From positions 32,001-96,000 of IMG/VR virus record IMGVR_UViG_3300048694_001252: 64,000 bases of DNA, one strand, 5' to 3'. The notes beneath the pieces were generated by a model, which saw only the letters and a list, made by a program, of their open reading frames with translations, was not told the origin of the DNA and did no database searches. Origin of the DNA: a virus. The translations under genes were made by a program, and so were the position numbers. Below are positions 1 to 64,000 of this stretch, piece by piece (within the stretch, counting starts at the first letter, position 1; the number at the start of each line of letters is the position of its first letter).

Positions 1-2819
1 GGTGCTACCACGCTGTTGCCCGATAGATCGTTGGTCTGGCAGCTGGGATAGAATGTGGCCATATAGTTGCTGGTAGCCACCAGGCCATCTTCGGCCGGGA
101 GACCCAGACCATTGCGGTTTGTGGCCCATTCAACCAGACTGTTACCATCTGGTCCCAGACGCATGGGTGTATCACCCACCACGAACAGGGTGTTGTTGCG
201 TTCATTGCTGAGCGCAATCATGTTGGGCTCTAGTTCAGGATAGGCCGGGCAAGCGATAATGTTGAACTGGTTCTGTTCTTCACGTGCAGCTTCGCTGGTG
301 TCAATGGCCGACTTCATGGCCTTGACTATCACCTGGCGCTGGGCCAAGCGTCCACCCCACATAGCACCATTGTCACGATTGCCCGAAGCCGACAACCAGG
401 TGTTGGTCACTGTGACTATTTGCCAATAGTTCACGTTGGTGCCGGGCGTGTGATTCACATTGGCATTGGACATGGAGATGTAGTTGAAGTCGTTATAGCT
501 TACATAGCTACCAATGGTATAGGACGTGGTAGGCGACCATGGATCAGCTGGATAGGATGTGCTGTTGAAGTAATCCCGCTGGAAGGTCTTGACGTTGTAA
601 CCCGAACGTCGTGTGTTGAACATCAACATGCCTTGTGGATATAGCGCAGGATCAGGTGCGTCAAGATCCAGATAATCACTGGTCAACAGACTCACGATAC
701 TGGGTATGGCATCGCTGATGGGATCTGTGGTACCATTGGGTGCCCAACGTGCGTCAGCAAACAAGATACCGTTCTGTGTGACTTGATCTGTGGTATCGAT
801 AGAGACCCATTGCGCTTGGCCACTTACCAACTGCCAGCGATAGAGCTTGGGATAGTTTTCCAAATCGCTGGTGTCCAACCAGAGATCACCATACACCAAG
901 GGACTTTCTGCATCATCATTCTGTGTCATGGGTGCGGTGGCCGAGCATATGGGTCCGCTGGCATTGGTCAGTGTAAGGTCGTAGCCACGAACATCATTGC
1001 TAACGTTCTGATAACCTTGCCATTGACCGTTGTCCTGGATCATGATGTCCACTTGAGTAGCTGTGCTATAATACCACATGGTTCCGTCTGCTGGATCTTG
1101 ATCGGGCGCGGTGTCCATGGCAGTATAGGTGAACAAGGGCGCGGTGACCAAATTAGACAGTATCAATCGACCTGGGGTCGTGAATGATTGGCGAACCTTG
1201 GGCGTTGACAAGGTAAAACCAGCAGTGGTTATTGGATTGCCTGTGCCCGGAGTCAGACTGATCCAACCACCGGCACTGTGAGTGAACACAATATTACCAG
1301 CACTGTTCACCGATGCACTGACATAGGGCACCGCGGCTGCGGATACTGCTGCAATAAAATCAGCCACCGAACCAGTTCCACCTATGGTCACTGTACTGGT
1401 GATGCTGCTAGTGGTTCCGGGTTGGCTACCAGCCATGGCAAAAGTATTACCGGGTGTGAACGCATTGCCGGTGGGTGTACTGGTACCAGTAACGATAGTT
1501 TGTCCAAACGCATACTGTTCCAGGATTTCAAAACACATGGTGTCTAGTGGCACTGTTTCATAGTAGTTGGCCATGGGGTTGATGTAGGTGGTACCCACGG
1601 GAATAGTACGACCACCATTCACAGGATCCAACCCATATATGGCCTGAGATATGCCGTCATATGCGGGTGTTTTCTGAGCTATCCATTCGCCCAGCGTGGC
1701 GCTCCATTTCTTGATACGGATATCCAAGCCATAGTTCACTGTGCTGAGATTGTTCCAGACCGACCCTGTGGGATGTGGTGCTGTGTCAGTGGTTCTCCAG
1801 CGCGGAGCTTGGTAGCTGTAGCTGGCAAGATATGTGGGTGCCAGATAGGTATTGACCGTGATGCCCAGGGCCGCCAGCAGTGCAGCACCTAGATTTGGTC
1901 CTTGTTCGATAGTGATCAATCCACCATCACCAGACGAACCGTCATTTGTGGCTGTGCTATCACAGAACAATTGCAGACGTCCACTTTTGACCATGGCCGA
2001 TACGCCGGTAATGGCCGCATTGTTGATGGCAGTGGCAAATCCTGCCACAGTCAATGCCGTTGATCCTGCGCCCACAGTGACCAGGGTACCATTGATATAC
2101 ATGTTGGCACCATTGGTCAAGCTGTTGGGGGTAGCTGTACCTGCCACTGTGGGCCAGCTCATTTTCCAGTCATCGCTGCCTACCAGTACCCAGACGTTGT
2201 CAGAGTTTTTGTAGTAACCATACATAGGCACACTGAGAGCTGTGATAGCATAATCACCGATGCTGCCATAGCTGGTCACGGGAGTATAATCACCACCAGC
2301 AGCATCCACCACATATTCGACTTCGGTAATGACCAAGGGGGTTTTCACCGTGAATTGAGCTGTGGATTGATTCCATTCCTGGATACCCCACTGCGTGGTC
2401 GAAGTATCCAACCAATAGGTGCCATTGTTGGCGTTGCCCGTGGGGCGAACCAGACTGGCTGTGAGTTCGGTCAGATTGATGTTTGCACGTTGCACATAGC
2501 AACGATTGGTCACGCCCAGGGCGCTATAGGCAGCCAGCAAACCGTATTCGTTGAGTTCATATCCATTGATGGGAGTACCGGTCGTGGTATTGTAGAAAAA
2601 CGGTACACCAAAAGTGGCTACTAAATCACGTTGGCTTGTGATTAAATAGGTTTTATCGGCATTGGCTGCGGTCGTACCAGCAGCAACGGTTACGCCGTCA
2701 CCAGAAACTTTGTTTTGTGCAGTAGCTATCAAGAAGTAAGGTACAGTGTTGACTGCCGAGGGAATGTATTGGCTTTCGTCAATAACTGTTACTTCTACGC
2801 CAGGTGATGTCAGGGCCAT
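1..2819 (-). CDS. gp18: Tail sheath protein (T4 gp18-like), 3' end beyond window
   Basis: Hand translation from ATG at 2819 gives MALTSPGVEVTVIDESQYIP..., with later FGVPFFY and HGYELNEYGLLAAYSALG, typical of sheath N-termini. It is absent from the ORF track, consistent with running off the window. Confidence 0.9.
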   Translation of the reverse strand, partial: MALTSPGVEVTVIDESQYIPSAVNTVPYFLIATAQNKVSGDGVTVAAGTTAANADKTYLITSQRDLVATFGVPFFYNTTTGTPINGYELNEYGLLAAYSALGVTNRCYVQRANINLTELTASLVRPTGNANNGTYWLDTSTTQWGIQEWNQSTAQFTVKTPLVITEVEYVVDAAGGDYTPVTSYGSIGDYAITALSVPMYGYYKNSDNVWVLVGSDDWKMSWPTVAGTATPNSLTNGANMYINGTLVTVGAGSTALTVAGFATAINNAAITGVSAMVKSGRLQLFCDSTATNDGSSGDGGLITIEQGPNLGAALLAALGITVNTYLAPTYLASYSYQAPRWRTTDTAPHPTGSVWNNLSTVNYGLDIRIKKWSATLGEWIAQKTPAYDGISQAIYGLDPVNGGRTIPVGTTYINPMANYYETVPLDTMCFEILEQYAFGQTIVTGTSTPTGNAFTPGNTFAMAGSQPGTTSSITSTVTIGGTGSVADFIAAVSAAAVPYVSASVNSAGNIVFTHSAGGWISLTPGTGNPITTAGFTLSTPKVRQSFTTPGRLILSNLVTAPLFTYTAMDTAPDQDPADGTMWYYSTATQVDIMIQDNGQWQGYQNVSNDVRGYDLTLTNASGPICSATAPMTQNDDAESPLVYGDLWLDTSDLENYPKLYRWQLVSGQAQWVSIDTTDQVTQNGILFADARWAPNGTTDPISDAIPSIVSLLTSDYLDLDAPDPALYPQGMLMFNTRRSGYNVKTFQRDYFNSTSYPADPWSPTTSYTIGSYVSYNDFNYISMSNANVNHTPGTNVNYWQIVTVTNTWLSASGNRDNGAMWGGRLAQRQVIVKAMKSAIDTSEAAREEQNQFNIIACPAYPELEPNMIALSNERNNTLFVVGDTPMRLGPDGNSLVEWATNRNGLGLPAEDGLVATSNYMATFYPSCQTNDLSGNSVVA

Positions 2820-2850
2820 TTTGAGGTTTCCTTGTAAAAAGTTATAGTGA

Positions 2851-2856
2851 TATTTA
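2851..2856 (-). promoter_or_regulatory. Late promoter core TAAATA upstream of sheath gene
   Basis: TAAATA recurs upstream of many structural genes in the window, and a gp55 homolog is present. Confidence 0.65.
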
Positions 2857-2921
2857 CCGGAAGCCACAAAAAAACCACCGCTAGAACGCCCTTTGGCCAA
2901 GGTTCGTGAGTTAAATAGAGG

Positions 2922-3269
2922 ATGACTCGTCCCATTTGCGCTGCCTGCGGTCAACGTCCCTGTGCCGTAAACTATCACGGCCTGGATCGCATACACTATC
3001 GACGTCGCTGCGAAAATTGTCAACGCCGGAATCGAGGTATACGCCCGCATCGGCCGCGATGGGAGATAGCGGGCTATCGCAAAAAAATAGTGTGTGATCT
3101 ATGCGGATTCCGGGCTAGATACAGTGCCCAGATCCTGGTGTATCACATGGATGGCAGATTGACCAACGTGGAACCCAAAAATCTACGCAGCGTATGCCGT
3201 AACTGCGAAATCGCTGTGTCTAGGGGCGATTCGCCAGCGCGGCCGGGAGATCTGGAACCAGATCTCTGA
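2922..3269 (+). CDS. Small zinc-binding HNH-like protein
   Basis: CxxC pairs; CDLCGF...VYHMDG...N...NL..VCRNC resembles an HNH motif; TAAATA at 2912-2917, 4 nt before ATG. Confidence 0.6.
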   Translation: MTRPICAACGQRPCAVNYHGLDRIHYRRRCENCQRRNRGIRPHRPRWEIAGYRKKIVCDLCGFRARYSAQILVYHMDGRLTNVEPKNLRSVCRNCEIAVSRGDSPARPGDLEPDL

Positions 3270-3894
3270 CTTGATCGTAGAGATTTTCCAAGCTACCATT
3301 GTTGTCAATGTGATGATCAAATCTATTGCCTACCCAGGCCCACTCGCTTTCATGGATCCGGTACCGAAACATGCTTTCTTCTAGATCGGCCACGATGCGC
3401 ATGATGGTACGTTGTTCATCGTTGGCCCGGTTGTAACATACCGCCCAGTCATACCAAACTGGTCTCGCACCACGCTCAACCCAGACGAGTTTAGCGCCAG
3501 CATTGCGTAAAGCTTCGATCTCATTGGGAAATCTACAGTCAGAAATAACTATATCATCGGTGGTTTTGCGCAGTTTGTTTTCCAGGCTTGCTACCCAGAT
3601 ATTGTCATGGAATCCGCGACGGCACACTTCGGTTCCCCACTGCTGCAATACCCATCTCGGGGTGAGATTGGGTATCTGTAATTTTTCAGCCCACCACTGA
3701 TCCACCTGTTCGCGCCAGGCCCGGCTGGTTTGGGTGCGCCCTTCCAGCATTTCGCGATCCCAACCAAATACCATACCAACAGCATCTTTGAGTGTGCTGG
3801 CAAAACTGTCGCGTCGAAATCCATGGGAATTTACCAAATAGTCAGCCATGGTGTCTTTGCCCGACCCTTGCCAACCGCAAATCGCGATGATCAT
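3220..3894 (-). CDS. Deoxynucleoside monophosphate kinase (T4 gp1-like)
   Basis: P-loop GWQGSGKDT, SFASTLKD, PRWVLQQWGTE, ISDCRFPNE, HESE. Start placed at the ATG overlapping the upstream TGA. Confidence 0.88.
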   Translation of the reverse strand: MIIAICGWQGSGKDTMADYLVNSHGFRRDSFASTLKDAVGMVFGWDREMLEGRTQTSRAWREQVDQWWAEKLQIPNLTPRWVLQQWGTEVCRRGFHDNIWVASLENKLRKTTDDIVISDCRFPNEIEALRNAGAKLVWVERGARPVWYDWAVCYNRANDEQRTIMRIVADLEESMFRYRIHESEWAWVGNRFDHHIDNNGSLENLYDQVRDLVPDLPAALANRP

Positions 3895-4415
3895 TTCAGT
3901 TCCTTTATCTTGAGATACTCCAGTACATCCCACAACAGCAATATCTGGCAACAGCAATCTTCCAGGGCGTTGTGGCTGGCTGGATAGCGTTCCAGGCCGG
4001 GAGCGAGGCTAAACAAGGTGCGGCTGTCGCGCACTGCGAAATACTTCCAGGGCAGCGCCATGTTGAGACTCTTGTAGGCATGTTCCAGGATGGTCATGTC
4101 ATAGCAGGGTCCTTGCGCCCAGACGTGCCGGGCATGCCAGACCATACGGGTCAACCCCTCCAAGGCCTCGCGCAGACACACACGGTCTTGTTCCTGGAAC
4201 GCATCATCACGTATATCGTGGGGTTGGGTGGCCCACCATTCTAGAGTACCTTGCTCGATGCGGCGATCAGCCTGGCTCTCCATGTCCACACGCACATAGA
4301 ATTGGCGCCCCAATTTATCACGAGTCAAAGGGTCAAACTCAACCGCGGCAATGGTTAGTATGGTAGCATCGGGCCCGGTGCCTAGCCCTTCAATATCGAT
4401 CATGACATCAGTCAT
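3891..4415 (-). CDS. DEDD 3'-5' exonuclease (Rv2179c/DexA-like)
   Basis: DVMIDIEGLG, WAQG..YD..IL, RDSRT, HNALEDC motifs. Confidence 0.8.
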   Translation of the reverse strand: MTDVMIDIEGLGTGPDATILTIAAVEFDPLTRDKLGRQFYVRVDMESQADRRIEQGTLEWWATQPHDIRDDAFQEQDRVCLREALEGLTRMVWHARHVWAQGPCYDMTILEHAYKSLNMALPWKYFAVRDSRTLFSLAPGLERYPASHNALEDCCCQILLLWDVLEYLKIKELK

Positions 4416-4421
4416 GATGCG

Positions 4422-4450
4422 ATTATAGTTGAAAACTACAGCACTGTCAA
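4422..4450 (-). promoter_or_regulatory. Consensus sigma70 promoter (early), likely leaderless
   Basis: TTGACA-17 nt-TATAAT on the minus strand, 6 nt before ATG 4415. Confidence 0.85.
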
Positions 4451-4457
4451 AATTGCT

Positions 4458-5228
4458 CTAGCCAATCACCCAGGTAATGGGCTGAGAACCATCCACATAG
4501 GCCTTGAGTTGCTCGAGCAAGGCATCCATTTGGGCCTGGGCTTCGGTTTTCATGGCAGTACCATTGAGGGTGCTGCCGCCCTGGGGACCGGCTATGGTAC
4601 CAAATTTTTCGCGAGCTTCGCCTATGATCATCTTGCAGTTGGCCACCATGTAGTCCCGCATCCATTGAGAAATTTGGAAATCGCTCAAGAGGTTGATCTC
4701 GGGCTTGAGGTTATAGGTCCATAGCAGTATGGCTTCGTTGCTGCCCTTGGGATCACGGATCAGTTGCAGCTTCTTGGTCACGGGGTTGTAGGTGTAATTG
4801 ATGTATCCACCAAACATGCGAGCTGCTAGTTCCACGTACTGGCTGTAGAAATCATAGGTGGCTAGACCACCGGCCACGTTGAAGTTCATGAGATATACAT
4901 TCAGGCTGGCCTGTGCAAAGGGATCAAAATTGGATGCAAATGGGCCTGTGGCATCACCAAATGTACGCCGGAAAATCTGGCGCACCGATATCACTTCCTG
5001 GGGCAATTGATAGATGTTTTCATCCTTGACCAGGTACATGAAACTGTAGCTTTCTTCATAGGCATTCTGGGCTCGCTGACGATAGGTGCCCAGGGTCTTT
5101 TGATAGGCAGCTTCGTAGTCCTCGGGATCGAGTTCCACATCAATAATGTTAGCACCCAATTGGGCGCTCACATATTTTATTAGAGCTTGTTTGAGTTCAG
5201 CGAGAGTATCTTGTTGTTGCTCGGCCAT
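4458..5228 (-). CDS. gp13: Neck/head completion protein (T4 gp13-like)
   Basis: LGANIIDVELD, W...Y..A.CK..IGEAREKFGTIAGPQGGSTLNG, and a C-terminal WVIG. Confidence 0.8.
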   Translation of the reverse strand: MAEQQQDTLAELKQALIKYVSAQLGANIIDVELDPEDYEAAYQKTLGTYRQRAQNAYEESYSFMYLVKDENIYQLPQEVISVRQIFRRTFGDATGPFASNFDPFAQASLNVYLMNFNVAGGLATYDFYSQYVELAARMFGGYINYTYNPVTKKLQLIRDPKGSNEAILLWTYNLKPEINLLSDFQISQWMRDYMVANCKMIIGEAREKFGTIAGPQGGSTLNGTAMKTEAQAQMDALLEQLKAYVDGSQPITWVIG

Positions 5229-5269
5229 GGTTGGGTTCCTTGTGCATATTTAGCCCAGGAACCCTCTCG

Positions 5270-6418
5270 CTAGCGCACACGCAGTATGATCATATCCGCA
5301 TTGCCCCGACCATTGAATTTGGTCTCGGTGCTACGGATCTCTCGGAACACTTTACGCGCAGCAGGAGCGCCCCCACTCATGAGGCTCTTGAGCTGCTCCT
5401 TGGGTTTACGCAGGGTCTTGCGCACACTTTTGGTGGTATCATAGCCGATCAGGCCCGTGCCCTTGACCGAAAACGAACCCAGCAAATCTTCATGCACCAC
5501 GTAGATCAGCTTACGGCGTCGGGTATCATAGAGCCAGGCTTCTTGGGCATCCACCAAATCGGTCACTGGCACTGATTTCAATCCCAGTTCAGCAAACTCT
5601 CGCAGATACTTGAAACGTGCCGTGAGCTTTTCGGGACTCACGGGCTTTTTCTTGCGCGGTTTGCGCTCGACCTTTTTGACCTGCACATAGCTGGCGCAAT
5701 CGGCCACGACCTGTTCGGCAAATCGCACCATGTTGCGGACCTGGATCTTACTGAATCGGCCATAGCCCTCCACGAGATCGGCATCGCGCCCCTGGGCAGC
5801 TTCTTGCAGTTCAGCCGCTACCTGTCGCCAGTGCTGTGCGATCTCGCCCACCATTTGGGGCACGACATTGCGCTCACGCAGTATGGTCATGGGCTGGATA
5901 TCTGCGGTCATCTTGGCACCGGCCAAGATCATGGAGTCAAACAAGCCTTCGATATCACCACCGGTTTCCAGCATTTTTTCGCGCAAGCGATCCTGGATAT
6001 TGGGTCGCGGTGCTGTGGGTTTTTCTTGTACCTGGACATCGTCCTCGCCCTGCTGCAGGGCCGCTTGGATATGATCTGCGATCACCCGACGTTCACGCTC
6101 ATCCAGCGGCCAACCCATGACGTTCATGCGGCATAGCCAGCCCGGGGTGGTGCTGAAGTTTCGTTCATTGCTGCGGGCCACGCGCTGGCAAGCCGCGGCC
6201 GGGAATTCGTTACGACCCATCCAGTCGATCACGAACTTCTTGGCATCTTTGCTGTCGCAGTAATAGTTATACCAGGCAAACGCATGCAGCTGAGCCAGCC
6301 TACGGGCCGCGTCATCTTGGGGTAGCTTGGTCCACTGGGGTTCATTGCCCATGTATTTGGTGTCGGCGTCCCGGGGCATGATGGGCTTTGCGGGTTTGGC
6401 GTCAATCTTGCTCTTCAT
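5270..6418 (-). CDS. Hypothetical phage protein (382 aa)
   Basis: Long ORF with WYNYY, IQDRLRE and KTLRKP motifs; function not recognised. Confidence 0.7.
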   Translation of the reverse strand: MKSKIDAKPAKPIMPRDADTKYMGNEPQWTKLPQDDAARRLAQLHAFAWYNYYCDSKDAKKFVIDWMGRNEFPAAACQRVARSNERNFSTTPGWLCRMNVMGWPLDERERRVIADHIQAALQQGEDDVQVQEKPTAPRPNIQDRLREKMLETGGDIEGLFDSMILAGAKMTADIQPMTILRERNVVPQMVGEIAQHWRQVAAELQEAAQGRDADLVEGYGRFSKIQVRNMVRFAEQVVADCASYVQVKKVERKPRKKKPVSPEKLTARFKYLREFAELGLKSVPVTDLVDAQEAWLYDTRRRKLIYVVHEDLLGSFSVKGTGLIGYDTTKSVRKTLRKPKEQLKSLMSGGAPAARKVFREIRSTETKFNGRGNADMIILRVR

Positions 6419-6686
6419 TGGGATTCCTCATCAAAGAAGCGAATATAACATGTCCTTCAAAATTGGTCAAGGCCTCTTGGGCCTGCTGCATCAGGTTCTC
6501 AAACTGGGGTGTGGGATTGCGACGCCTACGCGAGATCACGCGCTCTTGATCGGCCCGGCGCAAGAGATCTATTGCGGGGCGACTCATGCGCCTGAGATCG
6601 CGGCGCGCAAAACGCGGCAAGCGTTCAATGCGCTCCAGACTCTGTTGCAGCCTGGAGTTTAGCTCGTCCCAATCTTCCAGTTTCAT
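6402..6686 (-). CDS. Hypothetical early protein (94 aa)
   Basis: Lies directly behind a sigma70 promoter and overlaps the next gene. Confidence 0.65.
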   Translation of the reverse strand: MKLEDWDELNSRLQQSLERIERLPRFARRDLRRMSRPAIDLLRRADQERVISRRRRNPTPQFENLMQQAQEALTNFEGHVIFASLMRNPNEEQD

Positions 6687-6692
6687 ACAGTT

Positions 6693-6721
6693 ATTTTAGC
6701 TGATCGATCAATTCTGGTCAA
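6693..6721 (-). promoter_or_regulatory. sigma70 promoter, likely leaderless
   Basis: TTGACC-17 nt-TAAAAT, 6 nt before ATG 6686. Confidence 0.75.
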
Positions 6722-6742
6722 CCACCCCATAAATACAGCACT

Positions 6743-8284
6743 ATGCCCAAACTCAGTTTATGGCGTCCCAATAGGACCCGTGATTATCAGTATCTAGATC
6801 GTATCATTAGCGAGCGCTATACCGTGGGTGGTATGGACATCTTTGTGCACAAATACATGGGCCCGCAGACCGGGGGCGAAGATTCGACCTTTAGCGGTAA
6901 CGCAGATGCCACCCAACCCGTGTACGAAACACAGAGTCCGCTCAACATACAGGACCTGCTGTTGTTGGAAAACCGCGATAGGATCTATGATCAAGACATC
7001 TACGTCATGCGCGGTGTATATACCCATCAAGACATCGACTTTGATCTCACCCAGTTTGGTCTATTTCTCAACAGTGATACCCTGTTCATGACATTTCACT
7101 TCAATGACATGATTGACACATTTGGGCGAAAACTCATGAACGGAGATGTGTTGGAACTGCCCAATCTCAAAGACTACTATCCGCTCAATGCAGCCACGCC
7201 CGAACCACTGCCGCGATACTATGTGATACAAGATGCCAACTACGCCAGTGAAGGACTCAGCCAGACCTGGTTACCACACATCTGGCGTGTCAAGGCCACA
7301 CCCTTGACCAACGCCCAGGAATTCAAAGACATCTTGAAAAAGCCCATGGTCAATAGTACCATCTGGGATAGCGACAATTTCTATCCGCAGAACAGCGTGG
7401 TCAATTACAACAATACCTACTATCGTGCTGGTGCGAATGTTCCAGCCGGTACCGACATCACCAACACCACCTACTGGACACCGTACACTCCGGGCACACA
7501 AGACGAGCTCATGACCACCCGGTTGAAGGATCAAGCAATCGACGATGCCATACTCACACAAGCCGATGTGGAAGTACCTGCATCCGGTTATGATGTCAAG
7601 AGCTATTACATCGTGCCCACGGTACAAGGTGTGCCTGTAACCCCAGCTATATGGAATCTCTGGGATCGAGACTCAGCCTACAATGCGGGTACCGTGGTCA
7701 ATATTGATCGACAGTACTGGACTGCTCGGGCTGACGTGCCGCCGGGTGTGCAAATATCCAATCAGGAATACTGGACCCCTTATCAGGCCAGTGCAGGTGG
7801 GCAACCGGCCAGCCCTGATACCCTATATACCAACAGCGCCACCACAGTGGACGGTACCCAAGGCGGTATGAATGTTACGCCCCAGGGCGATGGCTACACC
7901 GTAGGATACCTTACCGGTGATGGTGTACCGCCCAATGGTCTGCCTTGCGGTGTAGGTACCACGTTCCCATCTGGTGCTGTACCCGGCGATTACTTTTTGC
8001 GCTTGGATTATTTTCCTAACCGCCTGTTTAGATACAATGGTTCACGCTGGTTACACATCGAAGACAAAGTTCGTACCAATCTCAACAATGGCAGTGTGAA
8101 CGACACCCTGCGCAGCAGCTTTGTCAACAACACCTACACCACGGCCACCACGGATCAGGGCAACATACCCAGCCGTCAGAGTCTCAGCGAAGTGCTACGA
8201 CCTCGTGCGGACAATGGCAGCCAGGGCGGTCACTTTCCCGCCAAGCCCTATCCCAACACACAACCTGGACAGAAATCTAGCTGA
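6743..8284 (+). CDS. Neck protein (T4 gp14-like) with two inserted CBM5/12-like repeats
   Basis: LLLLENRDRIYD, DLTQFGLFL, GRKLMNGDVLELP; two W....Y....VV.....Y.A...VP.G..I.N..YW.PY repeats; TAAATA at 6730-6735. Confidence 0.65.
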   Translation: MPKLSLWRPNRTRDYQYLDRIISERYTVGGMDIFVHKYMGPQTGGEDSTFSGNADATQPVYETQSPLNIQDLLLLENRDRIYDQDIYVMRGVYTHQDIDFDLTQFGLFLNSDTLFMTFHFNDMIDTFGRKLMNGDVLELPNLKDYYPLNAATPEPLPRYYVIQDANYASEGLSQTWLPHIWRVKATPLTNAQEFKDILKKPMVNSTIWDSDNFYPQNSVVNYNNTYYRAGANVPAGTDITNTTYWTPYTPGTQDELMTTRLKDQAIDDAILTQADVEVPASGYDVKSYYIVPTVQGVPVTPAIWNLWDRDSAYNAGTVVNIDRQYWTARADVPPGVQISNQEYWTPYQASAGGQPASPDTLYTNSATTVDGTQGGMNVTPQGDGYTVGYLTGDGVPPNGLPCGVGTTFPSGAVPGDYFLRLDYFPNRLFRYNGSRWLHIEDKVRTNLNNGSVNDTLRSSFVNNTYTTATTDQGNIPSRQSLSEVLRPRADNGSQGGHFPAKPYPNTQPGQKSS

Positions 8285-8286
8285 TC

Positions 8287-9705
8287 ATGACAATCACTCA
8301 AGAATTTTTTTATGACGAGCAAATAAGACGCTTCCTCCTGCAGTTTACCCGAGCGGTATCGGGTTTTCAGGTGGAATATGGTCGTGACAAAGACGACCCC
8401 AACAAGATGGCTCTGCTACGAGTGCCAGTGCGCTACGGTGATGCCACTCGTAATGCCCAAACCATCATACAGGAAAATTCCGCTAACAATTTGCCTAGCA
8501 CTCCGCTCATGACCTTTTATATCACCAGTCTCACCTATGATCGTCAGCGACTGCAAGAACCCTATCATGTGAACAAGGTATCTGTGCGCCAACGCACCTA
8601 TGATCCAGCTACCGAAACTTATGAAACCACGCAGGGCAATGCGTTTACTGTGGAACGCCTGATGCCGGTACCCTACAAAATGAGTATCAATCTAGACATC
8701 TGGACATCAAATACCAATCAAAAATGGCAGCTATGGGAACAGTTGTCGGCCCTGTTCAATCCCAGTCTGGAAGTAACGAGCACCGATAACTTCCTGGACT
8801 GGACCAGCCTGTCTGTGATCGAACTGGATGACACTGTGTATACCAGTCGTAGCATACCCATGGGCACCGATAACCCCATAGACATCGCCACATGGAAATT
8901 CAACATACCCATTTGGCTGAGCAGTCCAGTCAAGGTCAAGAAGCTGGGAGTGGTAGAACGTGTGGTCATGAGCATGTATGATGCCCAAGGCGATTTCAAC
9001 GACGCTATCACCAACAACGATCTCTTGTTGGGTACTCGTGTGATGGTCACACCCTGGAACTACAAGTTGGTTGTCATAGACAATGCCATACAGATTCTCT
9101 ACAACCCTACCATCGTGCCCAATGGCAGTCTGGCTGATCTTGGACCCACAGCCATCGTGGCCGACAGCCCCCTGCTATGGCCTGCCGTGATAGGCGCCTA
9201 TGGTGTGTTGAGACCTGGAATCAGTCAGATCCGACTGAATCTACCACCTGAAAATCCCGACACACAGATCGTGGGTACCATTGTTGTTGATCCCAACGAT
9301 GATCGCCTGGTGATTTTCACGCCAGATGCGGATACGGTACCACAAAATACTCTCGAACCCATCAATGCCATCATAGATCCACTAATTAGTGCGCCAGGCG
9401 ATGGCCTACCCACGCCCGCCACAGGCACTAGATATCTCTTGACCCAGGCCACTGGTAGCTGGTCCAACAGTGATAACCCTTTGGCCTGGCTGGGCGAACA
9501 GGATCAACCCTTGGTGGCTCAGGCCAACGACATCATAGAGTGGATGGGCACACGCTGGCGCGTGGTTTTTGTGGCCGCGGATGAATCTACCCAACAGTTC
9601 GTGACCAACATAACTACAGGTACACAGTACGAGTGGACCGGCGAATTCTGGAAGAAAAGTTATCAAGGTGTATACATGGGTGGTGAATGGAATCTAGTGT
9701 TGTAA
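8287..9705 (+). CDS. gp15: Tail terminator / sheath stabiliser (T4 gp15-like) with C-terminal extension
   Basis: FFYDEQIRRFLLQF, VPVRYG, MPVPY..LDIW...Q.WEQL..LFNPSL. Confidence 0.75.
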   Translation: MTITQEFFYDEQIRRFLLQFTRAVSGFQVEYGRDKDDPNKMALLRVPVRYGDATRNAQTIIQENSANNLPSTPLMTFYITSLTYDRQRLQEPYHVNKVSVRQRTYDPATETYETTQGNAFTVERLMPVPYKMSINLDIWTSNTNQKWQLWEQLSALFNPSLEVTSTDNFLDWTSLSVIELDDTVYTSRSIPMGTDNPIDIATWKFNIPIWLSSPVKVKKLGVVERVVMSMYDAQGDFNDAITNNDLLLGTRVMVTPWNYKLVVIDNAIQILYNPTIVPNGSLADLGPTAIVADSPLLWPAVIGAYGVLRPGISQIRLNLPPENPDTQIVGTIVVDPNDDRLVIFTPDADTVPQNTLEPINAIIDPLISAPGDGLPTPATGTRYLLTQATGSWSNSDNPLAWLGEQDQPLVAQANDIIEWMGTRWRVVFVAADESTQQFVTNITTGTQYEWTGEFWKKSYQGVYMGGEWNLVL

Positions 9706-10115
9706 AAGCAGTAGGTGTGTGGTTCCGAGCTGTCACTACCGGTCGTTATCTCTATCTCATGCGCAATGATCCCCGGCATCCCCAGGTCTGGGGCCTGCCC
9801 GGCGGCAAAATTGAATCAGGCGAAACGCTCTTGGGTGGTATGGAACGCGAATGCTGCGAAGAACTGGGCCGCATGCCCTCGTATCTACGCCTGATGCCTC
9901 TGGAGAAATTTACCAGCGCCGACGGACATTTTGAATACAACACCTGGGTGTGTGTGGTGGCCGAGGAATTCCAACCCCGACTCAACTCGGAACACTTGGG
10001 CTATGCCTGGATCGATGCGGGACAATGGCCTCGGCCCATGCATCCCGGTCTCTGGAACGTGATCAACATTGAAGATGTACAGGGCAAACTGCGCTTGATC
10101 GAAGCTAGCTCTTGA
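9687..10115 (+). CDS. NUDIX hydrolase
   Basis: Nudix box GGKIESGETLLGGMERECCEELG. Confidence 0.88.
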   Translation: MESSVVKAVGVWFRAVTTGRYLYLMRNDPRHPQVWGLPGGKIESGETLLGGMERECCEELGRMPSYLRLMPLEKFTSADGHFEYNTWVCVVAEEFQPRLNSEHLGYAWIDAGQWPRPMHPGLWNVINIEDVQGKLRLIEASS

Positions 10116-11334
10116 CAGTGCCAAACAGGTAGTGGTCCGCTGGTTTGACCGCGGTACCAAGATCGCGCAGTTGATCACGAACTGGGGCATTGATCAGATC
10201 CGGATGCACCCACCAGTCTTCGTAGCTGTGCGTGAGATCAAAGGCTACATCTCCGGCCATGAGTTCGTAGCCCTGTTTCCTTAGATAATCGCGACTGCGA
10301 TCTCGCACACCGGGATCGGCATAGTAGTCATGCTCAAAGGTCACCACAGCAAATCGATAGCGGTCCCAAGGCATGCTCATCAAGATGCGGAGGCTGTTTT
10401 CGGGCGGCTCGCAGTCTATCTGTAGATAGCCTAGATCTCGGGGCGCGCCATACTGCGCTAGTAGGGCTGCATAGTCGGTACGGGTAGCATCCTGGCACAA
10501 TACTGTGTTACGCCGCTGACGACCAAAGTCTTCTACCTTGGCCTGGTTTATGTCCAGGCTGATACCACGCCAGCCAAAGCGCGTTTCTAGCAGAGCCGTG
10601 TTGTTGTGGTAAAAGGGTTCGGCGCTGCCCACTTCGAGATACCATTTTTCTCGTTGGCCTTGATTGGCTGCCAAAACAAATATGTCCTGCAGACTCTGAC
10701 TGTGGTTTTGTGAGAGGTCGTGTAGTCCCGAGAAAGCACAGCGTATGTGGTTGGCCTGACTGGGATCAAAGGGCAGATTCAGTCGCGGCCAACCGCACAC
10801 CTGGAGATTGCGATCGCAGGCGTTGCGATGTATGTCATCAAGTGGATGGCTATAGCGCAGCTCAAACATCATGCGTCGGCTCTGTTCACATTCACCCACC
10901 CACCAGGCACACACTGCCTGTTCAAACAACAAGCCCCAGCGTCCGGGATATTCCACATTGGTCAAAAGTGGTGCGTGATCCCAGCTGCAAATCTTGAGAG
11001 CCATGTTGCTCATGGTCCAACCCTCGTGCCATTGCTCCTGGCGTTCGTGTGCTCGAGCTAGTAGGAAGTAGGCCTCGGGTCGATCCATCATGAGATTGAT
11101 GGCCTTTTGCAACAGTACCTTTTGGGTGTCGTCGCGTGTTTTTTGCTTGCCAAAGCAGAGAGACATACGCAGCAAACTCTCGTATTGCAGCAAGATGTCC
11201 TGAGCTCGTTCGGCGGTGCGCAGATAAAAGCTGATGGCAGCACCAGTCTGGCCCAGGAGTTCATACTCCAGACCCAGATGAAAGTTGCAGCCAGCATCTT
11301 CGGGGTTATTGACGTAGTCTAAGAGATGTTTCAT
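10105..11334 (-). CDS. TPR protein fused to an FkbM/Methyltransf_21-like domain
   Basis: N-terminal TPR helices (RPEAYFLLAR); C-terminal SQSLQDIFVL, YLEVGSAEP..NNT.LLE..GWRG, YLQIDCEP, TFEHD, EDWWV. Confidence 0.75.
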   Translation of the reverse strand: MKHLLDYVNNPEDAGCNFHLGLEYELLGQTGAAISFYLRTAERAQDILLQYESLLRMSLCFGKQKTRDDTQKVLLQKAINLMMDRPEAYFLLARAHERQEQWHEGWTMSNMALKICSWDHAPLLTNVEYPGRWGLLFEQAVCAWWVGECEQSRRMMFELRYSHPLDDIHRNACDRNLQVCGWPRLNLPFDPSQANHIRCAFSGLHDLSQNHSQSLQDIFVLAANQGQREKWYLEVGSAEPFYHNNTALLETRFGWRGISLDINQAKVEDFGRQRRNTVLCQDATRTDYAALLAQYGAPRDLGYLQIDCEPPENSLRILMSMPWDRYRFAVVTFEHDYYADPGVRDRSRDYLRKQGYELMAGDVAFDLTHSYEDWWVHPDLINAPVRDQLRDLGTAVKPADHYLFGTVKS

Positions 11335-13916
11335 CGTGGATAAAATCGCATGGGTTGTGGTGCGGGATGCGCACCATTTTCGCAGCTGGTACAGATATCA
11401 TAGCAGGTATTGGCCTGAGGTATGACTTGTTCGTAGCTGTGACTGTCTAGGTTGCCGATGATATTGTCCAGGCCATAATCCATGCAGCATAGACTAACAT
11501 CACCATTGGGCATCAGTACGTTGTGATAGAGATTTTCTACACACCCGCAGGTACGCGGACCATCGGTGTGCTTGATGCGGTTCCAACGATGCTTGATATC
11601 CATGAGCTCGGGCTTTAGTATGGCCTCACGGCTGAGATTGCCGGCTCTGTCCCACATCTGTCCCACCACAAAGGTCTGATCAAAACAATGGGCCACTGCA
11701 GGATGAACCTCACGGCCCATGCTCATGACCTTGAAGTTGGTGATGCGCTGATGATTGTCTCGGATCCATTCGCATAGTTTGATATATCGGGGTGTGATGG
11801 GATGTTTGGCCAAGAGTTCGCTGTCGGGCAAATGAAAGGTAAAACCACCATTGGGTTCGCCCACAAATGGTATATGGGCTATGCGTTCCATATCCTCGAT
11901 GCTCATGCCTATACCCGTGGTAAACACGCTGATGGGATGACCTTGCTCATGGGCATACAACACCATGTCTGAGCAGTGTCGGTTCAACCAAGGTTCTACA
12001 AAACCCGAAAATGTGATACGCACGTCTTGGGGTATTTTGTCGACCCATCGCTGGAAATCTTCCAGCTGCATGATCCGGTTGCCCTTGTAACTTTCTACCA
12101 ACAGCCGCTGGGGACAGAACACACAATCTACCGTGCATCCGCCCTGGGGCACCGAAGTGGTCACCTCCATGGTGGGAGCCGGGTGATGTTGCCAGGGTTT
12201 CTTTTGTTCCAGGGGCACACGGTTGTCGATCCACACATTGATAGCGGAATAGAATTCAATAAACCAGTCCGACCATAGATTGGGTTTGATATCCACGTAG
12301 TCCAGGCTTTCTATGCGATGCGAAGTCATTTGCCTGAGATAGGTATCACGGAAACGTCGGAATTTTTGTTTCAGTTCAGGAGTGTTGAGATGGAATTCAC
12401 CGGCGATCTTGCGCACATTGCGATTTATCCACTCAAAATTGGCATCATTGAAGATCTCGTACTCACCACCTTCGCAGTCGGTCTTGACGAAGTCTATGTG
12501 ATCCAGATCATACTGGGCCAAAATGGCCGGGAAGGCTATGGTATCCACGGGTTTGGCATCAGATCCATCGCTGATATCTACTCGAGCCGGGTCAAATAGT
12601 CCTGCTATCATGTTGGTGCCGGTGGTAGCGGCCATGGCACGATTGATCAGCGTGGCTGAAATATCCAGACGCTTGGCATTCTTCTCCAGGGTACGGAACA
12701 GATTGGACTCGGGTTCAAGACACAGGATACGTTTTATATTTTTGTTGGCCAGGCTCCATAGGAAAGGACCCGAACTGGCTCCCACATCCAGCACAGTATC
12801 ACCGGGTTCAACCGGGAAAAATTTCTGATATACGTCATGGTTGAAGATTTCATCATAGACTTGTTCCATGAACCAAGGATTGGCCTGGATGGCTCCCCAG
12901 TTGAATCCGCGAGTGTTGAGATTTTTGCCCCAGATCAAATCGTCCAACAATGTTCGTGGCATGCGTAGCACAAAAGCCGCATTGTCTTGATAACCAAAGC
13001 TGAGAGCCAGATCATCGCCCAACCAGGCAGCGCCGCAACAGAATTCGATGTCGGCGTTCATGAACGAAAAACTCGGCGTCACGCGGATCATTTCCCAGTC
13101 ACGGTTCCAGACTATGAACCTATGTCGATACACCGCATCTTTTTGACCGTGCTCGCTCTTGAATAGATCTACTTCATGGGTCAGGGCCAGATAAAATTCT
13201 CCGTAGGGTATGACTTGGCTACTGCCCCTGGGATCTGGCAAATTTGGGATGCGCGATCGCTCATCTATGAATATGGTCTTGGTCTCTTTGGTCAGGGGAT
13301 CATATCTGACCACTTCAGTGGGATTGGTCCATTTGACATAGGTGTAGGGTTGATCCAGCACCGGCATCCAGTTCTTTTCGCAATAGCTGGTGTCAGTGCC
13401 CGGGGCCGGCATGCGTTGGCGACTGATTTCCCGTAGATCTTGGATTTCGCTGAGCTCCATGCGTCCTTGTCCGTTGACCGTGGTGTCCCGGCGCACACCA
13501 GTATAGTACAGGCGTCCACACCAGCGTACCACACGCGCATCTTCTAGTCCAACAAATTCCCAGATAGGCTCCACATCCAGGGCCGAAGTGTCTATCTGAT
13601 CCACGGTCTCGATGTTGAGATTTGGGTCTAGCACGGCCAGATAATTCCAGGTGCGCAGATGGCGATCATTTTCGGGATGCAGATACTGCAAGGGCCCGTA
13701 GCGATGCTGGAATTTTTTGTTTTCGCTGTGGTACAGCGTATAGTTCACATGCCGAATATTGCATAATATGCGATCCCCGTCCACATAGATCGATGGGTTC
13801 ATGAGACCGGTACCATTGGTTTTTTCTGCTGGTATGATCAGGGGATGCAGGGAACCGCCCCGGGACAATGCTACTGATACTAGACCATTTTTCTCTACTG
13901 CTTGGGCATCATTCAT
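11331..13916 (-). CDS. Three-domain protein: beta-propeller glycosidase/phosphorylase-like + FkbM methyltransferase + radical SAM/SPASM
   Basis: NPSI, GLEDAR and EKNWMP motifs; LDVGASSG and KTDCEGGE; CTVDCVFC plus a Cys-rich C-terminus (CGC, LCC, ICTSC). Confidence 0.75.
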   Translation of the reverse strand: MNDAQAVEKNGLVSVALSRGGSLHPLIIPAEKTNGTGLMNPSIYVDGDRILCNIRHVNYTLYHSENKKFQHRYGPLQYLHPENDRHLRTWNYLAVLDPNLNIETVDQIDTSALDVEPIWEFVGLEDARVVRWCGRLYYTGVRRDTTVNGQGRMELSEIQDLREISRQRMPAPGTDTSYCEKNWMPVLDQPYTYVKWTNPTEVVRYDPLTKETKTIFIDERSRIPNLPDPRGSSQVIPYGEFYLALTHEVDLFKSEHGQKDAVYRHRFIVWNRDWEMIRVTPSFSFMNADIEFCCGAAWLGDDLALSFGYQDNAAFVLRMPRTLLDDLIWGKNLNTRGFNWGAIQANPWFMEQVYDEIFNHDVYQKFFPVEPGDTVLDVGASSGPFLWSLANKNIKRILCLEPESNLFRTLEKNAKRLDISATLINRAMAATTGTNMIAGLFDPARVDISDGSDAKPVDTIAFPAILAQYDLDHIDFVKTDCEGGEYEIFNDANFEWINRNVRKIAGEFHLNTPELKQKFRRFRDTYLRQMTSHRIESLDYVDIKPNLWSDWFIEFYSAINVWIDNRVPLEQKKPWQHHPAPTMEVTTSVPQGGCTVDCVFCPQRLLVESYKGNRIMQLEDFQRWVDKIPQDVRITFSGFVEPWLNRHCSDMVLYAHEQGHPISVFTTGIGMSIEDMERIAHIPFVGEPNGGFTFHLPDSELLAKHPITPRYIKLCEWIRDNHQRITNFKVMSMGREVHPAVAHCFDQTFVVGQMWDRAGNLSREAILKPELMDIKHRWNRIKHTDGPRTCGCVENLYHNVLMPNGDVSLCCMDYGLDNIIGNLDSHSYEQVIPQANTCYDICTSCENGAHPAPQPMRFYPR

Positions 13917-13979
13917 ATGTTTAGTTATAATGCCAAGCGTGGATGCCTATAATTTCCGTCTAGATTAGATATTTTGAGT

Positions 13980-16900
13980 TTATAATCTTCCTACAACAAT
14001 CTCGATCATTCCGCTAGTGCCGGCAAAATCTTCGAGCGCTTTGCCAATCACAGTGCCCATGGCCGGTTGACTACAGGCTGTGGCTGTGCCATCACCATGA
14101 CTGATCATCATATCACCTTTTCTTACTTGACCTGTGACCGATGTTGGTACTCGACCAGTCAATGCAACCGCAGTGGCATAGGGGTCTGACATCACGGAAT
14201 TCATGACATAGCTGGGATTGGTTGAAACTACCCCAGCCACGCGATTATCACTGTATACGTCACTCATGGTAACTTCTTTGTTGCCACCAAAACTCAAAAC
14301 CGTTCCAGGCAAATACTCTTGATCGGCCGCATAAATCTCGGCCAAGTCAGCGTATTGAGCCGAAGTGGCTTTGGCAAATACAGTATTGAAATACCCGGTG
14401 GCATTACCGATGTTGCCCACACCATTGGCTTGACCGTTGGTTATGTCCGTGTTGACCTGGATCGTACCCGTGCCCGTGGGTGTAAGGAATACCCAGGCAT
14501 TGGCCGCAGTACTGGTTATGGTGACATTACCGGTGCCATTGAGAGCAGCCGATATAACATTACCACCCGTGATGTTACCGGTCACTGATACTGTGGTACC
14601 TGTATGTGTGGTCGCATTGACGTTGGCACCACCCAAGACGTTACCACCCGTGATATTACCAGCCACGCTCAATGCTGATCCACCGGTATTGGCTATGGCC
14701 ACTGTGGTGGCTGTGTTGAATGTCACTGTGCCAGCTGCTGTTGTAGCTGTGACTGGTCCTATGGCTATAGTGGTAGTTGATCCTGCCAGTCCACCCACAC
14801 CAACGTTGATGGTTTTGGTATTACCAGTTCCCGTTGCACCAGTAGATATATTGGCTGTCTGGCTGGCCGTGCTCTGACCAATAGTGATAAAACCGGTCTG
14901 ACTAGTACCTCCCAATGTAATACTACCTGTGGTTTGGCTGGTACCTATGTTGATAGACAAGTTAGTAGCTGAGAAGGTAACTGCACCAGCAGCGGTTACG
15001 GCACCACTGACGCTGATGCTGGCACCACTGATGGCCGCCACAGATATGACGTTACCACCTGTGACGTTACCAGTAATGTTGAGTGCAGATACCACGTTAC
15101 CGGTCAAACTCAAACCAGCAGCATTGAGGTTACCACCCGTGATGTTACCGGTACCCGAAACGATACCTGAGCCAAACAGAACGTTGCCACCTGTGATGTT
15201 GGCTGTTACTGATACTGTGGTACCTGTGTGTGTGGTCGCATTGACGTTGGCACCACCCAAGACGTTGCCACCCGTGATGTTACCAGTACCCGAAACGATA
15301 CCTGAGCCAAATAGAACGTTACCGCCGGTGATGTTACCAGTGCCCGAAACTATACCTGAGCCAAATAGAACGTTACCACCTGTGATGTTACCAGTGGCCG
15401 ATATGAGACCCGCAGTGGTCACATTACCGCCTATGACGTTGGCCACTGCACTGACTGTGCCCGCGGTTATGACACCGTACGAGGCCGCAGCCGTTGTAGT
15501 AAACGGCGTCATGGGGTTCCAATAAAGGTTAGTAGTCGGCGTTGTTACGAAGTTATTGGTACTGGAATCTTTGATATAGTTTACTGACGTGGCCGCGGAC
15601 AGCAACAATTGAGTGTTGGCTATAGCCGTCAATGGTGCGGTGGACGGGGTAAACGCAGCGGTATAGACCGCGGTGCCTTTGACCGCTCTAAGATTTGTTA
15701 CATATCCTACTAATTTTCCACCAAACGTATCACCATAGGCTCCCAATGCGGGTCGTCCACTGGGGCATGTGTAACTGTTAGAATCTGTATAAGTCGAACC
15801 CGACTGCGCACCATTGATCCAAAGTTTGGTGCTGCCCGATTGTCGACTAACAGCCACATGTGTCCAAGCATTGGTAGTCACAGCGCCACCAGTTATAGCA
15901 GTGGTCGCTCCAAATTGGAAAGTCCATGATCCCGTCTGACCATTGACCACGGGTGAGACGTCAGCTGTGGAGGTCCTTTGGTCATAGACCACACCGGCTG
16001 TGAGCACGTAGACCCAAAATTCTATAGTAAAATCACCGGTACCAAAGGCCAATGCTGTGGTTCCGGCAGCCACGGTGGCATAGTCCCCGCCACTGAAATA
16101 CAGACTACCGCCAATGCCGGAACCTACCAATATGTTACCAGCCAGCACATTGCCGGCTATGCTGAGTGCGGCTTGCCCAGTGTTGGCCAAAATCGTAGTG
16201 GTACCATCATTGATAGCGAAAGTGGCGTTACCAGTTACTGGACCCAATGACATGGTAGTGAGCGAATTTGCTGCTCCGGCTGTGCCAATATTGATATTTT
16301 TGAATCGGGCGGAAGCTGTGACTCCAGAAAACAAGTTACCGGTCTGATTGGCCGTGCTCTGACCAATTAGAATCAAACCAGTTCCCGATGTGCCACCCAC
16401 AGTGAACGTACCTGTGGTTTGGCTGGTACCTATGTTGATGGTACCGGTAGTGGTTGTAAATCCTACGTTACCACCAGCACTGATATCTGTGGTCGCTATG
16501 ATATTACCACCCGTGATGTTGCCGGCCGCGCTCAGTGCTGATCCACCGGTATTGGCTATGGCCACTGTGGTGGCTGTGTTGAATGTCACCGTAGCCGCAG
16601 CAGTGGTGGCTGTGACTGGTCCAATAGCGATGGTAGTAGTAGATCCTGCCAGTCCACCCACACCAATATTGATGGCCTTGGTGGTGGCTGTAGCTGTGGC
16701 ACCAGTGGCTATATTACAGGTCTGGGCACCTGTGCTTTGACCGATCAAGAGTAGTCCTGTTTGCGCCGTGCCGCCCAGTGTCAAAGTACCTGTGGTTTGA
16801 CTGGTACCTATGTTGATGGCACCGGTGGTAGTTGAGTAGGTCACTGCACCTGCACCGGTTGTGGCACCACTGACGCTGATGCTGGCACCGCTGATGGCCG

Positions 16901-17399
16901 CCACAGATATGACATTGCCACCAGTGACGTTGCTGGTAACGTTGAGAGCAGATAATACGTTACCGGTCAAACTCAAACCAGCAGCATTGACGTTGCCAGC
17001 CGTGACGTTGCCTGTGGCTGACATAAGACCCACAGTTGTAACGTTACCTGCGATTACGTTGCCCGACGAAGAAACTGTGACACCTTGCACCAGGGTAGTA
17101 GCGATTATGTTGCCACCCGTGACATTACCAGTGGCCGATATGAGACCCGCGGTGGTCACATTACCACCTATGACGTTGCTGGTAGCTGATACAACGCCTG
17201 CTGTGTTGATGTTGCTGCCTGTGACGTTGCCTACCGCGCTTATGGTATTAGCAAAGTTGGCATTTTGGGTATTGGTCAGCGTGAGGGCCGTGGTACCACC
17301 AGTGCCAGTATCATTGGTTTTGATTACCAAATTGCCCGTGGTATCGCCCAATTGTATAAATGAAGTAGTTGACAGTGTGCCTACGCTGATATTGCTCAT
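13980..17399 (-). CDS. Tail fibre/spike protein with G-N-V-T repeats, LamG/ConA-like domain and C-terminal intramolecular chaperone-like domain
   Basis: GDFTIEFW...WTHVAVSR...KLWING; C-terminal AQYADLAEIY...PGTVL...VALTGRVP...IGKALE. Confidence 0.75.
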   Translation of the reverse strand: MSNISVGTLSTTSFIQLGDTTGNLVIKTNDTGTGGTTALTLTNTQNANFANTISAVGNVTGSNINTAGVVSATSNVIGGNVTTAGLISATGNVTGGNIIATTLVQGVTVSSSGNVIAGNVTTVGLMSATGNVTAGNVNAAGLSLTGNVLSALNVTSNVTGGNVISVAAISGASISVSGATTGAGAVTYSTTTGAINIGTSQTTGTLTLGGTAQTGLLLIGQSTGAQTCNIATGATATATTKAINIGVGGLAGSTTTIAIGPVTATTAAATVTFNTATTVAIANTGGSALSAAGNITGGNIIATTDISAGGNVGFTTTTGTINIGTSQTTGTFTVGGTSGTGLILIGQSTANQTGNLFSGVTASARFKNINIGTAGAANSLTTMSLGPVTGNATFAINDGTTTILANTGQAALSIAGNVLAGNILVGSGIGGSLYFSGGDYATVAAGTTALAFGTGDFTIEFWVYVLTAGVVYDQRTSTADVSPVVNGQTGSWTFQFGATTAITGGAVTTNAWTHVAVSRQSGSTKLWINGAQSGSTYTDSNSYTCPSGRPALGAYGDTFGGKLVGYVTNLRAVKGTAVYTAAFTPSTAPLTAIANTQLLLSAATSVNYIKDSSTNNFVTTPTTNLYWNPMTPFTTTAAASYGVITAGTVSAVANVIGGNVTTAGLISATGNITGGNVLFGSGIVSGTGNITGGNVLFGSGIVSGTGNITGGNVLGGANVNATTHTGTTVSVTANITGGNVLFGSGIVSGTGNITGGNLNAAGLSLTGNVVSALNITGNVTGGNVISVAAISGASISVSGAVTAAGAVTFSATNLSINIGTSQTTGSITLGGTSQTGFITIGQSTASQTANISTGATGTGNTKTINVGVGGLAGSTTTIAIGPVTATTAAGTVTFNTATTVAIANTGGSALSVAGNITGGNVLGGANVNATTHTGTTVSVTGNITGGNVISAALNGTGNVTITSTAANAWVFLTPTGTGTIQVNTDITNGQANGVGNIGNATGYFNTVFAKATSAQYADLAEIYAADQEYLPGTVLSFGGNKEVTMSDVYSDNRVAGVVSTNPSYVMNSVMSDPYATAVALTGRVPTSVTGQVRKGDMMISHGDGTATACSQPAMGTVIGKALEDFAGTSGMIEIVVGRL

Positions 17400-17441
17400 C
17401 TGTGTGCCTTTATATTACTTATCTGGGTCGCGATCATATGG

Positions 17442-18206
17442 TTAGGCCCAAGTTCCCACGCTGATATTTGCCCCAGCAGCCCCCAGCGGCGTGAGACAAA
17501 ACCACGATCCTTTTAGCACCGAGGATGTTACCCCAGGGGCCACAGAGTACTGCATCTGGGGTATGAAAGTGCCGCCGGCGTTGATACTCACTGTACCATG
17601 TATGGTCATCGAACTAGCTTCACTGGATCCCGATCCCGCTGCTGCGGTCATACTGGCAGTGTTTATTATGGTTTGTACCGGACTAATATCTACTAGATTG
17701 ATTGTGCTAGCCGACGTGTTGATCAAATAGGGAAAATCATATAAAATGTAGTTTATCGTGGCAGTACCACCAAAACCCAAATTGATAGCCATGGAGGCTA
17801 TGCCGGCTGTTGCCAAAATGACCAGCTGCGCCTGTATCTCATATACGGTATTTGCGCTCAACGTAATTCCAGCATTGAAGATGCTTTGTATAGACGTATC
17901 ATTGGACAGAGCTCGATTGGAGTTCAAATAATACACCAAATTACTGGGCATGATGCCCCGTTGTGTACCTTGTGGTGTCACATAAGGTATCCGGCCGTCA
18001 TATTCCCAACTGCCCGCAGCGGCAGTGGTAAGATTGCTGCCGGAACTGAAAGTCAACGGAGCTTGGCTATTGGTACCGGCTGCCAACACAGTATTGGCAA
18101 TCAATGTGCCGCTGACCGATGGCAATGTGATGTTACCGCTGCCTGAAGCTGCTGGCGTTATGGTAATAGATCCACTGGTGTCACCGGAAAGAATTATATT
18201 GCTCAT
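17442..18206 (-). CDS. Small fibre-associated protein, paralog 3 of 3
   Basis: Similar to the next two ORFs; start placed at the ATGA overlap. Confidence 0.65.
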   Translation of the reverse strand: MSNIILSGDTSGSITITPAASGSGNITLPSVSGTLIANTVLAAGTNSQAPLTFSSGSNLTTAAAGSWEYDGRIPYVTPQGTQRGIMPSNLVYYLNSNRALSNDTSIQSIFNAGITLSANTVYEIQAQLVILATAGIASMAINLGFGGTATINYILYDFPYLINTSASTINLVDISPVQTIINTASMTAAAGSGSSEASSMTIHGTVSINAGGTFIPQMQYSVAPGVTSSVLKGSWFCLTPLGAAGANISVGTWA

Positions 18207-18961
18207 ACCCAAGGTCCCACACTGACATTGCCTGTGGTTCCCACTGGTGTGAATTTGATAAAAGAACCGATATTCACAGTATAGGTGCCGCCTGGCGCGC
18301 GATTGGCATTGTAATTGGGGATAAAAGTACCACCGGCATTGGTAGTCACTGATCCGCGTAGCATTACAGGAGCATTGACCGAGGTGGTTATGGCTGTGGT
18401 CACATTGGCAGTCGTGGATACATTAGCACTGGCCTGTGTCAGGTTACCATTATCAAATGCCGCACCAGAGGCGCTGTACATGACACCGGCCTGATAAATG
18501 ATATTATTCAATGTGGCTGTACCAGTAAAAGAAAACTGTATGACATGTGATGTAGTACCACCCGCTCTGCTCAAATAAATCAATGCATCCATCATGTAAC
18601 TGGTATTGGCACTCAGCGTGACTCCCACACCAAATATAGATCTTACCGTGGCGTCATTGCCTCCAGCGATGCCACTATTGAGCCAATATAGTTGGGCAGT
18701 GGGCAATACTCCGCGTTCACTGGCCTGCCCGGTATTATAAAACACTGTACCGTCATACTCCAGGCTGCCGGCTGTGGCAGTGGTTAGATTGGATCCGCTG
18801 GTAAATTTTAGAGGTGCTGTGGTGGTGTTGCCTGCTGTGAGCGAGGTAGTCAAGATATTGGCAGTACCTGTGGGCAACGTGAGTATCGCTGTGCCAGCTA
18901 TGGCTTGTGGACTCAGCACAACATTACCGCCAACACTGTCTGATATGGTCAGTTTACTCAT
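18203..18961 (-). CDS. Small fibre-associated protein, paralog 2 of 3
   Basis: APL.F.SG.NLTTA.AGS.EYDG and NAGGTFIP are shared with its neighbours. Confidence 0.65.
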   Translation of the reverse strand: MSKLTISDSVGGNVVLSPQAIAGTAILTLPTGTANILTTSLTAGNTTTAPLKFTSGSNLTTATAGSLEYDGTVFYNTGQASERGVLPTAQLYWLNSGIAGGNDATVRSIFGVGVTLSANTSYMMDALIYLSRAGGTTSHVIQFSFTGTATLNNIIYQAGVMYSASGAAFDNGNLTQASANVSTTANVTTAITTSVNAPVMLRGSVTTNAGGTFIPNYNANRAPGGTYTVNIGSFIKFTPVGTTGNVSVGPWV

Positions 18962-19710
18962 GCCCAAGACCCAATTGAGATGTTGGAACCACTGGCCCCT
19001 ATGGGATATATGCTGAAGAAACTACCCGCTTGCAAAGTATAAAATGCTGTGGGCGTATTTTGTGATTGTTGTGGTATAAACGTACCCCCGGCGTTGACAC
19101 TCACTGTCCCACGCAACCACAACGTCACAGTTTGGAAATTAGCTGATGCCATCAGAGCAGTCATGGCCGTGGTCGTTGAAAAAGCTGCGCTGGATGAACT
19201 ATCAACCAAAGGTATAGTTGAGGATGAATGTATACATTCAGCACAGTATAAAATATTATTCACCGTGGCTGTACCACCAAACCCAAAACTCACAATGTTG
19301 GCTGCACTGGCAGATCGAGAAAATACCATCTCGGCTTCCATGACATACACCGTGCCCGACGACAGTGTCACACCTACACCAAACACGCTATTGGTACCGG
19401 ACCCTACAGGATATGACCGGTTTGAATTGATACAAAAATACTGCATGCCCGGGATGATCCCCCTAAGAGCTCCGCTGGGAGTACCATAAAAACCTTGACC
19501 ATCGTATTCAATAGATCCAGCAGTGGCCGTGGTCAAGAGGTTACCTGAAGCAAAACTAAGTGGGGCGGCAGAGACATTGCCGGGATTGAGTACATTGCTG
19601 AGCAATGTGACATTGCCACTGGGCAATGTCAGTGTACCGGCTCCGGCCGCAGCTGGTGCTTGCAATGTGACCGATCCACTGGTATCTCCGGCTATGGTTA
19701 CTGCGCTCAC
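18958..19710 (-). CDS. Small fibre-associated protein, paralog 1 of 3
   Basis: Same motifs; a GTG start overlaps the upstream TGA. Confidence 0.65.
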
Positions 19711-22700
19711 AGAATCACCCATCTCTGTCCAGATGCCACAGTGACACTGACGTTGTTGGCTGTGGTAATAGGTCCGATACTAAGAGCGTTATAACCCGAT
19801 CCCACAGTATAGTTGGCTGTGATAGTGTTCGCTGTGAGTAGTAGTCCATTGGTTGCCAAGAACACCGAACTAGAAAATGTTCCCAATGAAGTCAAGTTGC
19901 CGCCGGTAATATTGCCTGTCACGCTGAGCGCATTACTGGTGGCGTTATAAACAAATCCTGCTGTTGAAACGTTGGCCAACTGGTCAACTCCAGCTGCTCC
20001 TACCATAACCGGATAAAGATTAGCGGTAGTGGTATTATTGGTAGCGTTGATTGTATTGGCCGATCCACCGCCCCCACCGCTAGGACCTTGGGCTCCTTGC
20101 GTACCCAAAGTACCTTGTGTGCCTGTGGCACCTTGCGTACCCGCCCCTGTAGCACCTTGCGTACCTGTACCTGTGGCACCTTGCGTACCTGTACCTGTGG
20201 CACCTTGTGCACCAGTGGCGCCCTGTGTACCTGCCCCTGTAGCACCTTGTGCTCCGGTCACGCCCTGAGCGCCTGTAGCGCCTTGCGCGCCAGTTGATCC
20301 TTGTGCGCCAGTTGTGCCTTGAGTTCCCGTGGTTCCTTGCGCACCTGTTACACCTTGAGCCCCGGTAGCGCCCTGCGCACCATCTGTGCCCTGTGCACCT
20401 ATTGTGCCCTGTGCACCTGTTGTGCCCTGTGCACCTGTGGTTCCTTGAGCTCCGGTTGTGCCTTGTGTGCCATTTGTTCCACTAGTACCCTGTGCACCTG
20501 TGGTGCCTTGAGCACCTGTTGTACCTTGTGTGCCATCCGTGCCTTGTGTACCTGTTGTGCCTTGCGCACCTGTTGTGCCCTGTGCACCTGTGGTGCCTTG
20601 AGCACCCGTGATGCCTTGTGTACCTGTGGTACCTGTTGTGCCTTGTGCGCCCGTAGCACCCTGTGCACCTGTGGTGCCTTGAGCACCTGTGGTGCCTTGT
20701 GTACCTGTGGTACCCGTGGTGCCTTGTGCGCCCGTAGCACCCTGTGCACCTGTTGTGCCTTGAGCACCAGTTGTGCCTTGAGCACCTGTTGTGCCTTGTG
20801 TACCTGTGGTGCCCGTTGTGCCTTGTGCACCCGTAGCGCCCTGTGCACCTGTGGTGCCTTGAGCACCTGTGGTGCCTTGAGCACCCGTGATGCCTTGTGT
20901 ACCTGTGGTACCTCTTGTGCCTTGCGCTCCAATCGTGCCTTGTACTCCCTGTGCACCTGTAGTGCCTTGTGCACCCGTGATGCCTTGCGCTCCAATCGTG
21001 CCTTGTACTCCCTGTGCACCTGTAGTGCCTTGTGCACCCGTGGTGCCTTGTGCACCTGTGGTGCCCTGTGTACCTGTTGTGCCTTGAGTGCCCGTGATGC
21101 CTTGCACGCCTTGTGCGCCTGTGGCACCTTGCGTACCGGCTGTGCCTTGAGCCCCGCTGACCAAGGCCACAAACAGAGTACTGTTATCAGCAAAATTGCT
21201 TGATCCGGTACCGCCTGATCCCAACAACATAACCGGATAGGTCCAGTAGTTGTTGGTAACAGTACTGGGTGTGCCATTTATCTGCCAGCGTTGATAATTG
21301 GCACTGTTGGCTCGATCCTGTATGGTTATTACTTCGGTATTCTGGATCAGAGCCAAGAATATGTCAATGTCCTGACCATCATCTGTGAGGTGATCAATAT
21401 TGATAGATGTGGCACTGGTCTGGGCCAAGTTATTCCAGATTACCTTGCCATCACCTGGATCACCACTGGTACTACCAGTATTGGCTCGATAATTGAATAG
21501 GTTGCTACTGCTACCTTGATTACCTTGCGTACCCTGTGTGCCTGTAGCACCCTGTGTGCCTTGAATGCCTTGAGTACCCGTGATGCCTTGCACGCCTTGT
21601 GCACCTGTGGTGCCTTGGGCACCTGTGATGCCTTGAGTGCCTTGTATACCCGTGGTTCCTTGTACACCTTGTGTGCCTGTAGTGCCTTGTGCACCCGTGG
21701 TGCCTTGTGCACCTGTTGTGCCCTGAGCACCTGTTGTGCCTTGTGTACCTAGAGTGCCTTGAGCACCTTGGGTGCCTTGTGCGCCTGTGGCGCCTTGTGC
21801 GCCTGTGGTACCTGTTGTGCCCTGAGTACCTGTGGTGCCTTGTGTGCCATTTGTTCCTGCAGTACCCTGTGTACCATCTGTGCCCTGTGCACCTGTTGTG
21901 CCCTGAGCACCTGTTGTGCCTTGTGTACCTGTTGTGCCTTGTGTACCTGTGGTGCCTTGTGTACCTGTGGTACCTGTTGTGCCTTGGGCTCCGGTTGTGC
22001 CTTGTGTGCCTGTGGTACCTTGTGTACCTGCGGTACCTTGTGAGCCAGTGGTACCTTGATTGCCCGCAGTGCCTTGCGTACCAGTTTGTCCTTGGATGCC
22101 CGTGGTGCCTTGAGCACCTGTGGTACCCTGTGCACCTGTTACCCCTTGAACGCCTTGTGTACCTGTAGTGCCTTGTGCACCCGTGGCGCCTTGAGCTCCG
22201 GTTATACCTTGTGTGCCATCCGTGCCTTGTGTACCTGTGGCACCTTGAGTACCTGTGATGCCTTGAGTACCTACAGTGCCTTGCACGCCTTGCAAGCCCA
22301 CAGTGCCTTGTGCACCCTGTACACCCTGTGTGCCGAGAATGCCTTGGAGACCCTGTGTACCTAGAGTACCTTGTACACCCTGAGTACCTACAGTTCCTTG
22401 CACACCTTGTGTGCCTTGAACACCCTGTGTGCCCGTAGTACCTTGTGAGCCAGTTGCGCCTTGAGCACCCACGGTGCCTTGGCTACCAATCACGCCCTGC
22501 GCACCTGTGACGCCTTGAGCACCTGTGGTACCTTGTGCGCCTGTGGTACCTTGAGTGCCTTGACTACCTGTGGTGCCTTGTGTGCCGTCTGTGCCCTGAC
22601 TACCGGTAGTGCCCTGTGTACCCGTTGTGCCTTGAGCACCTGTGACGCCTTGAGCACCTGTGACGCCTTGATTACCAATTATGCCCTGGAGACCTTGTGT

Positions 22701-25700
22701 GCCTGTAGTGCCCTGACTACCAGTAGTGCCCTGGATTCCCGTAGTACCTTGCGCACCTGTGACGCCTTGAGTGCCCGTGACACCTTGAGATCCCAAGATA
22801 CCCTGGATGCCTTGCGCACCTGTTGCACCTTGCGCACCCGTGACACCATTGACCAAGGCCACAAATAGATTAGTTTCGTCTGCAAAATTGCTTGATCCGG
22901 TACCGCCTGATCCCAACAACATAACCGGATAGGTCCAGTAGTTGTTGGGTACCGAAGTGGGTGTACCATTTACCTGCCAGCGTTGATAATTGGCACTGTT
23001 GGCTCGATCCTGTATGGTTATTACTTCGGTATTCTGGATCAATGCCAAGAATATGTCAATGTCCTGACCACCGTCGGTTAGATGACTGATATTGATTGAT
23101 GTGGCGTTGACTTGGGTGGCGTTGTTCCACAACAGATGACCGCTACCAGGATCACCACTGATTATGTTGGTATCTGACTTGTAATTGAATAGATTACTGC
23201 TAGAGCCAGTATTACCTTGGCTGCCTGTAGTGCCTTGTGTGCCAGTTGTGCCTTGTGTGCCCGTGGTACCTGTGACGCCTTGAGCGCCTGTTGAGCCTTG
23301 GGCACCTGCAATACCCTGTGCGCCCGTGGTACCTTGGCTTCCAGCTACCCCTTGTGTTCCTGTGGTGCCTTGAGCACCTGTGACGCCTTGCCCGCCCGTG
23401 ACACCTTGTGTGCCCTGTGTGCCTGTGACGCCTTGAGCGCCTGTGGTGCCTTGTGTGCCCGTAGCGCCTTGTGAGCCTGTTGTGCCCTGTGTGCCTGTGA
23501 CGCCTTGCGCTCCTGTGGTGCCTTGACCGCCAGTTGATCCTTGTGTGCCCGTAGTGCCCTGACTACCCGTAGTACCCTGAGCACCCGTAGTGCCTTGTGT
23601 ACCCGTAGTGCCCTGTACGCCCGTAGTGCCTTGTGCACCTGTTGAGCCTTGGGTACCCTCAACTCCTTGGATACCTTGAATACCTTCTACACCTTGAGCA
23701 CCTGTGACACCTTGGGTTCCAGTAACCCCTTGAACCCCCGTGGTGCCTTGTGCACCTTGTGCACCTGTAATGCCCTGAGTACCTACAGTACCTTGGGCAC
23801 CTGTTGAACCTTGGGTACCCGTGGCTCCTTGCACTCCCTGTGTGCCCGTAGTACCTTGTGCACCCGTGGTGCCTTGGCCTCCTGTCGCCCCTTGTGTGCC
23901 TTGTGTGCCTGTGGTACCTTGTACACCCTGTGTACCAGTTTGCCCTTGGACTCCTTGTGCTCCAGTAGTACCTTGCGAGCCTGTCACTCCTTGCGTACCC
24001 TGTGTACCTGTGACGCCTTGTGCGCCATCTGTGCCCTGTGCACCTGTGGTGCCTTGACCTCCGGTAGCACCTTGTGTACCCTGTGTACCTGTGGTGCCTT
24101 GTGTGCCCGTGATGCCTTGGCCGCCTGTGGCACCTTGACTACCTGTGGTGCCTTGTGTGCCTTGACTACCAGTAGATCCCTGCGCACCTGTGGTGCCCTG
24201 TGCGCCATCCACACCTTGTACACCTTGTGTACCAGTGGTACCTTGTACACCTTGGCCGCCTGTAACACCTTGTGTGCCTTGTGTACCTGTTGTGCCTTGA
24301 GCACCCGTAACGCCTTGGGTGCCTTGCGTACCGGTTTGTCCTTGAGTTCCTGTGGTGCCTTGTGCACCAGTGACGCCTTGAGTTCCTCCTACTCCCTGTA
24401 CACCTTGGCTGCCTACAATACCTTGGGTGCCTGTGGTTCCTTGTGCACCTGTAGTGCCCTGCGTACCTGTGGCGCCTTGTGTGCCTGTGGTACCTTGTGT
24501 ACCCGTAACGCCCTGTGCGCCATCTGTACCCTGAGCGCCTGTGATGCCTTGTGTGCCAGTTGTGCCCTGAGTGCCTGTGGTGCCCTGTGAGCCAGTTGTA
24601 CCTTGTGTGCCAGTTGTACCTTGTGTGCCAGTTGTACCTTGGGAGCCAGTTGTACCTTGGGAGCCGGTTGTACCTTGTGCGCCTGCGGGTCCGGGCGTAC
24701 CACCAAGATTTACCTCCCAAGATGTGTAACTACCGGTTCCCGTTGCTGTGGTAATATTGGCCACCATGGCGCCGGTACCACTGTCATAACTGGTAACAGT
24801 ACCATCCATGTAGTTGTTGGCATCGTAACTGATGATAATGTTCTGAGATGGGATATAGGCCAGGCTGGTTCCCACCGTGAGAGATTTAGATCCTGTGCCA
24901 ATGGATAGATTGGTTGAGCTAGTGGTTTGATAGGCATCGCCTGTGATGCCTTGTGATCCAATCGTGCCTTGTACACCCTGCGTACCTTGCGAGCCATTTG
25001 TTCCCTGTGTACCTGTAGTGCCTTGACTACCTACAGTACCTTGCGAACCAGTAGTGCCTTGGATACCTGTGATACCTTGGCCGCCTGTAACTCCCTGTGT
25101 ACCCTGTGTGCCTTGCGTACCTGTGACACCTTGACCGCCCACAGCACCTTGACTGCCTACCGCGCCCTGTACGCCCTGACCTCCCACTGCACCCTGTACA
25201 CCTTGAGTGCCCGTGATACCTTGAGTGCCCGTAGTGCCTTGTGCACCAGTAGATCCTTGAGCGCCAAGAACTCCCTGTGTGCCTTGTGTGCCAGTATTGC
25301 CTTGTGTGCCCGTAGTTCCTTGAGCACCTGTGGTGCCCTGTGTACCCGTAGAGCCTTGAGCTCCTTGACTACCTGTGGTTCCTTGCGAGCCCGCAGTACC
25401 CTGTGTGCCTGTTATGCCTTGTGAGCCAGTAGTGCCTTGTACACCTGTCGCGCCTTGCGAGCCCGTAGTGCCTTGTGTGCCAGTTGTACCCTGTGATCCA
25501 ATCGTGCCTTGTGTGCCTTGACTACCTGTGGTGCCTTGCGAGCCCGCAGTACCCTGTGTGCCTGTGGTGCCTTGAGCACCTGTGGTGCCTTGGCCGCCCG
25601 TGACACCTTGTGTGCCTTGAGTGCCCGTAACGCCCTGTGTGCCAGTTGTACCTTGTGCTCCAGTTTGTCCTTGACTACCGGTCACTCCCTGCGTACCCTG

Positions 25701-27083
25701 TGTGCCTGTGACGCCTTGCACTCCTGTAGTGCCTTGTGTGCCTGCGGTGCCCTGCGTACCTGTGGTGCCTTGTGATCCAACCGTACCTTGTGATCCGGTA
25801 GTGCCTTGTGTGCCCGTAGTGCCTTGTGCACCAACGGTGCCTTGCGATCCTAGGGTGCCTTGAACACCTTGACTGCCTACGATACCTTGTGCACCAGTCT
25901 GACCTTGCGTACCTGTGGTGCCTTGAGTACCCGTGATGCCTTGTGTACCCGTGGTGCCTTGTGTTCCCTGTGTGCCTGTAGTGCCTTGCGCACCCGTGAT
26001 GCCTTGAGCGCCTGTGGCTCCTTGCACACCTTGAATTCCAGTAGTACCTTGGCTGCCCACGCTACCTTGTACGCCTACCAGGCCTTGTGTGCCTACCACG
26101 CCTTGGAGACCTGTGGTTCCTTGCAAACCCTCAGTACCCTGTGTGCCCGTAGTGCCCTGAGTGCCCGTGGTACCCTGTGTGCCTGTGGTACCTTGCGCAC
26201 CTGTGGTGCCTTGAGTGCCCGTGGTACCCTGTGTGCCTGTGGTACCTTGTGCGCCATCTGTTCCCTGTGTGCCTACCACGCCCTGGATGCCTTGTGCACC
26301 CACGGTGCCTTGACTTCCGGCTACGCCCTGACTGCCTGTGGTACCTTGGGTGCCACTCACTATGGACTGGCCGTTGGCTAGATAGAATGCATCGCCTACG
26401 ATATTGCCGGCGGTTGTCAGTCCCTCGGCAGAAAACGTGGTCTGGCTACCAGTAGGATCACTGAGGATAAGGCTGTCGGCATTGGCCGAGATCTCAGCTG
26501 AACCCAGATATATGGTGCTGTTGGATAGATAGAGGTCGCGCCAACGAGCTGTGTCACTGCCTAGATCATAGGTGATGTTGGCTGCGGGTTCTAGATTGGC
26601 TGCGAATGTCACCTGGTTGCTGGCAAAAACAACCACATTACCGGTGCCGTTGATGCCCACTGTGATATTGCTGTCAGCTGCTAACACGCTCACGTTGGAA
26701 GTACCATTGGCGATGGCAGTACCATTGCCTGCACCGCCGCCGGAGATACCGGTTAGAAATCTACCATTGCCATAATAGTAGCGGCTGTAGGTGCTGTCAA
26801 AGTAGCGATTGGCCGATCCTAGGTCATAAACGGAATCTATATTGGGCACCACGGTACTGGCCATGGTCACATTGCCTATCCCGTTGCCGGCTAAGACCAG
26901 ATCTAGATTGGTTTCATTGGTACTGACACGATTGTTGGAGATCTGGACTTGGCTGTTGACCGGTCCCGCTGTCCATATATTGGCAAAATTGTTATTGACC
27001 GCTTGAAAAGCGTCGCGCAGACTTTCACCCGTGCCGTCATTTACCGCACCGATGTCTATTAGCTGTTGTGGTGTATCGCTCAT
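19707..27083 (-). CDS. Giant collagen-like fibre protein (2458 aa)
   Basis: N-terminal [17 protein letters not shown] (gp9/gp10-like attachment motif); long G-x-Q-G-x-T tracts interrupted by three globular inserts. Confidence 0.85.
20085..26355 (-). repeat. Degenerate 9/18-bp coding repeat (collagen Gly-X-Y)
   Basis: Repeated GGC ACC ACA GGT GCA CAA-type units in frame with 19707-27083. Confidence 0.9.
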
Positions 27084-27135
27084 TTAGTGGGATCCTATAG
27101 GATATTTACCAATTTAGATCCCAAACTATTTTGCG

Positions 27136-30100
27136 CTAGACTCTGCCCACCACGATTTCAATCAGGCCCTGATCGCCCTCAAAGTTTTCCAGACTCTTGC
27201 CTATAATAGCACCAGTTGGGGGGTCTGCATCCGATCTGGCCGCGCCGTTGCCCGCGCTCACCATCATGTCGCCCTTGCGTATCACGCCCGTGACACGGGT
27301 TTTTACCCGCCCCTGCAGAGCCAGCAGTACCGGATGTTCAGCTGATATGCCCGCGTTCATGACGTGTCCCGGACCGGTACTGACCACACCGGCCACGGCT
27401 CGATCACCATCAACTGAACTGATAGTTACTTCGTGTGTGCCACCAAAGCAGAGCACAGTACCCGGTTCATAGTCTTGATCGGCGCTGTATTTTTCGGCCA
27501 AGTCGGCATATTGAGCTTGTGTTGATGTGACCTGTAGCGTGTTATTTGCTGCATCAAAACTGAATGCCGTGGCTGCTGTTCGAACTGAGGCTGTTTGGTT
27601 GCTACCGGCTGCGGCCACAAAAACCGGATAGAATGTACCAGTTGTGACCGCTGTGGCATTGATAGCCGTACTGGGTCCAGTGGAGCCCTGAGTGCCCGTG
27701 GAGCCCTGAGTGCCCGTGGAACCCTGAGCGCCTGTAGCACCTTGAGTACCAGTACCTGTGGTACCCTGTGCACCTGTTGTGCCTTGTGCACCTGTGGTGC
27801 CTTGTGTGCCATTTGTTCCTGCAGTACCCTGTGCACCTGTGGTGCCTTGAGCACCTGTGGTACCTTGTGTGCCATTTGTTCCTGCAGTACCCTGTGCACC
27901 TGTGGTGCCTTGAGCACCTGTAGTACCTTGTGTGCCATTTGTTCCTGCAGTACCCTGTGCACCTGTGGTGCCTTGTGCGCCATTTGTTCCACTAGTACCC
28001 TGTGCACCTGTGGTGCCTTGTGTGCCATTTGTTCCACTAGTACCCTGTGCACCTGTGGTGCCTTGGCCGCCGGTGGCACCTTGTGTGCCATTTGTTCCAC
28101 TAGTACCCTGTGCACCTGTAGCACCTTGGCCGCCAGTGGCACCTTGTGTGCCATTTGTTCCACTAGTACCCTGTGCACCTGTGGTGCCTTGAGTGCCAGT
28201 ACCTGTGGTGCCTTGTGCACCTGTGGTACCTTGTGTGCCATTTGTTCCACTAGTACCCTGTGCACCTGTGGTACCCTGTGCACCTGTGGTGCCTTGTGCG
28301 CCATTTGTTCCACTAGTACCCTGTGCACCTGTAGTGCCTTGTGTGCCATTTGTTCCACTAGTACCCTGTGCACCTGTGGTGCCTTGTGCACCTGTTGTAC
28401 CTTGAGCACCTGTGGTACCTTGTGTGCCATTTGTTCCACTAGTACCCTGTGCACCTGTGGTGCCTTGAGCACCTGTAGCACCTTGTGTGCCATTTGTTCC
28501 ATTAGTACCCTGTGCACCTGTGGTGCCTTGGCTACCAGTAGCACCTTGACTACCTGTGATACCTTGAGCACCTGTTGTTCCTTGAACACCTGAACCTGTA
28601 GTGCCTTGAGTACCTTGGGTACCCGTAGCTCCTTGGGTACCAGTAATTCCCTGTCGACCTTGAATACCTTGAGTGCCCTGTGCACCTGTGGTGCCTTGGC
28701 TACCAGTAGCACCTTGACTACCTGTGGTGCCTTGAGCACCTGTGGTGCCTTGAGAACCTGCACCTGTGGTGCCTTGTGGTCCCGGAGTTCCACCAAGATT
28801 TACTGACCAAGAACTATAAGTACCAGATCCAGTAGTACTAGTAATATTGGTTACTAGCTGTCCAGTACCGCTGTTATAACTGGTAACAGTTCCTGACATA
28901 TAATTGCTACCGTCATATGAGATAACAATATTTTGAGATGAGATATATGCTAAATTGGTACCAACAGTTATCGTTTGACTGCCAGTTGCAATAGTCAGAC
29001 TAGTTGAGCTAGTGGTTACATAAGCGTCGCCAGTTATACCTTGTGAACCTAGAATACCTTGCGATCCAGTGCTGCCTTGACTACCTGTAGCACCTTGGGT
29101 ACCTGTGGCTCCTTGGGTACCAGTAATTCCCTGTCGACCTTGAATACCTTGAGTGCCCTGTGCACCTGTAGTGCCTTGGCCACCAGTAGCGCCTTGACTA
29201 CCTGTAGCACCTTGACTACCTGTGATGCCTTGCGCACCTGTGATGCCTTGGCCGCCGGTGGCACCTTGTGTGCCATTTGTTCCACTGGTACCCTGTGCAC
29301 CTGTGGTGCCTTGTGTGCCATTTGTTCCACTGGTACCCTGTGCACCTGTGGTGCCTTGGCCACCAGTAGCGCCTTGACTACCTGTGATGCCTTGAGTACC
29401 TGCACCTGTGGTGCCTTGGCCACCAGTAGCGCCTTGGCCACCAGTAGCGCCTTGACTACCTGTGGTGCCTTGAGTACCTGCACCTGTGGTGCCTTGGCCA
29501 CCAGTAGCGCCTTGTGTTCCCAATAAACCTTGAACGCCTTGAGTGCCCATGGTTCCTTGGCTGCCTGTGACACCTTGAGCACCTGTGCTACCTTGTGTTC
29601 CTTGTATTCCGGTAGCTCCTTGAGGACCGGTTGTGCCTTGCGCACCAGATCCAGTACTGCCCTGTATGCCCGTGGCACCTTGAGCACCAGAAGCTTGCAC
29701 AGCCACACCATTGGCATATTGGAATCCTGCAGCAATGACGTTGCCAACTGCTGTGACTTTACCGCTAGAAAACACATTTCCGCTGGCAGAAATTGCACCA
29801 GTGGCATTGACATTTGCACCCTGGACATTGCCCGATGCTGATACTGTAACACCTTGCACCAGCGCGGCAGATATTAGATTACCACTGGTGACATTTCCCG
29901 AAACTGAAACTGTGGTCCCAGTATGGATCACTGCGTTGACATTGGCCCCACCAAGTATATTGGCACCAGTAATATTGCCCGTGACTGATAGTCCAGTACC
30001 GTTGAATATTGCTGCTTGAGATCCACCAATACCCACTGTGACCGCACCGCCGGCGCTGACCACCTTGACATTGCTGGTACCATTGGTTATTTGATTAACC

Positions 30101-30243
30101 GATACGTTGCCACCAATACTGGTATTTCCGTTGATGGTTAGATCCCCGGTGATGGTAGTTGCCCCAGCCGAAAGCTTGATCGAATCTGTAGGATCTATGG
30201 TTTCGATGGTGTAATTGCCGCTAACGCGCTTGATTGTGCTCAT
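27136..30243 (-). CDS. Collagen-like fibre protein with C-terminal intramolecular chaperone-like domain (1035 aa)
   Basis: Gly-X-Y tracts; C-terminal AQYADLAEKY...LALQGRV...IGKSLE, paralogous to 13980-17399. Confidence 0.85.
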   Translation of the reverse strand: MSTIKRVSGNYTIETIDPTDSIKLSAGATTITGDLTINGNTSIGGNVSVNQITNGTSNVKVVSAGGAVTVGIGGSQAAIFNGTGLSVTGNITGANILGGANVNAVIHTGTTVSVSGNVTSGNLISAALVQGVTVSASGNVQGANVNATGAISASGNVFSSGKVTAVGNVIAAGFQYANGVAVQASGAQGATGIQGSTGSGAQGTTGPQGATGIQGTQGSTGAQGVTGSQGTMGTQGVQGLLGTQGATGGQGTTGAGTQGTTGSQGATGGQGATGGQGTTGAGTQGITGSQGATGGQGTTGAQGTSGTNGTQGTTGAQGTSGTNGTQGATGGQGITGAQGITGSQGATGSQGATGGQGTTGAQGTQGIQGRQGITGTQGATGTQGATGSQGSTGSQGILGSQGITGDAYVTTSSTSLTIATGSQTITVGTNLAYISSQNIVISYDGSNYMSGTVTSYNSGTGQLVTNITSTTGSGTYSSWSVNLGGTPGPQGTTGAGSQGTTGAQGTTGSQGATGSQGTTGAQGTQGIQGRQGITGTQGATGTQGTQGTTGSGVQGTTGAQGITGSQGATGSQGTTGAQGTNGTNGTQGATGAQGTTGAQGTSGTNGTQGTTGAQGTTGAQGTTGAQGTSGTNGTQGTTGAQGTSGTNGAQGTTGAQGTTGAQGTSGTNGTQGTTGAQGTTGTGTQGTTGAQGTSGTNGTQGATGGQGATGAQGTSGTNGTQGATGGQGTTGAQGTSGTNGTQGTTGAQGTSGTNGAQGTTGAQGTAGTNGTQGTTGAQGTTGAQGTAGTNGTQGTTGAQGTTGAQGTAGTNGTQGTTGAQGTTGAQGTTGTGTQGATGAQGSTGTQGSTGTQGSTGPSTAINATAVTTGTFYPVFVAAAGSNQTASVRTAATAFSFDAANNTLQVTSTQAQYADLAEKYSADQDYEPGTVLCFGGTHEVTISSVDGDRAVAGVVSTGPGHVMNAGISAEHPVLLALQGRVKTRVTGVIRKGDMMVSAGNGAARSDADPPTGAIIGKSLENFEGDQGLIEIVVGRV
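27674..29690 (-). repeat. Degenerate collagen coding repeat including [15 protein letters not shown] units
   Basis: Near-identical tandem units visible in the DNA. Confidence 0.9.
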
Positions 30244-30831
30244 CTAAAGGTCCTTTGGATTATTTAGTCGTCGTTGTAGGTCTTCTAGATCCAGATGAAA
30301 CAGGTTAGCCAATCCATCAAATTGAGCAATATGCGCCGTGGTTGATCCACGCACTCGGACAAAACGTATCCGCGGGAAATCGCCGGCGATACGCAGAATC
30401 TGCCGTGTCCAATTACCGGTATAAGTGGGTTGACTGCTGCTTTTTTTGTAGAATTCGGTATCCGCATACACATTGTTGAACAGATCGCCCGGCATTGGCC
30501 CCATATCAAATCCCACGAGATATATGGGATCATGATGGGCCAGTGCAGCCAAACTCACGGCCAATGGACCTGAACTAAATCCAAAATACTGCTGGGGTAC
30601 AGACTTGGCACCTAGACCCGGAATAGGTTTACGAGTATAGAACTCGTATTGAGCCGAATAGCCACTCTCTTGTATGGCCGTGCTTATGGGTCTATCTGTA
30701 GACACCAATACTGTGGGTATAAATTCACGATAGAGAGCATTACAACCATAGACGGGACCATGTCTTTTTACCTGATCCAGATCCAGCCCCATGCGACTGC
30801 GCCCGTTACCCAACACAAAAGCCACACTCAT
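30244..30831 (-). CDS. DUF115/MptE-like or sialyltransferase-like nucleotide-binding protein
   Basis: AFVLGNGRSR, YGCNALYR, SSGPLA, IYLVGFD motifs. Confidence 0.6.
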   Translation of the reverse strand: MSVAFVLGNGRSRMGLDLDQVKRHGPVYGCNALYREFIPTVLVSTDRPISTAIQESGYSAQYEFYTRKPIPGLGAKSVPQQYFGFSSGPLAVSLAALAHHDPIYLVGFDMGPMPGDLFNNVYADTEFYKKSSSQPTYTGNWTRQILRIAGDFPRIRFVRVRGSTTAHIAQFDGLANLFHLDLEDLQRRLNNPKDL

Positions 30832-30863
30832 AAAAAATCCTCCCAGTAGTTATCTGGGAGGAT
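30832..30863 (-). terminator. Intrinsic terminator whose 3' arm contains the SD of the next gene
   Basis: 10-bp stem ATCCTCCCAG/CTGGGAGGAT with a U-run abutting ATG 30831. Confidence 0.75.
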
Positions 30864-30882
30864 CCTTTTGGTTTGACAAATG

Positions 30883-31710
30883 TTACGAAGTAAGGTTGTT
30901 GATCTGGGCCAATTGCAGACTACCATTCTGTGCGGAAGCACCATTGATAACTTCTGCACCAGACCATGTGACCGTACCTTCATCAGTGAAGAAGTTGGTG
31001 GGATAAAAGTTTTCGCTACTTTGTACATTGGTACCATAGTTGCTGTCAGCGTAGTTGCCATAGGTCATGCCATTCCAGTCACGTACCCATTTATTGGTGA
31101 TATAAGAAGCGTAAACAGCCGAACTATCACCCACAGAGTATGCCACGCTCATATATCCTGCGCTGGGAGAACCAGTGTTGGCCAGAACACAGATACCCAC
31201 ATTCCACACGGTACCGTTGTCAACAACAGCCGAACTACCACTGATAGTGGCTGTGAAAATATCACCCTGTGCTGCATTGGGGCTAGCACCAAACTGAGAC
31301 CAATCTGTACCGCTGGCACTGTTGATCATATAGGTATTACCGGCCACGATGTCCTCATCTTGTATGTCCGAGGCTTTGGCCACCAAGAATTTGTGTGCAC
31401 CCTTTTGGCGCAAGATGCGGCCCGATCCCGAACCAGTGCTAGAACCGCTGTTTAGTACGATATTGACCGTGCAGTTGATGTAGGGATTGGCAGCTGATCC
31501 CTGACCTTCTTGGAATCCACCCACCACGCCCAGATAATCCGAGGCGCTGAGTGTGCCAGCTGAGTTGTAAACCGGATCTGTCAGTGACCCAAAGTTGGGA
31601 TAACCCACATCCACATTGACCGCGGCTGCGGGTTGATTTATGGTACCATCGGCGTTGATCGTGATGCCCTGTGCAGGACCACGTTTGGAGATTTTGAGAG
31701 CTCGACCCAT
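30883..31710 (-). CDS. Putative virion structural protein (275 aa)
   Basis: Own late promoter, SD (AAGGA) and terminator; rich in G/S/N/A; RILRQKGAHKFLV motif. Confidence 0.6.
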   Translation of the reverse strand: MGRALKISKRGPAQGITINADGTINQPAAAVNVDVGYPNFGSLTDPVYNSAGTLSASDYLGVVGGFQEGQGSAANPYINCTVNIVLNSGSSTGSGSGRILRQKGAHKFLVAKASDIQDEDIVAGNTYMINSASGTDWSQFGASPNAAQGDIFTATISGSSAVVDNGTVWNVGICVLANTGSPSAGYMSVAYSVGDSSAVYASYITNKWVRDWNGMTYGNYADSNYGTNVQSSENFYPTNFFTDEGTVTWSGAEVINGASAQNGSLQLAQINNLTS

Positions 31711-31734
31711 TTTGTTTGTTCCTTGTGTAAAGTT

Positions 31735-31790
31735 GCGGGTTCTATCCCGCTACGCTGTTTGGGGAAACAGCATAAGCCGCATGATTACGG
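31735..31790 (-). promoter_or_regulatory. Structured 5' leader (three hairpins) after late promoter TAAATA at 31797-31802
   Basis: Stems CCGUA/UGCGG, UAUGCUGUUU/AAACAGCGUA and GCGGG/CCCGC; the G-U pairs work on the minus strand. Confidence 0.6.
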
Positions 31791-31844
31791 ACCAAGTATT
31801 TATGCAAAAACCAAATTATACCAGAGTACCGTAGTAAATACCCC

Positions 31845-32993
31845 GTGAATACTGCACAGCTAATTGAAACCGGCAATCAACATCGTGCTGATCGCCAATA
31901 TGATGCGGCTCTGGCCTGCTATGCCCAGGCCTTTGCCCAGGATCGCGGCTCATCTGCGGCCTTCAACAATTATGGCAATGTACTGCGTGAGATCGGGGAA
32001 CCTGCTGGGGCATTGCCGTTCTTGGAACGTGCCATCCAGCTCAATCCCCAGGATCCCATGGCACAGTTCAATCGATCCGTGTGCTTGCTGCTCTTGGGCG
32101 ACTATGAGCGCGGCTGGCCCGCATACGAGACCCGTTGGAACTACGAACATCTCGCGGGCACCTTGCCCCAGCTTGATCGACCGCGCTGGACCGGACAAGA
32201 TCTCCGGGATCGCTCTATACTGGTCATAGGCGAACAGGGACATGGTGACTGCATACAATTCAGTCGCTTCCTATGGAACCTACATGCCTTGGGCGCCCGC
32301 GTACATTTGCAGACCACCGATGGTTTGATACCGTTGTTCCAGAACAGCACCGTCATAGCATCGGTCTCGGCATACAGTAGTGCCATGCCCGAGGTTGATT
32401 ACTGGATACCCATCATGAGCATCCCGGCCGTGCTGGGCCTGACCCTGCAGAATCTACCGCGATCCATCAACTATATCACAGCACCCGACAATTTGTGCCA
32501 GCAATGGCGCCAACTGTTGGGCAACAAAACGCGATTGAGAGTAGGCTTGTCCTGGAGTGGCCGCCGGGACGCCTGGCTCAACACCCACAAAGGTATGCCA
32601 TTTGCTCAGGCTCTCACGCTGATACGATCAAACCCGCAATGCGAATGGATCAATCTCCAGATTGATGCCACCCCAGAAGAAACAGCGGCCTTGGCCGAGC
32701 TGGGTGTGCGCATGTTTCCCGGTACCATCACTGGATTCCATGATACTGCGGCCCTGCTGATGAACTTAGATGTGGTGCTGAGCGTGGATACTGCCATAGC
32801 GCATCTAGCTGGGGCGCTGGGTCGTCCCACCTGGGTCATGTTGCAGCGATTTGCCGTGGACTGGCGCTGGCTTCTAGCGCGATCAGATTCGCCCTGGTAT
32901 CCCACAGCACGCCTGTTCCGTCAGGAGAATTTTGATGACTGGTCCACGGTCATACGCGAAGTCAGTCAATATATCTCATGGTTCAAGGTATGA
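31845..32993 (+). CDS. TPR protein with GT9/heptosyltransferase-like domain
   Basis: TPR repeats, EQGHGDCIQFSRF, VGLSWSG, DVVLSVDTAIAHLAGALGRPTW, DWRW...DSPWYPT.RLFRQ. Confidence 0.85.
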   Translation: MNTAQLIETGNQHRADRQYDAALACYAQAFAQDRGSSAAFNNYGNVLREIGEPAGALPFLERAIQLNPQDPMAQFNRSVCLLLLGDYERGWPAYETRWNYEHLAGTLPQLDRPRWTGQDLRDRSILVIGEQGHGDCIQFSRFLWNLHALGARVHLQTTDGLIPLFQNSTVIASVSAYSSAMPEVDYWIPIMSIPAVLGLTLQNLPRSINYITAPDNLCQQWRQLLGNKTRLRVGLSWSGRRDAWLNTHKGMPFAQALTLIRSNPQCEWINLQIDATPEETAALAELGVRMFPGTITGFHDTAALLMNLDVVLSVDTAIAHLAGALGRPTWVMLQRFAVDWRWLLARSDSPWYPTARLFRQENFDDWSTVIREVSQYISWFKV

Positions 32994-33160
32994 GTCGACA
33001 ACCAACCAAACTGATCGCAGCCGGAGACATAGTGCGCAGACCCACAGACCGTGCGCAGGGCGTGGTATTGTCACGCCGGGGCATATGGACCGTGGAGGTC
33101 AAATGGCCCAGTGGTGCCAAGGAAATCGTGAAAATCTCGGAGCTGATCAGGGTGGCCTAG
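32990..33160 (+). CDS. Small SH3/KOW-like hypothetical protein (56 aa)
   Basis: ATGA overlap with the upstream stop; GDIV...GVV...VEVKW pattern. Confidence 0.5.
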   Translation: MSRQPTKLIAAGDIVRRPTDRAQGVVLSRRGIWTVEVKWPSGAKEIVKISELIRVA

Positions 33161-33161
33161 A
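33145..33161 (+). repeat. Left 17-bp direct repeat GATCAGGGTGGCCTAGA
   Basis: 16/17 identical to 33853-33869. Confidence 0.8.
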
Positions 33162-33174
33162 TTGTCCAATTTGT

Positions 33175-33204
33175 TTGTAAACCACCTGCAGAATCGTGCA
33201 TAAT
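33175..33204 (+). promoter_or_regulatory. Putative sigma70 promoter for the tRNA cassette
   Basis: TTGTAA-18 nt-CATAAT, 8 nt before the tRNA 5' end. Confidence 0.5.
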
Positions 33205-33212
33205 TACCATAT

Positions 33213-33286
33213 GCGCCCGAAGCTGATCGGATAGCCGGAGCCTCTAAAACTCCTGGTAGCGGGTTCGACTCCCGCCTGGCGCACCA
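33213..33286 (+). tRNA. Amber suppressor tRNA, anticodon CUA (33244-33246)
   Basis: Cloverleaf: acceptor GCGCCCG/CUGGCGC, D GCUG/UAGC, anticodon arm GGAGC-CUCUAAA-ACUCC, T arm GCGGG-UUCGACU-CCCGC, A73 and encoded CCA; 74 nt. Confidence 0.85.
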
Positions 33287-33304
33287 CTAACCAAGGAGAC
33301 TTTC

Positions 33305-33847
33305 ATGTCCTAGATTGAATATGCATGCCGAGATTGTGTTTTTCATTTCAACAAAAAACATCTAGAAGACCCCACCGTGCCCATGTGGGTAATCAAAACA
33401 CATGGTGAAACGTTCTATGTGAATCATGTCACATGCGAACTTGCCTGGTCAACCAAAGAAACCCCCGACAACACGCATACCAAAGGATCTCTCAAGATCC
33501 GTGAATGCCTGCTGACCATTGACGATGCCAATGAGGCCCGACTCACTGAACTCACAGTCTGGGATCGGGTTCGTCTGCGCAATCAGCGACTGGGTATAAC
33601 TCGAATCATATTTGCATACGGTAGTGATATCCATCGTGCGCTCAAGGCCAAGGAGTTCCGGCACAGCTCTTTCAAGAACGTGAGCGGAGGATGCGGTACC
33701 AGTTTTGTGGTCTGTGATCTCCTAGATCCAGCAGAGGCCACGTTTGCTGCTCTCAAATATCAGTTCAGAGTAATGAAACCCAATGAAGATTATTATCGAG
33801 CCTATGATCAACCCGGATCTCACATAGAGGAATCGGGAGAATACTGA
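33305..33847 (+). CDS. Hypothetical protein (180 aa) with in-frame TAG at codon 3; needs amber read-through
   Basis: AAGGAG at 33293-33298, then ATG TCC TAG ATT GAA TAT GCA TGC..., in frame with the listed 156-aa ORF at 33377. Confidence 0.75.
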
Positions 33848-33852
33848 GGACA

Positions 33853-33869
33853 GATCGGGGTGGCCTAGA
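33853..33869 (+). repeat. Right 17-bp direct repeat GATCGGGGTGGCCTAGA
   Basis: 16/17 identical to 33145-33161. Confidence 0.8.
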
Positions 33870-34560
33870 CTCCATATTGCCCACGTGAGGCATTGAAGTT
33901 TTGCAAGACTTCCCAGTCAGACAAGGATCTATTGTAGCAGAAAAACTGGCCTATACTGCCACTCAAGAGATTGCCATGATCGTAACTGGCTATGTCGGTG
34001 CTACCGTCGCCGGGATGCGGGTTGAGATTGTAGCTTGAACTGGCGTCAAATACACCGTTCACATAGGTTTTCATACTTACATAGGCTTCAAATGTCACGG
34101 CTATGTAATACCACTGACCTAGATCAAACGTGGCCACGGTGGGAAATGCATTGTAGTTGGCCCAGTCCTGGTGTCCGCTATAGAAACGGTTGCCACCTGA
34201 TCCAAAAGTGAAGTGACCACCTGCGAAACTACTCACTATGTTGTTGTTATAGCTGTAGCTGTTAAGACGCAACCACATGCTCTTGGTATACTGATTGTTG
34301 GGTAACACATTGGCAGTGAATCCCACACCGTACTGATTGGCGCCATTGAACGTGAAGTAGGAGGGTGTGCCTGAGGTCCACGTGGGCGAATTCTGCAAGC
34401 TAATATTGGCTCCAAAACCCGAAAGATCATACCAGGTGGTTCCAGATCCCGGATAGCTGGCAGGGTTATTGGCATCCAACCACATGGTCAGTCCTGTGGT
34501 GACATATCCAGGTTCATCCTGCAAGATTGTGCCTTGAATTTTGCCGCCTGAGATAATCAT
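33865..34560 (-). CDS. LamG/concanavalin A-like lectin domain protein
   Basis: LDANNPASYPGSGTTWYDLSG, WYYIAVTF, YVNG, YNRSLS..EVLQNFNA. Confidence 0.8.
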   Translation of the reverse strand: MIISGGKIQGTILQDEPGYVTTGLTMWLDANNPASYPGSGTTWYDLSGFGANISLQNSPTWTSGTPSYFTFNGANQYGVGFTANVLPNNQYTKSMWLRLNSYSYNNNIVSSFAGGHFTFGSGGNRFYSGHQDWANYNAFPTVATFDLGQWYYIAVTFEAYVSMKTYVNGVFDASSSYNLNPHPGDGSTDIASYDHGNLLSGSIGQFFCYNRSLSDWEVLQNFNASRGQYGV

Positions 34561-35276
34561 ATTCCAAACCTTGATCTATTGGCATTGAAGTTCTGTGACA
34601 CACCGCTGGTACCAATATCTGCGTTATAGATTCTTACAATGCTGAGTTTGCCGCCCCAGTATTGATAATTGTCCCAACGACTCATCAATCTGATGCCATT
34701 TCCACCACGCACTGAGTTGAAGCCGGGCCATGCACGACTGTTAACCAAGACGCCATTTACATACAGTCGCACGGTGGTGCCGTCCCAAGTGCCTGTGACC
34801 TGATACCAATTGCCTGTGATTAGTGTGACCTGCCCAGAATAAGTTGATGCCCAACCACCATTGAATGAACCAGACTGGAGGTAGGGAAAACTGTCTTCGG
34901 TGTTGCCCAAAGTAAAGTTGAGGGGATTGCCAAAATACATTTCTGTCACAATACAAGGAGATCCCGAGCCCATGTTGGTAGTGTCATGATACAACCAGGC
35001 TTCCACAGTCCAGTTTGAAAATGTTGATGCAAATGATGGTCCCTGAGCATACTGACTCAAAGCCGGATCAAACAATATACTACCGCCATTGCCAGCATCG
35101 TAGGCAGGGCTGTTGGCCAAAGTATATACCAATCCGCTTTCAGTATCAGTCCATGTTGAGCCTGAGCCTGGATAACTGGCAGGATTACCGGCGTCAAGAT
35201 TCAAGATCAAATTGGCCTGCACCACTCCGGGTGTTTGATATCTACCGCCGCGATAGGTTCCACTTCTTATGATCAT
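34557..35276 (-). CDS. LamG/concanavalin A-like lectin domain protein
   Basis: LDAGNPASYPGSGSTW, WYQVTGTWDG..VRLYVNG, QNFNANRSRFGI. Confidence 0.8.
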   Translation of the reverse strand: MIIRSGTYRGGRYQTPGVVQANLILNLDAGNPASYPGSGSTWTDTESGLVYTLANSPAYDAGNGGSILFDPALSQYAQGPSFASTFSNWTVEAWLYHDTTNMGSGSPCIVTEMYFGNPLNFTLGNTEDSFPYLQSGSFNGGWASTYSGQVTLITGNWYQVTGTWDGTTVRLYVNGVLVNSRAWPGFNSVRGGNGIRLMSRWDNYQYWGGKLSIVRIYNADIGTSGVSQNFNANRSRFGI

Positions 35277-35278
35277 AA

Positions 35279-36040
35279 TCAAATTCCGTAGGTAGTTTTC
35301 ACAGCATTGTAGTTTGCGGTGACTTGAGCTTGACTCAAAGCAATGTTGTAAGCTCTCATTTGATAATAGGTGCCAATAGCAACATCAGTTGGCGTGCCTG
35401 AGGTACCAGCATTAGGATGGCGAGAACCAAAGTTCAATCCTGTGGCGGCAGGGCTTTGTGCAGAATTATATCCAGTGGAGACTGAGTTTTGTAGCGTTCC
35501 GTTGATGTATAACTTGAGGCTAGGTGTAGCATCTACTGTGATAATAAATTGTCTAATAGCTCCTGAGTTGGCAGTGACATTATAAAGGTTGTATTTGCTG
35601 GTCACTCCACCTATAGAGATTTGAGTTGAGCTTGCCCAATACGCCATCCAACCAAGGCTCGCCAGGTAACTTTCATTGCCAAACAGTGTAGACCAAAAAC
35701 TCGTTGCAGTAATATTTGCAATAACTTCAACGGTGAACGGGACTGCCAAATTATATGATGTATTGGCTACCATGGCCATGTTTGTGGCTTGACTTGGTCC
35801 CAATATCAACCCTCCATTGTTGCTGGAGGTATAAGTAGCGGTTCCGGTGCCTGTTTTGTATATCGTACCATTGCGACCATTGCCCGACTCATCTAGCCAA
35901 TAGTTGAAGCTGGCAGTTGGTGCATTGAGATAGTTGATCTGTAGGCCTGATGTAGTGCCGGTCCAAGTATTATTGCTGGGGTACACAGGTGATGAAGCTG
36001 ATCCCACGTTGTTCATCATATTCATCATGATGCCAGTCAT
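35279..36040 (-). CDS. LamG/concanavalin A-like lectin domain protein
   Basis: WLDESGNGRNG, LKLYING, YNIALSQAQVTANYNA; start at the TAATG overlap. Confidence 0.75.
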   Translation of the reverse strand: MTGIMMNMMNNVGSASSPVYPSNNTWTGTTSGLQINYLNAPTASFNYWLDESGNGRNGTIYKTGTGTATYTSSNNGGLILGPSQATNMAMVANTSYNLAVPFTVEVIANITATSFWSTLFGNESYLASLGWMAYWASSTQISIGGVTSKYNLYNVTANSGAIRQFIITVDATPSLKLYINGTLQNSVSTGYNSAQSPAATGLNFGSRHPNAGTSGTPTDVAIGTYYQMRAYNIALSQAQVTANYNAVKTTYGI

Positions 36041-39000
36041 TAACTTACTCCTGTGCCGTTGATCATCCAAACGTTGGCGGCAACATTCAATAGTGTCGCC
36101 ATGCCATATGTGGTCACGGTTCTATTACCAGCAGTGGCATTGCCTGCAAGATACAGACTTACTCCGGTGTCTTGTGCAATAGTGATGTTGCCGGTTCCAC
36201 GATTTACAATACTGATTGCTGTGCCCACGGTCCAACTCACAGATGAGTTATTTGCGATAGTCAATGTGTTACCAGTGGACAATGTTGAGTAGTAATGCTT
36301 GCCTGCATCGGCTGCTGCTATTGTGGCATTGCCAGCGAACGATATTTGGGGAAGATCTCTATAACCAATGGCATAGTTAGCAGTGGTTACTGTTGCTGAA
36401 TTGCCTAACACTGCTCCAGGAGCAATGATATTGCCACCCAGTTGCACATTACCGCCCAAAGGATTCAACACGATTGGATAGTAAGTGGCATTTTGTGAAT
36501 ATCCGCTTTGTATCCATTGTGCATAGGCTGTGCTCACACCATTTAGTGTAGATCCAACTGGATACTGACCCAAAGCCAGATAGTTGCTGCCGGAACCGCC
36601 TATTGATACCGCAGCATTGGCAGTGATTGCGTTGGCTGCTGGGGCAAGCTGAATTCCGCTTAGTAAACTATGTTGTAATGTGGCTGTGGCGTTGGAGCCT
36701 ACATTCAAGTTACCTGTAACACTGGCAGTTCCTGCGGTGCTGATGTTACCACCAATGATATTACCTGTGGCTGTGATCAATCCGCCAGTTAAAATGTTAC
36801 CGTGTGTGGCATTACCAGTAGAACTCATAATGCCAGCAGTTAAGATATTGCCACCAGTGATGTTACTCGAGGCTGATATCAATCCACCTGTTAATACGTT
36901 ACCACCTGTGATATTACCAGCGTTAACTGTGCCGGTGGTAGATATTGTGTTACTGCCATATGCAGCCAACAATGTGGTTACGTTTGAGTTTCCATAACTG
37001 CTACCTGCAGCAACCGCGGCAAACACACCATTACCATATAACACGGTGCTGGCGTTGCCGTTTAAGTTGATTGAACTAATATTGCCCAAGTTTGCGGCTG
37101 TGATATTACCTGTGGCCGAAATCAAACCTGCTGTGAGTAAGTTGCCACCCGTGATGTTGGCTGACACTGACACTGTGGTTCCTGTGTACGTGGTAGCATT
37201 GACATTGGCACCACCTAGGATATTACCACCTGTGATGTTGCCAGTAGCTGAGATCAAACCTGTGGTCGTGACGTTGCCGCTGATTACGTTACCAGTCACA
37301 GATGCATTACCACTGGTAACTGAGAATCCACTTACAATCAAGTTAGATTGGGCATTGACATTACCAGTTACAAAAATACCATTTGTGCTGTTGAAGTTTA
37401 CTCGCTGACCAAACTGAACTGCGGAGCCATTCTGAGTTGTAATCGTATTGTTAGAACCATAAATGGTCAGTGCTGTACCAATAGTTGCGTTGCCTGTTGC
37501 AGTCACATCAGATAAGGTCGTAGCTCCGGTTACCTGCAACGATGTGGCTGTAACTGTGCCCGAAGCTGATATACCAACACCAAGTAAGTTGCCGCCACGC
37601 ACGTTACCAGTTGCACTGATTGCACCACCTGTGAGTATATTTGCACCAGTGATGTTGCCAGTGGCATTTACCTGTCCTGCGGTAGACAAATTGCCACCAA
37701 TCACATTGGCTGCGCTGGTGACAGTACCAGTTGCACTGATTGCACCACCTGTGAGTATATTTGCACCAGTGATGTTACCTGCGGTCACAGTGCCAGTAGT
37801 GGATATTGTGTTGCTGCCAAATCCAGCTAGCAAAGTGGTCACATTTGAGTTGCTGTAGGCGGCTGGTAATCCTGTGAGCTGGCTACCATTGCCAAAAAAG
37901 TAGTTTGCTGAGATATTTCCCGAAGCACTGACCACTCCTGTGGCAACAAGATTGCCACCTGTAACGTTACCGGTAGTGCTGACTGGCGCAGAACCACTGA
38001 CTTGTATATTGCTTAGTAAACTGCCATCGCCTAAGATATAGGCACCACGCACGTTACCAGTGGCCGAAATAGCACCACTGGTAGTGATCCCTGTGTTGGA
38101 GATTTGCGCCACGGTGTTTGCTGAGCCCGAGCCGCCGGCATTGAACTTGATACCGTAGCCTGCTGTTGTGGTACCAAGAACCAAGTTGCCACCTGCTGCC
38201 CCACCTTGCACATACAGATAACCGTCTCTGCGCTGCACTGCTGAACCAAGACTGTTGTCTTGTGTACCGTCCCACACACTGCTGGCTATACCCATGTCAA
38301 GATAGTTTGTGGTATCTGTGCCGTCATCTGCTGTGATCGCCAGTTCCATAGACGCCACATTACCGTGATTGGTATTCTGCAGGTTTACTTGGGTATAGCT
38401 GTTGTCATCGCCTGTTATTTGTACCACAGTGTTGGGCAGAGGTGTATAACCGGTCTTGCCAGCATAGATAGCACCAATACCTGTTGATATATTGCCGTAG
38501 AACACACCCGAGTTGCCAGAAATCTGTGTGACGTTTCCTGTAAAGTTTATGTTGCCAGTCACAAACAAGTTACCACCAATGGTAGCGTTACCATCTAAAT
38601 CAAAGTTTTTTGAGCCGTTGATGTTGCCACTTATGGTAGCGTCGTAAACACTCAGGTTGCCAGTTGTTGTGATATCTCCGGGAGCAGTCAGTGCACCTGT
38701 GTTATCAAATGTCCAATGGCTTGTGAATGCGCTTATGCTCACATTGCCATTGGCATAGATCTGGATATCGTTGGCATCCATGTAGATGGCTGTGAGATCA
38801 TCCACAGTAGAAGTTAGATAGGCAGTGTTACCACCGTTTTCGTTCAGCGACAGTTTTGAGTTGCCCTGTACAACGTTGCCAGGTATAGTCAAGTTACCAG
38901 TATAATCAAACACCCAACTGTTAGAACCAGCTGTGATGTTTACATTACCTGCATGGCCTGCTGGGTCTGCACTGTTGCCTGTTGTGAGATAGATGCTGCC

Positions 39001-41568
39001 GCCAGGACCTCCTCCACCTCCATCATTGAAGGCACCAACGCCGCCTGTGATCACAACGTCTCCACCAGAAGTGGTATAGTAGTCGCCTAGATCTGCTGAT
39101 CCAGCTGTGATAGCTATGTTGTATCCATCAACCGCACCTGTAGCAGACACTGTGGAAACGGTTGTATTACCCGACACAGTGACATTGCCAGTGGTATCAA
39201 ACGTCCATACTGCTGTGTTGGCGGCCAGTTCAATGTTGCCTGTTCCGCCTTGGAACGTGACATTGCCTGCGGTATCAAATGTCCAGGCATACGATCCAGC
39301 AATGACTTCTACATTGGGGTTGGTGCCTACAAACGCACCTGCACTCACATTACCTGTGGTCACCACATTGCCCGGAGCAAACAACTGGCCATTGGTATCA
39401 AAGTTCCAAAGATTGCTGTTGCTGACCAGTTGCATATTGCCACTGGCGCCCAAGTTACCTGTGCTGTCAAATGTCCAACCATACACATTGCCTGCATTGC
39501 CCACATTGGTTTGGATGACCACATTGGCATTAGCATACGTATAAGTGTCAACTCCATTTTCCATGCTGACACCATTGACATCACTTTGTATGTTGGCTGT
39601 AACAGTGAGTCCAGTGTTGCTGTAGGCCCAAAAAGCCTGATTGGTGTCTAAAATGATATTGCCGGGTGCTGTAAGATTGCCAGTATTGTCAAAGGTCCAA
39701 ATATATACATTGGCCACCAGTTCAATATTGGCCTGATCGCCTACAAATGTGTTGGCTGTGATATTACCTGTGGTTGATATCACATTTGATCCAAAGTTGG
39801 CCATGAGTGTGACCACGTTGGAGTCACCGTAATTACTGATTACGCCATCTAGAATACTGACACCATTGGCATAGTTGATGTTTGATGTGTTACTGGGTAG
39901 ATCTATATTGCCATTGCTTCGGAAGGAGTATGATCCTGTGCCCACATTGAGAACAACACCACTACCGCTGGTGCTGTAGATTTGAACAGGTTGACTGCTT
40001 TGATTCAGTACTGATGGAAAAGTCATACCGGCATTGCTTTCAATGCCGGGATCAATGCGTATACCTTCATTGCCTAGACCACTATTGGGGGCACCTAAAT
40101 TGCCATTGAATTCACCGATGGTCCATTCACCGTCCAACCATGATATTAAATTACCCAATCCGTATTGAATGACGTTGCTAGCAGCCATCGGGGTATTGGT
40201 CATCGTGATACTGGCAAATGTATTACCGCCACCACCATAGGGATTACCATTGGCATAGTTGATACTGCTGGTGTCTGAGGGCAGGGTAATATTGCCATTG
40301 TTTTCAAAACGCCATTGGCTAGCACCAGCATTGACCAGCACATTGCCGTAAAAACCTAGACCACCGGTGCTGATACCGCCACCAATGGTGACATTACCCC
40401 CGGGACCATCCCCACCATAACCTCCGGTCATTGTGATGGCTCCACCAGAACCACCGCCTCCATAACCGCCTAAGATCTCAACATAACCACCCGAGCCACC
40501 GCCACTGTCCCCACCTTTGAGGTATAGATATCCAGCTGTGCCTGCACTTTGTACATCCCCGGCTTCTACACGAATATATCCGCCTGAACCGTTGCCGGGT
40601 CCATATCCGCCGCGTATCTTGACGTCACCGCCATTGCCGTCTGTATCGCCACCGCGACCGGCCCAGAGATAGATATCGCCACCTTCTCCGCCAGTACCGT
40701 CGGCACCTTTGCCAGGATTGATTACCAAACGTTGTGAGTTTATGTTTGTATTTGCATCGCCATTGGCCGTGGTTATTACAGACTCGTAGTTGTTGTCTGT
40801 CAACGACAACGTGTAACCATACACTGTACCACTGGATATATCTCCACGAGTCGTGTATTGCAATGGAGCAAGAAGTTGACCATTGTTGTCAAAGGTCCAT
40901 GTGGCCGCGGTCACCCCAGTATTGTTGCCAGTTTGTAACGCTAGGTTACCATAGAGATTGAACAGCGTGGTCGTGTTGTTGATTGCACCATTAGTGGGCA
41001 GAATCAAGGCCGCAGTGGGGCCAGACAACAGATCACCGTTTGTGACGGAACCGCCATTGATGTTGTATTGTGTGTTGCCTATAAATGCCCAGTTACCAAG
41101 ATCAGCATTGCCACCCGCTACGTTACTCCAATAGGTGTTACCTACACCATCCGTGGTCAAGACCTGACCTGCAACGCCCGCCAGACCGGTGTAGCGTACA
41201 TTGCCTACCTGAACTACCTGACTGGTGATACCCGTCGTGTTGAGATAGCGTATCCAGGCACTGTCATACCAGAACGCAGGGGTACCTAGATCATACACAC
41301 TGTCCGACAAGGGTCGCATGTGCTGTGTGAGCGCCGTGGTCTGCATCTGTATGTTGCCTAGACCATTGCCCGCGATCACGAGATCTAGATCGGTCTGGGT
41401 AGTTGACACCCAGTTGTTGGTGATCGTCACATTGGTGTTGACCGGACCTGCTGCCCACACGTTGGCAAAGTTGTTGTTGACGTTGTCAAAGGCCTCACGC
41501 AGGCCTTCACCGGTACCGTTGTTGGGTGCCGAACCTAGATTGATTACCTGCTGGGGGGTATTGCTCAT
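36040..41568 (-). CDS. Large tail fibre/baseplate-attached protein (1842 aa)
   Basis: N-terminus paralogous to 19707-27083; WTFDNTGNLT repeats, a Gly-rich GG.V.I.GG segment and GNITGGN repeats. Confidence 0.8.
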   Translation of the reverse strand: MSNTPQQVINLGSAPNNGTGEGLREAFDNVNNNFANVWAAGPVNTNVTITNNWVSTTQTDLDLVIAGNGLGNIQMQTTALTQHMRPLSDSVYDLGTPAFWYDSAWIRYLNTTGITSQVVQVGNVRYTGLAGVAGQVLTTDGVGNTYWSNVAGGNADLGNWAFIGNTQYNINGGSVTNGDLLSGPTAALILPTNGAINNTTTLFNLYGNLALQTGNNTGVTAATWTFDNNGQLLAPLQYTTRGDISSGTVYGYTLSLTDNNYESVITTANGDANTNINSQRLVINPGKGADGTGGEGGDIYLWAGRGGDTDGNGGDVKIRGGYGPGNGSGGYIRVEAGDVQSAGTAGYLYLKGGDSGGGSGGYVEILGGYGGGGSGGAITMTGGYGGDGPGGNVTIGGGISTGGLGFYGNVLVNAGASQWRFENNGNITLPSDTSSINYANGNPYGGGGNTFASITMTNTPMAASNVIQYGLGNLISWLDGEWTIGEFNGNLGAPNSGLGNEGIRIDPGIESNAGMTFPSVLNQSSQPVQIYSTSGSGVVLNVGTGSYSFRSNGNIDLPSNTSNINYANGVSILDGVISNYGDSNVVTLMANFGSNVISTTGNITANTFVGDQANIELVANVYIWTFDNTGNLTAPGNIILDTNQAFWAYSNTGLTVTANIQSDVNGVSMENGVDTYTYANANVVIQTNVGNAGNVYGWTFDSTGNLGASGNMQLVSNSNLWNFDTNGQLFAPGNVVTTGNVSAGAFVGTNPNVEVIAGSYAWTFDTAGNVTFQGGTGNIELAANTAVWTFDTTGNVTVSGNTTVSTVSATGAVDGYNIAITAGSADLGDYYTTSGGDVVITGGVGAFNDGGGGGPGGSIYLTTGNSADPAGHAGNVNITAGSNSWVFDYTGNLTIPGNVVQGNSKLSLNENGGNTAYLTSTVDDLTAIYMDANDIQIYANGNVSISAFTSHWTFDNTGALTAPGDITTTGNLSVYDATISGNINGSKNFDLDGNATIGGNLFVTGNINFTGNVTQISGNSGVFYGNISTGIGAIYAGKTGYTPLPNTVVQITGDDNSYTQVNLQNTNHGNVASMELAITADDGTDTTNYLDMGIASSVWDGTQDNSLGSAVQRRDGYLYVQGGAAGGNLVLGTTTAGYGIKFNAGGSGSANTVAQISNTGITTSGAISATGNVRGAYILGDGSLLSNIQVSGSAPVSTTGNVTGGNLVATGVVSASGNISANYFFGNGSQLTGLPAAYSNSNVTTLLAGFGSNTISTTGTVTAGNITGANILTGGAISATGTVTSAANVIGGNLSTAGQVNATGNITGANILTGGAISATGNVRGGNLLGVGISASGTVTATSLQVTGATTLSDVTATGNATIGTALTIYGSNNTITTQNGSAVQFGQRVNFNSTNGIFVTGNVNAQSNLIVSGFSVTSGNASVTGNVISGNVTTTGLISATGNITGGNILGGANVNATTYTGTTVSVSANITGGNLLTAGLISATGNITAANLGNISSINLNGNASTVLYGNGVFAAVAAGSSYGNSNVTTLLAAYGSNTISTTGTVNAGNITGGNVLTGGLISASSNITGGNILTAGIMSSTGNATHGNILTGGLITATGNIIGGNISTAGTASVTGNLNVGSNATATLQHSLLSGIQLAPAANAITANAAVSIGGSGSNYLALGQYPVGSTLNGVSTAYAQWIQSGYSQNATYYPIVLNPLGGNVQLGGNIIAPGAVLGNSATVTTANYAIGYRDLPQISFAGNATIAAADAGKHYYSTLSTGNTLTIANNSSVSWTVGTAISIVNRGTGNITIAQDTGVSLYLAGNATAGNRTVTTYGMATLLNVAANVWMINGTGVS

Positions 41569-41592
41569 ATTTTCCGTATCCTATAAGGATAT

Positions 41593-42366
41593 TTATGGGC
41601 TGTACCTATCTCCCCGGCCACCACCGCGGCGCGCACAATGATCACCGTGCCGGTGATACCAGCCACGAGCAATATCGCGATCACAGTGCGGGCAATGTAT
41701 CTTGACTCGTTTTTGGCCACGTTGCTTGGCTACTCTGCGTTCTACTACTTCTGGGTCTACTTTACGCCCCAACATCGCTTTTCTGAGTTTTTGTTTTTGT
41801 TCATCACTCATTGGAATACCTTTGTTGTGGGCTTGTTGTTTGCCTTTTTTGGCTTCGCTTATCTTACGGCGAGTTTCCTCTGATACCGCTTTACCATAAC
41901 GTCCATTTTTTTCTCCCTTGTGAGCTTCAGAGTTTTTGCGTCTATGATCTTCTGTTGCTATTTTGCCCTTATTCTTTCCAACATTTGATTGTCTAATTTT
42001 TTCAATTTGTTCTTTAGACTTAGGTTTACCTTTGTGAAACTCACTGATCTTACGACGACTCTCTTTAGTAGGTACAATATATCCCGCGACATTCTGATTG
42101 ATCCAACGATCATCTTCTAGCACGCGGCAGCGCCGTAACACTCTGGTTTCCCATGCTACTGCTTGTTCTCGAGTTTCAAACACCCGGCGTATCTCTACAT
42201 CAAAACTATCGCGGCCGGTCTCTTCAATCAACCGTTGTACTTTGGGACTGCTGGTAAAGTATTGGTGCCAGAGATCTTGCTCTGGTGGTAATTTGTTGGC
42301 ACTGCGTACCCCGTAATATACACGATTGGTAGGACGATGTCGGATTAGATATGTATAAGGTTTCAT
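41593..42366 (-). mobile_element. Free-standing GIY-YIG homing endonuclease with NUMOD3-type repeats (Seg-like)
   Basis: PYTYLI...YYGVR, YFTSS, conserved E and N; repeated SEETRRKISEA-type motifs; AT-rich 3' half; located between the capsid and fibre genes. Confidence 0.8.
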
Positions 42367-42403
42367 ATTGTTATTTAGTTAGAGAGTGCGATTTCACCTA
42401 TCT

Positions 42404-42432
42404 AACATAACATTCTTAGGAGAAATAGTCAA
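42404..42432 (-). promoter_or_regulatory. sigma70-like promoter for the endonuclease, plus late TAAATA at 42372-42377
   Basis: TTGACT-17 nt-TATGTT with a TG extension. Confidence 0.5.
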
Positions 42433-42433
42433 C

Positions 42434-42456
42434 AAAAAACCCACCGAAGTGGGTTT
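42434..42456 (-). terminator. Intrinsic terminator after major capsid gene
   Basis: AAACCCAC-UUCG-GUGGGUUU followed by a U-run on the minus strand. Confidence 0.9.
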
Positions 42457-42483
42457 CTTGTTTTGTTGCGTCGACCAACTGGA

Positions 42484-43680
42484 TTAGCTGAAGGACAAAT
42501 TGCTCACGGCAATTTCCCCTACGTAGTCGCCAGCATTGCCGAAGCTGCTTGCGGTGTTTGTCAACTCGATGTAGCCATATCTCGTCATAAAGCTCACGAC
42601 CGGTTCAAACGTGGTCGGATCCAGCACCACGCCTGAGCTCATCAAGGGGATGTAGGGGCAGTAGAACGCCGGGGCGTCTGCTTCCGAACTTCCCTTGTAG
42701 CCAACCAGCACCGGGGTGGTGTCAGCAGCGTAGCTGTCAACAAACACGCGCATGCTGCCGTTCAGGGTGCCCACAAACTTGGTGTTGGTGGGAGCCTCAA
42801 ACGTGCCTTCGGTGGTGCGAGCAAAAGCCGAAGTGGTAGCTGATTGCAGCACAGTGAGTGCAGCCGAGCTAACAACGGCATAGTTACCAGCGCCACGACG
42901 TGTGCGTTGAGCGATCAGGTTTGCCACACGATTGATCAGCACTGCCAGAGCAGCGTGTTCGTCACCCACGAACGTAGCAGTACCCGAAACGGTAGCTTGG
43001 TTGTAAGTAAACTCAGTCGAAGCCAGGCTGCGCAGGCTCAACAGGATCTCTTGGTCGATTTCAGCCGTGATTTCCTGAGCCAGTGCTGCCATGATTTCAG
43101 CTTCAACGTCGATGCCGTGCATGGCCTGTGCATCTTGTGCCGATTCAAACGTCCAACGAGCCTGCAGTTTGCGGGTCTTGGCTTCAACCGCTTGCTTCAG
43201 GATCTGAACGCTGATCTGTTTACCGCCAGTGCCTTCCATGGTAGCTGTGTTGCCACCGGTGTAGTTGGCCGTGCTGGTGGTATCTTTGGGCACAGTTGAG
43301 TATGCCACAGCGATCGTGAACGGGCTCAGTGCTTCTTGACCCGCGGTCACGCTGGTAGCAGCGGCCGAAGTATCAGTCAAGCTCTGTGCATAACGCACAC
43401 GCAGAGTGTGGATCTGACCCACAGGACCGGTCATGGGCTGTACACCAACCAGCTCATTGGCGATAACCGTAGGCATCACACGTCGGATCACCGGCAGAAT
43501 CACGCGATTCAGCGTAGCGATGTTGCCCGCAGCGGTTGAACCGCTCGAGGCATTTTCTTTCAGGTAGCGTCGGGTGTTTTCAAGAATCACCTTCATGCTA
43601 TTGCGTCGAGTACCTTGGAGTCCTTCCAACAGGGCCTCTTTGGTTTCTTCCCAACGGCTTTCAAGTAGTTGCTCTGACAT
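42484..43680 (-). CDS. gp23: Major capsid protein (T4 gp23-like)
   Basis: RRVMPTVIANELVGVQPMTGPVG, KTRKLQARWTFESAQD, EITAEIDQE, FYCPYIPL, FMTRYG. Confidence 0.96.
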   Translation of the reverse strand: MSEQLLESRWEETKEALLEGLQGTRRNSMKVILENTRRYLKENASSGSTAAGNIATLNRVILPVIRRVMPTVIANELVGVQPMTGPVGQIHTLRVRYAQSLTDTSAAATSVTAGQEALSPFTIAVAYSTVPKDTTSTANYTGGNTATMEGTGGKQISVQILKQAVEAKTRKLQARWTFESAQDAQAMHGIDVEAEIMAALAQEITAEIDQEILLSLRSLASTEFTYNQATVSGTATFVGDEHAALAVLINRVANLIAQRTRRGAGNYAVVSSAALTVLQSATTSAFARTTEGTFEAPTNTKFVGTLNGSMRVFVDSYAADTTPVLVGYKGSSEADAPAFYCPYIPLMSSGVVLDPTTFEPVVSFMTRYGYIELTNTASSFGNAGDYVGEIAVSNLSFS

Positions 43681-43699
43681 TTCTGTCTCTCCTTTGTTA

Positions 43700-44791
43700 T
43701 TACAGCCCTGCCAGACGCTTGAGTTCGATCACGTTGTTATCTGTGTCTTGCTCCTGCGACTCCGGCAATTGTTTATCACCAGTCACTGCCGTGACCGATT
43801 CAGCCACGACCTTGCGAGTTGTGGTTTTACGGTCTTCCAGCACTGCCGGTAGATACTTTTCAAATGCGCCTTTCAACCGCGAGGTCTGGACGCTTTCCAA
43901 CAGACCGCGCATGACTTCGGCCTTGTCCCGGTTCAGGGGTGCAAGTAGTTCGGTCATGGTCTGTGCACGTTCGTTGTTTTCACGGATCATGCTCAGTTCA
44001 CGGTTTTTGCTCTCAACAAGCACGCGAGCGCGTTCGCTGAGTTCAATCGCTTCACGCAGTTTGTGATCCTTGTCCACCACCAGCTGATTCAAGCGACGCA
44101 TCTCGGCCTTTTCGTTGAGATGTGTGGCGCCAAATTCTGCTGCATAGGCTTCAAAAATCCTGCGTCCAAAACTGTTCTCGCGAGCAATTTGGATATCTTC
44201 CTGCAGTTGTGACAGTTCGCTACGTAGATGCTGGCTCACAGCCTGGCTCATCTTGGCCGCGCTTTCTTTAACAAAGCGGGTCTTGAGTGCCTCTAGTTTG
44301 CCTCGTGCTTCGCGGACCAAACGCACTTTGGTTTCCACCACATCGCGTTTGTCCTGAGCAAACTCTGTGATCTCACGTGCCAGTGCAGCCACTATGAAGT
44401 TTTCTAGTTTGACCAGACCTTCATTGTGGATCTTGCGATCACGGCGCAGTTCGGTGATTTCTTCTGCCAATTTCTTGGTAAGGAAGCCATTGAACTTTGT
44501 GGCCGATTCCTGCATTTTGCGCTGGAAGCGCACTCGATCTTCGGCCAAGCGGGTTTTTTCTTCCACCTGGGCCTGGATCTCTGCGGTGAGACCTTCTGTT
44601 ACCATGCGATCTAGGGCTTCTACCATCACAGTCTTGTCATGCTCATAGCGTTGTGCGAATTCCTCGCGGAGTTCCACACGTACTTGTTCACGGGTCTCAT
44701 TGAGCTTGGTTTCCCAGGCTTCATTGATCTCCTTTCCCATTTCTTCGGTGATCAAGTTGCTGTCAAGCAATGGTTTCAGTTGCTCAAACAT
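43700..44791 (-). CDS. gp22: Prohead core scaffold protein (gp22-like)
   Basis: Coiled-coil protein located between the protease and capsid genes. Confidence 0.8.
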   Translation of the reverse strand: MFEQLKPLLDSNLITEEMGKEINEAWETKLNETREQVRVELREEFAQRYEHDKTVMVEALDRMVTEGLTAEIQAQVEEKTRLAEDRVRFQRKMQESATKFNGFLTKKLAEEITELRRDRKIHNEGLVKLENFIVAALAREITEFAQDKRDVVETKVRLVREARGKLEALKTRFVKESAAKMSQAVSQHLRSELSQLQEDIQIARENSFGRRIFEAYAAEFGATHLNEKAEMRRLNQLVVDKDHKLREAIELSERARVLVESKNRELSMIRENNERAQTMTELLAPLNRDKAEVMRGLLESVQTSRLKGAFEKYLPAVLEDRKTTTRKVVAESVTAVTGDKQLPESQEQDTDNNVIELKRLAGL

Positions 44792-44804
44792 GCTTGGTTT
44801 CTCC

Positions 44805-45449
44805 TTAGATTTTGAGATCCCGGATCAGGCGTTTGACTTCCTGAGCCAGATATCTCTGTACCTTGTCGCTTTCACCAGCTTCACGGGCCATTTCAATCAG
44901 CCTATGACCATTACGCATATTCATGAGACCTTCATAGATGGCCTGTGGATATGCGTTGGGTGCGCTGGGTTGTGCGACTACATCAATAGTGACGATTTCA
45001 AAGTCACTAACATGTCCTGTATGGTCGTCAACGTTGCCGCTACCGCGGCTGCTGACGCCCAGTTTGACTCCGCTTTGCAGCAGAGTCGTGATCAGTTGTC
45101 CCATGGGCGTGGGTAGGATCTTGAGCTTGCCGCAACCGGCATGCCCGTCCATCCACATTTCTTGCACATCATGACACACACGATCCAGATTGATCTTGAG
45201 ATCATCGGGGTGGTCTACCTCGCCCAGTACTGAATTGCCATTACGGATCTGCTCGTTGATGGTGTTTACGGCCTTGGTAATCTCATGACGCGGATATATG
45301 CGATCATTGGCGTTTCTTTTGTCGCCTTCGATACAGATGCCCTTGAGATAGAGATTCTTACCTCCCTTGCCGGTAGCATCGTCCTCGGTTATGACTTCGA
45401 TACGTGCCTGATTGAAGGTAAGATTTTCTCTGAGATAACGTGGTGTCAT
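44805..45449 (-). CDS. gp21: Prohead protease (gp21-like)
   Basis: NDRIYP, LGEVDHP, ILPTPMG, GVSSRGSG, DVVAQPSAPNAY. Confidence 0.93.
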   Translation of the reverse strand: MTPRYLRENLTFNQARIEVITEDDATGKGGKNLYLKGICIEGDKRNANDRIYPRHEITKAVNTINEQIRNGNSVLGEVDHPDDLKINLDRVCHDVQEMWMDGHAGCGKLKILPTPMGQLITTLLQSGVKLGVSSRGSGNVDDHTGHVSDFEIVTIDVVAQPSAPNAYPQAIYEGLMNMRNGHRLIEMAREAGESDKVQRYLAQEVKRLIRDLKI

Positions 45450-45455
45450 CTGGTG

Positions 45456-46388
45456 TTAGCCCCGGCGACCCGGTAGCGGGCTCTTGGTGTTGACACCTGT
45501 GGCCTGGGCCAAGTGCGGCTTGGTAGCAGGTTTCTGACCCTTCATGTCTTTGCCCGGTTGGTTTTGCACGTCCGAGATCAGGTCTTTGGTGGTGTTTTTG
45601 TAGGCCGGGGTGTCATGCTTGCCTTCGGGGCTGTCACCGGTCACATGCACGGGCTTGCCCGCCATGCCAGTTTTGCCACTGTTGAAAGCTACAGGACCGG
45701 ACTTACCATCACCTTCTTCGCTGGTGGTAACTTTGGGTTTTACCTGCTTGAGGCTGATAGCTTCGGCCATGGGTTCCATTTCTGCGGTGTCGTCAGTGGC
45801 AATAGCATCGCCACCAATATCGGCCGGCATGTCATCACCATTGCCCATGTCATCGTGCTCGGCTTCTTCATGGCCCATGAGATCTTCAAACTCAGCCATG
45901 AGTTCATCCAGCTTGTCTTCTAGATTCATGATGTCGTCTTTGGTGGCCGGTTCGTCACCGCCCATGTCAGCGTCATCCATATCAGCATCATCCATATCAG
46001 CATCATCCATATCAGCATCATCCATATCGGCGTCGCTGTCTTCAACATCGGTCACTTCTGCTTCTTCGTCTTCGCCTTCCATGGTGTTGATGTCGCTTTC
46101 TTCGTCCATCTCCACATCATCAATCAGACCCTTGGCTGCGTCGCCGCCCATGGCAGATTCTTCGACTTCGTCATCGGCAGCTTCGTCTAGTTCTTCGGCA
46201 GATTCTTCAACTTCGTCGTCGGCAGCTTCGTCAAGATCTTTATCTTCTTCGCTGTCTTTGGCCTCTTCCTGCATGAGGTTTTCATAGATTTCGCGGCTCT
46301 TTTCTACCACGATTTCATGGAAAAGTTCGCGAGCTTTGGCTTCTTCATCATTGATCACATATTCGATCAACTGTTCAAATCGGTTCAT
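45456..46388 (-). CDS. Acidic prohead core/internal protein
   Basis: Very rich in D/E; located between the portal and protease genes; late TAAATA at 46421-46426. Confidence 0.65.
   Translation of the reverse strand: MNRFEQLIEYVINDEEAKARELFHEIVVEKSREIYENLMQEEAKDSEEDKDLDEAADDEVEESAEELDEAADDEVEESAMGGDAAKGLIDDVEMDEESDINTMEGEDEEAEVTDVEDSDADMDDADMDDADMDDADMDDADMGGDEPATKDDIMNLEDKLDELMAEFEDLMGHEEAEHDDMGNGDDMPADIGGDAIATDDTAEMEPMAEAISLKQVKPKVTTSEEGDGKSGPVAFNSGKTGMAGKPVHVTGDSPEGKHDTPAYKNTTKDLISDVQNQPGKDMKGQKPATKPHLAQATGVNTKSPLPGRRG
45962..46034 (-). repeat. 15-bp tandem repeat encoding (DADMD)n
   Basis: About five copies of GATGCTGATATGGAT. Confidence 0.85.
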
Positions 46389-46472
46389 GAGGGCTACTCC
46401 TTGTAGGTAAAGTGTAGTGTTATTTACAGCAATGCCTAAAAACCCGGTGTTTTAGGGGGTAAAAATAGTATT

Positions 46473-46694
46473 TTACAGACCGGGCGCGGCTGGTGGGGGT
46501 GCGTATTGCTTGCGAATTTCTTCTAGATCACGTTTGTATTCCACGGCGCGCACATCATTCATGCGACGTAGCTTGTTGAGTTGTCGCAGCGTGAGACGTG
46601 TTTTGCGCAGATCTTTTATGGTGATCTGGCTGTTGTCTTGGCTAAGATCTTGATAGGCCTGGGGCTCAGTGGCCCAAAATTCACGCAATATCAT
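46473..46694 (-). CDS. Small head-module protein (73 aa)
   Basis: RKTRLTLRQLNKLRRM; TAAATA 5 nt before ATG. Confidence 0.7.
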   Translation of the reverse strand: MILREFWATEPQAYQDLSQDNSQITIKDLRKTRLTLRQLNKLRRMNDVRAVEYKRDLEEIRKQYAPPPAAPGL

Positions 46695-46702
46695 GTTGGT
46701 AT

Positions 46703-48505
46703 TTATACTGCTGGTGGAGGTGTTGCCGGGGGTGTAGCAGCACCGGGCAAGGCACCACCCGGAGCAGCGGTGCCTGGGGCAGCGGTGCCAGGAGCACCCA
46801 GAGCACCAGGTTCACCCATGCCGGCCACGTCCTGAGCCATACCAATGTCACTTTCTATACCGCCCGGTGTGACTCCCACACTGCGTAGGTCCGAACCTGA
46901 TACCGGAGTAACTTCAGGCTTACTGCGTTCCTCATTCCACAACCGGGCATTTTCTTTGATCTCATCTTCGGAAAGCCCCAGGAAACGCTGCATCATGAAA
47001 CGCTTGCTCATGTAAGGAAGCTGTTCCATCTGCGTGAATGACGTGATACGTGCTGTGTCCAGTTCGCTCTGGCGATAGCTGGCAAAGTTTTGCGGGGCGC
47101 AGAACTTGATGTTGAACAGGCTGCTATCAATATTGAACCCGCGCCATTTCAAGAACATCTTGAATTCGTCATCTAGCTTTTGTACAATATGCTTCTGTAG
47201 GCGTTCGCAGTACTGATTGAATCGATATTCCTGTATCAGGGCTGTGCCCACTTTACCATCACTCATGACTCGATCACTATCATCGGGGCCGGTGGGCAAA
47301 TAGCTTGAAGGTACACGTAGACCGCGAGCCATCTTGTTGTTGAAGTACTTGAGGTCGTCAATCTCACCTAGATTTTGACCACCTTGCAGTGTGTCAACCG
47401 TGCTGCCACGACCTTCGGCTGTGACAGGGAAAAAGTAATCTTCGTTGATGCTGAGTGGATTGTAGCTGGCATCCATCATGTTGGCACCACCACCTGTGAC
47501 CGTGGGGATACGGCGCTGATGCATCTCGTTTTTCACGCGCTCCACAAACTGCATGGCCAGGTGCGATGGCATGTTGCCCACGTCAATCTTGAAGATCCTG
47601 CGTTCAGGAGCACGAGCCACGCGATATATCAAGACCGAATCTTCCAAAAGCTCTTTCTGCTTGAACACCTTGTAGATCTGCTCCAGCACCGAACGTCCAA
47701 AAGGCCAGAACACATCTAGACCCTCGTTGAGACTGATGTGTACCACATGTTTAGCGTCAATACAGGTCTCGTTCATGGCAGTCATGAAGCGGCTGTTGCC
47801 CACGCCGCCGCCTGCACCACCATTGGGCATGGTGTAATTGGCCGAACCTGATATGGTACCGGTCACAGGATTGGTCATGTAGTCTGTGGTGGTCTTCTGC
47901 GCTATGCTCAGGCTCTGGAAGTTGGGGTTGATATCTCGGATCACGTACTGTTCGGGACGTTTGCCTTCGGACTCGTTTACAATGATGCGCATGACCTTGC
48001 TCATGTCCACCCACATCATTTCAAATGTTTCAGGGTCACGTATGAACAACTGATCACCATACTTGATACCGTTCCTGAACAGTTTGAATATGCGTTCGTC
48101 CAGGCGGTTGATCTTGGTCCACTGCTGGAGTTGTTTGCGTATGATTGAAACTTCGTGTTCGGTGGGATCGTCTTTGTAATCGACCTCAAAGGGTGTGCTA
48201 TTGTCTTTGTTGGGTTGAGTACTGAATTCTGCTATGATGTCGAGACAGGCATTGATTTCCGAATCCATGTCCATGTTTTCGTACTGATTATATCGCTCGA
48301 TACGATTGGGGTGTCCCGAATACACTTCGGGCAAACGACTGGCATAATTCCGGAACTGGAAATCTGGTGGCATGCCGGGATAGCCACCATCATTGCGTGG
48401 ATAACCCGGTAGCCCAAATTGATTTTTGCCCGAGATCGGGCTCATCATGCCTGATGTGTCTGCTATCTTGAAATACTTGCGCCAGCCGCGTTTGTCTTGT
48501 GCCAT
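46703..48505 (-). CDS. gp20: Portal protein (gp20-like)
   Basis: LLEDSVLIYRVARAPERRIFKIDVGNMP, EDYFFP..EGRGSTVDTLQGG.NLGEIDD..YF. Confidence 0.95.
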   Translation of the reverse strand: MAQDKRGWRKYFKIADTSGMMSPISGKNQFGLPGYPRNDGGYPGMPPDFQFRNYASRLPEVYSGHPNRIERYNQYENMDMDSEINACLDIIAEFSTQPNKDNSTPFEVDYKDDPTEHEVSIIRKQLQQWTKINRLDERIFKLFRNGIKYGDQLFIRDPETFEMMWVDMSKVMRIIVNESEGKRPEQYVIRDINPNFQSLSIAQKTTTDYMTNPVTGTISGSANYTMPNGGAGGGVGNSRFMTAMNETCIDAKHVVHISLNEGLDVFWPFGRSVLEQIYKVFKQKELLEDSVLIYRVARAPERRIFKIDVGNMPSHLAMQFVERVKNEMHQRRIPTVTGGGANMMDASYNPLSINEDYFFPVTAEGRGSTVDTLQGGQNLGEIDDLKYFNNKMARGLRVPSSYLPTGPDDSDRVMSDGKVGTALIQEYRFNQYCERLQKHIVQKLDDEFKMFLKWRGFNIDSSLFNIKFCAPQNFASYRQSELDTARITSFTQMEQLPYMSKRFMMQRFLGLSEDEIKENARLWNEERSKPEVTPVSGSDLRSVGVTPGGIESDIGMAQDVAGMGEPGALGAPGTAAPGTAAPGGALPGAATPPATPPPAV

Positions 48506-48521
48506 AGTGGGGTATTTATTG

Positions 48522-51311
48522 TTAATGCATCGACGAGCGAGCTATCTTGGCCGTGATTTCCGCACTGGTTTCGTGTGTGCGTTTGATGTTTCTCAAGAGA
48601 TCCAGCATTTCAATCTGATTGGGTTTGGGCTTGGCCAACTCGCTGGCCAGGTCTTTTATGGCCGTTTTGATATCAACCTTGACTGCATCGCGCAGATTTT
48701 GCTGCAATCGATCGGGGTTTGGCAGATCTCCCAGCTGCCGGATGATCTCACCTACTTCACCTAGATCCACGGGAATATTACCGCCCTTGAGTGGTATCAC
48801 AGCTTCAGCACCGGCCTCGCCCACGACACTGGGACCTAGAGCGATGCCTCCTCTGGCCAGTGCGGGTAGATCTTGCACAAACAGATCGTGTTCTTTTTGG
48901 CGTCTTTTTTGCAGAGTCGGATCTACCTTGCCACTGGCTTTGTTATAGAGCAGCATGGCATCAGCAGTTTCTTGATTGATGCGTTTGCCTCGATTGGTCA
49001 CGGTAGACAATACACCGTCACCAAGATTGTAGGCAAAGGATGTCATGGCATCTATCTGGTTTTGACCCCACTCTCGATCTTTGCCGACCGCAACAACCTT
49101 GGCAACTAGATTACCTATCCAGGTTGTGAGTCGTTTGTATGCTTCTTCTTTGTCAATAGTTTTTTTGCCCGAGATTTCATCAGGATCTTCGGTCCTGGTA
49201 CCATAACCAATGCTATATTGTGAATGATCTTTGTAGGCCTTGGCCCTGAATCCTTCAAATTGCATGATCATGTCAATACCTTGACTTGACACGTTTGAAA
49301 TTGGTACCTTTATTGTTTTGGCCGTAGATGATTTTTTCTTGGGCTCTAGAGGTTCACCCATGGCCAGACCGGATGTTTGTTTGGGGTTAGCAGCCGCTGG
49401 AGCAGGTGTTGGTGCTGGCATAGTAGCCGCAGGTTTAGTAGCTGCCGGAGCAGGTGTTGGTTCTGGCATAGTGGCCGCCGGAGCCGGTGCTGCTGGAGCA
49501 GGTGTTGGTGCTGGCATAGTGGCCGCTGGAGCCGGTGCCGCCGGAGCAGGTGTTGGTGCTGGCATAGTGGCCGCAGGTTTAGTAGCTGCCGGAGCAGATG
49601 TTGCGGGAGCAGGTGTTGCCGCCGGAGCAGGTGTTGGTGCTGGCATAGTGGCCGCAGTCTTGGGTGCAGCCTTTTGTTCTTGCTGTCGTTGAGCAGCATC
49701 CTCGGTGCGTTTTTCCTCGGCTCTCTTGTTCCTGAGATCAGCTTCTCTTTTTACGGCCTGATTCAATTCTTCTTTCTGTTGATCCTCACGCTGTTTCTTG
49801 GCTTCAGCATCTTGCTGTTTGGCCCGTTCTCGAGCAGCCTGCCCCTGATCCTGGGCCTGGGCCTTGGGTTCAAGCTCATCTTTTTGTCTCAATATCGTCT
49901 TGTTGAACCATTTGAGCGCTGTGGTAGCAGCCTCTAATCCCCAGGTCATGAGCCCAAACAGAGTACTCACAGGCCCGGCGCCGGCTCGTACAAATTCCTG
50001 CATGGCCAGGCTCAGTTCCAGTTGACTATTTCGTAGTTTGGCCTGTGCTTCGGTGGCAGGATCGGCCTGGCCACTCAGAGTTTTCTGTTGCTGTTTTACC
50101 AATTGCTGGTATTGCGCAGTAAGATCTTTGTTGGCCCGATTGCTGGCATTCACTACTTCATTGAGTGATCCAAAAGTTTCATTGAATGCCATGGATTGAC
50201 CATACATGCCACCAAATCGATCCTTGGTCTTGGCCATGGCATCAAAGGCCTTTTGCATGGCATCGGTGGGGCTTTTCAATCCCTTGCTTGCAGCCATGAG
50301 ATCATTGGCCGCATCAGCACCTATGGTCAATAGCAGTTTGCGAGCCGCGGGATCCTGGAGGTTGCCCGAAAACCAAGCTCTCAGGCCCTTGGCATACAAG
50401 GGTCCAGCAGAATTTTCCATGAGTGTGCTCATGGCCATCATGCTGCGAGCATCTTCTGAACGACCTTGGGCCTCGGCCTGATTTACAGCGGCCAAGAACT
50501 GTTCTTGAGTGAGCGCTTCGGCACGTTGCGTTTCTAATTCTTTGCGTGTGGCACCGGTCAATTGGGTCAGCACATTCATTTCTTGGATATACTCAGCTGC
50601 ACTATGTGCCACCTGCTGATCTGTGCGGCGGGTCGTGGCACCCATGAGATTCTGCTGATTTATATAACCGGCCACACCCTCATTGAGGTCGTTCACGGTC
50701 ATGCCCAGAGCCATATAACCTGTACGGTCTTTTTGCAGCTCTTTGCTGACCTGGGCAAATCGAGTTCGGCCTTCAGCTGCGGTACCACCAAACAGAGCCA
50801 GGCTACGACTATTGGCCGCTATCAGTTGAGCATAGCTCTGGAAATCTTTCATGACCAGACCCATGCTGGCCGCATCTTGGGCCGCACCGGTCATGCCATC
50901 TGCTGCTACTGCGCCCGATTTGCTGAGCGATTGGAACAGTTCAAACTGTTTGTCCAGCATGGCGCCAACGGCACGAGTGTACTCCACAAAAGCCGTGCTG
51001 GTCTTGAGTATGATACCAGCCAATCGAGTGTGCGGGAACCTCAAGAGTATGCTGCCCACGCTGCTCATGGCCTTGCTGCCCTCGGCTAGAGCACCATCAA
51101 AGGCCTTGTATCCCTGTTCACCGCGATAGAGATCGCCCGTGAGCTGCTTGACACTGCGCAGCATGTGGGACAGGGCTTCGCGGCGCAGACGATTTATTTC
51201 TTTTTGGTTGGCTTCGGCCGCGGCCGCGGCCTGTTCGGCATCTCGCGCAGCCTGCTCTTTTTCTTGCTGAAGCTTCTGGATGGCATCCAGCAGTTCTTTA
51301 TTGTCGGCCAT
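48522..51311 (-). CDS. Tape-measure-like protein with Pro/Ala/Thr linker and GH24 lysozyme domain
   Basis: Long Ala/Gln-rich helical region; MQFEGFRAKAYKD...SIGYGT...QIDAMTSFAYNLG...RRQKE; C-terminal GEAGAEAVIPL. Confidence 0.75.
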   Translation of the reverse strand: MADNKELLDAIQKLQQEKEQAARDAEQAAAAAEANQKEINRLRREALSHMLRSVKQLTGDLYRGEQGYKAFDGALAEGSKAMSSVGSILLRFPHTRLAGIILKTSTAFVEYTRAVGAMLDKQFELFQSLSKSGAVAADGMTGAAQDAASMGLVMKDFQSYAQLIAANSRSLALFGGTAAEGRTRFAQVSKELQKDRTGYMALGMTVNDLNEGVAGYINQQNLMGATTRRTDQQVAHSAAEYIQEMNVLTQLTGATRKELETQRAEALTQEQFLAAVNQAEAQGRSEDARSMMAMSTLMENSAGPLYAKGLRAWFSGNLQDPAARKLLLTIGADAANDLMAASKGLKSPTDAMQKAFDAMAKTKDRFGGMYGQSMAFNETFGSLNEVVNASNRANKDLTAQYQQLVKQQQKTLSGQADPATEAQAKLRNSQLELSLAMQEFVRAGAGPVSTLFGLMTWGLEAATTALKWFNKTILRQKDELEPKAQAQDQGQAARERAKQQDAEAKKQREDQQKEELNQAVKREADLRNKRAEEKRTEDAAQRQQEQKAAPKTAATMPAPTPAPAATPAPATSAPAATKPAATMPAPTPAPAAPAPAATMPAPTPAPAAPAPAATMPEPTPAPAATKPAATMPAPTPAPAAANPKQTSGLAMGEPLEPKKKSSTAKTIKVPISNVSSQGIDMIMQFEGFRAKAYKDHSQYSIGYGTRTEDPDEISGKKTIDKEEAYKRLTTWIGNLVAKVVAVGKDREWGQNQIDAMTSFAYNLGDGVLSTVTNRGKRINQETADAMLLYNKASGKVDPTLQKRRQKEHDLFVQDLPALARGGIALGPSVVGEAGAEAVIPLKGGNIPVDLGEVGEIIRQLGDLPNPDRLQQNLRDAVKVDIKTAIKDLASELAKPKPNQIEMLDLLRNIKRTHETSAEITAKIARSSMH
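49394..49657 (-). repeat. Tandem coding repeat (AATMPAPTPAPA...)
   Basis: Five to six near-identical units. Confidence 0.85.
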
Positions 51312-51322
51312 GTTCTAACCCC

Positions 51323-51341
51323 ATAAATATCCTATATTTAT
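51323..51341. promoter_or_regulatory. Overlapping late promoters on both strands (inverted repeat)
   Basis: ATAAATAT-CCT-ATATTTAT between divergent genes. Confidence 0.7.
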
Positions 51342-51350
51342 AGGTATTTT

Positions 51351-52193
51351 ATGACCCAAACTCCCAACCCTTTACAAGCCTGGTTTCGTCGTGCTGCGAT
51401 CTATATGCGTTTGCCCAGCCAGGGTCAACACTGGCCCGAAGGCTCACTGGACATGCCCGCAAACGGAGAATTTCCCGTGTTGCCCATGACCGCCCTGGAC
51501 GAAATTACCTACCGCACACCCGATGCTCTGTTCAATGGTCAGGCCGTGGTAGATGTGGTACAGAGCTGCCTGCCCAACATACGCGACGCCTGGCTCATGC
51601 CCAGTACCGATCTCATTAGCGTGTTGATCAGCATCAGGATCGCCAGCTACGGACAGGACATGGAAATTGTCAGTACCTGTCCCAAATGTAATGAAACCCA
51701 GGACTATACCCTGGATCTCAGACAGATCCTGGATGGGCTTAGCCAGGCCGATTTTGGTCAAAACCTGGTAATCAACGATCTGGAAGTGTTCTTTACACCC
51801 ATGAACTATCGTCAACAGACACAGATTGGCATGGATCAATACGAAACCCAGCGCCTGATAGCCAACAGTCAAGACGCAGCTCTAACCGATGATCAGAAAA
51901 ATCAGGCCCTGAACGAGGCCATGAAACGCATCAGCCAAGCCACCACTCGGGCCATGGCATTCGGCATAGCAGGCATACGAGCACCATCGGGCTTTGCCAG
52001 CGAGCCTGAACACATCATGGAATTCCTTACACAGTGCGATCGCCGTGTGTATGCAGCCATACGCGATCATCAGGTCACACTGCGCGAAGCCGGTGAGATC
52101 AAACCTGTAGATATCACTTGTAGCGGTTGTGAAAATCGATATCAACAACAGATTGAACTGGACCTGGCAAATTTTTTCGCAGCCGCCTCTTGA
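51351..52193 (+). CDS. Baseplate hub / tail assembly protein (T4 gp26-like)
   Basis: LPSQG, VLPMTALDE, LISIRIASYG, two CxxC motifs, C-terminal NFF. Confidence 0.7.
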   Translation: MTQTPNPLQAWFRRAAIYMRLPSQGQHWPEGSLDMPANGEFPVLPMTALDEITYRTPDALFNGQAVVDVVQSCLPNIRDAWLMPSTDLISVLISIRIASYGQDMEIVSTCPKCNETQDYTLDLRQILDGLSQADFGQNLVINDLEVFFTPMNYRQQTQIGMDQYETQRLIANSQDAALTDDQKNQALNEAMKRISQATTRAMAFGIAGIRAPSGFASEPEHIMEFLTQCDRRVYAAIRDHQVTLREAGEIKPVDITCSGCENRYQQQIELDLANFFAAAS

Positions 52194-52408
52194 TGCTGTC
52201 AGTTGGCGATATCGAAAAACAAATCACCAGCATGGAGCAAGAGGCGGCGGCAATCAGATCCAATTGCATGAAGATGGCCTGGCACATGCGCGGTGGCGCC
52301 AGTTACGAACACATACTGTTGATGAGCAGTCACGAACGCGAAGCCATTGGCAATCTCATCAAGGAAAATATCGAAACCACAAACAAGACTCGATTGCCTT
52401 GGTTCTGA
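52190..52408 (+). CDS. Baseplate hub assembly protein (gp51-like); possibly the -1 frameshift extension of the upstream gene
   Basis: WHMRGGASY...MS..ERE.I; lies in the -1 frame after A AAT TTT TTC. Confidence 0.65.
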   Translation: MMLSVGDIEKQITSMEQEAAAIRSNCMKMAWHMRGGASYEHILLMSSHEREAIGNLIKENIETTNKTRLPWF

Positions 52409-52420
52409 CTGGTAATAGAG

Positions 52421-52840
52421 AGATCTCTTGCGAGATCTGTTGATTCGCTTGCGCTCATCAACTGTTTCCGAGCGGAGCGATTTTTAGGATCATCTAGATG
52501 GAGTGGTCACACTTGGCCCGCACAGGGCCAAGATTGATCTGCACATCATCTGAGTATCGCAGTCACCTAGCGTTAGAGCATTACAGAGGCGGTTGTCCGG
52601 TACCTCGAGCTCCGTCTTATTACAACGGCGGCCTGCATCAAATACGCTAACATTCCATGCAGACGTGCACGATCACTCGTGCGTCATTGGGCCTTGATAT
52701 CCTGTTCTAACAATCAAACCCCGGCGTTTTGGGATCCTCGTCCTGTGAAGGATAGTGATTGAGAGCTCCTGCGGCGGAGTCTTTGGTCCCGGTGATCCGA
52801 TAGATCCCGTTGTCATCAGTGCACGAATTTGGCCTGCACT
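52421..52840 (-). ncRNA. Putative large structured non-coding RNA of unrecognised family
   Basis: No ORF of 60 aa or more lies within it; about ten helices; GNRA loops (GUGA, GCAA twice) and G-U pairs on the minus strand; potential pseudoknot UUAGCG/CGCUAG. Confidence 0.65.
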
Positions 52841-53279
52841 AGCCCTGACCGCTTAGTTTGCCTCGGATATGACTGCCATGCACACGTACCTGGATGTGGC
52901 CGTTGTAGTAGCTGTCACTCTCTAACACACGCTGACTAAATTGTTCTCTTGCTTCGATGTAGCTGCATTCTGCCCGGCTTTTGCAATAATAAAGTATTTC
53001 GCGCTGGAAGTTTTGGTTGCCTAGTTTTGCGATGTCTTGGAGCAGTTGGGGGCTAGACCCCCAATAGTCTCGCCAATCACTCTCGACTTGTGTGCGTATT
53101 TTGCGTTTTCGTTTGTTGCCGTTTTTGAATTTGACTGTGCGTTGCCTGGTCTTGCGAAATTGAGCTAGTTTTTTGCCTATGTACTTGCGCTGCGTGATGA
53201 GATTGGTTATTTCATATACAAAACCCGCACAATCTAGGGGCAGTTGTTCTACTGGGTTGCCTTGATATAGCCATGTCAT
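52839..53279 (-). CDS. Compact GIY-YIG nuclease (catalytic domain only)
   Basis: GFVYEITNLITQRKYIGKK, YWGSS, REIL, SYIE, YYN; basic insert KFKNGNKRKRKIR; no NUMOD tail. Confidence 0.8.
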   Translation of the reverse strand: MTWLYQGNPVEQLPLDCAGFVYEITNLITQRKYIGKKLAQFRKTRQRTVKFKNGNKRKRKIRTQVESDWRDYWGSSPQLLQDIAKLGNQNFQREILYYCKSRAECSYIEAREQFSQRVLESDSYYNGHIQVRVHGSHIRGKLSGQG

Positions 53280-53308
53280 AATGACATATAATTATGACAT
53301 TTGTGAAA

Positions 53309-53791
53309 TTATATGTTTTTTTCATAGACCCACCCTTGATTGTTGGTTTCCACGCTGTAGATCCAGGAAAATGTAGGCCATGTCCATTCCAGCCACCACT
53401 CACCGTTGAAACCTAGATAATTGCTGTGTATGATAGGTTCTACAGAGATACCACGTTCCTGCGCGTATTGATAGTAACTCGCGGTATACTCGGGTCGATA
53501 ACGTGTGTGTCGCATGAAACTGTCGTAAAAAAACTTTTCGATTCCTATGCGTTTTATTATAACAGCCTTGTCTCGACCATCGCGATTGTCGCTCTCCCGT
53601 TTGTTCAAAAAGAACACACTGAGTCTGTTGTGATCTAGAGCAGGCAGGGTCCAGGTAAATTCACTTTCGTTATCACACAGACCTTGATGTAACACACGGT
53701 CGTTGAATAGTATCTGTACGGCAGGAGGATCCTGCCATAACACTGGTTGTAAAACCAAGTCCAAAATCACATCACGTTCCGCAATAGCCAT
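53309..53791 (-). CDS. Hypothetical protein (160 aa)
   Basis: Overlaps the radical SAM gene; DKAVII.RIGIE and YLGFNGEW motifs; start placed at MAIAERD. Confidence 0.6.
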   Translation of the reverse strand: MAIAERDVILDLVLQPVLWQDPPAVQILFNDRVLHQGLCDNESEFTWTLPALDHNRLSVFFLNKRESDNRDGRDKAVIIKRIGIEKFFYDSFMRHTRYRPEYTASYYQYAQERGISVEPIIHSNYLGFNGEWWLEWTWPTFSWIYSVETNNQGWVYEKNI

Positions 53792-55091
53792 ATTGAGATA
53801 GTAGATTGTAATGAACCAGCGAATAATCGCGCAAGTTAATAGACTTGAGACGATCCCATTCATCTAGACGTTTGGCACACGTGGTCAGTAAATCATGAAC
53901 ATCTGCGGGTTCTGGTTGTTCAAGATATCTAATAATACTCTGACACTCGTTGCGTATACTGATGTTGATCCTACCGGGATCTTTTTGATTATTGAGTTGG
54001 GCCGAGTCTGTGCCCGGTACCCGATCTAGAATTGTTTGGATGTGTTTGATGGTCTCGCTCTTGATATGCTGTGGTAGTAACCGACCCACTTGCCAGGGTG
54101 GATTGATCATCAAACTGTTATCTATGGGAATGCCATGACTCCAAGCCCACTCGATCAAGTTGCCATATGTAGGTAAACTCAGGAGTCCGGGCACAGTTCT
54201 AATAGCCAGACTGGTGTTTTGTGGACGTTGATCTATAAGCACTTGGATATTTCGCAATATCTGCGATATATTGCCGCCTTGGCGTATATAATCACCGATG
54301 GTATCTACGCTTTCGATACTGATTCCAATTTCAGTCCGTTTGAACTGACCGAGACGCTTAAAATATCTAGTATAGTCCAAGCTACCATTGATGGTGAAAC
54401 TGAAGTTCACATCATGAGCATAGTTCCGGTCAATGAAGTAATCAAGCAACCAATCAAACCTGGGCATCAAACCCACTTCACCACCAATCACGTGTATGAC
54501 CTTGATTTGATGTGCCGAACTGTCAAGAAAATCCACAAAGTTTTTCCATCCTGTGGCATCATCGGACCAGTGCGTAAAATCACTGTCTGGCGGCAACCAA
54601 TTCAGCTGACGATGTTCCTGTTGTAGTTTGCTGCTGAAGTAAGGATTACACATCCTACAGGCAAAGTTACAGACATCACCAAGATTGATATGCAAACTAT
54701 GTGGTGTAGTTTCGGTCAGCCCTTGATTGAGTTCGCTGAATCTAAATCGGTGATAGTTGGGACTTTGAACATAACTTCTTTCAAATGAATCGTGGAATAT
54801 GACAGATTTCATGTTTTCTTTGCGCCGTATACTCTCATACCCAACAGCATCTTTGGTCTGACACATACGACACATGGGATCTGGGGTATCACCCAGCTTG
54901 ATCATGCGAGCCTGGCGCATACGTTCTCCATTCCAGTAATCCTGCATGGTAATGCGCTTGATGTTCCAGATCTTGCCCAGGGCGGTGCCTCGAATTTTGT
55001 CATTCTGGCAACCACAGAGGTCAAAACTACCATCATGATTGATGTTGAGTTCGTACCAGGGAACACCACAAAATATTTTACTGTTGGGCAT
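53772..55091 (-). CDS. Radical SAM protein with N-terminal SPASM/twitch-like Cys cluster
   Basis: C..PW...DG...CGC and CRMC, then CNFACRMC, IGGE, YIR.G. Confidence 0.85.
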   Translation of the reverse strand: MPNSKIFCGVPWYELNINHDGSFDLCGCQNDKIRGTALGKIWNIKRITMQDYWNGERMRQARMIKLGDTPDPMCRMCQTKDAVGYESIRRKENMKSVIFHDSFERSYVQSPNYHRFRFSELNQGLTETTPHSLHINLGDVCNFACRMCNPYFSSKLQQEHRQLNWLPPDSDFTHWSDDATGWKNFVDFLDSSAHQIKVIHVIGGEVGLMPRFDWLLDYFIDRNYAHDVNFSFTINGSLDYTRYFKRLGQFKRTEIGISIESVDTIGDYIRQGGNISQILRNIQVLIDQRPQNTSLAIRTVPGLLSLPTYGNLIEWAWSHGIPIDNSLMINPPWQVGRLLPQHIKSETIKHIQTILDRVPGTDSAQLNNQKDPGRINISIRNECQSIIRYLEQPEPADVHDLLTTCAKRLDEWDRLKSINLRDYSLVHYNLLSQYGYCGT

Positions 55092-56055
55092 TTTTACACT
55101 TGAGTTGACAGATCTCTACGGGATTGTGTTCCAGTCCATCCTGAAACTGCTGCCATAGCTGATGGTCGTTCATGATATCAAAAAACGAACGACGGCGTAT
55201 GCTCAAAAGATCACGATGTTGTCTTACGAATTCATTGTATTGATAATCACTGCTGAACCATGGGCAAGGTGAGACCACACCGTTGACTCCAATAAACAAA
55301 TCTTTTTTGTAGTTCAAACAACGTGCCCAGGCATGCGGAAACCGTGGTTCTGACACAGCGATAGCTGCATACTCACAGGGATTGATCACATCTATGTTGG
55401 CGTCATAGATTAGATTTTGAGATACCAGATCCGGTCTTGGCTTGAGACGGTCCAAACCATTTACACTATAGCTATGATCAAATTTGCTACTTTTCACAGT
55501 CTGGAACCAGTTACAACCTAGATCTCGAGCTAGATCGCGTATAGAATCTATATGATCTTGATTGAAGGCAAAGTAAATGGTGCTCCATTTGATTAGGCAA
55601 TCACTGCTGCGTCTCAGCGCACGAATACCTTCCTGGATGGTCGCAAAGTCACTGTTCACACGATACTGGTTGTTGCTGTGATCGTCCCAACCATCCACGC
55701 TGAATGTGACCATGTCGTTGCGATCTAACATGCGACCCAGTTGACTCCACCACTGGGCTTTTTTGTAACTGCCATTGGTGATAGTGCGGATACGAACATT
55801 GCTGTTTTGCTTGATGTAATTGATGATATCTAAAAAATCACTGGCATAGATGGGGTCACCTATGTCACCGCAGAACAGTATGTGTTTGATTCGTGCTAGT
55901 GTCTCGGGGGGGAATCCTCTTTGAAAATCTCCAAGACTGATTTCCTGATTGATGCGATCGAGATCAAGCTCGGTCCTGGGGCAACGTGGACATCTAAGCA
56001 CACATTTGCTACTGAGCTCAATGTGAATACTATCAGTGTTAAACAACGTCAACAT
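55078..56055 (-). CDS. Radical SAM protein with C-terminal Cys cluster
   Basis: CVLRCPRC, CGDIGDP, TNGS, FSVDG, PCPW, CQLKC; start placed at MLTLFN. Confidence 0.85.
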   Translation of the reverse strand: MLTLFNTDSIHIELSSKCVLRCPRCPRTELDLDRINQEISLGDFQRGFPPETLARIKHILFCGDIGDPIYASDFLDIINYIKQNSNVRIRTITNGSYKKAQWWSQLGRMLDRNDMVTFSVDGWDDHSNNQYRVNSDFATIQEGIRALRRSSDCLIKWSTIYFAFNQDHIDSIRDLARDLGCNWFQTVKSSKFDHSYSVNGLDRLKPRPDLVSQNLIYDANIDVINPCEYAAIAVSEPRFPHAWARCLNYKKDLFIGVNGVVSPCPWFSSDYQYNEFVRQHRDLLSIRRRSFFDIMNDHQLWQQFQDGLEHNPVEICQLKCKNAQQ

Positions 56056-57802
56056 CGGTATTATAGTTAGTAAACCCGCCCTCTTTGACCACACGCAGGA
56101 TATTCTCCACACGTCCAGCCAGCTCATCCCGGTGACTGACCAGCCAGATGCTCTTGTGGCGCTCGCGGCTCATCTTTTTCAGTAGAGCCAGACTGTTTTC
56201 TACACCTTGTGTATCCATGCCGGAATCTACCAGTTCATCTATGAATAGCACGTTGATGGTGCTGTAGAGGCTTTCCCATACATCCCGGAACGCCCAGCTC
56301 ATGCTCAAGATCAAGCGATTGCGTTCACCACGCGACAGATTATCAAAGTCCAGGTCACGACCCAGTTCAGTGATAGTGACCGAAAGATCGTTTTGGAATA
56401 TGACCTGATGCGGCAATCCTATGCGGTCCAGGTACCAGGTCAGTCTAGAGTTGAGATAGCTGAGATTCTGTTCTATGATCTTTTTACGGATAAAGCTGTC
56501 TTTGTTGGTAAGCAGCTTCAAGAGAAAGTCCTGATGCTCGTGCAGGCGAGTCAAAGTGTTGAGAGCGTCATAGGTCACGATCTGGAGAGCCTGATTCTGC
56601 ATGTCCGAGATCTGATCAGCATAGGGATCAATTTCGATCTGGCGCACAGCCAATTCACGGCGCAATTGTTCCAGGCTGTTGCGATGATTCAGGGCCTGCT
56701 CAAGATCATCGTAGAACATGGCGGGTGGCTTGCCCAATTCACCCAGCTCTCGCAACGTTGCCAGATGTTCCTGTTCCTGTGTATCTGCGGCCAACCATTG
56801 CAGGGCCGCTTCCTGCAGATGAGTCTGTTTTTCCTTGAGTATCTTGTCTTGCTTGTCGTCATGTATGTTCTGACCGCAGGCATAGCATTGGTGTTTGCTC
56901 AATTGATCGATTTCCCGTTCCAGCTGGCTCTGTTGCTTTTCCAGTTTGGTTTTGTCTGTGCGTATAGTGCGGAGATACTGGTTGCACTGATCGATCTGTT
57001 TCTTGACTTCGTTATAGCGATCCAGATCACGATGCGCCTGTATCTCCTGCTCAATGTCGATGTGTTCCAGTTCCTGTATCGAAGTCAGGAAAGCTGCACA
57101 GTCCTCGCGTTGCTTTTTACCCCAAAGAGTCTGGCGTTTGCGCAGACTTTCAATCTGTTCTTCGATACGTCGATTGGCCTCCTGCACGGCCCGGATACGC
57201 ATTTCTTCCTGAGTGATGCTGTCGCGGGTTTCACGATTGAGTTCTTTCACGCGATCAGCCCGCTCACTCAGTAGCGTGATGCCTAGCAGTTGTTCGATTA
57301 TGGCGCGCTGGTCATTGGCCTTGAGAGCTAGGAAAGGTTCAGTATAGGTATTGAGTGCCAATACATGACGGAACATGTCATGGCTGAGACCCAGGATTCG
57401 TTCTATTGCGGTTTGGGTTTCGCGGCTATCGCCCTGACTGTTGTCCTGTGAGGCCTGCTCTTCCTGATTCACATAGAATTTGAGCACGTTGGGCTTGCGA
57501 CCGCGCTCGATACGATAGTCCACACCGTTCACGGCAAATTCCAGGCTGACCAACATGTTTTTGGCATTGGTCTTGTTGATGAGATTGTCTCGGCGTATGT
57601 TAGTAAGAGCCTGACCATACAGTGCATAGCTCAGAGCATTGATGATCGTGGTCTTGCCAGTACCGTTCCGGCTGCCATCACCGCCCAGGTCTAGATTTTC
57701 ACCCAGGACCAAGGTAAGGTCCCGGCGATCAAAATTGATGGCTTGGGTAGCATTGCCCACGCTCATGAAGTTGCGTACTGTGAGATCTCGTATGTGTATC
57801 AT
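56039..57802 (-). CDS. gp46: Recombination endonuclease ATPase subunit (gp46/SbcC/Rad50-like)
   Basis: NGTGKTT, zinc hook CYACGQ, LSRGE, FIDE, SHR. Confidence 0.93.
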   Translation of the reverse strand: MIHIRDLTVRNFMSVGNATQAINFDRRDLTLVLGENLDLGGDGSRNGTGKTTIINALSYALYGQALTNIRRDNLINKTNAKNMLVSLEFAVNGVDYRIERGRKPNVLKFYVNQEEQASQDNSQGDSRETQTAIERILGLSHDMFRHVLALNTYTEPFLALKANDQRAIIEQLLGITLLSERADRVKELNRETRDSITQEEMRIRAVQEANRRIEEQIESLRKRQTLWGKKQREDCAAFLTSIQELEHIDIEQEIQAHRDLDRYNEVKKQIDQCNQYLRTIRTDKTKLEKQQSQLEREIDQLSKHQCYACGQNIHDDKQDKILKEKQTHLQEAALQWLAADTQEQEHLATLRELGELGKPPAMFYDDLEQALNHRNSLEQLRRELAVRQIEIDPYADQISDMQNQALQIVTYDALNTLTRLHEHQDFLLKLLTNKDSFIRKKIIEQNLSYLNSRLTWYLDRIGLPHQVIFQNDLSVTITELGRDLDFDNLSRGERNRLILSMSWAFRDVWESLYSTINVLFIDELVDSGMDTQGVENSLALLKKMSRERHKSIWLVSHRDELAGRVENILRVVKEGGFTNYNTDVDVV

Positions 57803-58815
57803 AGGGTCTGATAGATTTGTAATAGCAGTTTGGGATCGTAGAATTCGCTTTCGATGTGCGAGATCTGATCGGTCACGATCTGATCCACACTTTCAAAACG
57901 CACCTGACCCGGAGCCATGTCTTCTTCCAGGGCCGCACGTTTGTTGGGTATCAGGGCCATCTCGCGCAGGCGATACTGATCCACAAAGGTCTCGCGTATG
58001 AAGTTGGCTTCTTCGTAGCTGATTTCGATGTCCAATTGAACCCTCACATGCATGTTGGGCTTTAGGATATCAGCGGCATGATCGATCACGTGCGAGAGAT
58101 TCCATACGTTGTATAGAGGCTGATCGGTCCAGGCATGATATTCAGGTTCGCCGCCCCATTCCAAGATCATGCAGCCGCGCTGACTGTCACCGGCATCAGC
58201 ATAGTTGTGCGGAAACGCATTGCCGATATAGTGTATGTTGCCGTGATTTTGCCTGAGATGGAAGTGTCCCGAGAACACCCGATCAAAGTTGGCAAAGTGC
58301 TCGCGCTTGATTTCACCGGTATCGGGCATTTCTACCATGGCATTCATTTTGAAGTGCGGCAGTTCAAAGTGTCCGAACATGTAGCGAGCCTGCATCCGGG
58401 AGATCTGTTTGTGATCGTCACCTACCAGCCAAGGCGCTATGATCACATCGCCGCTTTCAAACCAGTCGTTGCAGATGTGTATGTTGGGTATATGTCGGGC
58501 CCACTCGGTGCTGTAGATGTCGCGCCGATCACGATAGTAGAGATCGTGATTGCCCGGTATGAAATACACCTGGTCAAAGGCCGCGCCGAGTCGTTCCAGG
58601 GCCCGCAGGCTGTATTGCAGAGTCATCATGTTGATACTGGCTCTGTGATGACTCCAGTCGCCCAAGAACATGGCAGTTTCGCAACCTTCGCGCCGGGCCA
58701 GATCTATGAACCAATCCACGAACTGCTCGCAGTCCTGATTGTGAATCAAACTGTTTGATTTGAGTCCAAAGTGTATGTCCGTGAATACCGCGGCCTTGCG
58801 AAATAAATTTGCCAT
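57799..58815 (-). CDS. gp47: Recombination endonuclease nuclease subunit (gp47/SbcD/Mre11-like)
   Basis: DIHFG, LGD, GNHD, GHFE, SGHFH. Confidence 0.93.
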   Translation of the reverse strand: MANLFRKAAVFTDIHFGLKSNSLIHNQDCEQFVDWFIDLARREGCETAMFLGDWSHHRASINMMTLQYSLRALERLGAAFDQVYFIPGNHDLYYRDRRDIYSTEWARHIPNIHICNDWFESGDVIIAPWLVGDDHKQISRMQARYMFGHFELPHFKMNAMVEMPDTGEIKREHFANFDRVFSGHFHLRQNHGNIHYIGNAFPHNYADAGDSQRGCMILEWGGEPEYHAWTDQPLYNVWNLSHVIDHAADILKPNMHVRVQLDIEISYEEANFIRETFVDQYRLREMALIPNKRAALEEDMAPGQVRFESVDQIVTDQISHIESEFYDPKLLLQIYQTL

Positions 58816-58827
58816 GGCTCTAGTTTA

Positions 58828-59724
58828 CTATTCTTCCGAAACAGTTGCAACCCCAGATGGCTTGGTTTGACTATATTGACGCGTCCATGAGGGATTGAGA
58901 CCGTTGATTTCGAGTATGTCGTCGCGTATGTTCTGCATCTTCTTTTCAATATTGAGTATGCGAGTAAACGAGTTCGTGATGGCCGCAGTGTAGTAGGCAA
59001 AGGGATTGGAGCTCTTGCTCTCATCAAATTGCAGGCCGATCTGGCTGAGTTGCAGCAGAGCCTGTCCGCGCATTTCTTCGTTGTAGGTGTATCCGCGCCA
59101 GTTGCTTCGGGTGGCATAGCGTTCGCACAGCTTCATGAACATCAGGGCCAGCTTGCGAGTCATGGCGCCATGTTCTCGGAAAAAGGTACCGCTGTCAAGA
59201 TCACCCTGCCAGTGGCTTTTGCCCACTACGTAGGGTATACGATGTTCGTTGATGCGATAGTGGAAAAAGGGCGGGAAATTTACTCGTATGTGCGTGGGAT
59301 CTTGAAGACCGTTTTCGATCGCGGCCGTGCGATCGACCAAATCCTCGGCAGTCTCTTCCACATCGTCGAGATCCAGGATGTCTTCCAGGCGACGTTTTTT
59401 GGCCTGAGATTTGGGTATTTTTTTGGGAGCAAGTGGTATATGTTCCCAGGTCATGACACGGAATACCAGATCAGTATTGGGTATTTTCTTTTCGTTTACT
59501 TCTTGACCGGTTTCGCGACTGAGTCGATCTGCGCGATTGCGCCGAGCTTCGGCTATGGTTCGTAGATTGATACGTGCTAGACTGGGCAGTATGATATCGT
59601 ATTGATGATCCAGTACAGGATCGCGGAACACACAGTAGGTGTTCTTGCTGAGATGTATTTCTTTCAGGATGTCGCGATTGTTCAGATAGTTTACTCTTGC
59701 GGGGGTCCGTGTTTCAGTAGGCAT
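58828..59724 (-). CDS. gp55: Late transcription sigma factor (gp55-like)
   Basis: YLNN.DIL, NWRGYTYNEEM, FDESKSSNPFAYYT...NSF.R...EKK. Confidence 0.88.
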   Translation of the reverse strand: MPTETRTPARVNYLNNRDILKEIHLSKNTYCVFRDPVLDHQYDIILPSLARINLRTIAEARRNRADRLSRETGQEVNEKKIPNTDLVFRVMTWEHIPLAPKKIPKSQAKKRRLEDILDLDDVEETAEDLVDRTAAIENGLQDPTHIRVNFPPFFHYRINEHRIPYVVGKSHWQGDLDSGTFFREHGAMTRKLALMFMKLCERYATRSNWRGYTYNEEMRGQALLQLSQIGLQFDESKSSNPFAYYTAAITNSFTRILNIEKKMQNIRDDILEINGLNPSWTRQYSQTKPSGVATVSEE

Positions 59725-59745
59725 TACCTCATTCTCCAGGGTGAG

Positions 59746-59778
59746 TATTTATTGTAGCATTTTTTACCAGTCTGTCAA
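59746..59778 (-). promoter_or_regulatory. sigma70 promoter fused to a late TAAATA promoter upstream of gp55
   Basis: TTGACA-16 nt-(TGC)TACAAT, whose last T begins TAAATA. Confidence 0.7.
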
Positions 59779-59835
59779 CCTGTTTCTAATACTAAGCTGT
59801 TATTTTTATTGGTAAATATGCGATAGGAACCCAAC

Positions 59836-61692
59836 ATGGCCGGCATAAAATTACCCCCAAATGTGACCCTGGACTCAAACACTGGTCTTTACATCATACG
59901 CAACCCGCAAGGGCAGACCATCAGAGTAGGTGCTGATACCCAGGCTCAACTGGATCAATATGTAAATTCAGTCAATACCGGTGTACCCACATCGATCACA
60001 GTCACCGATCCCAACACCGGAAATCCGCGTACCAGCAATTTTGATCCCACGGCGATCATACAACAAAGTAACGAAATAGCAGCGCAGAACGCCTTGTTGA
60101 CCACGACCAAACGCCAGACTGGGCTGTTGGGCAACACCGATGGTACGTACACTGATTTCCGGACCGGGCAAACACTGACCCAAGCCGAAGCAGCGGCCAA
60201 GATACAGGCCGCCGGGTTACCGCCCGAAGCTCTAGTCGCGATCACCCCTAAAAATGCTCCCACATACGCAGCGGCCCAGGCAGCAGTGAACGATACCACC
60301 AATACCCCCAGCAATCGCACCGGGGTCAACGCCGAACAGCCGTCGCAATCACCCGCGGCCACCAATACGAATATCGCTCCCACAGCACCGGCTGCTCCGG
60401 CAGTGGAAGCACAGCAACCGGCTGCTCCGGCTGCGGATACAGTTCCCGCGGCAGCAACGGCTCCGCAACCAGAAGCTGCGGCAGCAACCCCAGTGACTCC
60501 ATCGGAATTGGCTGACCCCACGGTCAACAACGCGCCTCCACAGCCCGACGCTACAGCAGCAACACCGGTTTTCTACAATGATGAGTTACCGCCAAACAGT
60601 ACACAGACAGCAGAGAATTTGATACAGAACACAGCGCCAGCTCCGGTTTTCTACAATGATGAGTTACCGCCAAACAGTACACAGACAGCACAGGATTTGA
60701 TACAGAACACAGCGCCGGCGCCGGTGCCGCCCAGTGGATTGCCCTATCGTAACGATTTTACCGGTAGTTATGTTGGTCAAAACGGTGAAGTACCTCCGAT
60801 AATCGGTGACTTTAATCCCGAAGCCAGTCTCGAGCAAGCCATCAAGTCCGCGGCTCAAGATCAAAGCACACTGCAACAAAGGTATGGGCAAACTACCAAT
60901 AGCGGTGATTGGCGTGTGCGTATACGTCTGGCGACTGGTGCCAATTATCTATATAAAGACAACAGCAACGATCTTATGGCTCCACTAAGAACTAGTGATG
61001 GTGTGATTTTCCCCTACGTTCCCACAGTAAACACCAACTATGTGGCCGACTATGATGCCAAGGCTCTCACACACAGCAACTATCGTGGTCTCTTTTACAA
61101 AAGTAGCTATGTGAATGACATTGGGATCACGGGCACCTTTACGGCCCAGAACACACCCGAGGCCAAGTATCTCTTGGCCGTGATACATTTTTTCCGATCA
61201 GCTACCAAGATGTTTTATGGACAGGATGCACAGCGTGGAGCACCACCGCCCGTGGTATATCTTTCGGGTTTTGGTCAATATCAATTCAATAATCACCCCT
61301 GTGTGATCGCTAACTTCCAATATCAGCTGCCTAATAGTGTGGATTATATTCGAATTGATCCCAACAACCAAGGGCAGAATCTCGTGGTAAATCGTAGCCA
61401 GGTTTCCAGTTCACCCAGCCCAATCAGCAGCGTACTGTCTCGATTGGAGTCTTTGAAAAATATCATAACCGGTACCACGGTGCAGGCAGGTGCACAAGGT
61501 TCGGGTAATCAGGCCCAGGATCTGGGTGCTGTGTCAGGTACTGTGAGTGGGACTGCACAAACCACCTATGTGCCCACTCGCATGGATATCACAGTAACAC
61601 TGAGACCCATACAAACACGCAGTCAGATCAGTCAACAGTTCAGTCTCAAAGATTTTGCCAATGGTAGCCTGCTCAAACAAGGATTCTGGTAA
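59836..61692 (+). CDS. Baseplate/tail tube initiator-like protein with Pro/Ala-rich N-terminal extension
   Basis: GVIFPYVP, HSNY, FTAQN..EA.YLLAVIHFFRSATKMFYG, PPPVVYLSGFG; late TAAATA at 59813-59818. Confidence 0.6.
   Translation: MAGIKLPPNVTLDSNTGLYIIRNPQGQTIRVGADTQAQLDQYVNSVNTGVPTSITVTDPNTGNPRTSNFDPTAIIQQSNEIAAQNALLTTTKRQTGLLGNTDGTYTDFRTGQTLTQAEAAAKIQAAGLPPEALVAITPKNAPTYAAAQAAVNDTTNTPSNRTGVNAEQPSQSPAATNTNIAPTAPAAPAVEAQQPAAPAADTVPAAATAPQPEAAAATPVTPSELADPTVNNAPPQPDATAATPVFYNDELPPNSTQTAENLIQNTAPAPVFYNDELPPNSTQTAQDLIQNTAPAPVPPSGLPYRNDFTGSYVGQNGEVPPIIGDFNPEASLEQAIKSAAQDQSTLQQRYGQTTNSGDWRVRIRLATGANYLYKDNSNDLMAPLRTSDGVIFPYVPTVNTNYVADYDAKALTHSNYRGLFYKSSYVNDIGITGTFTAQNTPEAKYLLAVIHFFRSATKMFYGQDAQRGAPPPVVYLSGFGQYQFNNHPCVIANFQYQLPNSVDYIRIDPNNQGQNLVVNRSQVSSSPSPISSVLSRLESLKNIITGTTVQAGAQGSGNQAQDLGAVSGTVSGTAQTTYVPTRMDITVTLRPIQTRSQISQQFSLKDFANGSLLKQGFW
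60565..60720 (+). repeat. 78-bp tandem duplication (26 aa, PVFYNDELPPNSTQTA...)
   Basis: Two near-identical copies starting at 60565 and 60643. Confidence 0.9.
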
Positions 61693-61991
61693 TGGCCACT
61701 TACGATAGCACCAGTCCCTATTTCACCACGCCCTATAGTCAGTTCTTCTTGGACGTCATGAATAATCGCCCTATACCCAAAGAGAGTGATGATGTATTGA
61801 CCACGATTTCACTGACCTATCAGTATCGACCGGATCTTATGAGTTTTGACCTGTATGGCACACCCACACTGTGGTGGGTATTTTATCAGCGTAACCCCAA
61901 TACCTTGACAGCCCCGCCCTGGGATTTCGTGGCCGGCACCAGGATCTACTTGCCCAAGCAAAGTACCTTGAAATCCACGCTGGGATACTGA
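61692..61991 (+). CDS. LysM-like baseplate wedge protein (gp53-like)
   Basis: YRPDLMSFDLYGTPTLWWVF..RN....G..IYLP. Confidence 0.75.
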   Translation: MATYDSTSPYFTTPYSQFFLDVMNNRPIPKESDDVLTTISLTYQYRPDLMSFDLYGTPTLWWVFYQRNPNTLTAPPWDFVAGTRIYLPKQSTLKSTLGY

Positions 61992-61993
61992 GC

Positions 61994-64000
61994 ATGGCCG
62001 ATCAACCAGTTGCCCCAATCACTGCCGACACCGCATCTGGTGCCACTACTGGAACCGACGCGCCGGTACGACCCCTGGATCAGACTCAAGCACCTGCCTA
62101 TACTCCAGCTCGTCGTACCGGTAGACTGATTGGATTTGAATCCAATCGCGGTGGCGCGGCTGTGGGAGAGATTAGAGCACCGGTAGAACCTGTGGCACCA
62201 GTTGCGCCCGGTGCAGGTGCCACTGATGATAATCCACAACCCGATCAAGTGGATCTCACTGGGGCACGTAGCTATCAAGACCTAGTCACAGAGTGGAGCG
62301 TGAAACCGCAGCCCAACATCCTGGATCGATATCCCAGCTATACCTGGCAAGCATCGGTCTACATGATGAGCCCCGAACAGGCCAATGCCTATATCAAGAA
62401 TCCCCGCAAACGACCCAATGGTTACAATCTCCTGTTCCAGAGTGGTGGTGCGGCCCGGGGACGCGGCGCACCACGCGGCGCCAGTGCCGGCACCGAGCAA
62501 GAACTGTTTCAAGATACCGATAATCGCAATCCCTTCTTCAGCAACGATTTCTATATCGATGAGATCACGTTCAAGACACTGGCTCCCGGTAAAGGCTCTC
62601 AAACAGTCCACAGTGATGCCGAACTCAAATTCAGTGTGATTGAACCTGGTAATATCAGTCTCATTAGTAGATTGGCCGATGCTGCGCGTGACTTGTCGCC
62701 CACGCTCGATGGCAAAACCAACTATGCCTCGGCATCATATCTCATGATCATTACCTTTTGGGCCCAGGATCAAGACGGTAACATGGTACAGGTAGGCGAG
62801 CGATCATCCACCAATCCCGAAGGGGCCTTGGTAGAAAAATACCTGCCCTTTACCATACAAAAAATATCCTATACCATCGGCAGCGGCCTGGTCAAATACG
62901 AATGGGCATGTGCCGTGACCGGCTTGTGGGAGGGAACCACCACACGCTGGAATACCATACGAAACACTGTGGAGTTACGCGGTGCCACTGTGGATGAAAT
63001 GCTCAATGGTGCCAATCCCGCTACGATACAAGAACAGCAAGCGGCAGCCGACACGGCTACTACCACTACAACCGCGACCCCAACTGCTCCGCCTCGTCGC
63101 ACTGGTAGACTGATTGGATTTGAATCCAACCGTGGTGGTGCGGCTGTGGGTCAGATACGCGCATCCACGCTACCCCCACCCAAAAGCAACGTTTCCCAGA
63201 GTGCTCTTGGACTCATGGACTATCTCAATGCACAGGAAAAGCAGGATGTGCGCAACGGTTTGAAAAACATAGCCAATGAATATGTGCTGGAATACACACC
63301 CGAAGCAGAAGCTCTGATCAAATCAGCCCAATTACGCAAGGTCGGCGAAACAGTAAACAAAGCGGCCACGTCCATGGAACAGGCCAAGTCGCAGGACCCC
63401 CAATCGGCCAATCCTGACAAAGGTGGGCAGAGCATAAACACTCGCCTATTGTCAATAGCAGGCGGCGCTCAAGTGGTCAAGATCATGGAGATGGTGATTC
63501 GTGGTAGCACCTATATCACAGATCAAGCCAATGTGGAATTTGATGAGGAAAATAATCTACCGGTACCCAATAAAAAAATACCCAGCAAACAGAATCCCGG
63601 ATTCAAGTGGTTCAGTATCATGCCTCGAGCTGAAAAATTGGGATTTGATGACAAAATTAGAGATTATGCTCGTCGCATAACTTATACCATCAGCACATTC
63701 AATGTGGCTCTCATGATGAGCCCTTATTTTTCCAAAGGTATATTTCCGGGACTACACAAACGCTATCCCTATTGGTTCACTGGTCAGAACATCGCAGTCT
63801 TGGACTATAAAGAAACTTTCAACTATTCCTATTTGATAACCAATAGTGGTAGTCCCGATAGTAAAAGTGTCAAAGCTACCACCGATGAAAATATGACTAC
63901 TAGCATGGTAGTCATACCCTACGTAGCGATAGCAGCACGATCCAGCGAAAGTGGCCAAGGCGCTCAAAATCGCGCCAACGATATAGCAGCCAACGCAGCC
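61994..64000 (+). CDS. Large baseplate/hub-associated protein, 3' end beyond window
   Basis: Hand translation from ATG 61994 gives MADQPVAP..., PNILDRYPSYTW, DFYIDEITF, F.VIEP; no stop seen; follows the gp53-like gene. Confidence 0.65.
   Translation, partial: MADQPVAPITADTASGATTGTDAPVRPLDQTQAPAYTPARRTGRLIGFESNRGGAAVGEIRAPVEPVAPVAPGAGATDDNPQPDQVDLTGARSYQDLVTEWSVKPQPNILDRYPSYTWQASVYMMSPEQANAYIKNPRKRPNGYNLLFQSGGAARGRGAPRGASAGTEQELFQDTDNRNPFFSNDFYIDEITFKTLAPGKGSQTVHSDAELKFSVIEPGNISLISRLADAARDLSPTLDGKTNYASASYLMIITFWAQDQDGNMVQVGERSSTNPEGALVEKYLPFTIQKISYTIGSGLVKYEWACAVTGLWEGTTTRWNTIRNTVELRGATVDEMLNGANPATIQEQQAAADTATTTTTATPTAPPRRTGRLIGFESNRGGAAVGQIRASTLPPPKSNVSQSALGLMDYLNAQEKQDVRNGLKNIANEYVLEYTPEAEALIKSAQLRKVGETVNKAATSMEQAKSQDPQSANPDKGGQSINTRLLSIAGGAQVVKIMEMVIRGSTYITDQANVEFDEENNLPVPNKKIPSKQNPGFKWFSIMPRAEKLGFDDKIRDYARRITYTISTFNVALMMSPYFSKGIFPGLHKRYPYWFTGQNIAVLDYKETFNYSYLITNSGSPDSKSVKATTDENMTTSMVVIPYVAIAARSSESGQGAQNRANDIAANAA

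Follow-up and report, generated by a model that had tools for sequence, protein, structure and literature searches.

How a tRNA gene and a single reading frame came to lie between two nearly identical 17-bp sequences, each carrying the stop codon of a flanking gene, is the question raised by the locus described here. In a previous reading, based on the sequence only, the repeats were taken as a sign that the tRNA and its companion gene form a cassette that was inserted, or can be excised, as a unit. In order to evaluate this proposal, the repeats, the segment that they enclose and the surrounding genes were compared with related viral loci, with contigs from other freshwater metagenomes and with systems described for cultured phages.

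The phage and the gene order around the locus

The analyzed window comprises 64,000 nucleotides, corresponding to bases 32001-96000 of a 115,246-bp IMG/VR record (IMGVR_UViG_3300048694_001252) with a CheckV completeness of 33%. Pfam assignments were those of a T4-like phage, and included the Gp23 capsid protein, the Gp20 portal, gp15, a prohead protease and a Rad50/Mre11-like pair; the source is an uncultured T4-like freshwater phage. A blastn search of cultured phages with window positions 31800-35300 returned no match. TAG serves this phage as a normal stop codon: it terminates 48 of the 154 long ORFs of the record, among them the two genes on either side of the module. No endonuclease gene was found within or adjoining the module, the nearest GIY-YIG genes of the window being two SegE-like ones located 8 and 19 kb away (41596-42366 and 52842-53279, respectively).

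The locus is formed by two genes on the plus strand (B and C), the segment with the tRNA and a further reading frame (ORF D), and a convergent lectin-domain gene (E), with gene A upstream on the minus strand (Table 1). Gene B is a backbone gene that precedes a variable junction, and 23 relatives were found in IMG/VR with identities of 61-65%. Relatives of gene C were found in L079 (76%) and L080 (70%, with a different 3' end) only. Gene E is the first of three consecutive lectin paralogues on the minus strand.

Table 1. Features of the tRNA-ORF locus, in window coordinates.
Feature	Position	Strand	Evidence and remarks
Gene A	30883-31710	-	Backbone gene
Gene B, TPR and glycosyltransferase-9-like, 382 aa	31845..32993	+	Pfam TPR_16 (5.6e-11), Glyco_transf_9 (6e-05)
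Gene C, 56 aa, no assigned function	32990..33160	+	ATG overlaps the stop of gene B
Left repeat copy, GATCAGGGTGGCCTAGA	33145..33161	+	Native 3' end of gene C (..I R V A stop); blastn match to L079 stops exactly at 33161
Segment absent from L079, 691 bp	33162..33852	+	Between the two blastn matches to L079
Sigma70-type promoter, TTGTAA-18-CATAAT	33175..33204	+	Consensus scan; ends 8 nt before the tRNA
tRNA, anticodon CUA (reads UAG), encoded CCA end	33213..33286	+	ARAGORN; Rfam tRNA, 45 bits (gathering score 29)
Shine-Dalgarno, AAGGAGA	33293..33299	+	Read from the sequence; 5 nt before the ATG of ORF D
ORF D, 180 codons	33305..33847	+	Translation; ATG TCC TAG (33311-33313), open to TGA 33845-33847
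Right repeat copy, GATCGGGGTGGCCTAGA	33853..33869	+	Non-coding stub, end of a C-type gene; CTA at 33865-33867 is the stop of lectin gene E
Gene E, concanavalin-A-like lectin-domain, 231 aa	33865..34560	-	Pfam Laminin_G_3 (9e-16); PHROG virion structural protein (8e-18)

Content of the segment

Judged from its sequence, the segment appears to be a self-contained expression unit, with a promoter, a UAG-reading tRNA and a gene that would need this tRNA. The promoter and terminator scan returned one promoter inside the insert and no plus-strand terminator. Of the 26 distinct upstream regions compared, most showed a TTGAC-type -35 and a TATAAT-type -10 equally far from the tRNA, and the similarity to the promoter regions of other tRNA-ORF loci started at TTGTCCAA, at position 33162, which is the first base after the left repeat. 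The tRNA, two pairs of which are marked as non-standard in the Rfam match, is the sole one on the 115-kb record. In the 25 further distinct relatives all tRNAs were CUA, with widely divergent stem sequences and ends of the ACCA or GCCA type.

ORF D is opened by AAGGAGA and ATG nineteen bases 3' of the tRNA, and AAGGA or AGGAG also precedes the ATG in the relatives of this ORF. Fifty relatives were found in IMG/VR (53-77% identity), and in all 47 cases in which the locus included the 5' end, the TAG stood directly before a conserved I-E-Y/F motif. A same-strand tRNA(CUA) was detected by ARAGORN in 37 of the 50 loci, and seven of the 13 loci without one have less than 250 nt upstream. The mean column identity in an alignment of 21 sequences was 66%. 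ORF D thus belongs to a conserved family with no assigned function and with a UAG near its start, which the tRNA(CUA) is predicted to open; among the genes of the record, it would be the only one known here to need UAG to be read through.

No Pfam or PHROG family was assigned to ORF D, the sole ORF of the segment, in agreement with the earlier statement that no integrase is encoded there. Its predicted model (pLDDT 87.5) gave a best E value of 0.037 with Foldseek and a best Z of 5.3 with VIA-align (rmsd 3.2, 72 aligned), the latter to an ACT/RRM-like ferredoxin fold over residues 97-171; the comparison bore mainly on the C-terminal half of the protein and barely on the N-terminal one. A recombinase role was considered for ORF D and appears unlikely, as neither a family assignment nor a recombinase-like fold match was obtained in these searches. 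In cultured phages only a short form of ORF D was found, with similarity to residues 7-86. The corresponding stretch of Rhizobium phage RHph_I1_18 has no annotation of its own and precedes an annotated tRNA(cta) by 30 nt. The standard-code ORF list of the window likewise gave ORF D only from position 33377, which has consequences for annotation, as standard-code ORF calling misses or truncates this gene here.

The repeat pair

The 17-bp direct repeats were verified in position and match: the two copies are identical at 16 of 17 positions, their starts lie 708 bases apart, and they enclose 691 bp, or 708 bp when one repeat copy is counted. The ORFs also bore out the assignment of the CTAG of each copy to the stop of a different gene, the plus-strand gene on the left and the convergent minus-strand lectin gene on the right. 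The left copy encodes the final five codons and the TAG (33158-33160) of gene C, the CTA of the right copy reads as the TAG stop of gene E, and 17 bases separate the TGA of ORF D from the stop codon of gene E.

When the 64-kb window was searched with the 17-mer at up to 3 mismatches, these two copies were the only matches (0.19 expected; two matches were reached in 0 of 100 shuffles). In 30 Markov-1 random genomes of 115 kb, pairs with 16 of 17 identical positions within 1.5 kb occurred at a mean of 0.4 per genome, so that the repeat pair by itself is weak evidence. Its significance comes from its placement: when the 150 nt preceding the tRNA were compared with the 180 nt surrounding the end of ORF D, the best repeat had 17 nt, and 1000 shuffles gave no more than 13 nt. 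The exact 17-mer was found at five loci in IMG/VR, of which one is related and corresponds to the L079 contig described below. It was absent from the other tRNA-ORF loci that were fetched, where only look-alikes with 4 mismatches were seen at the start of D (L021 and L038). Judged from these matches, the 17-mer is not a dispersed sequence.

Two shorter motifs were considered and dropped. The 9-mer CCTAGATTG, described in the sequence-only reading as common to the left junction and the internal amber codon, is indeed present at 33156 and 33309, and was also found at 41534 (+) and 53238 (-); with four copies in the window, in unrelated contexts and with no wider similarity around them, it does not tie the amber site functionally to the left joint, and its recurrence is likely due to chance. 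TTGYCCAA was not retained as a dispersed recombination motif, its 15 occurrences on the 115-kb record being mostly within genes.

An empty allele in a related contig

Searches with lectin gene E and with gene C matched one IMG/VR contig, which bears the handles L075, L079 and L085 and is referred to here as L079. Its gene order is B-C><E, with a single repeat copy (GATCCGGGTGGCCTAGACTCC) and neither the tRNA nor ORF D. The C homologue (C', 3992-4165, plus strand) and the lectin gene (4162-4857, minus strand) have overlapping ends at one CTAG, which lies within a lone copy of GATCCGGGTGGCCTAGA (4150-4166). This is the single-copy empty site (...GTGGCCTAGACTCC...) that had been predicted by collapsing the repeats, with both genes ending on one CTAG. 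The blastn matches showed the same structure: window positions 30190-33161 corresponded to L079 1209-4166 and window positions 33850-34503 to L079 4147-4800, the two matches overlapping by 20 nt on L079 (4147-4166), with 691 bp of the window between them.

The two flanks were not equally similar to L079. Nucleotide identity (blastn) was 70.5% up to position 33161 and 87.9% from position 33850, and amino acid identity was 73% for B, 76% for C and 91% for E (88% at the nucleotide level in the case of E). This step at the joint suggests that it is also a boundary between genome blocks of different ancestry. The right-hand match is confined to gene E (654 nt), past which the genes differ, and what moved may have been gene E itself. 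In another locus, L088, gene B and a lectin gene adjoin directly (B><lectin). A metagenome scan for closer alleles with lectin E yielded seven loci with 46-58% identity, none of them with C, D or a tRNA. As the single empty allele belongs to a distant relative (73% amino acid identity in B), gain and loss of the segment cannot be polarized from it.

In relation to the extent of the duplication, the 43 nt that precede the right copy matched the end of L079 gene C at 21 of 43 positions, and the 10-mer CATAGAGGAA was shared in the same register; the background was 10.8 ± 2.9, and only a fraction of 0.0009 reached 21 or more. A duplication longer than 17 nt was nevertheless not retained; those 43 nt encode the native acidic tail of ORF D.

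Metagenomic contigs across the joints

The joints were also searched in contigs (not reads) of four other public freshwater runs (X4, X6, X7 and X8) with at least 90% likeness. The left joint was bridged by contigs from X4 (32901-33495) and X6 (32779-33495), and the right joint by a contig from X8 (33790-33966); the occupied allele is thus real and not an assembly artefact. No alternative flank was seen at the left joint in X4 and X6. At the right joint, position 33853, with which the right repeat begins, was the end point of contigs in X4, X6 and X7, and a different right flank continued from 33854 onward in X4 and X6 (197 and 255 or more letters, respectively). The depth in X6 was 49 for the contig with the 3' end of D vs. 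24.5 for the contig with E. No joint skipping or circularizing the insert was listed in the contigs of the four runs, in which rare forms stay hidden; the sole joint listed was a 98-nt skip inside ORF D, in X8.

Thirty letters of the alternative right flank are known as a consensus, and their best alignment was to the left joint of the window (GACCAGGAT and, after a three-letter gap, CTAGATGGCCCACTTGGT, vs. GATCAGGGTGGCCTAGATTGTCCAATTTGT), with a shuffle p of 0.001 for that target, one of three targets tried. Such a flank could correspond to a tandem, in which D is followed by a further unit of stub and promoter, or to a circle-type joint. The 30-nt consensus had no exact match in IMG/VR or in the genome contigs collection, and no match at up to 6-7 mismatches in the record or in the fetched loci; a 30-mer at the end of ORF D was likewise without a match in IMG/VR and the genome contigs collection, in searches from which near-identical records may be missing.

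Distribution of the tRNA-ORF pair in related phages

The backbone shared by the relatives has the order f4< f2< A< B> ... f3< f6< f7< f8<, with a convergent junction that is variably filled, either with nothing or with tRNA-D, f14, f50, f73 or lectins. The tRNA-D pair was found directly after B in L021, L028 and L038, where its promoter overlaps the final codons of B, and directly after A in the L006 group, L035 and L037; altogether it follows A or B in at least 12 distinct related loci. In L054 and L063 the promoter was kept, together with a conserved element, which in L021 follows the tRNA, and the tRNA and D were missing, with endpoints unrelated to any repeat. Both the recurrence of tRNA-D after A or B and the state of L054 and L063 suggest that the pair is old at this place, and that it has been gained, lost and re-neighboured in several ways.

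Direct repeats flanking the 23 other distinct tRNA-ORF loci reached 8-12 nt at best, with shuffled maxima of 11-14 nt. The presence of the same cassette at other loci with analogous repeats had been named as a check of the proposal, and none of these 23 loci rose above the shuffled null, which also leaves them without a target-site duplication of the transposon or MITE type. More distant relatives therefore carry the cassette without the repeats and, in L054 and L063, have lost it with endpoints unrelated to them, the two observations that the sequence-only reading had named as contrary to its proposal. What was supported of that proposal is the segment as a unit, which L079 reveals as a discrete indel; what found no support is the repeat pair as a mark of movement specific to the cassette.

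Further features of mobile elements were searched at the locus. Neither an integrase nor a transposase family was detected in a scan of seven local proteins and of 47 window ORFs, which covered those of up to 1500 aa and not the two longer ones. The ends of the insert, TTGTCC...GGACA, share a 5-bp inverted match only, which is within chance, and there are no terminal inverted repeats. An att core at further insertion sites was not found either, as no other tRNA-ORF locus carried the 17-mer. The evidence argues against the module being an autonomous mobile element.

In the phylogenetic tree of ORF D, the window sequence grouped (96/89) with those of L003, L004, L006, L018, L002 and L005, on a long branch (0.55), and in the tree of gene A it grouped (100/99) with those of L021, L028, L038, L035, L054 and L075. 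A concordant placement of D was not rejected by the AU test (p = 0.106), for a group that was named after the tree had been seen, and the discordance between the two trees was consequently discarded as proof of import. Tandem tRNA relics near D in L012 and L029 were discarded as well, the extra T-arm matches corresponding to a different small tRNA-like RNA.

Origin of the joint

A joint between genome blocks fits better than the jump of a cassette, in view of the identity step (70% vs. 88%), the second right flank starting at the same base and the presence of the tRNA-ORF pair after A or B in relatives. We regard it as highly probable that some non-site-specific form of recombination produced the joint. 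The specific form that we prefer, a joint made by general recombination through a swap of flanks, with the end of gene C duplicated in the process, is itself somewhat more probable than not.

According to this model, each repeat would be a copy of the end of gene C, consisting of the final five codons at its 3' side and of the CTAG common to C and the convergent gene. The left copy would be the working end of C, and the right one a useless stub alongside lectin E. The recombination, general and not site-specific, would have occurred between related T4-like phages at the boundary of a gene module. One parent would have belonged to a lineage already provided with B-C-promoter-tRNA(CUA)-ORF D, and the other to a lineage in which C' and E abutted on one CTAG, as they do in the present L079. 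The crossover would have linked the end of D to C' at a position 17 nt ahead of its stop, so that E brought with it the stub of its former neighbour. No recombinase owned by the module would be needed, as the recombination system of the phage, represented in the window by the gp46/47-like Rad50/Mre11 pair, could do the work. Once in place, the repeats would permit a precise loss, leaving an L079-type site and a 708-bp circle, and also a precise gain in mixed infections. Such a two-parent crossover would explain the repeat, the identity step and the existence of a parental strain diverging at exactly that base. We infer in this way the order of events, the enzymes involved and the reversibility of the process.

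The second choice is that the module was inserted whole into an intact C/E junction, either by two illegitimate joins staggered by 17-20 nt or by re-integration of a circle, the repeat being then a target duplication. A double-ended insertion into the C/E site would yield the same structure, and the collapsed repeats are exactly the L079 site. The first base after the left repeat is also where similarity to other tRNA promoters begins, and the D and A trees disagree on the kin of the window, although the latter is tempered by the AU result (p = 0.106). Circles of similar size are known for repeat-flanked cassettes of T4-type phages (PMC2839356). However, an insertion predicts equal divergence of both flanks from L079, in contrast with the 70% and 88% seen; it would make it a mere coincidence that the second right flank of X4 and X6 breaks where the duplication has its inner edge, and no duplication was found at any other locus. 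We consider this origin possible, and clearly less probable than the flank swap.

A more far-reaching idea, which we regard as unlikely, is that the promoter, the tRNA(CUA) and the amber-locked ORF constitute a non-autonomous mobile module, passing as a circle or tandem of about 0.7 kb among T4-like freshwater phages, with duplicated gene ends serving as portable homology and with the second flank of X4 and X6 representing the tandem or circle joint.

It is less likely still that the occupied form is ancestral and that L079 lost the module through recombination or replication slippage between pre-existing repeats. Deletions between short direct repeats occur in T4 and would be a precedent for such a loss. 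The pair is old at the junction, as deduced from its position after A or B in at least 12 distinct related loci, and losses do occur, L054 and L063 being without tRNA and D; these losses, however, are not bounded by repeats. A loss would, moreover, leave the origin of the non-coding right copy unexplained, and this copy still matches at 16 of 17 positions even though the flanks of L079 have diverged by 12-30%.

Very little probability was given to a non-autonomous site-specific element, for which the 17-mer would be the att-like core or the target of an enzyme that the phage encodes outside the module, whether an integrase, a transposase or a homing endonuclease. The clean single-copy empty site would agree with it, and the two SegE-like GIY-YIG genes of the window would be candidates by comparison with T4 SegB, which promotes inheritance of the T4 tRNA region (PMC2330249). 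These genes are nevertheless 8 and 19 kb off, no integrase or transposase family was found among the scanned ORFs of the window, and the 5-bp inverted match of the insert ends (TTGTCC...GGACA) is within chance. Furthermore, the 17-mer recurs at no other tRNA-ORF locus, only the L079 contig being related among its IMG/VR matches, and the 23 other loci are without flanking repeats.

Finally, a chance similarity aided by the CTAG ends of both genes and unrelated to the indel, as might be argued from the 0.4 such pairs expected per 115 kb, is scarcely credible against the 17 nt observed (maximum of 13 in 1000 flank shuffles) and the overlap of the two L079 matches on exactly the repeat stretch, and was ruled out by the empty allele.

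Comparison with known systems

The nearest described process is the modular shuffling of T4-type phages, a known kind that this case would join with an unusual cargo. In classical studies of the rII region of T4, deletions and duplications end in direct repeats of approximately 10-20 bp, of which one copy is left. The endpoints described here are bounded by repeats in the same way, but those were laboratory mutations in one genome, whereas here the flanks differ in ancestry.

As described by Arbiol et al. (2010, PMC2839356), ORFan cassettes of T4-type phages flanked by promoter-terminator repeats (PeSLs) are deleted, inserted and replaced between close relatives, and are released as circles of 400-1400 bp. 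PeSL-flanked ORFan cassettes in the hyperplastic regions of these phages were reportedly also treated by Comeau et al. (2014, PMC4122927). Several features are shared with the present case: the phage is T4-like, the small accessory module has its own strong sigma70-type promoter, the relative without the module keeps a single repeat copy, the predicted 708-bp circle falls within the size range of the mini-circles, and general recombination is assumed, with no dedicated recombinase. The presence/absence pattern is also that of PeSLs, with a single repeat copy at the empty site and matches from both sides overlapping on it. Unlike PeSLs, the repeat appears here to be a one-off duplicate of the coding end of a neighbour gene and not a dispersed promoter-terminator motif; the 17-mer contains neither a promoter nor a terminator, and has two copies in the window, not many.

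A second comparison concerns SegB, which drives the preferred inheritance of the tRNA gene region of T4 (PMC2330249). Both cases would involve a tRNA-bearing segment of a T4-like phage spreading to relatives in mixed infection, and Seg-type GIY-YIG genes are present in the window. They differ in that the endonuclease gene is neither in nor adjoining the module, and in that homing leaves no target duplication.

In the literature outside subscription journals, no description was found of the tRNA-ORF pair or of a repeat-bounded tRNA cassette in T4-like phages. The locus may offer a clean natural example, with both alleles known, of the turnover of a small accessory module at a gene boundary of T4-like phages, through gain, loss or a change of neighbours and without a dedicated recombinase, the stub of a neighbour gene's end being carried along and giving rise to a short direct repeat.

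With respect to the cargo, phages with recoded stop codons encode suppressor tRNAs (Borges et al., 10.1101/2021.08.26.457843), and the passages of that preprint used for comparison do not describe this tRNA-gene unit as a cassette. Like those phages, the phage analyzed here encodes a tRNA with anticodon CUA together with a gene that would depend on this tRNA to be read, but it differs in that TAG keeps its role as a normal stop (48 of 154 long ORFs). The module would combine a promoter, a UAG-reading tRNA and the sole gene needing that tRNA, in a phage that otherwise stops at UAG. If it is true that such units travel between phages, they could seed stop-codon recoding.

tRNA, ORF D and the convergent junction

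In the tRNA(CUA) gene of the window (33213-33283), the Rfam alignment flagged a non-standard pair in the acceptor stem and another at the base of the anticodon stem, and the sequence AGCCTCTAAAACT around the anticodon was common to many relatives. The downstream ORF D (33305-33847, + strand) occupied a long terminal branch in the D tree (0.55 changes per column vs. a median of 0.13), and its acidic tail was 6-9 residues shorter in the alignment than those of the nearest relatives.

A conserved element of approximately 70 nt (AAGGTCGTTAAAC...CCTGGATTGACC.GCCTGGATGT) was found in three related IMG/VR loci (L021, L054 and L063; see table), in the first of which it follows the tRNA. The other two loci retain the promoter and the element, here with a hairpin (GCCCCGAC/GTTGGGGC), but lack D as well as the tRNA, which is missing precisely over its full length. 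Near D, loci L012 and L029 carry a small RNA-like gene whose 3' end is tRNA- or tmRNA-like (a T arm plus ..TGGTCCACCA), preceded in L029 by a promoter, TTGACA...TATATACT; ARAGORN made no call for this gene in either locus.

Convergent genes at this junction were often seen to share a palindromic double stop with a four-base overlap, the sequence being TTAA between B, a TPR/glycosyltransferase-9-like gene, and f14, a gene occupying the junction in some relatives, and CTAG between C', the L079 homologue of the small ORF C, and the lectin gene.

Coordinates of features in the window and in related IMG/VR loci
Feature	Sequence	Positions	Strand	Codons
Small RNA-like gene near D	L012	4570-4640		
Small RNA-like gene near D	L029	3500-3570		
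Conserved element (~70 nt)	L021	3876-3990		
Conserved element (~70 nt)	L054	5880-6000		
Conserved element (~70 nt)	L063	6170-6290		
Four-base double-stop overlap	L052	4037-4040		
Four-base double-stop overlap	L065	2953-2956		
Four-base double-stop overlap	L079	4162-4165		
SegE-like GIY-YIG homing-endonuclease gene	window	41596-42366	-	
SegE-like GIY-YIG homing-endonuclease gene	window	52842-53279	-	
Collagen-like Gly-X-Y repeat gene, very long	window	19710-27083	-	2458
Collagen-like Gly-X-Y repeat gene, very long	window	27139-30243	-	1035

Other features of the record and a homologue of D in a cultured phage

The record contains 1659 short direct-repeat pairs, almost all of them due to the two collagen-like genes; the shorter of these genes matched Pfam Collagen (7e-70). 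One of the two SegE-like genes adjoins the major capsid gene, and the first of those listed also bears NUMOD3 motifs. Directly 3' of the second, a full-length Rfam match to the Polynucleobacter-1 RNA (RF01718; 52708-52844, - strand; 91 bits vs. a gathering score of 37) was detected in this T4-like phage.

A short homologue of the N-terminal half of D (59% identity over residues 7-75) was present in the cultured Rhizobium phage RHph_I1_18 (MN988519.1), at positions 1501-1707, which carry no annotated feature; the annotated tRNA-Pyl(cta) of that phage lies 30 nt downstream.

What the first reader, a model, noticed from the sequence alone, without database searches (positions are those of the whole stretch)
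33175..33847. Amber-suppressor tRNA placed directly ahead of a gene whose third codon is TAG
Seen in sequence: a promoter-like TTGTAA-18-CATAAT, then a complete tRNA with anticodon CUA and encoded CCA (33213-33286), then AAGGAG and ATG TCC TAG ATT GAA... The TAG (33311-33313) is followed by 177 open codons in frame with the listed 156-aa ORF, whose own GTG/ATG starts lack an SD. About ten other genes in the window end in TAG and no other long gene is broken by it, so this is not genome-wide recoding. Inference: a two-part lock-and-key module in which the 180-aa protein is made only if the co-transcribed tRNA is processed, charged and intact. It could act as a delay, as a dose limiter for a toxic or host-takeover protein, as a sensor of host tRNA-targeting defence, or be a first step toward TAG reassignment. 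The protein has no fold I recognise.
Basis: partly seen in the sequence, partly recalled or inferred. Interest (0 to 1): 0.92.

Follow-up and report, generated by a model that had tools for sequence, protein, structure and literature searches.

The report
Phage gene gated by own amber-suppressor tRNA
A T4-like phage that otherwise uses the normal genetic code keeps a UAG stop as the third codon of one conserved gene, right behind its own UAG-reading tRNA; about 150 distinct relatives do the same, and in related phages the stop codon changes with the tRNA's anticodon, so this looks like a natural, apparently undescribed one-codon translation switch.

Summary
A tRNA(CUA) with encoded CCA lies at 33213-33286. 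It is followed by AAGGAG and ATG TCC TAG (33311-33313), then 177 open codons to TGA at 33845-33847. It is the only tRNA and the only such early-TAG gene on the 115-kb contig, where TAG ends about a third of the genes.

The TAG is not an error. Of 196 distinct homologous genes, 150 carry SD-ATG-(1-12 codons)-TAG directly before the conserved domain. The 21 codons after the TAG evolve like coding sequence. Every sufficiently long record holds a suppressor tRNA, usually less than 3 kb upstream on the same strand.

New here:
- Homologs without the TAG still keep the tRNA.
- In most of these, the upstream PTH2-like peptidyl-tRNA hydrolase gene carries the early stop instead.
- Phosso has TAG with tRNA(CUA). 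Atu_ph07 and two uncultured phages have TGA with tRNA(UCA).

The lock-and-key reading is therefore supported by comparison, not by experiment. The protein has no known family or fold, and a translation-linked role is inferred.

This scan has found the module before on other DNA, in both the form seen here and the PTH2-gated form. I found no paper that describes it.

The parts
33145..33161 (.). Left copy of a 17-nt direct repeat (GATCAGGGTGGCCTAGA) that flanks the cassette. It overlaps the TAG stop of the upstream 60-aa ORF.
   Evidence: the repeat finder family D1, 16 of 17 identical to 33853-33869. No such repeat was found in 64 other loci.
33175..33204 (+). Promoter-like TTGTAA-18-CATAAT, 8 nt upstream of the tRNA.
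   Evidence: Consensus scan, 9 of 12 matches. Not above the chance expectation for this region.
33213..33286 (+). tRNA with anticodon CUA (amber suppressor). It is type I, has an encoded CCA, G1-C72, A73 and anticodon loop CUCUAAA.
   Evidence: ARAGORN and Rfam, 45 bits. It belongs to a family of 84 distinct phage tRNA(CUA) sequences in which 16 of 18 stem pairs show compensatory changes and U33-C34-U35-A36-A37 is invariant.
33293..33298 (+). Shine-Dalgarno sequence AAGGAG, 6 nt before the ATG and 6 nt after the tRNA's CCA end.
   Evidence: Read from the sequence. An SD-like AAGGAG/AAGGAA precedes the ATG in the 80 closest homologous loci listed, and in most loci listed.
33305..33313 (+). Gate: ATG TCC TAG, i.e. 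start codon, one sense codon and an in-frame amber codon, followed by A (ATT).
   Evidence: ATG plus one codon plus TAG occurs in 106 of 149 gated homologs, and the base after TAG is A in 140 of 149.
33314..33565 (+). N-terminal conserved domain of the protein (residues 4-87), all-beta, with motifs FHFNKKH, PMW, K-x-x-G and STKETPDN-x-x-TKGS.
   Evidence: Alignments A1, A2 and A5. AlphaFold model with pLDDT 94.3. No confident structural match: VIA best Z 3.8, Foldseek nothing. Codons 1-21 after the TAG differ per site by 0.141, 0.106 and 0.442 at codon positions 1, 2 and 3.
33566..33847 (+). C-terminal domain (alpha/beta, ferredoxin-like) and the TGA stop at 33845-33847.
   Evidence: Full-length model with pLDDT 86.6. 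Weak ACT/RRM-like matches, Z at most 5.5. Not homologous to PTH2.
33853..33869 (.). Right copy of the flanking 17-nt direct repeat (GATCGGGGTGGCCTAGA). It overlaps the stop codon of the convergent LamG-domain gene.
   Evidence: DNA homology to the closest relative (L032/L227) covers only 33196-33817, so tRNA plus gene form a discrete unit.

Best explanation
This is a self-contained suppressor-gated expression cassette.

How it works: the phage makes its own tRNA(CUA). Ribosomes start at ATG 33305, read one codon and meet UAG.
- If release factor 1 wins, only a dipeptide is made.
- If the charged phage tRNA wins, the 180-aa protein is made. I call it SAP here, for suppressor-associated protein.

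So SAP synthesis reports on, and depends on, the activity of the phage suppressor tRNA.

What is shown by comparison:
- The gate is conserved.
- The sequence after it is coding.
- The tRNA is always present.
- The gate codon matches the anticodon.

What is inferred:
1. The gate sits at codon 3 because a failed attempt there costs almost nothing. From my own knowledge, not checked here, release on very short nascent chains is slow, which would favour the tRNA there over ordinary gene-end TAGs.
2. SAP acts in tRNA or translation biology. It never occurs without a suppressor tRNA, and in other phages it shares an operon with a gated PTH2-like peptidyl-tRNA hydrolase and, in jumbo phages, a Pnkp-like enzyme.
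3. The early stop then works as a feedback or feed-forward sensor of suppression, in the manner of the in-frame UGA of prfB.

The inserted amino acid is unknown. Lysine is my best guess.
For: Gate conserved:
- All 80 closest IMG/VR loci have SD-ATG-X(1-4)-TAG directly before IEYACKD..FHFNKKH.
- Over 365 loci and 196 classifiable distinct genes, 150 have the early TAG.
- The cultured Rhizobium phage RHph_I1_18 has ATG AGT GAG TTC ATG TAG. Its gene is unannotated, and a tRNA(CUA) lies 13 nt downstream.

Coding after the TAG:
- The invariant FHFNK motif lies upstream of any canonical start.
- Third-position variation is 0.442, against 0.141 and 0.106 at positions 1 and 2. The other two frames are closed in 106 and 113 of 114 sequences.
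- TAG-less homologs start with ATG exactly at this point.

tRNA linkage:
- All tRNA(CUA) genes found beside the gene within 3 kb are on the same strand. The median distance is 286 nt upstream.
- A covariance model recovers 21 more tRNAs that ARAGORN missed.
- All nine records with no tRNA within 3 kb that were long enough to judge hold one elsewhere on the same strand.
- The tRNA family shows compensatory changes in 16 of 18 stem pairs.

Covariation:
- Phosso PTH2 has ATG AAA TAT TAG, and the phage has a tRNA(CUA).
- Atu_ph07 PTH2 has ATG + 5 codons + TGA, and the phage has a tRNA(UCA) and no CUA hit among the R1 matches inspected. PMC6102473 reports UCA as its only suppressor among 33 tRNA genes.
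- L333 and L336 have a TGA gate and a tRNA(UCA).
- The four jumbo-phage records with a TAG-gated PTH2 that were long enough to judge each hold 2-3 tRNA(CUA) genes.

Controls:
- PTH2 genes of four cultured phages without a SAP neighbour start at a plain ATG.
- The gate signature with TGA or TAA is nearly absent from the same loci: 3 and 0, against 286 for TAG.

Not genome-wide recoding: 32 of 102 genes end in TAG, and this is the only gated gene on the contig.
Against: - Nothing is experimental. It is unknown whether the tRNA is expressed, processed or charged, and with what.
- A suppressor strong enough to open the gate should also extend some of the roughly one third of phage genes that end in TAG. 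This cost is unexplained.
- The contig (115 kb) is probably incomplete, so other TAG-containing genes could exist.
- Three TAG-less two-domain homologs (L166, L188, L374) keep a nearby tRNA(CUA) with no gated gene seen within 3 kb. The tRNA must therefore have at least one other role, or the loss of the gate is recent.
- CUA suppressor tRNAs also occur in phages without SAP: cluster C mycobacteriophages and XacN1.
- The codon after the TAG is ATT, ATC or ATA in 131 of 149 genes. These are weak start codons, so some tRNA-independent reinitiation is not excluded.
- The SAP function is only inferred from gene neighbourhood. The fold searches gave nothing confident.
Confidence: 0.78

Rival explanations
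1. Termination-reinitiation without the tRNA. ATG-X-TAG is a two-codon leader ORF. After release at UAG, the ribosome restarts at the adjacent AUU/AUC/AUA codon and makes the protein from residue 4. The tRNA is linked for another reason.
For: The codon after the TAG is ATT, ATC or ATA in 131 of 149 gated genes. NCBI table 11 lists these as possible starts, and the SD is close by.
Against: - Eighteen of 149 genes have AAC, AAA, ACT, GTT, GTA or GTC after the TAG, and gated PTH2-like genes have GAA, CAA, GTT and others there.
- This does not explain why a suppressor tRNA is present in every record long enough to judge.
- It does not explain why the gate is TGA exactly where the phage tRNA is UCA.
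- Gates with TAA are absent. Reinitiation would not care which stop codon is used.
Confidence: 0.07
2. The tRNA's main job lies elsewhere: read-through extension of ordinary TAG-terminated genes, other in-frame TAGs in the unsampled part of the genome, or an early stage of TAG reassignment. The gated gene is a side effect or an accessory regulator.
For: - TAG-less homologs keep the tRNA.
- Jumbo relatives carry 2-3 copies of tRNA(CUA).
- On this contig, a 195-aa ORF ends in a TAG that is followed in frame by the ATG of a 1035-aa collagen-like gene.
- The contig is probably incomplete.
- Borges et al. propose that acquiring a suppressor precedes recoding (10.1101/2021.08.26.457843).
Against: - TAG is not depleted as a stop codon (32 of 102 genes), whereas that model expects depletion first.
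- No other gene on the 115 kb has the gate signature.
- In the flanks of 365 loci, only 8 non-SAP ORFs carry it. Four of these are PTH2-like genes and three are homing endonuclease genes inside the cassette.
- The tight same-strand linkage to this one gene family (median 286 nt) points to a dedicated pairing.
Confidence: 0.12
3. The true gene is the listed 156-aa ORF, starting at GTG 33377 or ATG 33383. The TAG is a real stop, or a sequencing or assembly error, and the upstream codons are not translated.
For: ORF callers, and most database entries for this family, start at the M of PMWV. Many cluster representatives begin at profile position 24.
Against: - The 21 codons upstream hold the family's most conserved motif (FHFNKKH) and evolve with a coding pattern.
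- TAG-less homologs and C-terminally placed copies of the domain include that stretch.
- The internal start has no SD.
- The TAG recurs in 150 distinct genes from independent assemblies.
Confidence: 0.02

Closest known systems
Stop-codon-recoded phages with phage-encoded suppressor tRNAs (TAG read as Gln, 'code 15': crAss-like, Lak and others; bioRxiv 10.1101/2021.08.26.457843, PMC7886860, PMC9523058)
   Same: A phage-encoded tRNA(CUA) overrides UAG in a standard-code host. In-frame stops are proposed to time or gate phage gene expression.
   Different: In those phages, many late and lysis genes carry internal TAGs, and TAG is rare as a stop. Here TAG ends about a third of the genes. There is exactly one gate, always within the first few codons of one operon, and it is usually linked in cis to the tRNA. 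The gated genes are SAP or PTH2-like, not structural or lysis genes.
prfB (RF2) autoregulation through an early in-frame UGA, and infC (IF3) through its AUU start (my own knowledge, not checked here)
   Same: An early signal in the mRNA of a translation-related gene makes its synthesis depend on how efficiently that same signal is decoded.
   Different: prfB uses a +1 frameshift and senses its own product. Here the stop is read by a tRNA, and it is unknown whether SAP acts on UAG decoding at all.
Orphan suppressor tRNAs in standard-code jumbo phages (XacN1, PMC5852040; Atu_ph07, PMC6102473)
   Same: These are standard-code phages that carry CUA or UCA suppressor tRNAs together with peptidyl-tRNA hydrolase and tRNA-repair genes.
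   Different: The XacN1 authors read through gene-end ambers and found no target. The Atu_ph07 paper lists many possible gene-end targets. Here, Atu_ph07's PTH2 gene shows an unannotated 5' extension with ATG + 5 codons + TGA that matches its UCA tRNA. XacN1 itself has no SAP homolog.
Synthetic amber-suppressor gating circuits in E. coli (PMC7969014, PMC13276491)
   Same: A gene carrying an early UAG is expressed only when a co-expressed suppressor tRNA is present. This is used to remove leak and to add a control layer.
   Different: Those are engineered. This would be a natural counterpart, maintained across at least 150 phage lineages.
Lambda bar minigenes and peptidyl-tRNA drop-off (my own knowledge, not checked here)
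   Same: A two- or three-codon ORF (ATG-X-stop) behind a strong SD. In related phages it is linked with a peptidyl-tRNA hydrolase.
   Different: bar minigenes are not followed in frame by a conserved protein, and they work by sequestering tRNA. No suppressor tRNA is involved.

Membership tests
tRNA (Rfam RF00005) | Cloverleaf that scores above the family's gathering threshold | tested here: met
   45 bits against a gathering score of 29, with the full model matched. ARAGORN also calls it.
tRNA (Rfam RF00005) | Stems maintained by compensatory changes across relatives | tested here: met
   Across 83 related phage tRNA(CUA) sequences, 16 of 18 predicted pairs have changes on both sides.
Functional amber suppressor tRNA | Anticodon CUA in a 7-nt loop with U33 and a purine at position 37 | tested here: met
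   The loop is CUCUAAA, and U33-C34-U35-A36-A37 is invariant in 83 sequences.
Functional amber suppressor tRNA | Aminoacylated and able to decode UAG in vivo | not testable with these tools
   Needs charging assays and reporter or mass-spectrometry data.
tRNA-Pyl (the label ARAGORN prints) | pylT-type structure: no G18G19, no canonical T-loop, 3-nt variable loop (my recollection of the pylT features) | tested here: not met
   The sequence has GG in the D-loop, the T-loop GGTTCGACTCC and a 5-nt variable loop. ARAGORN prints this label for any CUA anticodon. pylS and pylBCD were not searched for.
Stop-codon-recoded phage (genetic code 15) | In-frame TAG in many genes, and TAG rare as a terminator | tested here: not met
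   32 of 102 genes on the contig end in TAG. Only one gene has the in-frame TAG signature. The contig may be incomplete.
Any Pfam-A or PHROG family (for the 180-aa protein) | Profile match | tested here: not met
   No family at E <= 0.01 in Pfam or PHROGs. No PDB sequence relative. The ESM Atlas gave no usable hit.
PTH2 peptidyl-tRNA hydrolase (PF01981), considered for the C-terminal domain | Profile similarity to PTH2 or to the PTH2-like neighbours of SAP genes | tested here: not met
   hhalign probability below 1% in two set-ups. No Pfam hit.
Known fold (OB-fold for the N-domain; ACT/RRM ferredoxin-like for the C-domain) | Structural match well above background | tested here: inconclusive
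   N-domain: best VIA Z 3.8 (rmsd 3.6 over 66 residues), Foldseek E >= 0.66. C-domain: best Z 5.5 (rmsd 3.0 over 72 residues) to an AHAS regulatory subunit, within the usual background.
prfB-like autoregulatory recoding | The gene product itself changes decoding of the gating signal | not testable with these tools
   SAP's activity is unknown. The only hints are its obligate co-occurrence with suppressor tRNAs and its operon linkage to PTH2-like genes.

The most novel reading that the evidence does not exclude
SAP, the PTH2-like hydrolase and the suppressor tRNA together form a dedicated phage system that reprograms stop-codon decoding. SAP would act directly on the suppression step, for example by binding the suppressor tRNA or by opposing release factor on the ribosome. 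The early stop in the first gene of the operon would be its autoregulatory sensor. This would let a standard-code phage run a controlled, low level of read-through. It would also explain why such phages carry 'orphan' suppressor tRNAs.
Probability: 0.25. Interest if true: 0.92.

Novelty: new variant of a known kind. Interest (0 to 1): 0.82.

Why it matters
- It gives a concrete target for suppressor tRNAs in phages that use the standard code. The XacN1 authors explicitly left this question open (PMC5852040).
- It would be a natural single-codon translational switch with a cis-linked key, the same design that synthetic biologists build by hand.
- It exposes systematic annotation errors. The family's genes are called about 24 codons short or missed altogether: the gene is unannotated in RHph_I1_18, and the PTH2 genes of Phosso and Atu_ph07 are truncated.
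- It defines a widespread phage protein family with no Pfam or PHROG family and no confident structural match. The family is always found with a suppressor tRNA and often with a peptidyl-tRNA hydrolase, which makes it a candidate new translation factor.
- Three cultured phage-host pairs make it directly testable.

Tried and rejected
DNA for database proteins such as P0002-P0006 could not be fetched. N-termini such as MSQ-VEIG and MSQQQ-IEYAC are probably TAG=Q translations, but this was not verified.
- A scan with P0016 found no relatives in IMG/VR.
- Fold searches were uninformative. Foldseek against the PDB and VIA-wide gave no confident match for the whole protein or the N-domain. I noticed several OB-fold proteins among the weak N-domain rows (Z 2.3-3.8), but this is not evidence.
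- The ESM Atlas gave no usable hit, and a PDB sequence search gave nothing.
- The idea that the C-terminal domain is a diverged PTH2 is rejected.
- The C-domain is not encoded as a separate gene next to single-domain homologs, apart from one split case, L358.
- There is no PTH2-like gene on the window's contig.
- The flanking direct repeats are not a general feature of the cassette: 0 of 64 other loci have them.
- Gene neighbours other than the tRNA (and PTH2-like genes in other subfamilies) are not conserved. They include Zn-ribbon, AhpC, CMD, gp23 and AAA proteins.
- tRNA identity is not resolved.
  - In six of nine phage records, a tRNA-Lys is the best or next-best match to the CUA-family model. 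In Atu_ph07, tRNA-Trp is next-best after the UCA suppressor.
  - A73, U35 and the CUCUAAA loop also fit Lys.
  - Met, Arg, Thr and Trp also appear, and part of the score comes from the loop itself.
- An initiator-tRNA reading is rejected. The tRNA has a G1-C72 pair and lacks three G-C pairs at the base of the anticodon stem.
- Complex prediction was not used, because no specific protein partner could be justified.
Full report
**1. The observation**

The window is the structural region of a T4-like myovirus. It encodes gp23, gp20, a gp15-like protein and a tail sheath stabiliser, plus collagen-like and LamG fibre proteins. It lies on a single 115,246-bp viral contig.

- A tRNA with anticodon CUA and an encoded CCA at 33213-33286 (+). 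The Rfam tRNA model scores 45 bits against a threshold of 29.
- AAGGAG six bases later, at 33293-33298.
- ATG TCC TAG six bases after that, with the TAG at 33311-33313.
- 177 open codons running into the listed 156-aa ORF and ending at TGA 33845-33847.

The promoter-like TTGTAA-18-CATAAT exists, but it is no better than chance.

This tRNA is the only tRNA on the contig. TAG is an ordinary terminator here: it ends 32 of 102 greedy-called genes, 12 of them in the window. A scan for SD + ATG + 1-10 codons + TAG + at least 100 open codons finds only this gene in 115 kb.

**2. The TAG is real, conserved and followed by coding sequence**

tblastn against cultured phages found homologs of residues 7-86, that is, upstream of the listed start. 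In Rhizobium phage RHph_I1_18 the homolog is unannotated. It reads SD-ATG AGT GAG TTC ATG TAG AAC GAA..., and a tRNA(CUA) lies 13 nt after its stop.

IMG/VR holds about 400 relatives. All 80 of the closest carry SD-ATG-X(1-4)-TAG immediately before IEYACKD..FHFNKKH.

After five further scans I held 365 loci, which reduce to 201 distinct genes, 196 of them classifiable. Of these, 150 have the early TAG:
- The arrangement is ATG plus one codon plus TAG in 106 of 149.
- The base after the TAG is A in 140 of 149.

In 114 distinct sequences, the 21 codons between the TAG and the first canonical start differ per site by 0.141, 0.106 and 0.442 at codon positions 1, 2 and 3. The other two frames are closed in 106 and 113 of the 114. 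This stretch holds the family's invariant FHFNK motif. Sequencing error, pseudogene and 'starts at MWVIKT' are therefore excluded.

**3. The tRNA always comes with the gene**

- ARAGORN found a CUA tRNA within the fetched flank for most genes. It was always on the same strand, usually upstream (median 286 nt, range 21-2897), and occasionally 15-53 nt downstream.
- A covariance model built from 83 of these tRNAs recovered 21 more that ARAGORN had missed.
- Nine records had no tRNA within 3 kb but were long enough to judge. All nine held a CUA tRNA elsewhere on the gene's strand, 3-52 kb away.
- Only two short fragments (11.5 and 22.9 kb) lacked one.

The tRNA family is under selection as a tRNA. 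It has 84 distinct sequences, compensatory changes in 16 of 18 pairs, an invariant U33-C34-U35-A36-A37 and an encoded CCA in nearly all members. G1-C72 is invariant, and A73 occurs in 79 of 84. Position 31-39 is a C.A, A.C or C.C pair in 57 of 84 (58 counting one A.A).

**4.

(a) The protein-tRNA linkage does not depend on the TAG.
- All five TAG-less two-domain homologs keep a tRNA(CUA). In L166, L188 and L374 it is within about 700 nt; in L171 it is 1.9 kb away and in L128 8 kb away.
- About 20 of 24 TAG-less single-domain homologs also keep one, often as two copies flanking the gene.

(b) Where this protein (SAP) lacks the gate, the gene just upstream usually carries it.
- That gene is a PTH2-type or PTH2-like peptidyl-tRNA hydrolase that begins M-x(1-8)-TAG.

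| SAP architecture | SAP's own gate | Distinct genes | PTH2-like neighbour |
|---|---|---|---|
| Two-domain | early TAG | 126 | none in any |
| Two-domain | none | 5 | 2 TAG-gated, 3 none |
| Single-domain | early TAG | 24 | 5 TAG-gated, 19 none |
| Single-domain | none | 24 | 15 TAG-gated, 2 ungated, 1 unclear, 6 none |
| Domain at the C-terminus (Phosso-like) | none | 17 | 10 TAG-gated, 3 TGA-gated, 1 ungated, 3 none |

(All counts.)

- The gate therefore sits on the first gene of the operon.
- Reading Phosso's PTH2 from the TAG gives a fuller Pfam match (profile positions 3-113, 72.9 bits) than the annotated start does (13-113, 60.6 bits).

(c) The gate codon covaries with the anticodon.
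- Phosso has ATG AAA TAT TAG and a tRNA(CUA).
- Its relative Atu_ph07 has ATG ATT GGC GAA CAC TTT TGA and a tRNA(UCA). No CUA tRNA appeared among the R1 matches I inspected, and the Atu_ph07 paper reports UCA as its only suppressor.
- Two uncultured jumbo phages, L333 and L336, likewise pair a TGA gate with a tRNA(UCA).
- The four jumbo records with a TAG-gated PTH2 that were long enough to judge each hold 2-3 tRNA(CUA) genes.

(d) Controls.
- PTH2 genes in cultured phages that lack SAP (Xoo-sp13, RsoM2USA, phiM12, RAS14) start at a plain ATG.
- In all family loci, the gate signature occurs 286 times with TAG, 3 times with TGA and never with TAA.

(e) The cassette is a discrete unit.
- The closest relative shares DNA only over 33196-33817, at 76% identity. 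Its flanking genes are unrelated.
- In this window the unit is bracketed by a 16-of-17 direct repeat at 33145-33161 and 33853-33869. That repeat is not found at other loci.
- Homing-endonuclease genes (GIY-YIG/NUMOD3, HNH) that copy the 'ATG x TAG ATT GAA TAT' leader sit inside the cassette in three loci.

**5. The protein**

- It matches no Pfam or PHROG family.
- An exhaustive HMM search finds 170 clusters at 50% identity. Four architectures appear: two-domain, N-domain alone, N-domain at the C-terminus of roughly 175-aa or longer proteins, and C-domain alone.
- The AlphaFold models are confident: pLDDT 86.6 for the whole protein and 94.3 for the N-domain.
- The N-domain is all-beta and has no confident structural relative (VIA Z at most 3.8; Foldseek nothing).
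- The C-domain is a small alpha/beta unit that resembles ACT/RRM-type ferredoxin-like domains only at background level (Z at most 5.5). It is not related to PTH2.
- In Phosso and Atu_ph07 the operon is PTH2, a hypothetical gene, a SAP-like gene, and a kinase-phosphoesterase with AAA_33 and Metallophos domains. I read the last as Pnkp-like, which is an inference.
- Together with the obligate suppressor tRNA, this context points to tRNA or translation biology. That is inference from context, not a demonstrated function.

**6. Mechanism**

Supported by comparison: the full-length protein can be made only if UAG at codon 3 is decoded, and the phage supplies a matching tRNA.

Inferred:
1. Here the tRNA and the mRNA are probably co-transcribed. 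Only 6 nt separate the CCA from the SD and there is no terminator between them. This is not general, because in other phages the tRNA is kilobases away or downstream.
2. The very early position makes a failed attempt cheap (a dipeptide). From my own knowledge, not checked here, it also exploits slow release-factor action on very short peptidyl-tRNAs. This could let a weak suppressor open this gate while the phage's roughly 30% TAG-terminated genes still terminate.
3. The A36-A37-A38 loop fits the determinant for i6A37 modification that strong suppressors need (my own knowledge).
4. The inserted residue is unknown. A73, U35, the loop CUCUAAA (one change from the Lys CUCUUAA) and the frequent ranking of phage tRNA-Lys next to the CUA tRNA under the family model favour lysine. 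The same test puts tRNA-Trp next to the UCA suppressor of Atu_ph07. These signals are weak.
5. The purpose is open. The most economical idea is a sensor or feedback loop on suppression, as in prfB. A timer or a dose limiter for an unrelated effector is not excluded.

**7. Rivals**

- Reinitiation at the AUU after the stop. It fits the Ile-codon bias, but not the exceptions, the absence of TAA gates, the obligate tRNA or the TGA/UCA covariation.
- The tRNA's main role is elsewhere, or this is incipient recoding. The evidence for it: TAG-less homologs keep the tRNA, jumbo phages carry several copies, an in-frame 195-aa-TAG-ATG-1035-aa pair lies at 27136-30831, and the contig is incomplete. This may be partly true, but it does not remove the gate.
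- An internal start, or a sequencing error, is excluded by section 2.

**8. Comparison with what is known**

- The nearest kind is stop-codon recoding in phages that carry suppressor tRNAs. This case differs in keeping TAG as a common stop and in having a single, start-proximal gate on one operon, often linked in cis to the tRNA.
- The XacN1 authors could not find targets for their CUA suppressors.
- The Atu_ph07 authors listed the UCA suppressor and the Pth gene separately, without noting the early TGA.
- A comparative review of jumbo phages notes PTH2 but not suppressors.
- Four full-text searches found no description of the gate.
- Engineered amber-gating circuits are the synthetic counterpart.
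- This scan has already met the module on other DNA, in the SAP-gated form and the PTH2-gated form. The present session ties the two forms together as one operon family, with one gate on the first gene.

**9. Verdict**

The function of the protein is unknown. This is a new variant of a known kind, of high interest, and directly testable in three cultured phages.

Noticed in passing
window 52708-52844 (-): Strong match to the Rfam Polynucleobacter-1 RNA motif (RF01718): 91 bits against a gathering score of 37, with the full model matched. It lies just downstream of, and 6 nt overlapping, the stop end of the 146-aa ORF 52839-53279 on the same strand. The role of this motif in a T4-like phage is unknown to me.
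   Followed up: no
window 33145-33161 and 33853-33869: A 17-nt direct repeat (16 of 17 identical) brackets the tRNA + gene cassette exactly. Each copy overlaps the stop codon of the flanking gene. DNA homology to the closest relative ends just inside these repeats. No comparable repeat was found at 64 other loci, so it may be a local insertion footprint.
   Followed up: partly
window 27136-30831 (-): A 195-aa ORF (30244-30831) ends in a TAG that is followed directly, in the same frame, by the ATG of the 1035-aa collagen-repeat protein (27136-30243). Amber read-through would fuse them into a protein of about 1231 aa, which makes this a candidate second target of the suppressor tRNA.
   Followed up: no
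window 3891-5228 (-): The 256-aa ORF 4458-5228 ends in TAG, and the frame stays open for 188 more codons across the next ORF. This could be chance (one in three) or another read-through product.
   Followed up: no
L361:2299-2985, L147:2332-3000, L358:2208-2975: Homing-endonuclease genes (two GIY-YIG-like by motif with a Pfam NUMOD3 hit, one HNH_3) are inserted just upstream of the gated gene. They start with their own ATG-x-TAG. The two GIY-YIG-like ones also copy the following 'ATT GAA TAT' codons.
   Followed up: partly
L003:490-881 (Atu_ph07), L002:387-881 (Phosso), L001:1477-1725 (RHph_I1_18): GenBank annotations of cultured phages miss the gate. The PTH2 genes of Atu_ph07 and Phosso are annotated from an internal ATG that truncates the PTH2 domain. 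The RHph_I1_18 homolog is not annotated at all.
   Followed up: yes
tRNA alignment A6; L232:348-422, L190:2851-2925, L146:2712-2785: Many of the linked CUA tRNAs have a non-Watson-Crick 31-39 pair (C.A, A.C or C.C in 57 of 84, 58 counting one A.A). Several that ARAGORN misses have altered T-loops (GTTAGA, GTTTGA) or lack G18G19. These could be decaying copies or a deliberate way of tuning decoding strength.
   Followed up: partly
L277, L279, L296, L308, L320: Single-domain homologs are often flanked by two tRNA(CUA) genes, either one on each side or two downstream. Jumbo relatives hold 2-3 copies per genome.
   Followed up: no
window 33865-36070 (-): Three tandem paralogous genes (231, 241 and 263 aa) with similar N- and C-terminal motifs lie just downstream of the cassette. 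The first, 33865-34560, was scanned and has a LamG/concanavalin-like domain (Laminin_G_3). They are followed by an 1842-aa ORF (36040-41568, not analysed).
   Followed up: no

What the first reader, a model, noticed from the sequence alone, without database searches (positions are those of the whole stretch)
52421..53279. Large structured ncRNA joined to the 3' end of a compact GIY-YIG gene: candidate RNA-associated nuclease
Seen in sequence: the largest non-coding gap in the window (~430 nt) starts at the TAG of a 146-aa GIY-YIG ORF and is packed with helices: 52818-23/52835-40, 52711-16/52756-61, 52741-52752, 52667-72/52677-82 (GUGA loop), 52631-38/52657-64, 52612-15/52625-28, 52586-92/52597-606, 52512-19/52525-32, 52439-44/52457-62 (tandem GA plus GCAA) and 52421-27/52432-38 (GCAA). 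Loop UUAGCG (52645-50) can pair with CGCUAG (52567-72) as a pseudoknot. GNRA loops and G-U pairs read correctly on the minus strand, the same strand as the gene. The protein lacks the NUMOD tail of the other GIY-YIG here but has a K/R-rich insert. Established precedent: IscB/omegaRNA, TnpB/reRNA and HEARO pair nucleases with adjacent RNAs. Inference: a ribonucleoprotein or an unknown ribozyme/structural RNA. A structured DNA site such as an origin is an alternative.
Basis: partly seen in the sequence, partly recalled or inferred. Interest (0 to 1): 0.85.

Follow-up and report, generated by a model that had tools for sequence, protein, structure and literature searches.

The report
Full-length Polynucleobacter-1 phage RNA, twin boxes
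The gene-free stretch behind a small DNA-cutting enzyme gene of this uncultured giant T4-like freshwater phage encodes a real, roughly 425-base, multiply knotted non-coding RNA; only its first third was catalogued (function unknown), and the evidence argues that it is not a guide RNA tailored to that enzyme.

Summary
Window 52421-52844 (minus strand) is a large structured RNA. Its 5' third (52708-52844) is Rfam RF01718, Polynucleobacter-1 (91 bits, full model). The other ~290 nt match no Rfam family, yet they are conserved and covary in over 200 IMG/VR loci. My 97-pair model with four pseudoknots is 88% paired across 73 distinct sequences (shuffles 74%, slid partners 34-40%).

The RNA has two parts:
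- A swappable 5' domain, with at least seven unrelated types.
- A conserved 3' core that shows the same 7-13-nt box twice (52545-52555, 52489-52499). The two copies change in step between phages and have no complementary partner in the RNA or in the phage genomes searched.

The upstream 146-aa protein is a GIY-YIG catalytic domain alone. Adjacency is strong: 179 of 183 loci have a nuclease gene upstream, either GIY-YIG or an unrelated PDDEXK_15. However:
- 97-98.6% identical GIY-YIG proteins sit beside different RNA types.
- Cargo genes can separate gene and RNA.
- Cultured phages carry the protein without the RNA.

RNA guidance is therefore not supported and the function stays unknown. The scan found this RNA family earlier on other genomes.

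The parts
52839..53279 (-). 146-aa stand-alone GIY-YIG catalytic-domain protein (SegE_GIY-YIG type), with no DNA-binding tail
   Evidence: Pfam PF19835, E 1.8e-32, residues 3-129. AlphaFold2 pLDDT 95. The best structural matches are all GIY-YIG nucleases: I-TevI catalytic domain Z 8.5, PD-T4-3 Z 7.2, UvrC N-domain Z 5.7, T4 EndoII Z 5.5. E109 and N126 are invariant and Y22, Y33 and R93 nearly so in 61 diverse relatives.
52421..52844 (-). Whole structured RNA (about 424 nt from PK0 to P14). The true 5' and 3' ends are unknown. It is probably co-transcribed with the GIY-YIG gene.
   Evidence: Homologous over its whole length in related loci. 97-pair structure, 88% paired, 74 pairs with double changes.
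52708..52844 (-). 5' domain, type A = Rfam RF01718 Polynucleobacter-1 (PK0, P1-P6). It begins on the last sense codon and the TAG stop of the ORF.
   Evidence: cmscan 91.2 bits against a gathering score of 37, model positions 1-141 of 141. P1, P3, P4 and P6 are 96-100% paired with double changes; the P2 columns are misaligned by MAFFT.
52691..52725 (-). PK2: the loop of P6 (52723-52725) pairs with 52691-52693, just 3' of the Rfam model's end
   Evidence: GCC/GGC changes to CCU/AGG and GCU/AGC in relatives. 72% of cells are paired on the MAFFT alignment.
52667..52682 (-). P7 hairpin with GUGA tetraloop
   Evidence: 5 of 6 pairs change on both sides.
52631..52664 (-). P8 long hairpin; its loop (52644-52650) forms PK1
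   Evidence: 13 of 13 pairs change on both sides, 93% paired.
52567..52573 (-). 3' strand of pseudoknot PK1 (pairs with 52644-52650)
Evidence: 7 of 7 pairs change on both sides, 95% paired.
52576..52626 (-). P9 (52609-12/52576-79), P10 hairpin (52603-06/52586-89) and PK3 (52622-26 with the P10 loop 52592-96). This is the most conserved stretch of the family.
   Evidence: 92-99% paired. The 18-mer of this hairpin retrieved 120 IMG/VR loci.
52545..52566 (-). Twin unit 1: pre-box GUGAC (52562-52566), spacer, box 1 = A-CUC-AGAUGAU (52545-52555)
   Evidence: The box pattern occurs only at the two boxes in the 115-kb record. Identity coupling with unit 2 is seen at 7 or more variable positions.
52512..52532 (-). 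P11 hairpin between the two boxes
   Evidence: 97% paired.
52489..52510 (-). Twin unit 2: pre-box GUGAC (52506-52510), spacer, box 2 = A-UCU-AGAUGAU (52489-52499)
   Evidence: Same 7-mer as box 1 in 187 of 195 loci that hold both boxes; 13 different words; the boxes lie 47-61 nt apart.
52439..52462 (-). P13 hairpin with tandem G.A/A.G and a GCAA loop
   Evidence: Strong mutual information between its arms; 8 of 8 pairs change on both sides.
52421..52438 (-). P14 terminal hairpin with GCAA loop
   Evidence: The top covarying pairs of the whole RNA lie here.
52374..52401 (-). Terminator-like hairpin plus T-run, 20 nt after P14, inside the 3' end of the convergent gene 52190-52408(+). It is a possible 3' end of the transcript.
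   Evidence: Consensus scan only; not tested further.

Best explanation
Shown:
- The gap encodes the full-length form of the orphan Polynucleobacter-1 RNA. It is a roughly 425-nt (perhaps 470-nt) non-coding RNA on the minus strand, at the end of the leftward gene block of an uncultured giant T4-like freshwater phage.
- It has two parts. The 5' domain is exchangeable; here it is type A, which equals RF01718 (P1-P6, PK0, PK2). The 3' core is shared by all types (P7-P14, PK1, PK3).
- The core holds two copies of one 10-13-nt box on either side of hairpin P11. No pairing partner for the boxes was found.

Inferred:
- The RNA is read through from the GIY-YIG gene.
- It works in trans as an autonomous module. 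It presents the two identical boxes to a two-site partner whose specificity can be reset quickly. That partner is most likely a nucleic acid not encoded near the RNA, perhaps from the host, or else a dimeric binding factor that the RNA sequesters or scaffolds.
- The nuclease gene beside it is a neighbour at a recombination and insertion hot spot. It is not a protein that the RNA programmes.
For: A real, large RNA:
- Rfam hit on the first third.
- Homology over the whole length in 69 of 80 protein-selected loci and 203 of 215 loci in all.
- Covariation statistics, G.U bias for the minus strand, not coding.
- No Rfam match for the remainder or for the other RNA types.

Modular and swappable:
- At least seven unrelated 5'-domain clusters sit on one shared core.
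- In genome pairs that are 88-96% identical up to the GIY-YIG stop codon, the alignment stops exactly there. It resumes about 60 nt before the RNA's 3' end.
- On the GIY-YIG tree the RNA type changes at least 17 times.

Twin boxes under selection to be alike:
- The 7-mers are identical in 187 of 195 loci although 13 different words occur and the word changes at least 47 times on the tree.
- Identity coupling extends to the pre-box and the spacer, while CUC and UCU stay a fixed difference between the two boxes.
- No Watson-Crick partner column exists anywhere in the RNA.

Nuclease not tailored to the RNA:
- Proteins 97-98.6% identical sit beside different RNA types and words.
- About 30 loci have unrelated cargo ORFs between gene and RNA.
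- Some RNAs follow a PDDEXK_15 gene instead, and some follow no nuclease (L090, L157).
- A long-form Seg-like homing endonuclease has landed at the same spot and cut off the start of the PDDEXK gene (L207).
- The protein occurs in 541 cultured-phage records. Three of them (Melnitz, phiN3, S-SRM01) were inspected and have no room for the RNA.
Against: - No partner for the boxes was found. Neither the complement nor a third sense copy is enriched in the flanks (68 against 67.9 expected; 100 against 90.5), in the 115-kb record or in two complete 346-kb genomes.
- There are no expression data, so the ends and the existence of a stable RNA are inferred.
- In 179 of 183 loci a nuclease gene of one of two unrelated families lies within 2 kb upstream on the same strand. 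In the few records tested the two families look like alternatives. A functional tie to 'a nuclease' would also predict this.
- All loci come from one phage group with fixed gene order, so linkage tests have little power either way.
Confidence: 0.5

Rival explanations
1. Nuclease-linked RNA. The RNA binds the adjacent nuclease (GIY-YIG, or PDDEXK_15 in other phages) and guides, activates, restrains (antitoxin-like) or localises it. The protein would dock as a dimer on the constant parts of the two boxes.
For: - The RNA starts on the ORF's stop codon.
- 179 of 183 RNA loci have a nuclease gene upstream, and 59 of 67 loci picked by the RNA alone have GIY-YIG upstream.
- Two unrelated nuclease families occupy the same place. 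They were not found together intact.
- PDDEXK-linked RNAs have 5' domains of their own.
- The protein has no DNA-binding domain but carries a basic beta-hairpin.
Against: - Nearly identical proteins pair with unrelated 5' domains and different words.
- Cargo genes separate gene and RNA in about 30 loci.
- RNA occurs without either nuclease in a 92.6-kb fragment.
- Cultured phages carry the protein (541 records); the three inspected have no room for the RNA.
- No guide-like variable end, and no genomic match to the words.
- A protein reader does not explain why freely varying positions stay identical in both boxes.
Confidence: 0.17
2. Cis-acting transcript-end element. The structure is a long 3' UTR that stabilises the upstream operon's mRNA against 3' exonucleases, or insulates early leftward transcription from the convergent late baseplate genes.
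For: It lies at the end of a transcription unit, facing convergent genes in nearly every locus. A terminator-like hairpin follows it. The last two GNRA hairpins are the part kept when RNA bodies are swapped.
Against: Four pseudoknots and 19 helices are far more than a 3' end needs. The twin-box identity coupling has no role in this model. In L085 the RNA lies upstream of a gene on the same strand.
Confidence: 0.12
3. Strand-transfer or template RNA. The two identical boxes are a terminal redundancy that lets a nascent strand, or a cut-and-rejoin reaction, realign from box 1 to box 2. This would resemble telomerase templates or rolling-circle reverse transcription of DRT2 RNAs (comparison from memory), and would copy or excise the roughly 55-nt unit that holds P11.
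For: Selection for sameness whatever the sequence is what realignment requires. 187 of 195 loci have identical words, and the spacing is narrow, 47-61 nt. No outside partner was found.
Against: No reverse transcriptase or RNA-dependent polymerase was seen near the locus. No variants with a single box (the deleted form) occur among 195 loci. Identity coupling also covers positions outside the would-be repeat unit.
Confidence: 0.05
4. Ribozyme. The RNA cleaves or processes itself, for example to free itself from the nuclease mRNA or at the two boxes.
For: Its size, its pseudoknots and its many invariant unpaired nucleotides are ribozyme-like (55 invariant columns).
Against: No match to any ribozyme family in Rfam at E up to 10. 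Nothing here tests catalysis.
Confidence: 0.05
5. DNA-level element. The region is an origin, a packaging site or a recombination site, and the boxes are protein-binding direct repeats in DNA.
For: Direct repeats with identical cores resemble recombination sites, and the region is a recombination hot spot.
Against: Compensatory changes keep Watson-Crick and G.U pairs on one strand only (504 G.U against 155 A.C). GNRA loops read correctly only on the minus strand. Fifty-five bp is very short for DNA looping (background knowledge).
Confidence: 0.03

Closest known systems
Polynucleobacter-1 RNA motif (Rfam RF01718; Weinberg et al. 2010, Genome Biol 11:R31, PMC2864571)
   Same: Window 52708-52844(-) matches the whole 141-position model at 91 bits. 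As the authors noted, it lies downstream of one conserved gene family. The environment is fresh water, as for the published examples.
   Different: The published motif is only the 5' third. The RNA continues for about 290 nt with three more pseudoknots and the twin boxes. The last Rfam hairpin's loop pairs with bases outside the model (PK2). The authors found it in no purified phage, whereas here it sits in T4-like phage genomes. The neighbouring gene is here identified as a GIY-YIG nuclease. Sister RNAs carry unrelated 5' domains that RF01718 does not detect.
Large ornate bacterial and phage RNAs of unknown function (GOLLD, ROOL, HEARO, OLE, raiA; Rfam; cryo-EM in PMC12286853)
   Same: Several hundred nucleotides, many covarying helices and pseudoknots, found in phage or environmental DNA, no known function.
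   Different: No sequence or structure match to any of them at E up to 10. This RNA is modular with swappable 5' domains, and it has identity-coupled twin boxes. I know of no such boxes in those RNAs (from memory, not tested).
OMEGA systems (IscB/omegaRNA = HEARO, TnpB/reRNA)
   Same: A structured RNA begins at the 3' end of a compact nuclease gene.
   Different: The nuclease is GIY-YIG rather than RuvC/HNH. There is no variable guide at an RNA end. Protein and RNA do not co-evolve. The RNA can be separated from the gene or can follow a different nuclease.
Free-standing Seg-type homing endonucleases of T4 (SegA-G), which sit beside conserved genes; SegB lies in the tRNA gene cluster (from memory)
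   Same: The same catalytic domain family (PF19835). A true long-form relative with NUMOD3 has inserted at this very spot in L207. The locus is a mosaic hot spot.
   Different: The 146-aa protein has no DNA-binding tail. It is near-universal in this phage group and in cyanophages rather than sporadic. It is more conserved than its neighbours.

Membership tests
Rfam RF01718 Polynucleobacter-1 | Covariance-model score above the curated gathering score, over the whole model | tested here: met
   91.2 bits against 37; E 3.4e-18 for the whole window; model positions 1-141 of 141.
Rfam RF01718 Polynucleobacter-1 | Consensus helices kept by compensatory changes | tested here: met
   P1 99.7%, P3 96%, P4 98% and P6 99% paired, with changes on both sides. 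The P2 columns are misaligned by MAFFT.
Rfam RF01718 Polynucleobacter-1 | Lies downstream of the gene family noted by the authors (GOS11034, possible homology to PSSM2_218) | tested here: inconclusive
   It lies downstream of a conserved PF19835 gene whose relatives are common in cyanophages. I could not check that GOS11034 is this family.
GIY-YIG nuclease superfamily (Pfam PF19835 SegE_GIY-YIG) | Profile match above the cut-off | tested here: met
   112.6 bits against 25, residues 3-129.
GIY-YIG nuclease superfamily (Pfam PF19835 SegE_GIY-YIG) | GIY-YIG fold | tested here: met
   pLDDT 95. The top four structural matches are GIY-YIG enzymes: I-TevI Z 8.5, rmsd 2.6 over 82 residues; PD-T4-3 Z 7.2; UvrC Z 5.7; EndoII Z 5.5.
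GIY-YIG nuclease superfamily (Pfam PF19835 SegE_GIY-YIG) | Conserved catalytic residues (two Tyr, Arg, Glu, Asn) | tested here: met
   GFVY (19-22) and YIGKK (33-37) are present. E109 and N126 are invariant and Y22, Y33 and R93 at least 90% conserved in 61 relatives. Equivalence to I-TevI residues was not checked by superposition.
Free-standing homing endonuclease (Seg type) | DNA-binding tail (NUMOD, IENR1 or helix-turn-helix) after the catalytic domain | tested here: not met
   146 aa, with 17 residues after the domain and no second Pfam hit. By contrast window 41593-42366 and L207 have NUMOD3.
Free-standing homing endonuclease (Seg type) | Sporadic presence among close relatives | tested here: not met
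   Present upstream of the RNA in 165 of 183 loci and in 541 cultured-phage records.
RNA-guided nuclease systems (OMEGA-like) | Variable guide segment at one end of a conserved scaffold, matching target or flanking DNA | tested here: not met
   The only rapidly varying words are internal and duplicated. Neither they nor their complements are enriched in the flanks or in whole genomes.
RNA-guided nuclease systems (OMEGA-like) | Nuclease and RNA scaffold inherited and evolving together | tested here: not met
   Proteins 97-98.6% identical sit with different RNA types. The breakpoint lies at the stop codon. At least 17 type switches occur on the protein tree.
RNA-guided nuclease systems (OMEGA-like) | RNA-dependent DNA cleavage | not testable with these tools
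   Needs biochemistry.
Known large or catalytic RNA families in Rfam 15 (GOLLD, ROOL, HEARO, OLE, raiA, group I/II introns, RNase P, small ribozymes) | Covariance-model match | tested here: not met
   No hit other than RF01718 at E up to 10 in 52300-53400. None at E up to 1 in six loci with other RNA types.

The most novel reading that the evidence does not exclude
The RNA and the nuclease next to it (GIY-YIG or PDDEXK_15) form a new kind of programmable system. The twin boxes would be paired specificity words that address two half-sites or both strands of a target in a host or a rival phage. The 5' domains would be exchangeable adaptor modules. The identical words would then be reset by selection from the target, not by the protein.
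Probability: 0.07. Interest if true: 0.95.

Novelty: new variant of a known kind. Interest (0 to 1): 0.6.

Why it matters
- Large, intricately folded RNAs without a known job are rare. This one turns a 141-nt orphan motif catalogued in 2010 into a roughly 425-nt, four-pseudoknot, two-domain RNA.
- The RNA is common in giant freshwater T4-like phages: more than 200 loci were fetched here.
- Two features give concrete handles for experiments. Whole 5' domains are swapped between otherwise near-identical genomes, and two copies of one short word change in step. Sameness under selection, whatever the sequence, points to base pairing or strand realignment with a partner still to be found.
- The work corrects an attractive but unsupported idea, an RNA-guided GIY-YIG nuclease.
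- It also shows that the 'NAD synthetase' label on this protein family in many cultured phage records is wrong.

Tried and rejected
1. Known RNA family for 52421-52707: none at E up to 10. None for type B, C or PDDEXK-linked RNAs.
2. Similar DNA in cultured phages: blastn found none.
3. Coding reading, including read-through of the ORF's TAG by the phage's amber-suppressor tRNA. Rejected because relatives end in TAA, indels are not multiples of three, and the frame is open in 1 of 73 sequences.
4. Cis partner for the boxes. Exact reverse complements within -1500 to +800 show no consistent position. Own-word copies in the flanks are at background level. Mutual information over the core (159 sequences) and over full-length type A (76 sequences) finds no Watson-Crick partner.
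5. Genome-wide partner: none in G000, and control frequency in two complete genomes.
6. Mini-ORF or translational-bypass reading of the units (GUG/AUG ... codon plus UGA/UAA). Rejected because spacer lengths vary out of frame, in-frame stops occur, and words such as AACGAAU, ACGAAAU and AUGAAGA break the stop-codon pattern.
7. C/D-box or CsrA-site reading of the boxes. The G-to-A variants at the critical positions do not fit. This was judged from memory of those motifs, not tested.
8. Deleted single-box variants: none among 195 loci.
9. Bacterial homes for the RNA. Of 120 genome hits to the 18-mer, only 4 are real, and all are short MAG contigs.
10. PDB sequence search for the protein: nothing. 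Foldseek was weak. VIA-align was clear.
Full report
WHAT IS THERE

The window is bases 32001-96000 of a 115-kb IMG/VR virus record (CheckV 33% complete). It carries T4-type baseplate, gp46-like and radical-SAM genes. ORF 52839-53279(-) is a 146-aa protein whose residues 3-129 match Pfam PF19835 SegE_GIY-YIG (E 1.8e-32). Behind it, on the same strand, lie about 430 nt without a conserved ORF. They run up to the convergent genes 52190-52408(+) and 51351-52193(+, T4_baseplate).

Rfam places RF01718, Polynucleobacter-1 RNA, at 52708-52844(-): 91.2 bits against a gathering score of 37, over the full model. The model's first bases are the last sense codon and the TAG stop of the ORF. Nothing else in 52300-53400 matches any of the 4227 families at E up to 10.

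The only paper in the library that names the motif is Weinberg et al. 2010 (PMC2864571). Its supplement says that the motif lies downstream of genes of family GOS11034, that its 3' half is not always detected, and that it was found in no purified phage.

THE RNA IS MUCH LARGER THAN THE RFAM MOTIF

The protein has at least 600 relatives in IMG/VR. With the whole gap as query, nhmmer finds homologous DNA in 69 of the 80 loci kept. It is always on the gene's strand, and in many loci it spans all 430 nt.

An alignment of 28, then 73, distinct full-length sequences shows compensatory changes from end to end. I wrote a 97-pair structure: P1-P11, P13 and P14 plus four pseudoknots, with coordinates. 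I scored it on the sequence-only MAFFT alignment A1:
- 88.1% of cells form standard pairs, against 73.8% in shuffles (0 of 500 reach it) and 34-40% when partners are slid.
- 74 pairs change on both sides.
- G.U cells outnumber A.C cells 504 to 155, so the minus strand is the RNA strand.
- The region is not coding.

Only its hairpin 52612-15/52625-28 is replaced, by P9 and PK3.

ANATOMY

The 5' domain (52708-52844) is the Rfam motif, with two additions:
- PK0: the bases just before P1 pair with the P1 loop.
- PK2: the loop of the last Rfam hairpin pairs with 52691-52693, outside the model.

The 3' core contains:
- P7, with a GUGA loop.
- The long hairpin P8, whose loop forms PK1 with 52567-52573.
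- P9/P10 with the H-type knot PK3.
- Two units, each made of a pre-box GUGAC, a spacer and a box. They flank hairpin P11.
- A small variable hairpin.
- P13, with tandem G.A and a GCAA loop.
- P14, with a GCAA loop.

A terminator-like hairpin follows at 52384-52401 (consensus scan only).

MODULARITY

Twenty loci that keep the core have no RF01718 match at all. Clustering of the 230 nt ahead of the core gives at least seven unrelated 5' domains:
- A: 106 loci
- B: 63 loci
- C: 9 loci
- Three PDDEXK-linked types
- Others

A profile of the core hits 203 of 215 viral loci.

Pairs of genomes that are 88-96% identical through the GIY-YIG gene lose all alignment exactly at its stop codon. They regain it about 60 nt before the RNA's 3' end. 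The RNA body is therefore exchanged as a cassette.

TWIN BOXES

Box 1 (52545-52555) reads A-CUC-AGAUGAU and box 2 (52489-52499) reads A-UCU-AGAUGAU.
- Thirteen different 7-mers occur across loci.
- In 187 of the 195 loci that hold both boxes the two copies are identical; the other eight differ by one letter.
- The coupling is identity, not complementarity. It extends to the two or three bases before CUC/UCU and to the first base of the pre-box. CUC against UCU stays a fixed difference.
- On the protein tree the word changes at least 47 times.
- I found no Watson-Crick partner column in the RNA.
- I found no enrichment of the complement or of extra copies in the flanks.
- There is no other copy in the 115-kb record, and only background frequency in two complete 346-kb genomes.

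Several readings were tried and dropped: mini-ORF, translational bypass, stop-codon mimic, C/D box and CsrA site.

RELATION TO THE NUCLEASE

Evidence for a tie:
- In loci chosen by an RNA motif alone, 59 of 67 have the GIY-YIG gene upstream.
- Over all loci, 165 have GIY-YIG, 9 have an unrelated PF24608 PDDEXK_15 endonuclease, 5 have both and 4 have neither.
- Ten of twelve close PDDEXK_15 relatives carry the core downstream.
- Two complete GIY-YIG-type genomes lack PDDEXK_15, and PDDEXK-type fragments lack GIY-YIG.

Evidence against a tie:
- Gene order is fixed in this phage group: radical-SAM genes, GIY-YIG, RNA, then a variable 0-2 kb, then convergent baseplate genes. Adjacency alone therefore says little.
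- About 30 loci have unrelated ORFs between gene and RNA.
- Proteins 97-98.6% identical sit beside type A, B or C RNAs with different words.
- The RNA type switches at least 17 times on the protein tree.
- The 'both' loci are PDDEXK-type loci in which a 357-aa long-form Seg-like endonuclease with NUMOD3 has landed and removed the first ~35 codons of the PDDEXK gene. The spot is thus an insertion site for homing-type genes.
- The protein family is very large: at least 8000 90%-identity clusters and 2035 50%-identity clusters, mostly 135-165 aa.
- The family is present in 541 cultured-phage records, often mislabelled 'NAD synthetase'. In Melnitz, phiN3 and S-SRM01 the next gene follows within 28-148 nt, so there is no room for the RNA.

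THE PROTEIN

AlphaFold2 gives a confident model (pLDDT 95). The best matches are GIY-YIG nucleases: I-TevI catalytic domain Z 8.5, PD-T4-3 Z 7.2, UvrC Z 5.7 and T4 EndoII Z 5.5. The K/R-rich stretch is a long beta-hairpin that belongs to the family's domain; it is not an insert. E109 and N126 are invariant. The protein is a catalytic domain without a DNA-binding tail, unlike the window's second GIY-YIG gene (41593-42366, NUMOD3).

READING

What is shown:
- A real, large, modular, multiply pseudoknotted phage RNA whose first third is RF01718.
- Twin boxes under selection to be alike.
- Cassette exchange of the RNA body.
- Positional but not evolutionary coupling to the nuclease.

What is inferred:
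- The RNA acts in trans through the two boxes on a two-site partner that can be re-specified quickly. Most likely this is a nucleic acid not encoded nearby.
- The nuclease is a neighbour at a hot spot.

I give this reading about 0.5. A nuclease-linked role gets about 0.17. Smaller shares go to a cis transcript-end role, a strand-transfer template, a ribozyme and a DNA site.

Earlier notes of this scan describe the same RNA family on other genomes and reach the same broad verdict. I saw the twin boxes, before reading those notes, and I tested their claims again here. A word search of the notes returned nothing on three results: the PDDEXK_15 alternative, the long-form endonuclease insertion, and the breakpoints at the stop codon.

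Noticed in passing
window 33213-33286 (+): tRNA with anticodon CUA (amber suppressor; ARAGORN calls it tRNA-Pyl). Another agent of this scan has already followed it up (e1-6004213). The GIY-YIG ORF here ends in TAG, but relatives end in TAA and the downstream frame is not conserved, so read-through into the RNA is unlikely.
   Followed up: partly
window 41593-42366 (-): Second GIY-YIG gene of the window: 257 aa with SegE_GIY-YIG plus two NUMOD3 motifs. This is an ordinary long-form Seg-like homing endonuclease.
   Followed up: partly
L207:1415-2920 (also L200, L208-L210): A 357-aa Seg-like GIY-YIG/NUMOD3 gene ends at 2488. Directly after it the PDDEXK_15 frame continues without its first ~35 codons or a start codon. 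This looks like a homing-endonuclease insertion that truncated the resident nuclease gene just upstream of the RNA.
   Followed up: partly
L099:3893-4423 (-), L134, L204-L214: A PF24608 PDDEXK_15 'phage putative endonuclease' gene takes the place of the GIY-YIG gene directly upstream of the RNA core. In L085 the RNA core lies upstream of such a gene instead.
   Followed up: partly
L035:3426-4199, L078:3432-4250, L027:3426-4451, L031:3426-3692 and others: Unrelated cargo ORFs (257, 272, 337 and 88 aa; the last has a CxxC zinc-ribbon-like end) are inserted between the GIY-YIG stop codon and the RNA in about 30 loci. None was identified.
   Followed up: no
cultured phage records, e.g. NC_028945.1 165973-166389, NC_041997.1, NC_027204.1: Homologues of this GIY-YIG protein are annotated 'NAD synthetase' in many RefSeq phage records. 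The Pfam match and the fold show a GIY-YIG nuclease domain.
   Followed up: partly
L268, L286 (MAG Haliscomenobacter sp. EUL_031), L247 (MAG Flavobacteriales EUL_069), L318: The only true RNA-core hits in 185,579 prokaryote genomes are MAG contigs. They are either phage DNA binned with a MAG or a hint of Bacteroidota hosts.
   Followed up: no
window 53772-56127 (-): Two radical-SAM/SPASM genes (439 and 349 aa) and a 184-aa ORF lie just upstream of the GIY-YIG gene. Radical-SAM relatives keep this position in most related loci.
   Followed up: no
window 48522-51311 (-): A 929-aa ORF with a long run of PAPTPAPA repeats in its middle. It is homologous to a gene that follows the baseplate genes in relatives.
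   Followed up: no
L090 (92.6-kb record) and L157 (46.5-kb record): The RNA core occurs in quite different surroundings: after a 98-aa ORF with no Pfam match in L090, and between metabolic-looking genes in L157. Neither nuclease family is present in these records.
   Followed up: partly
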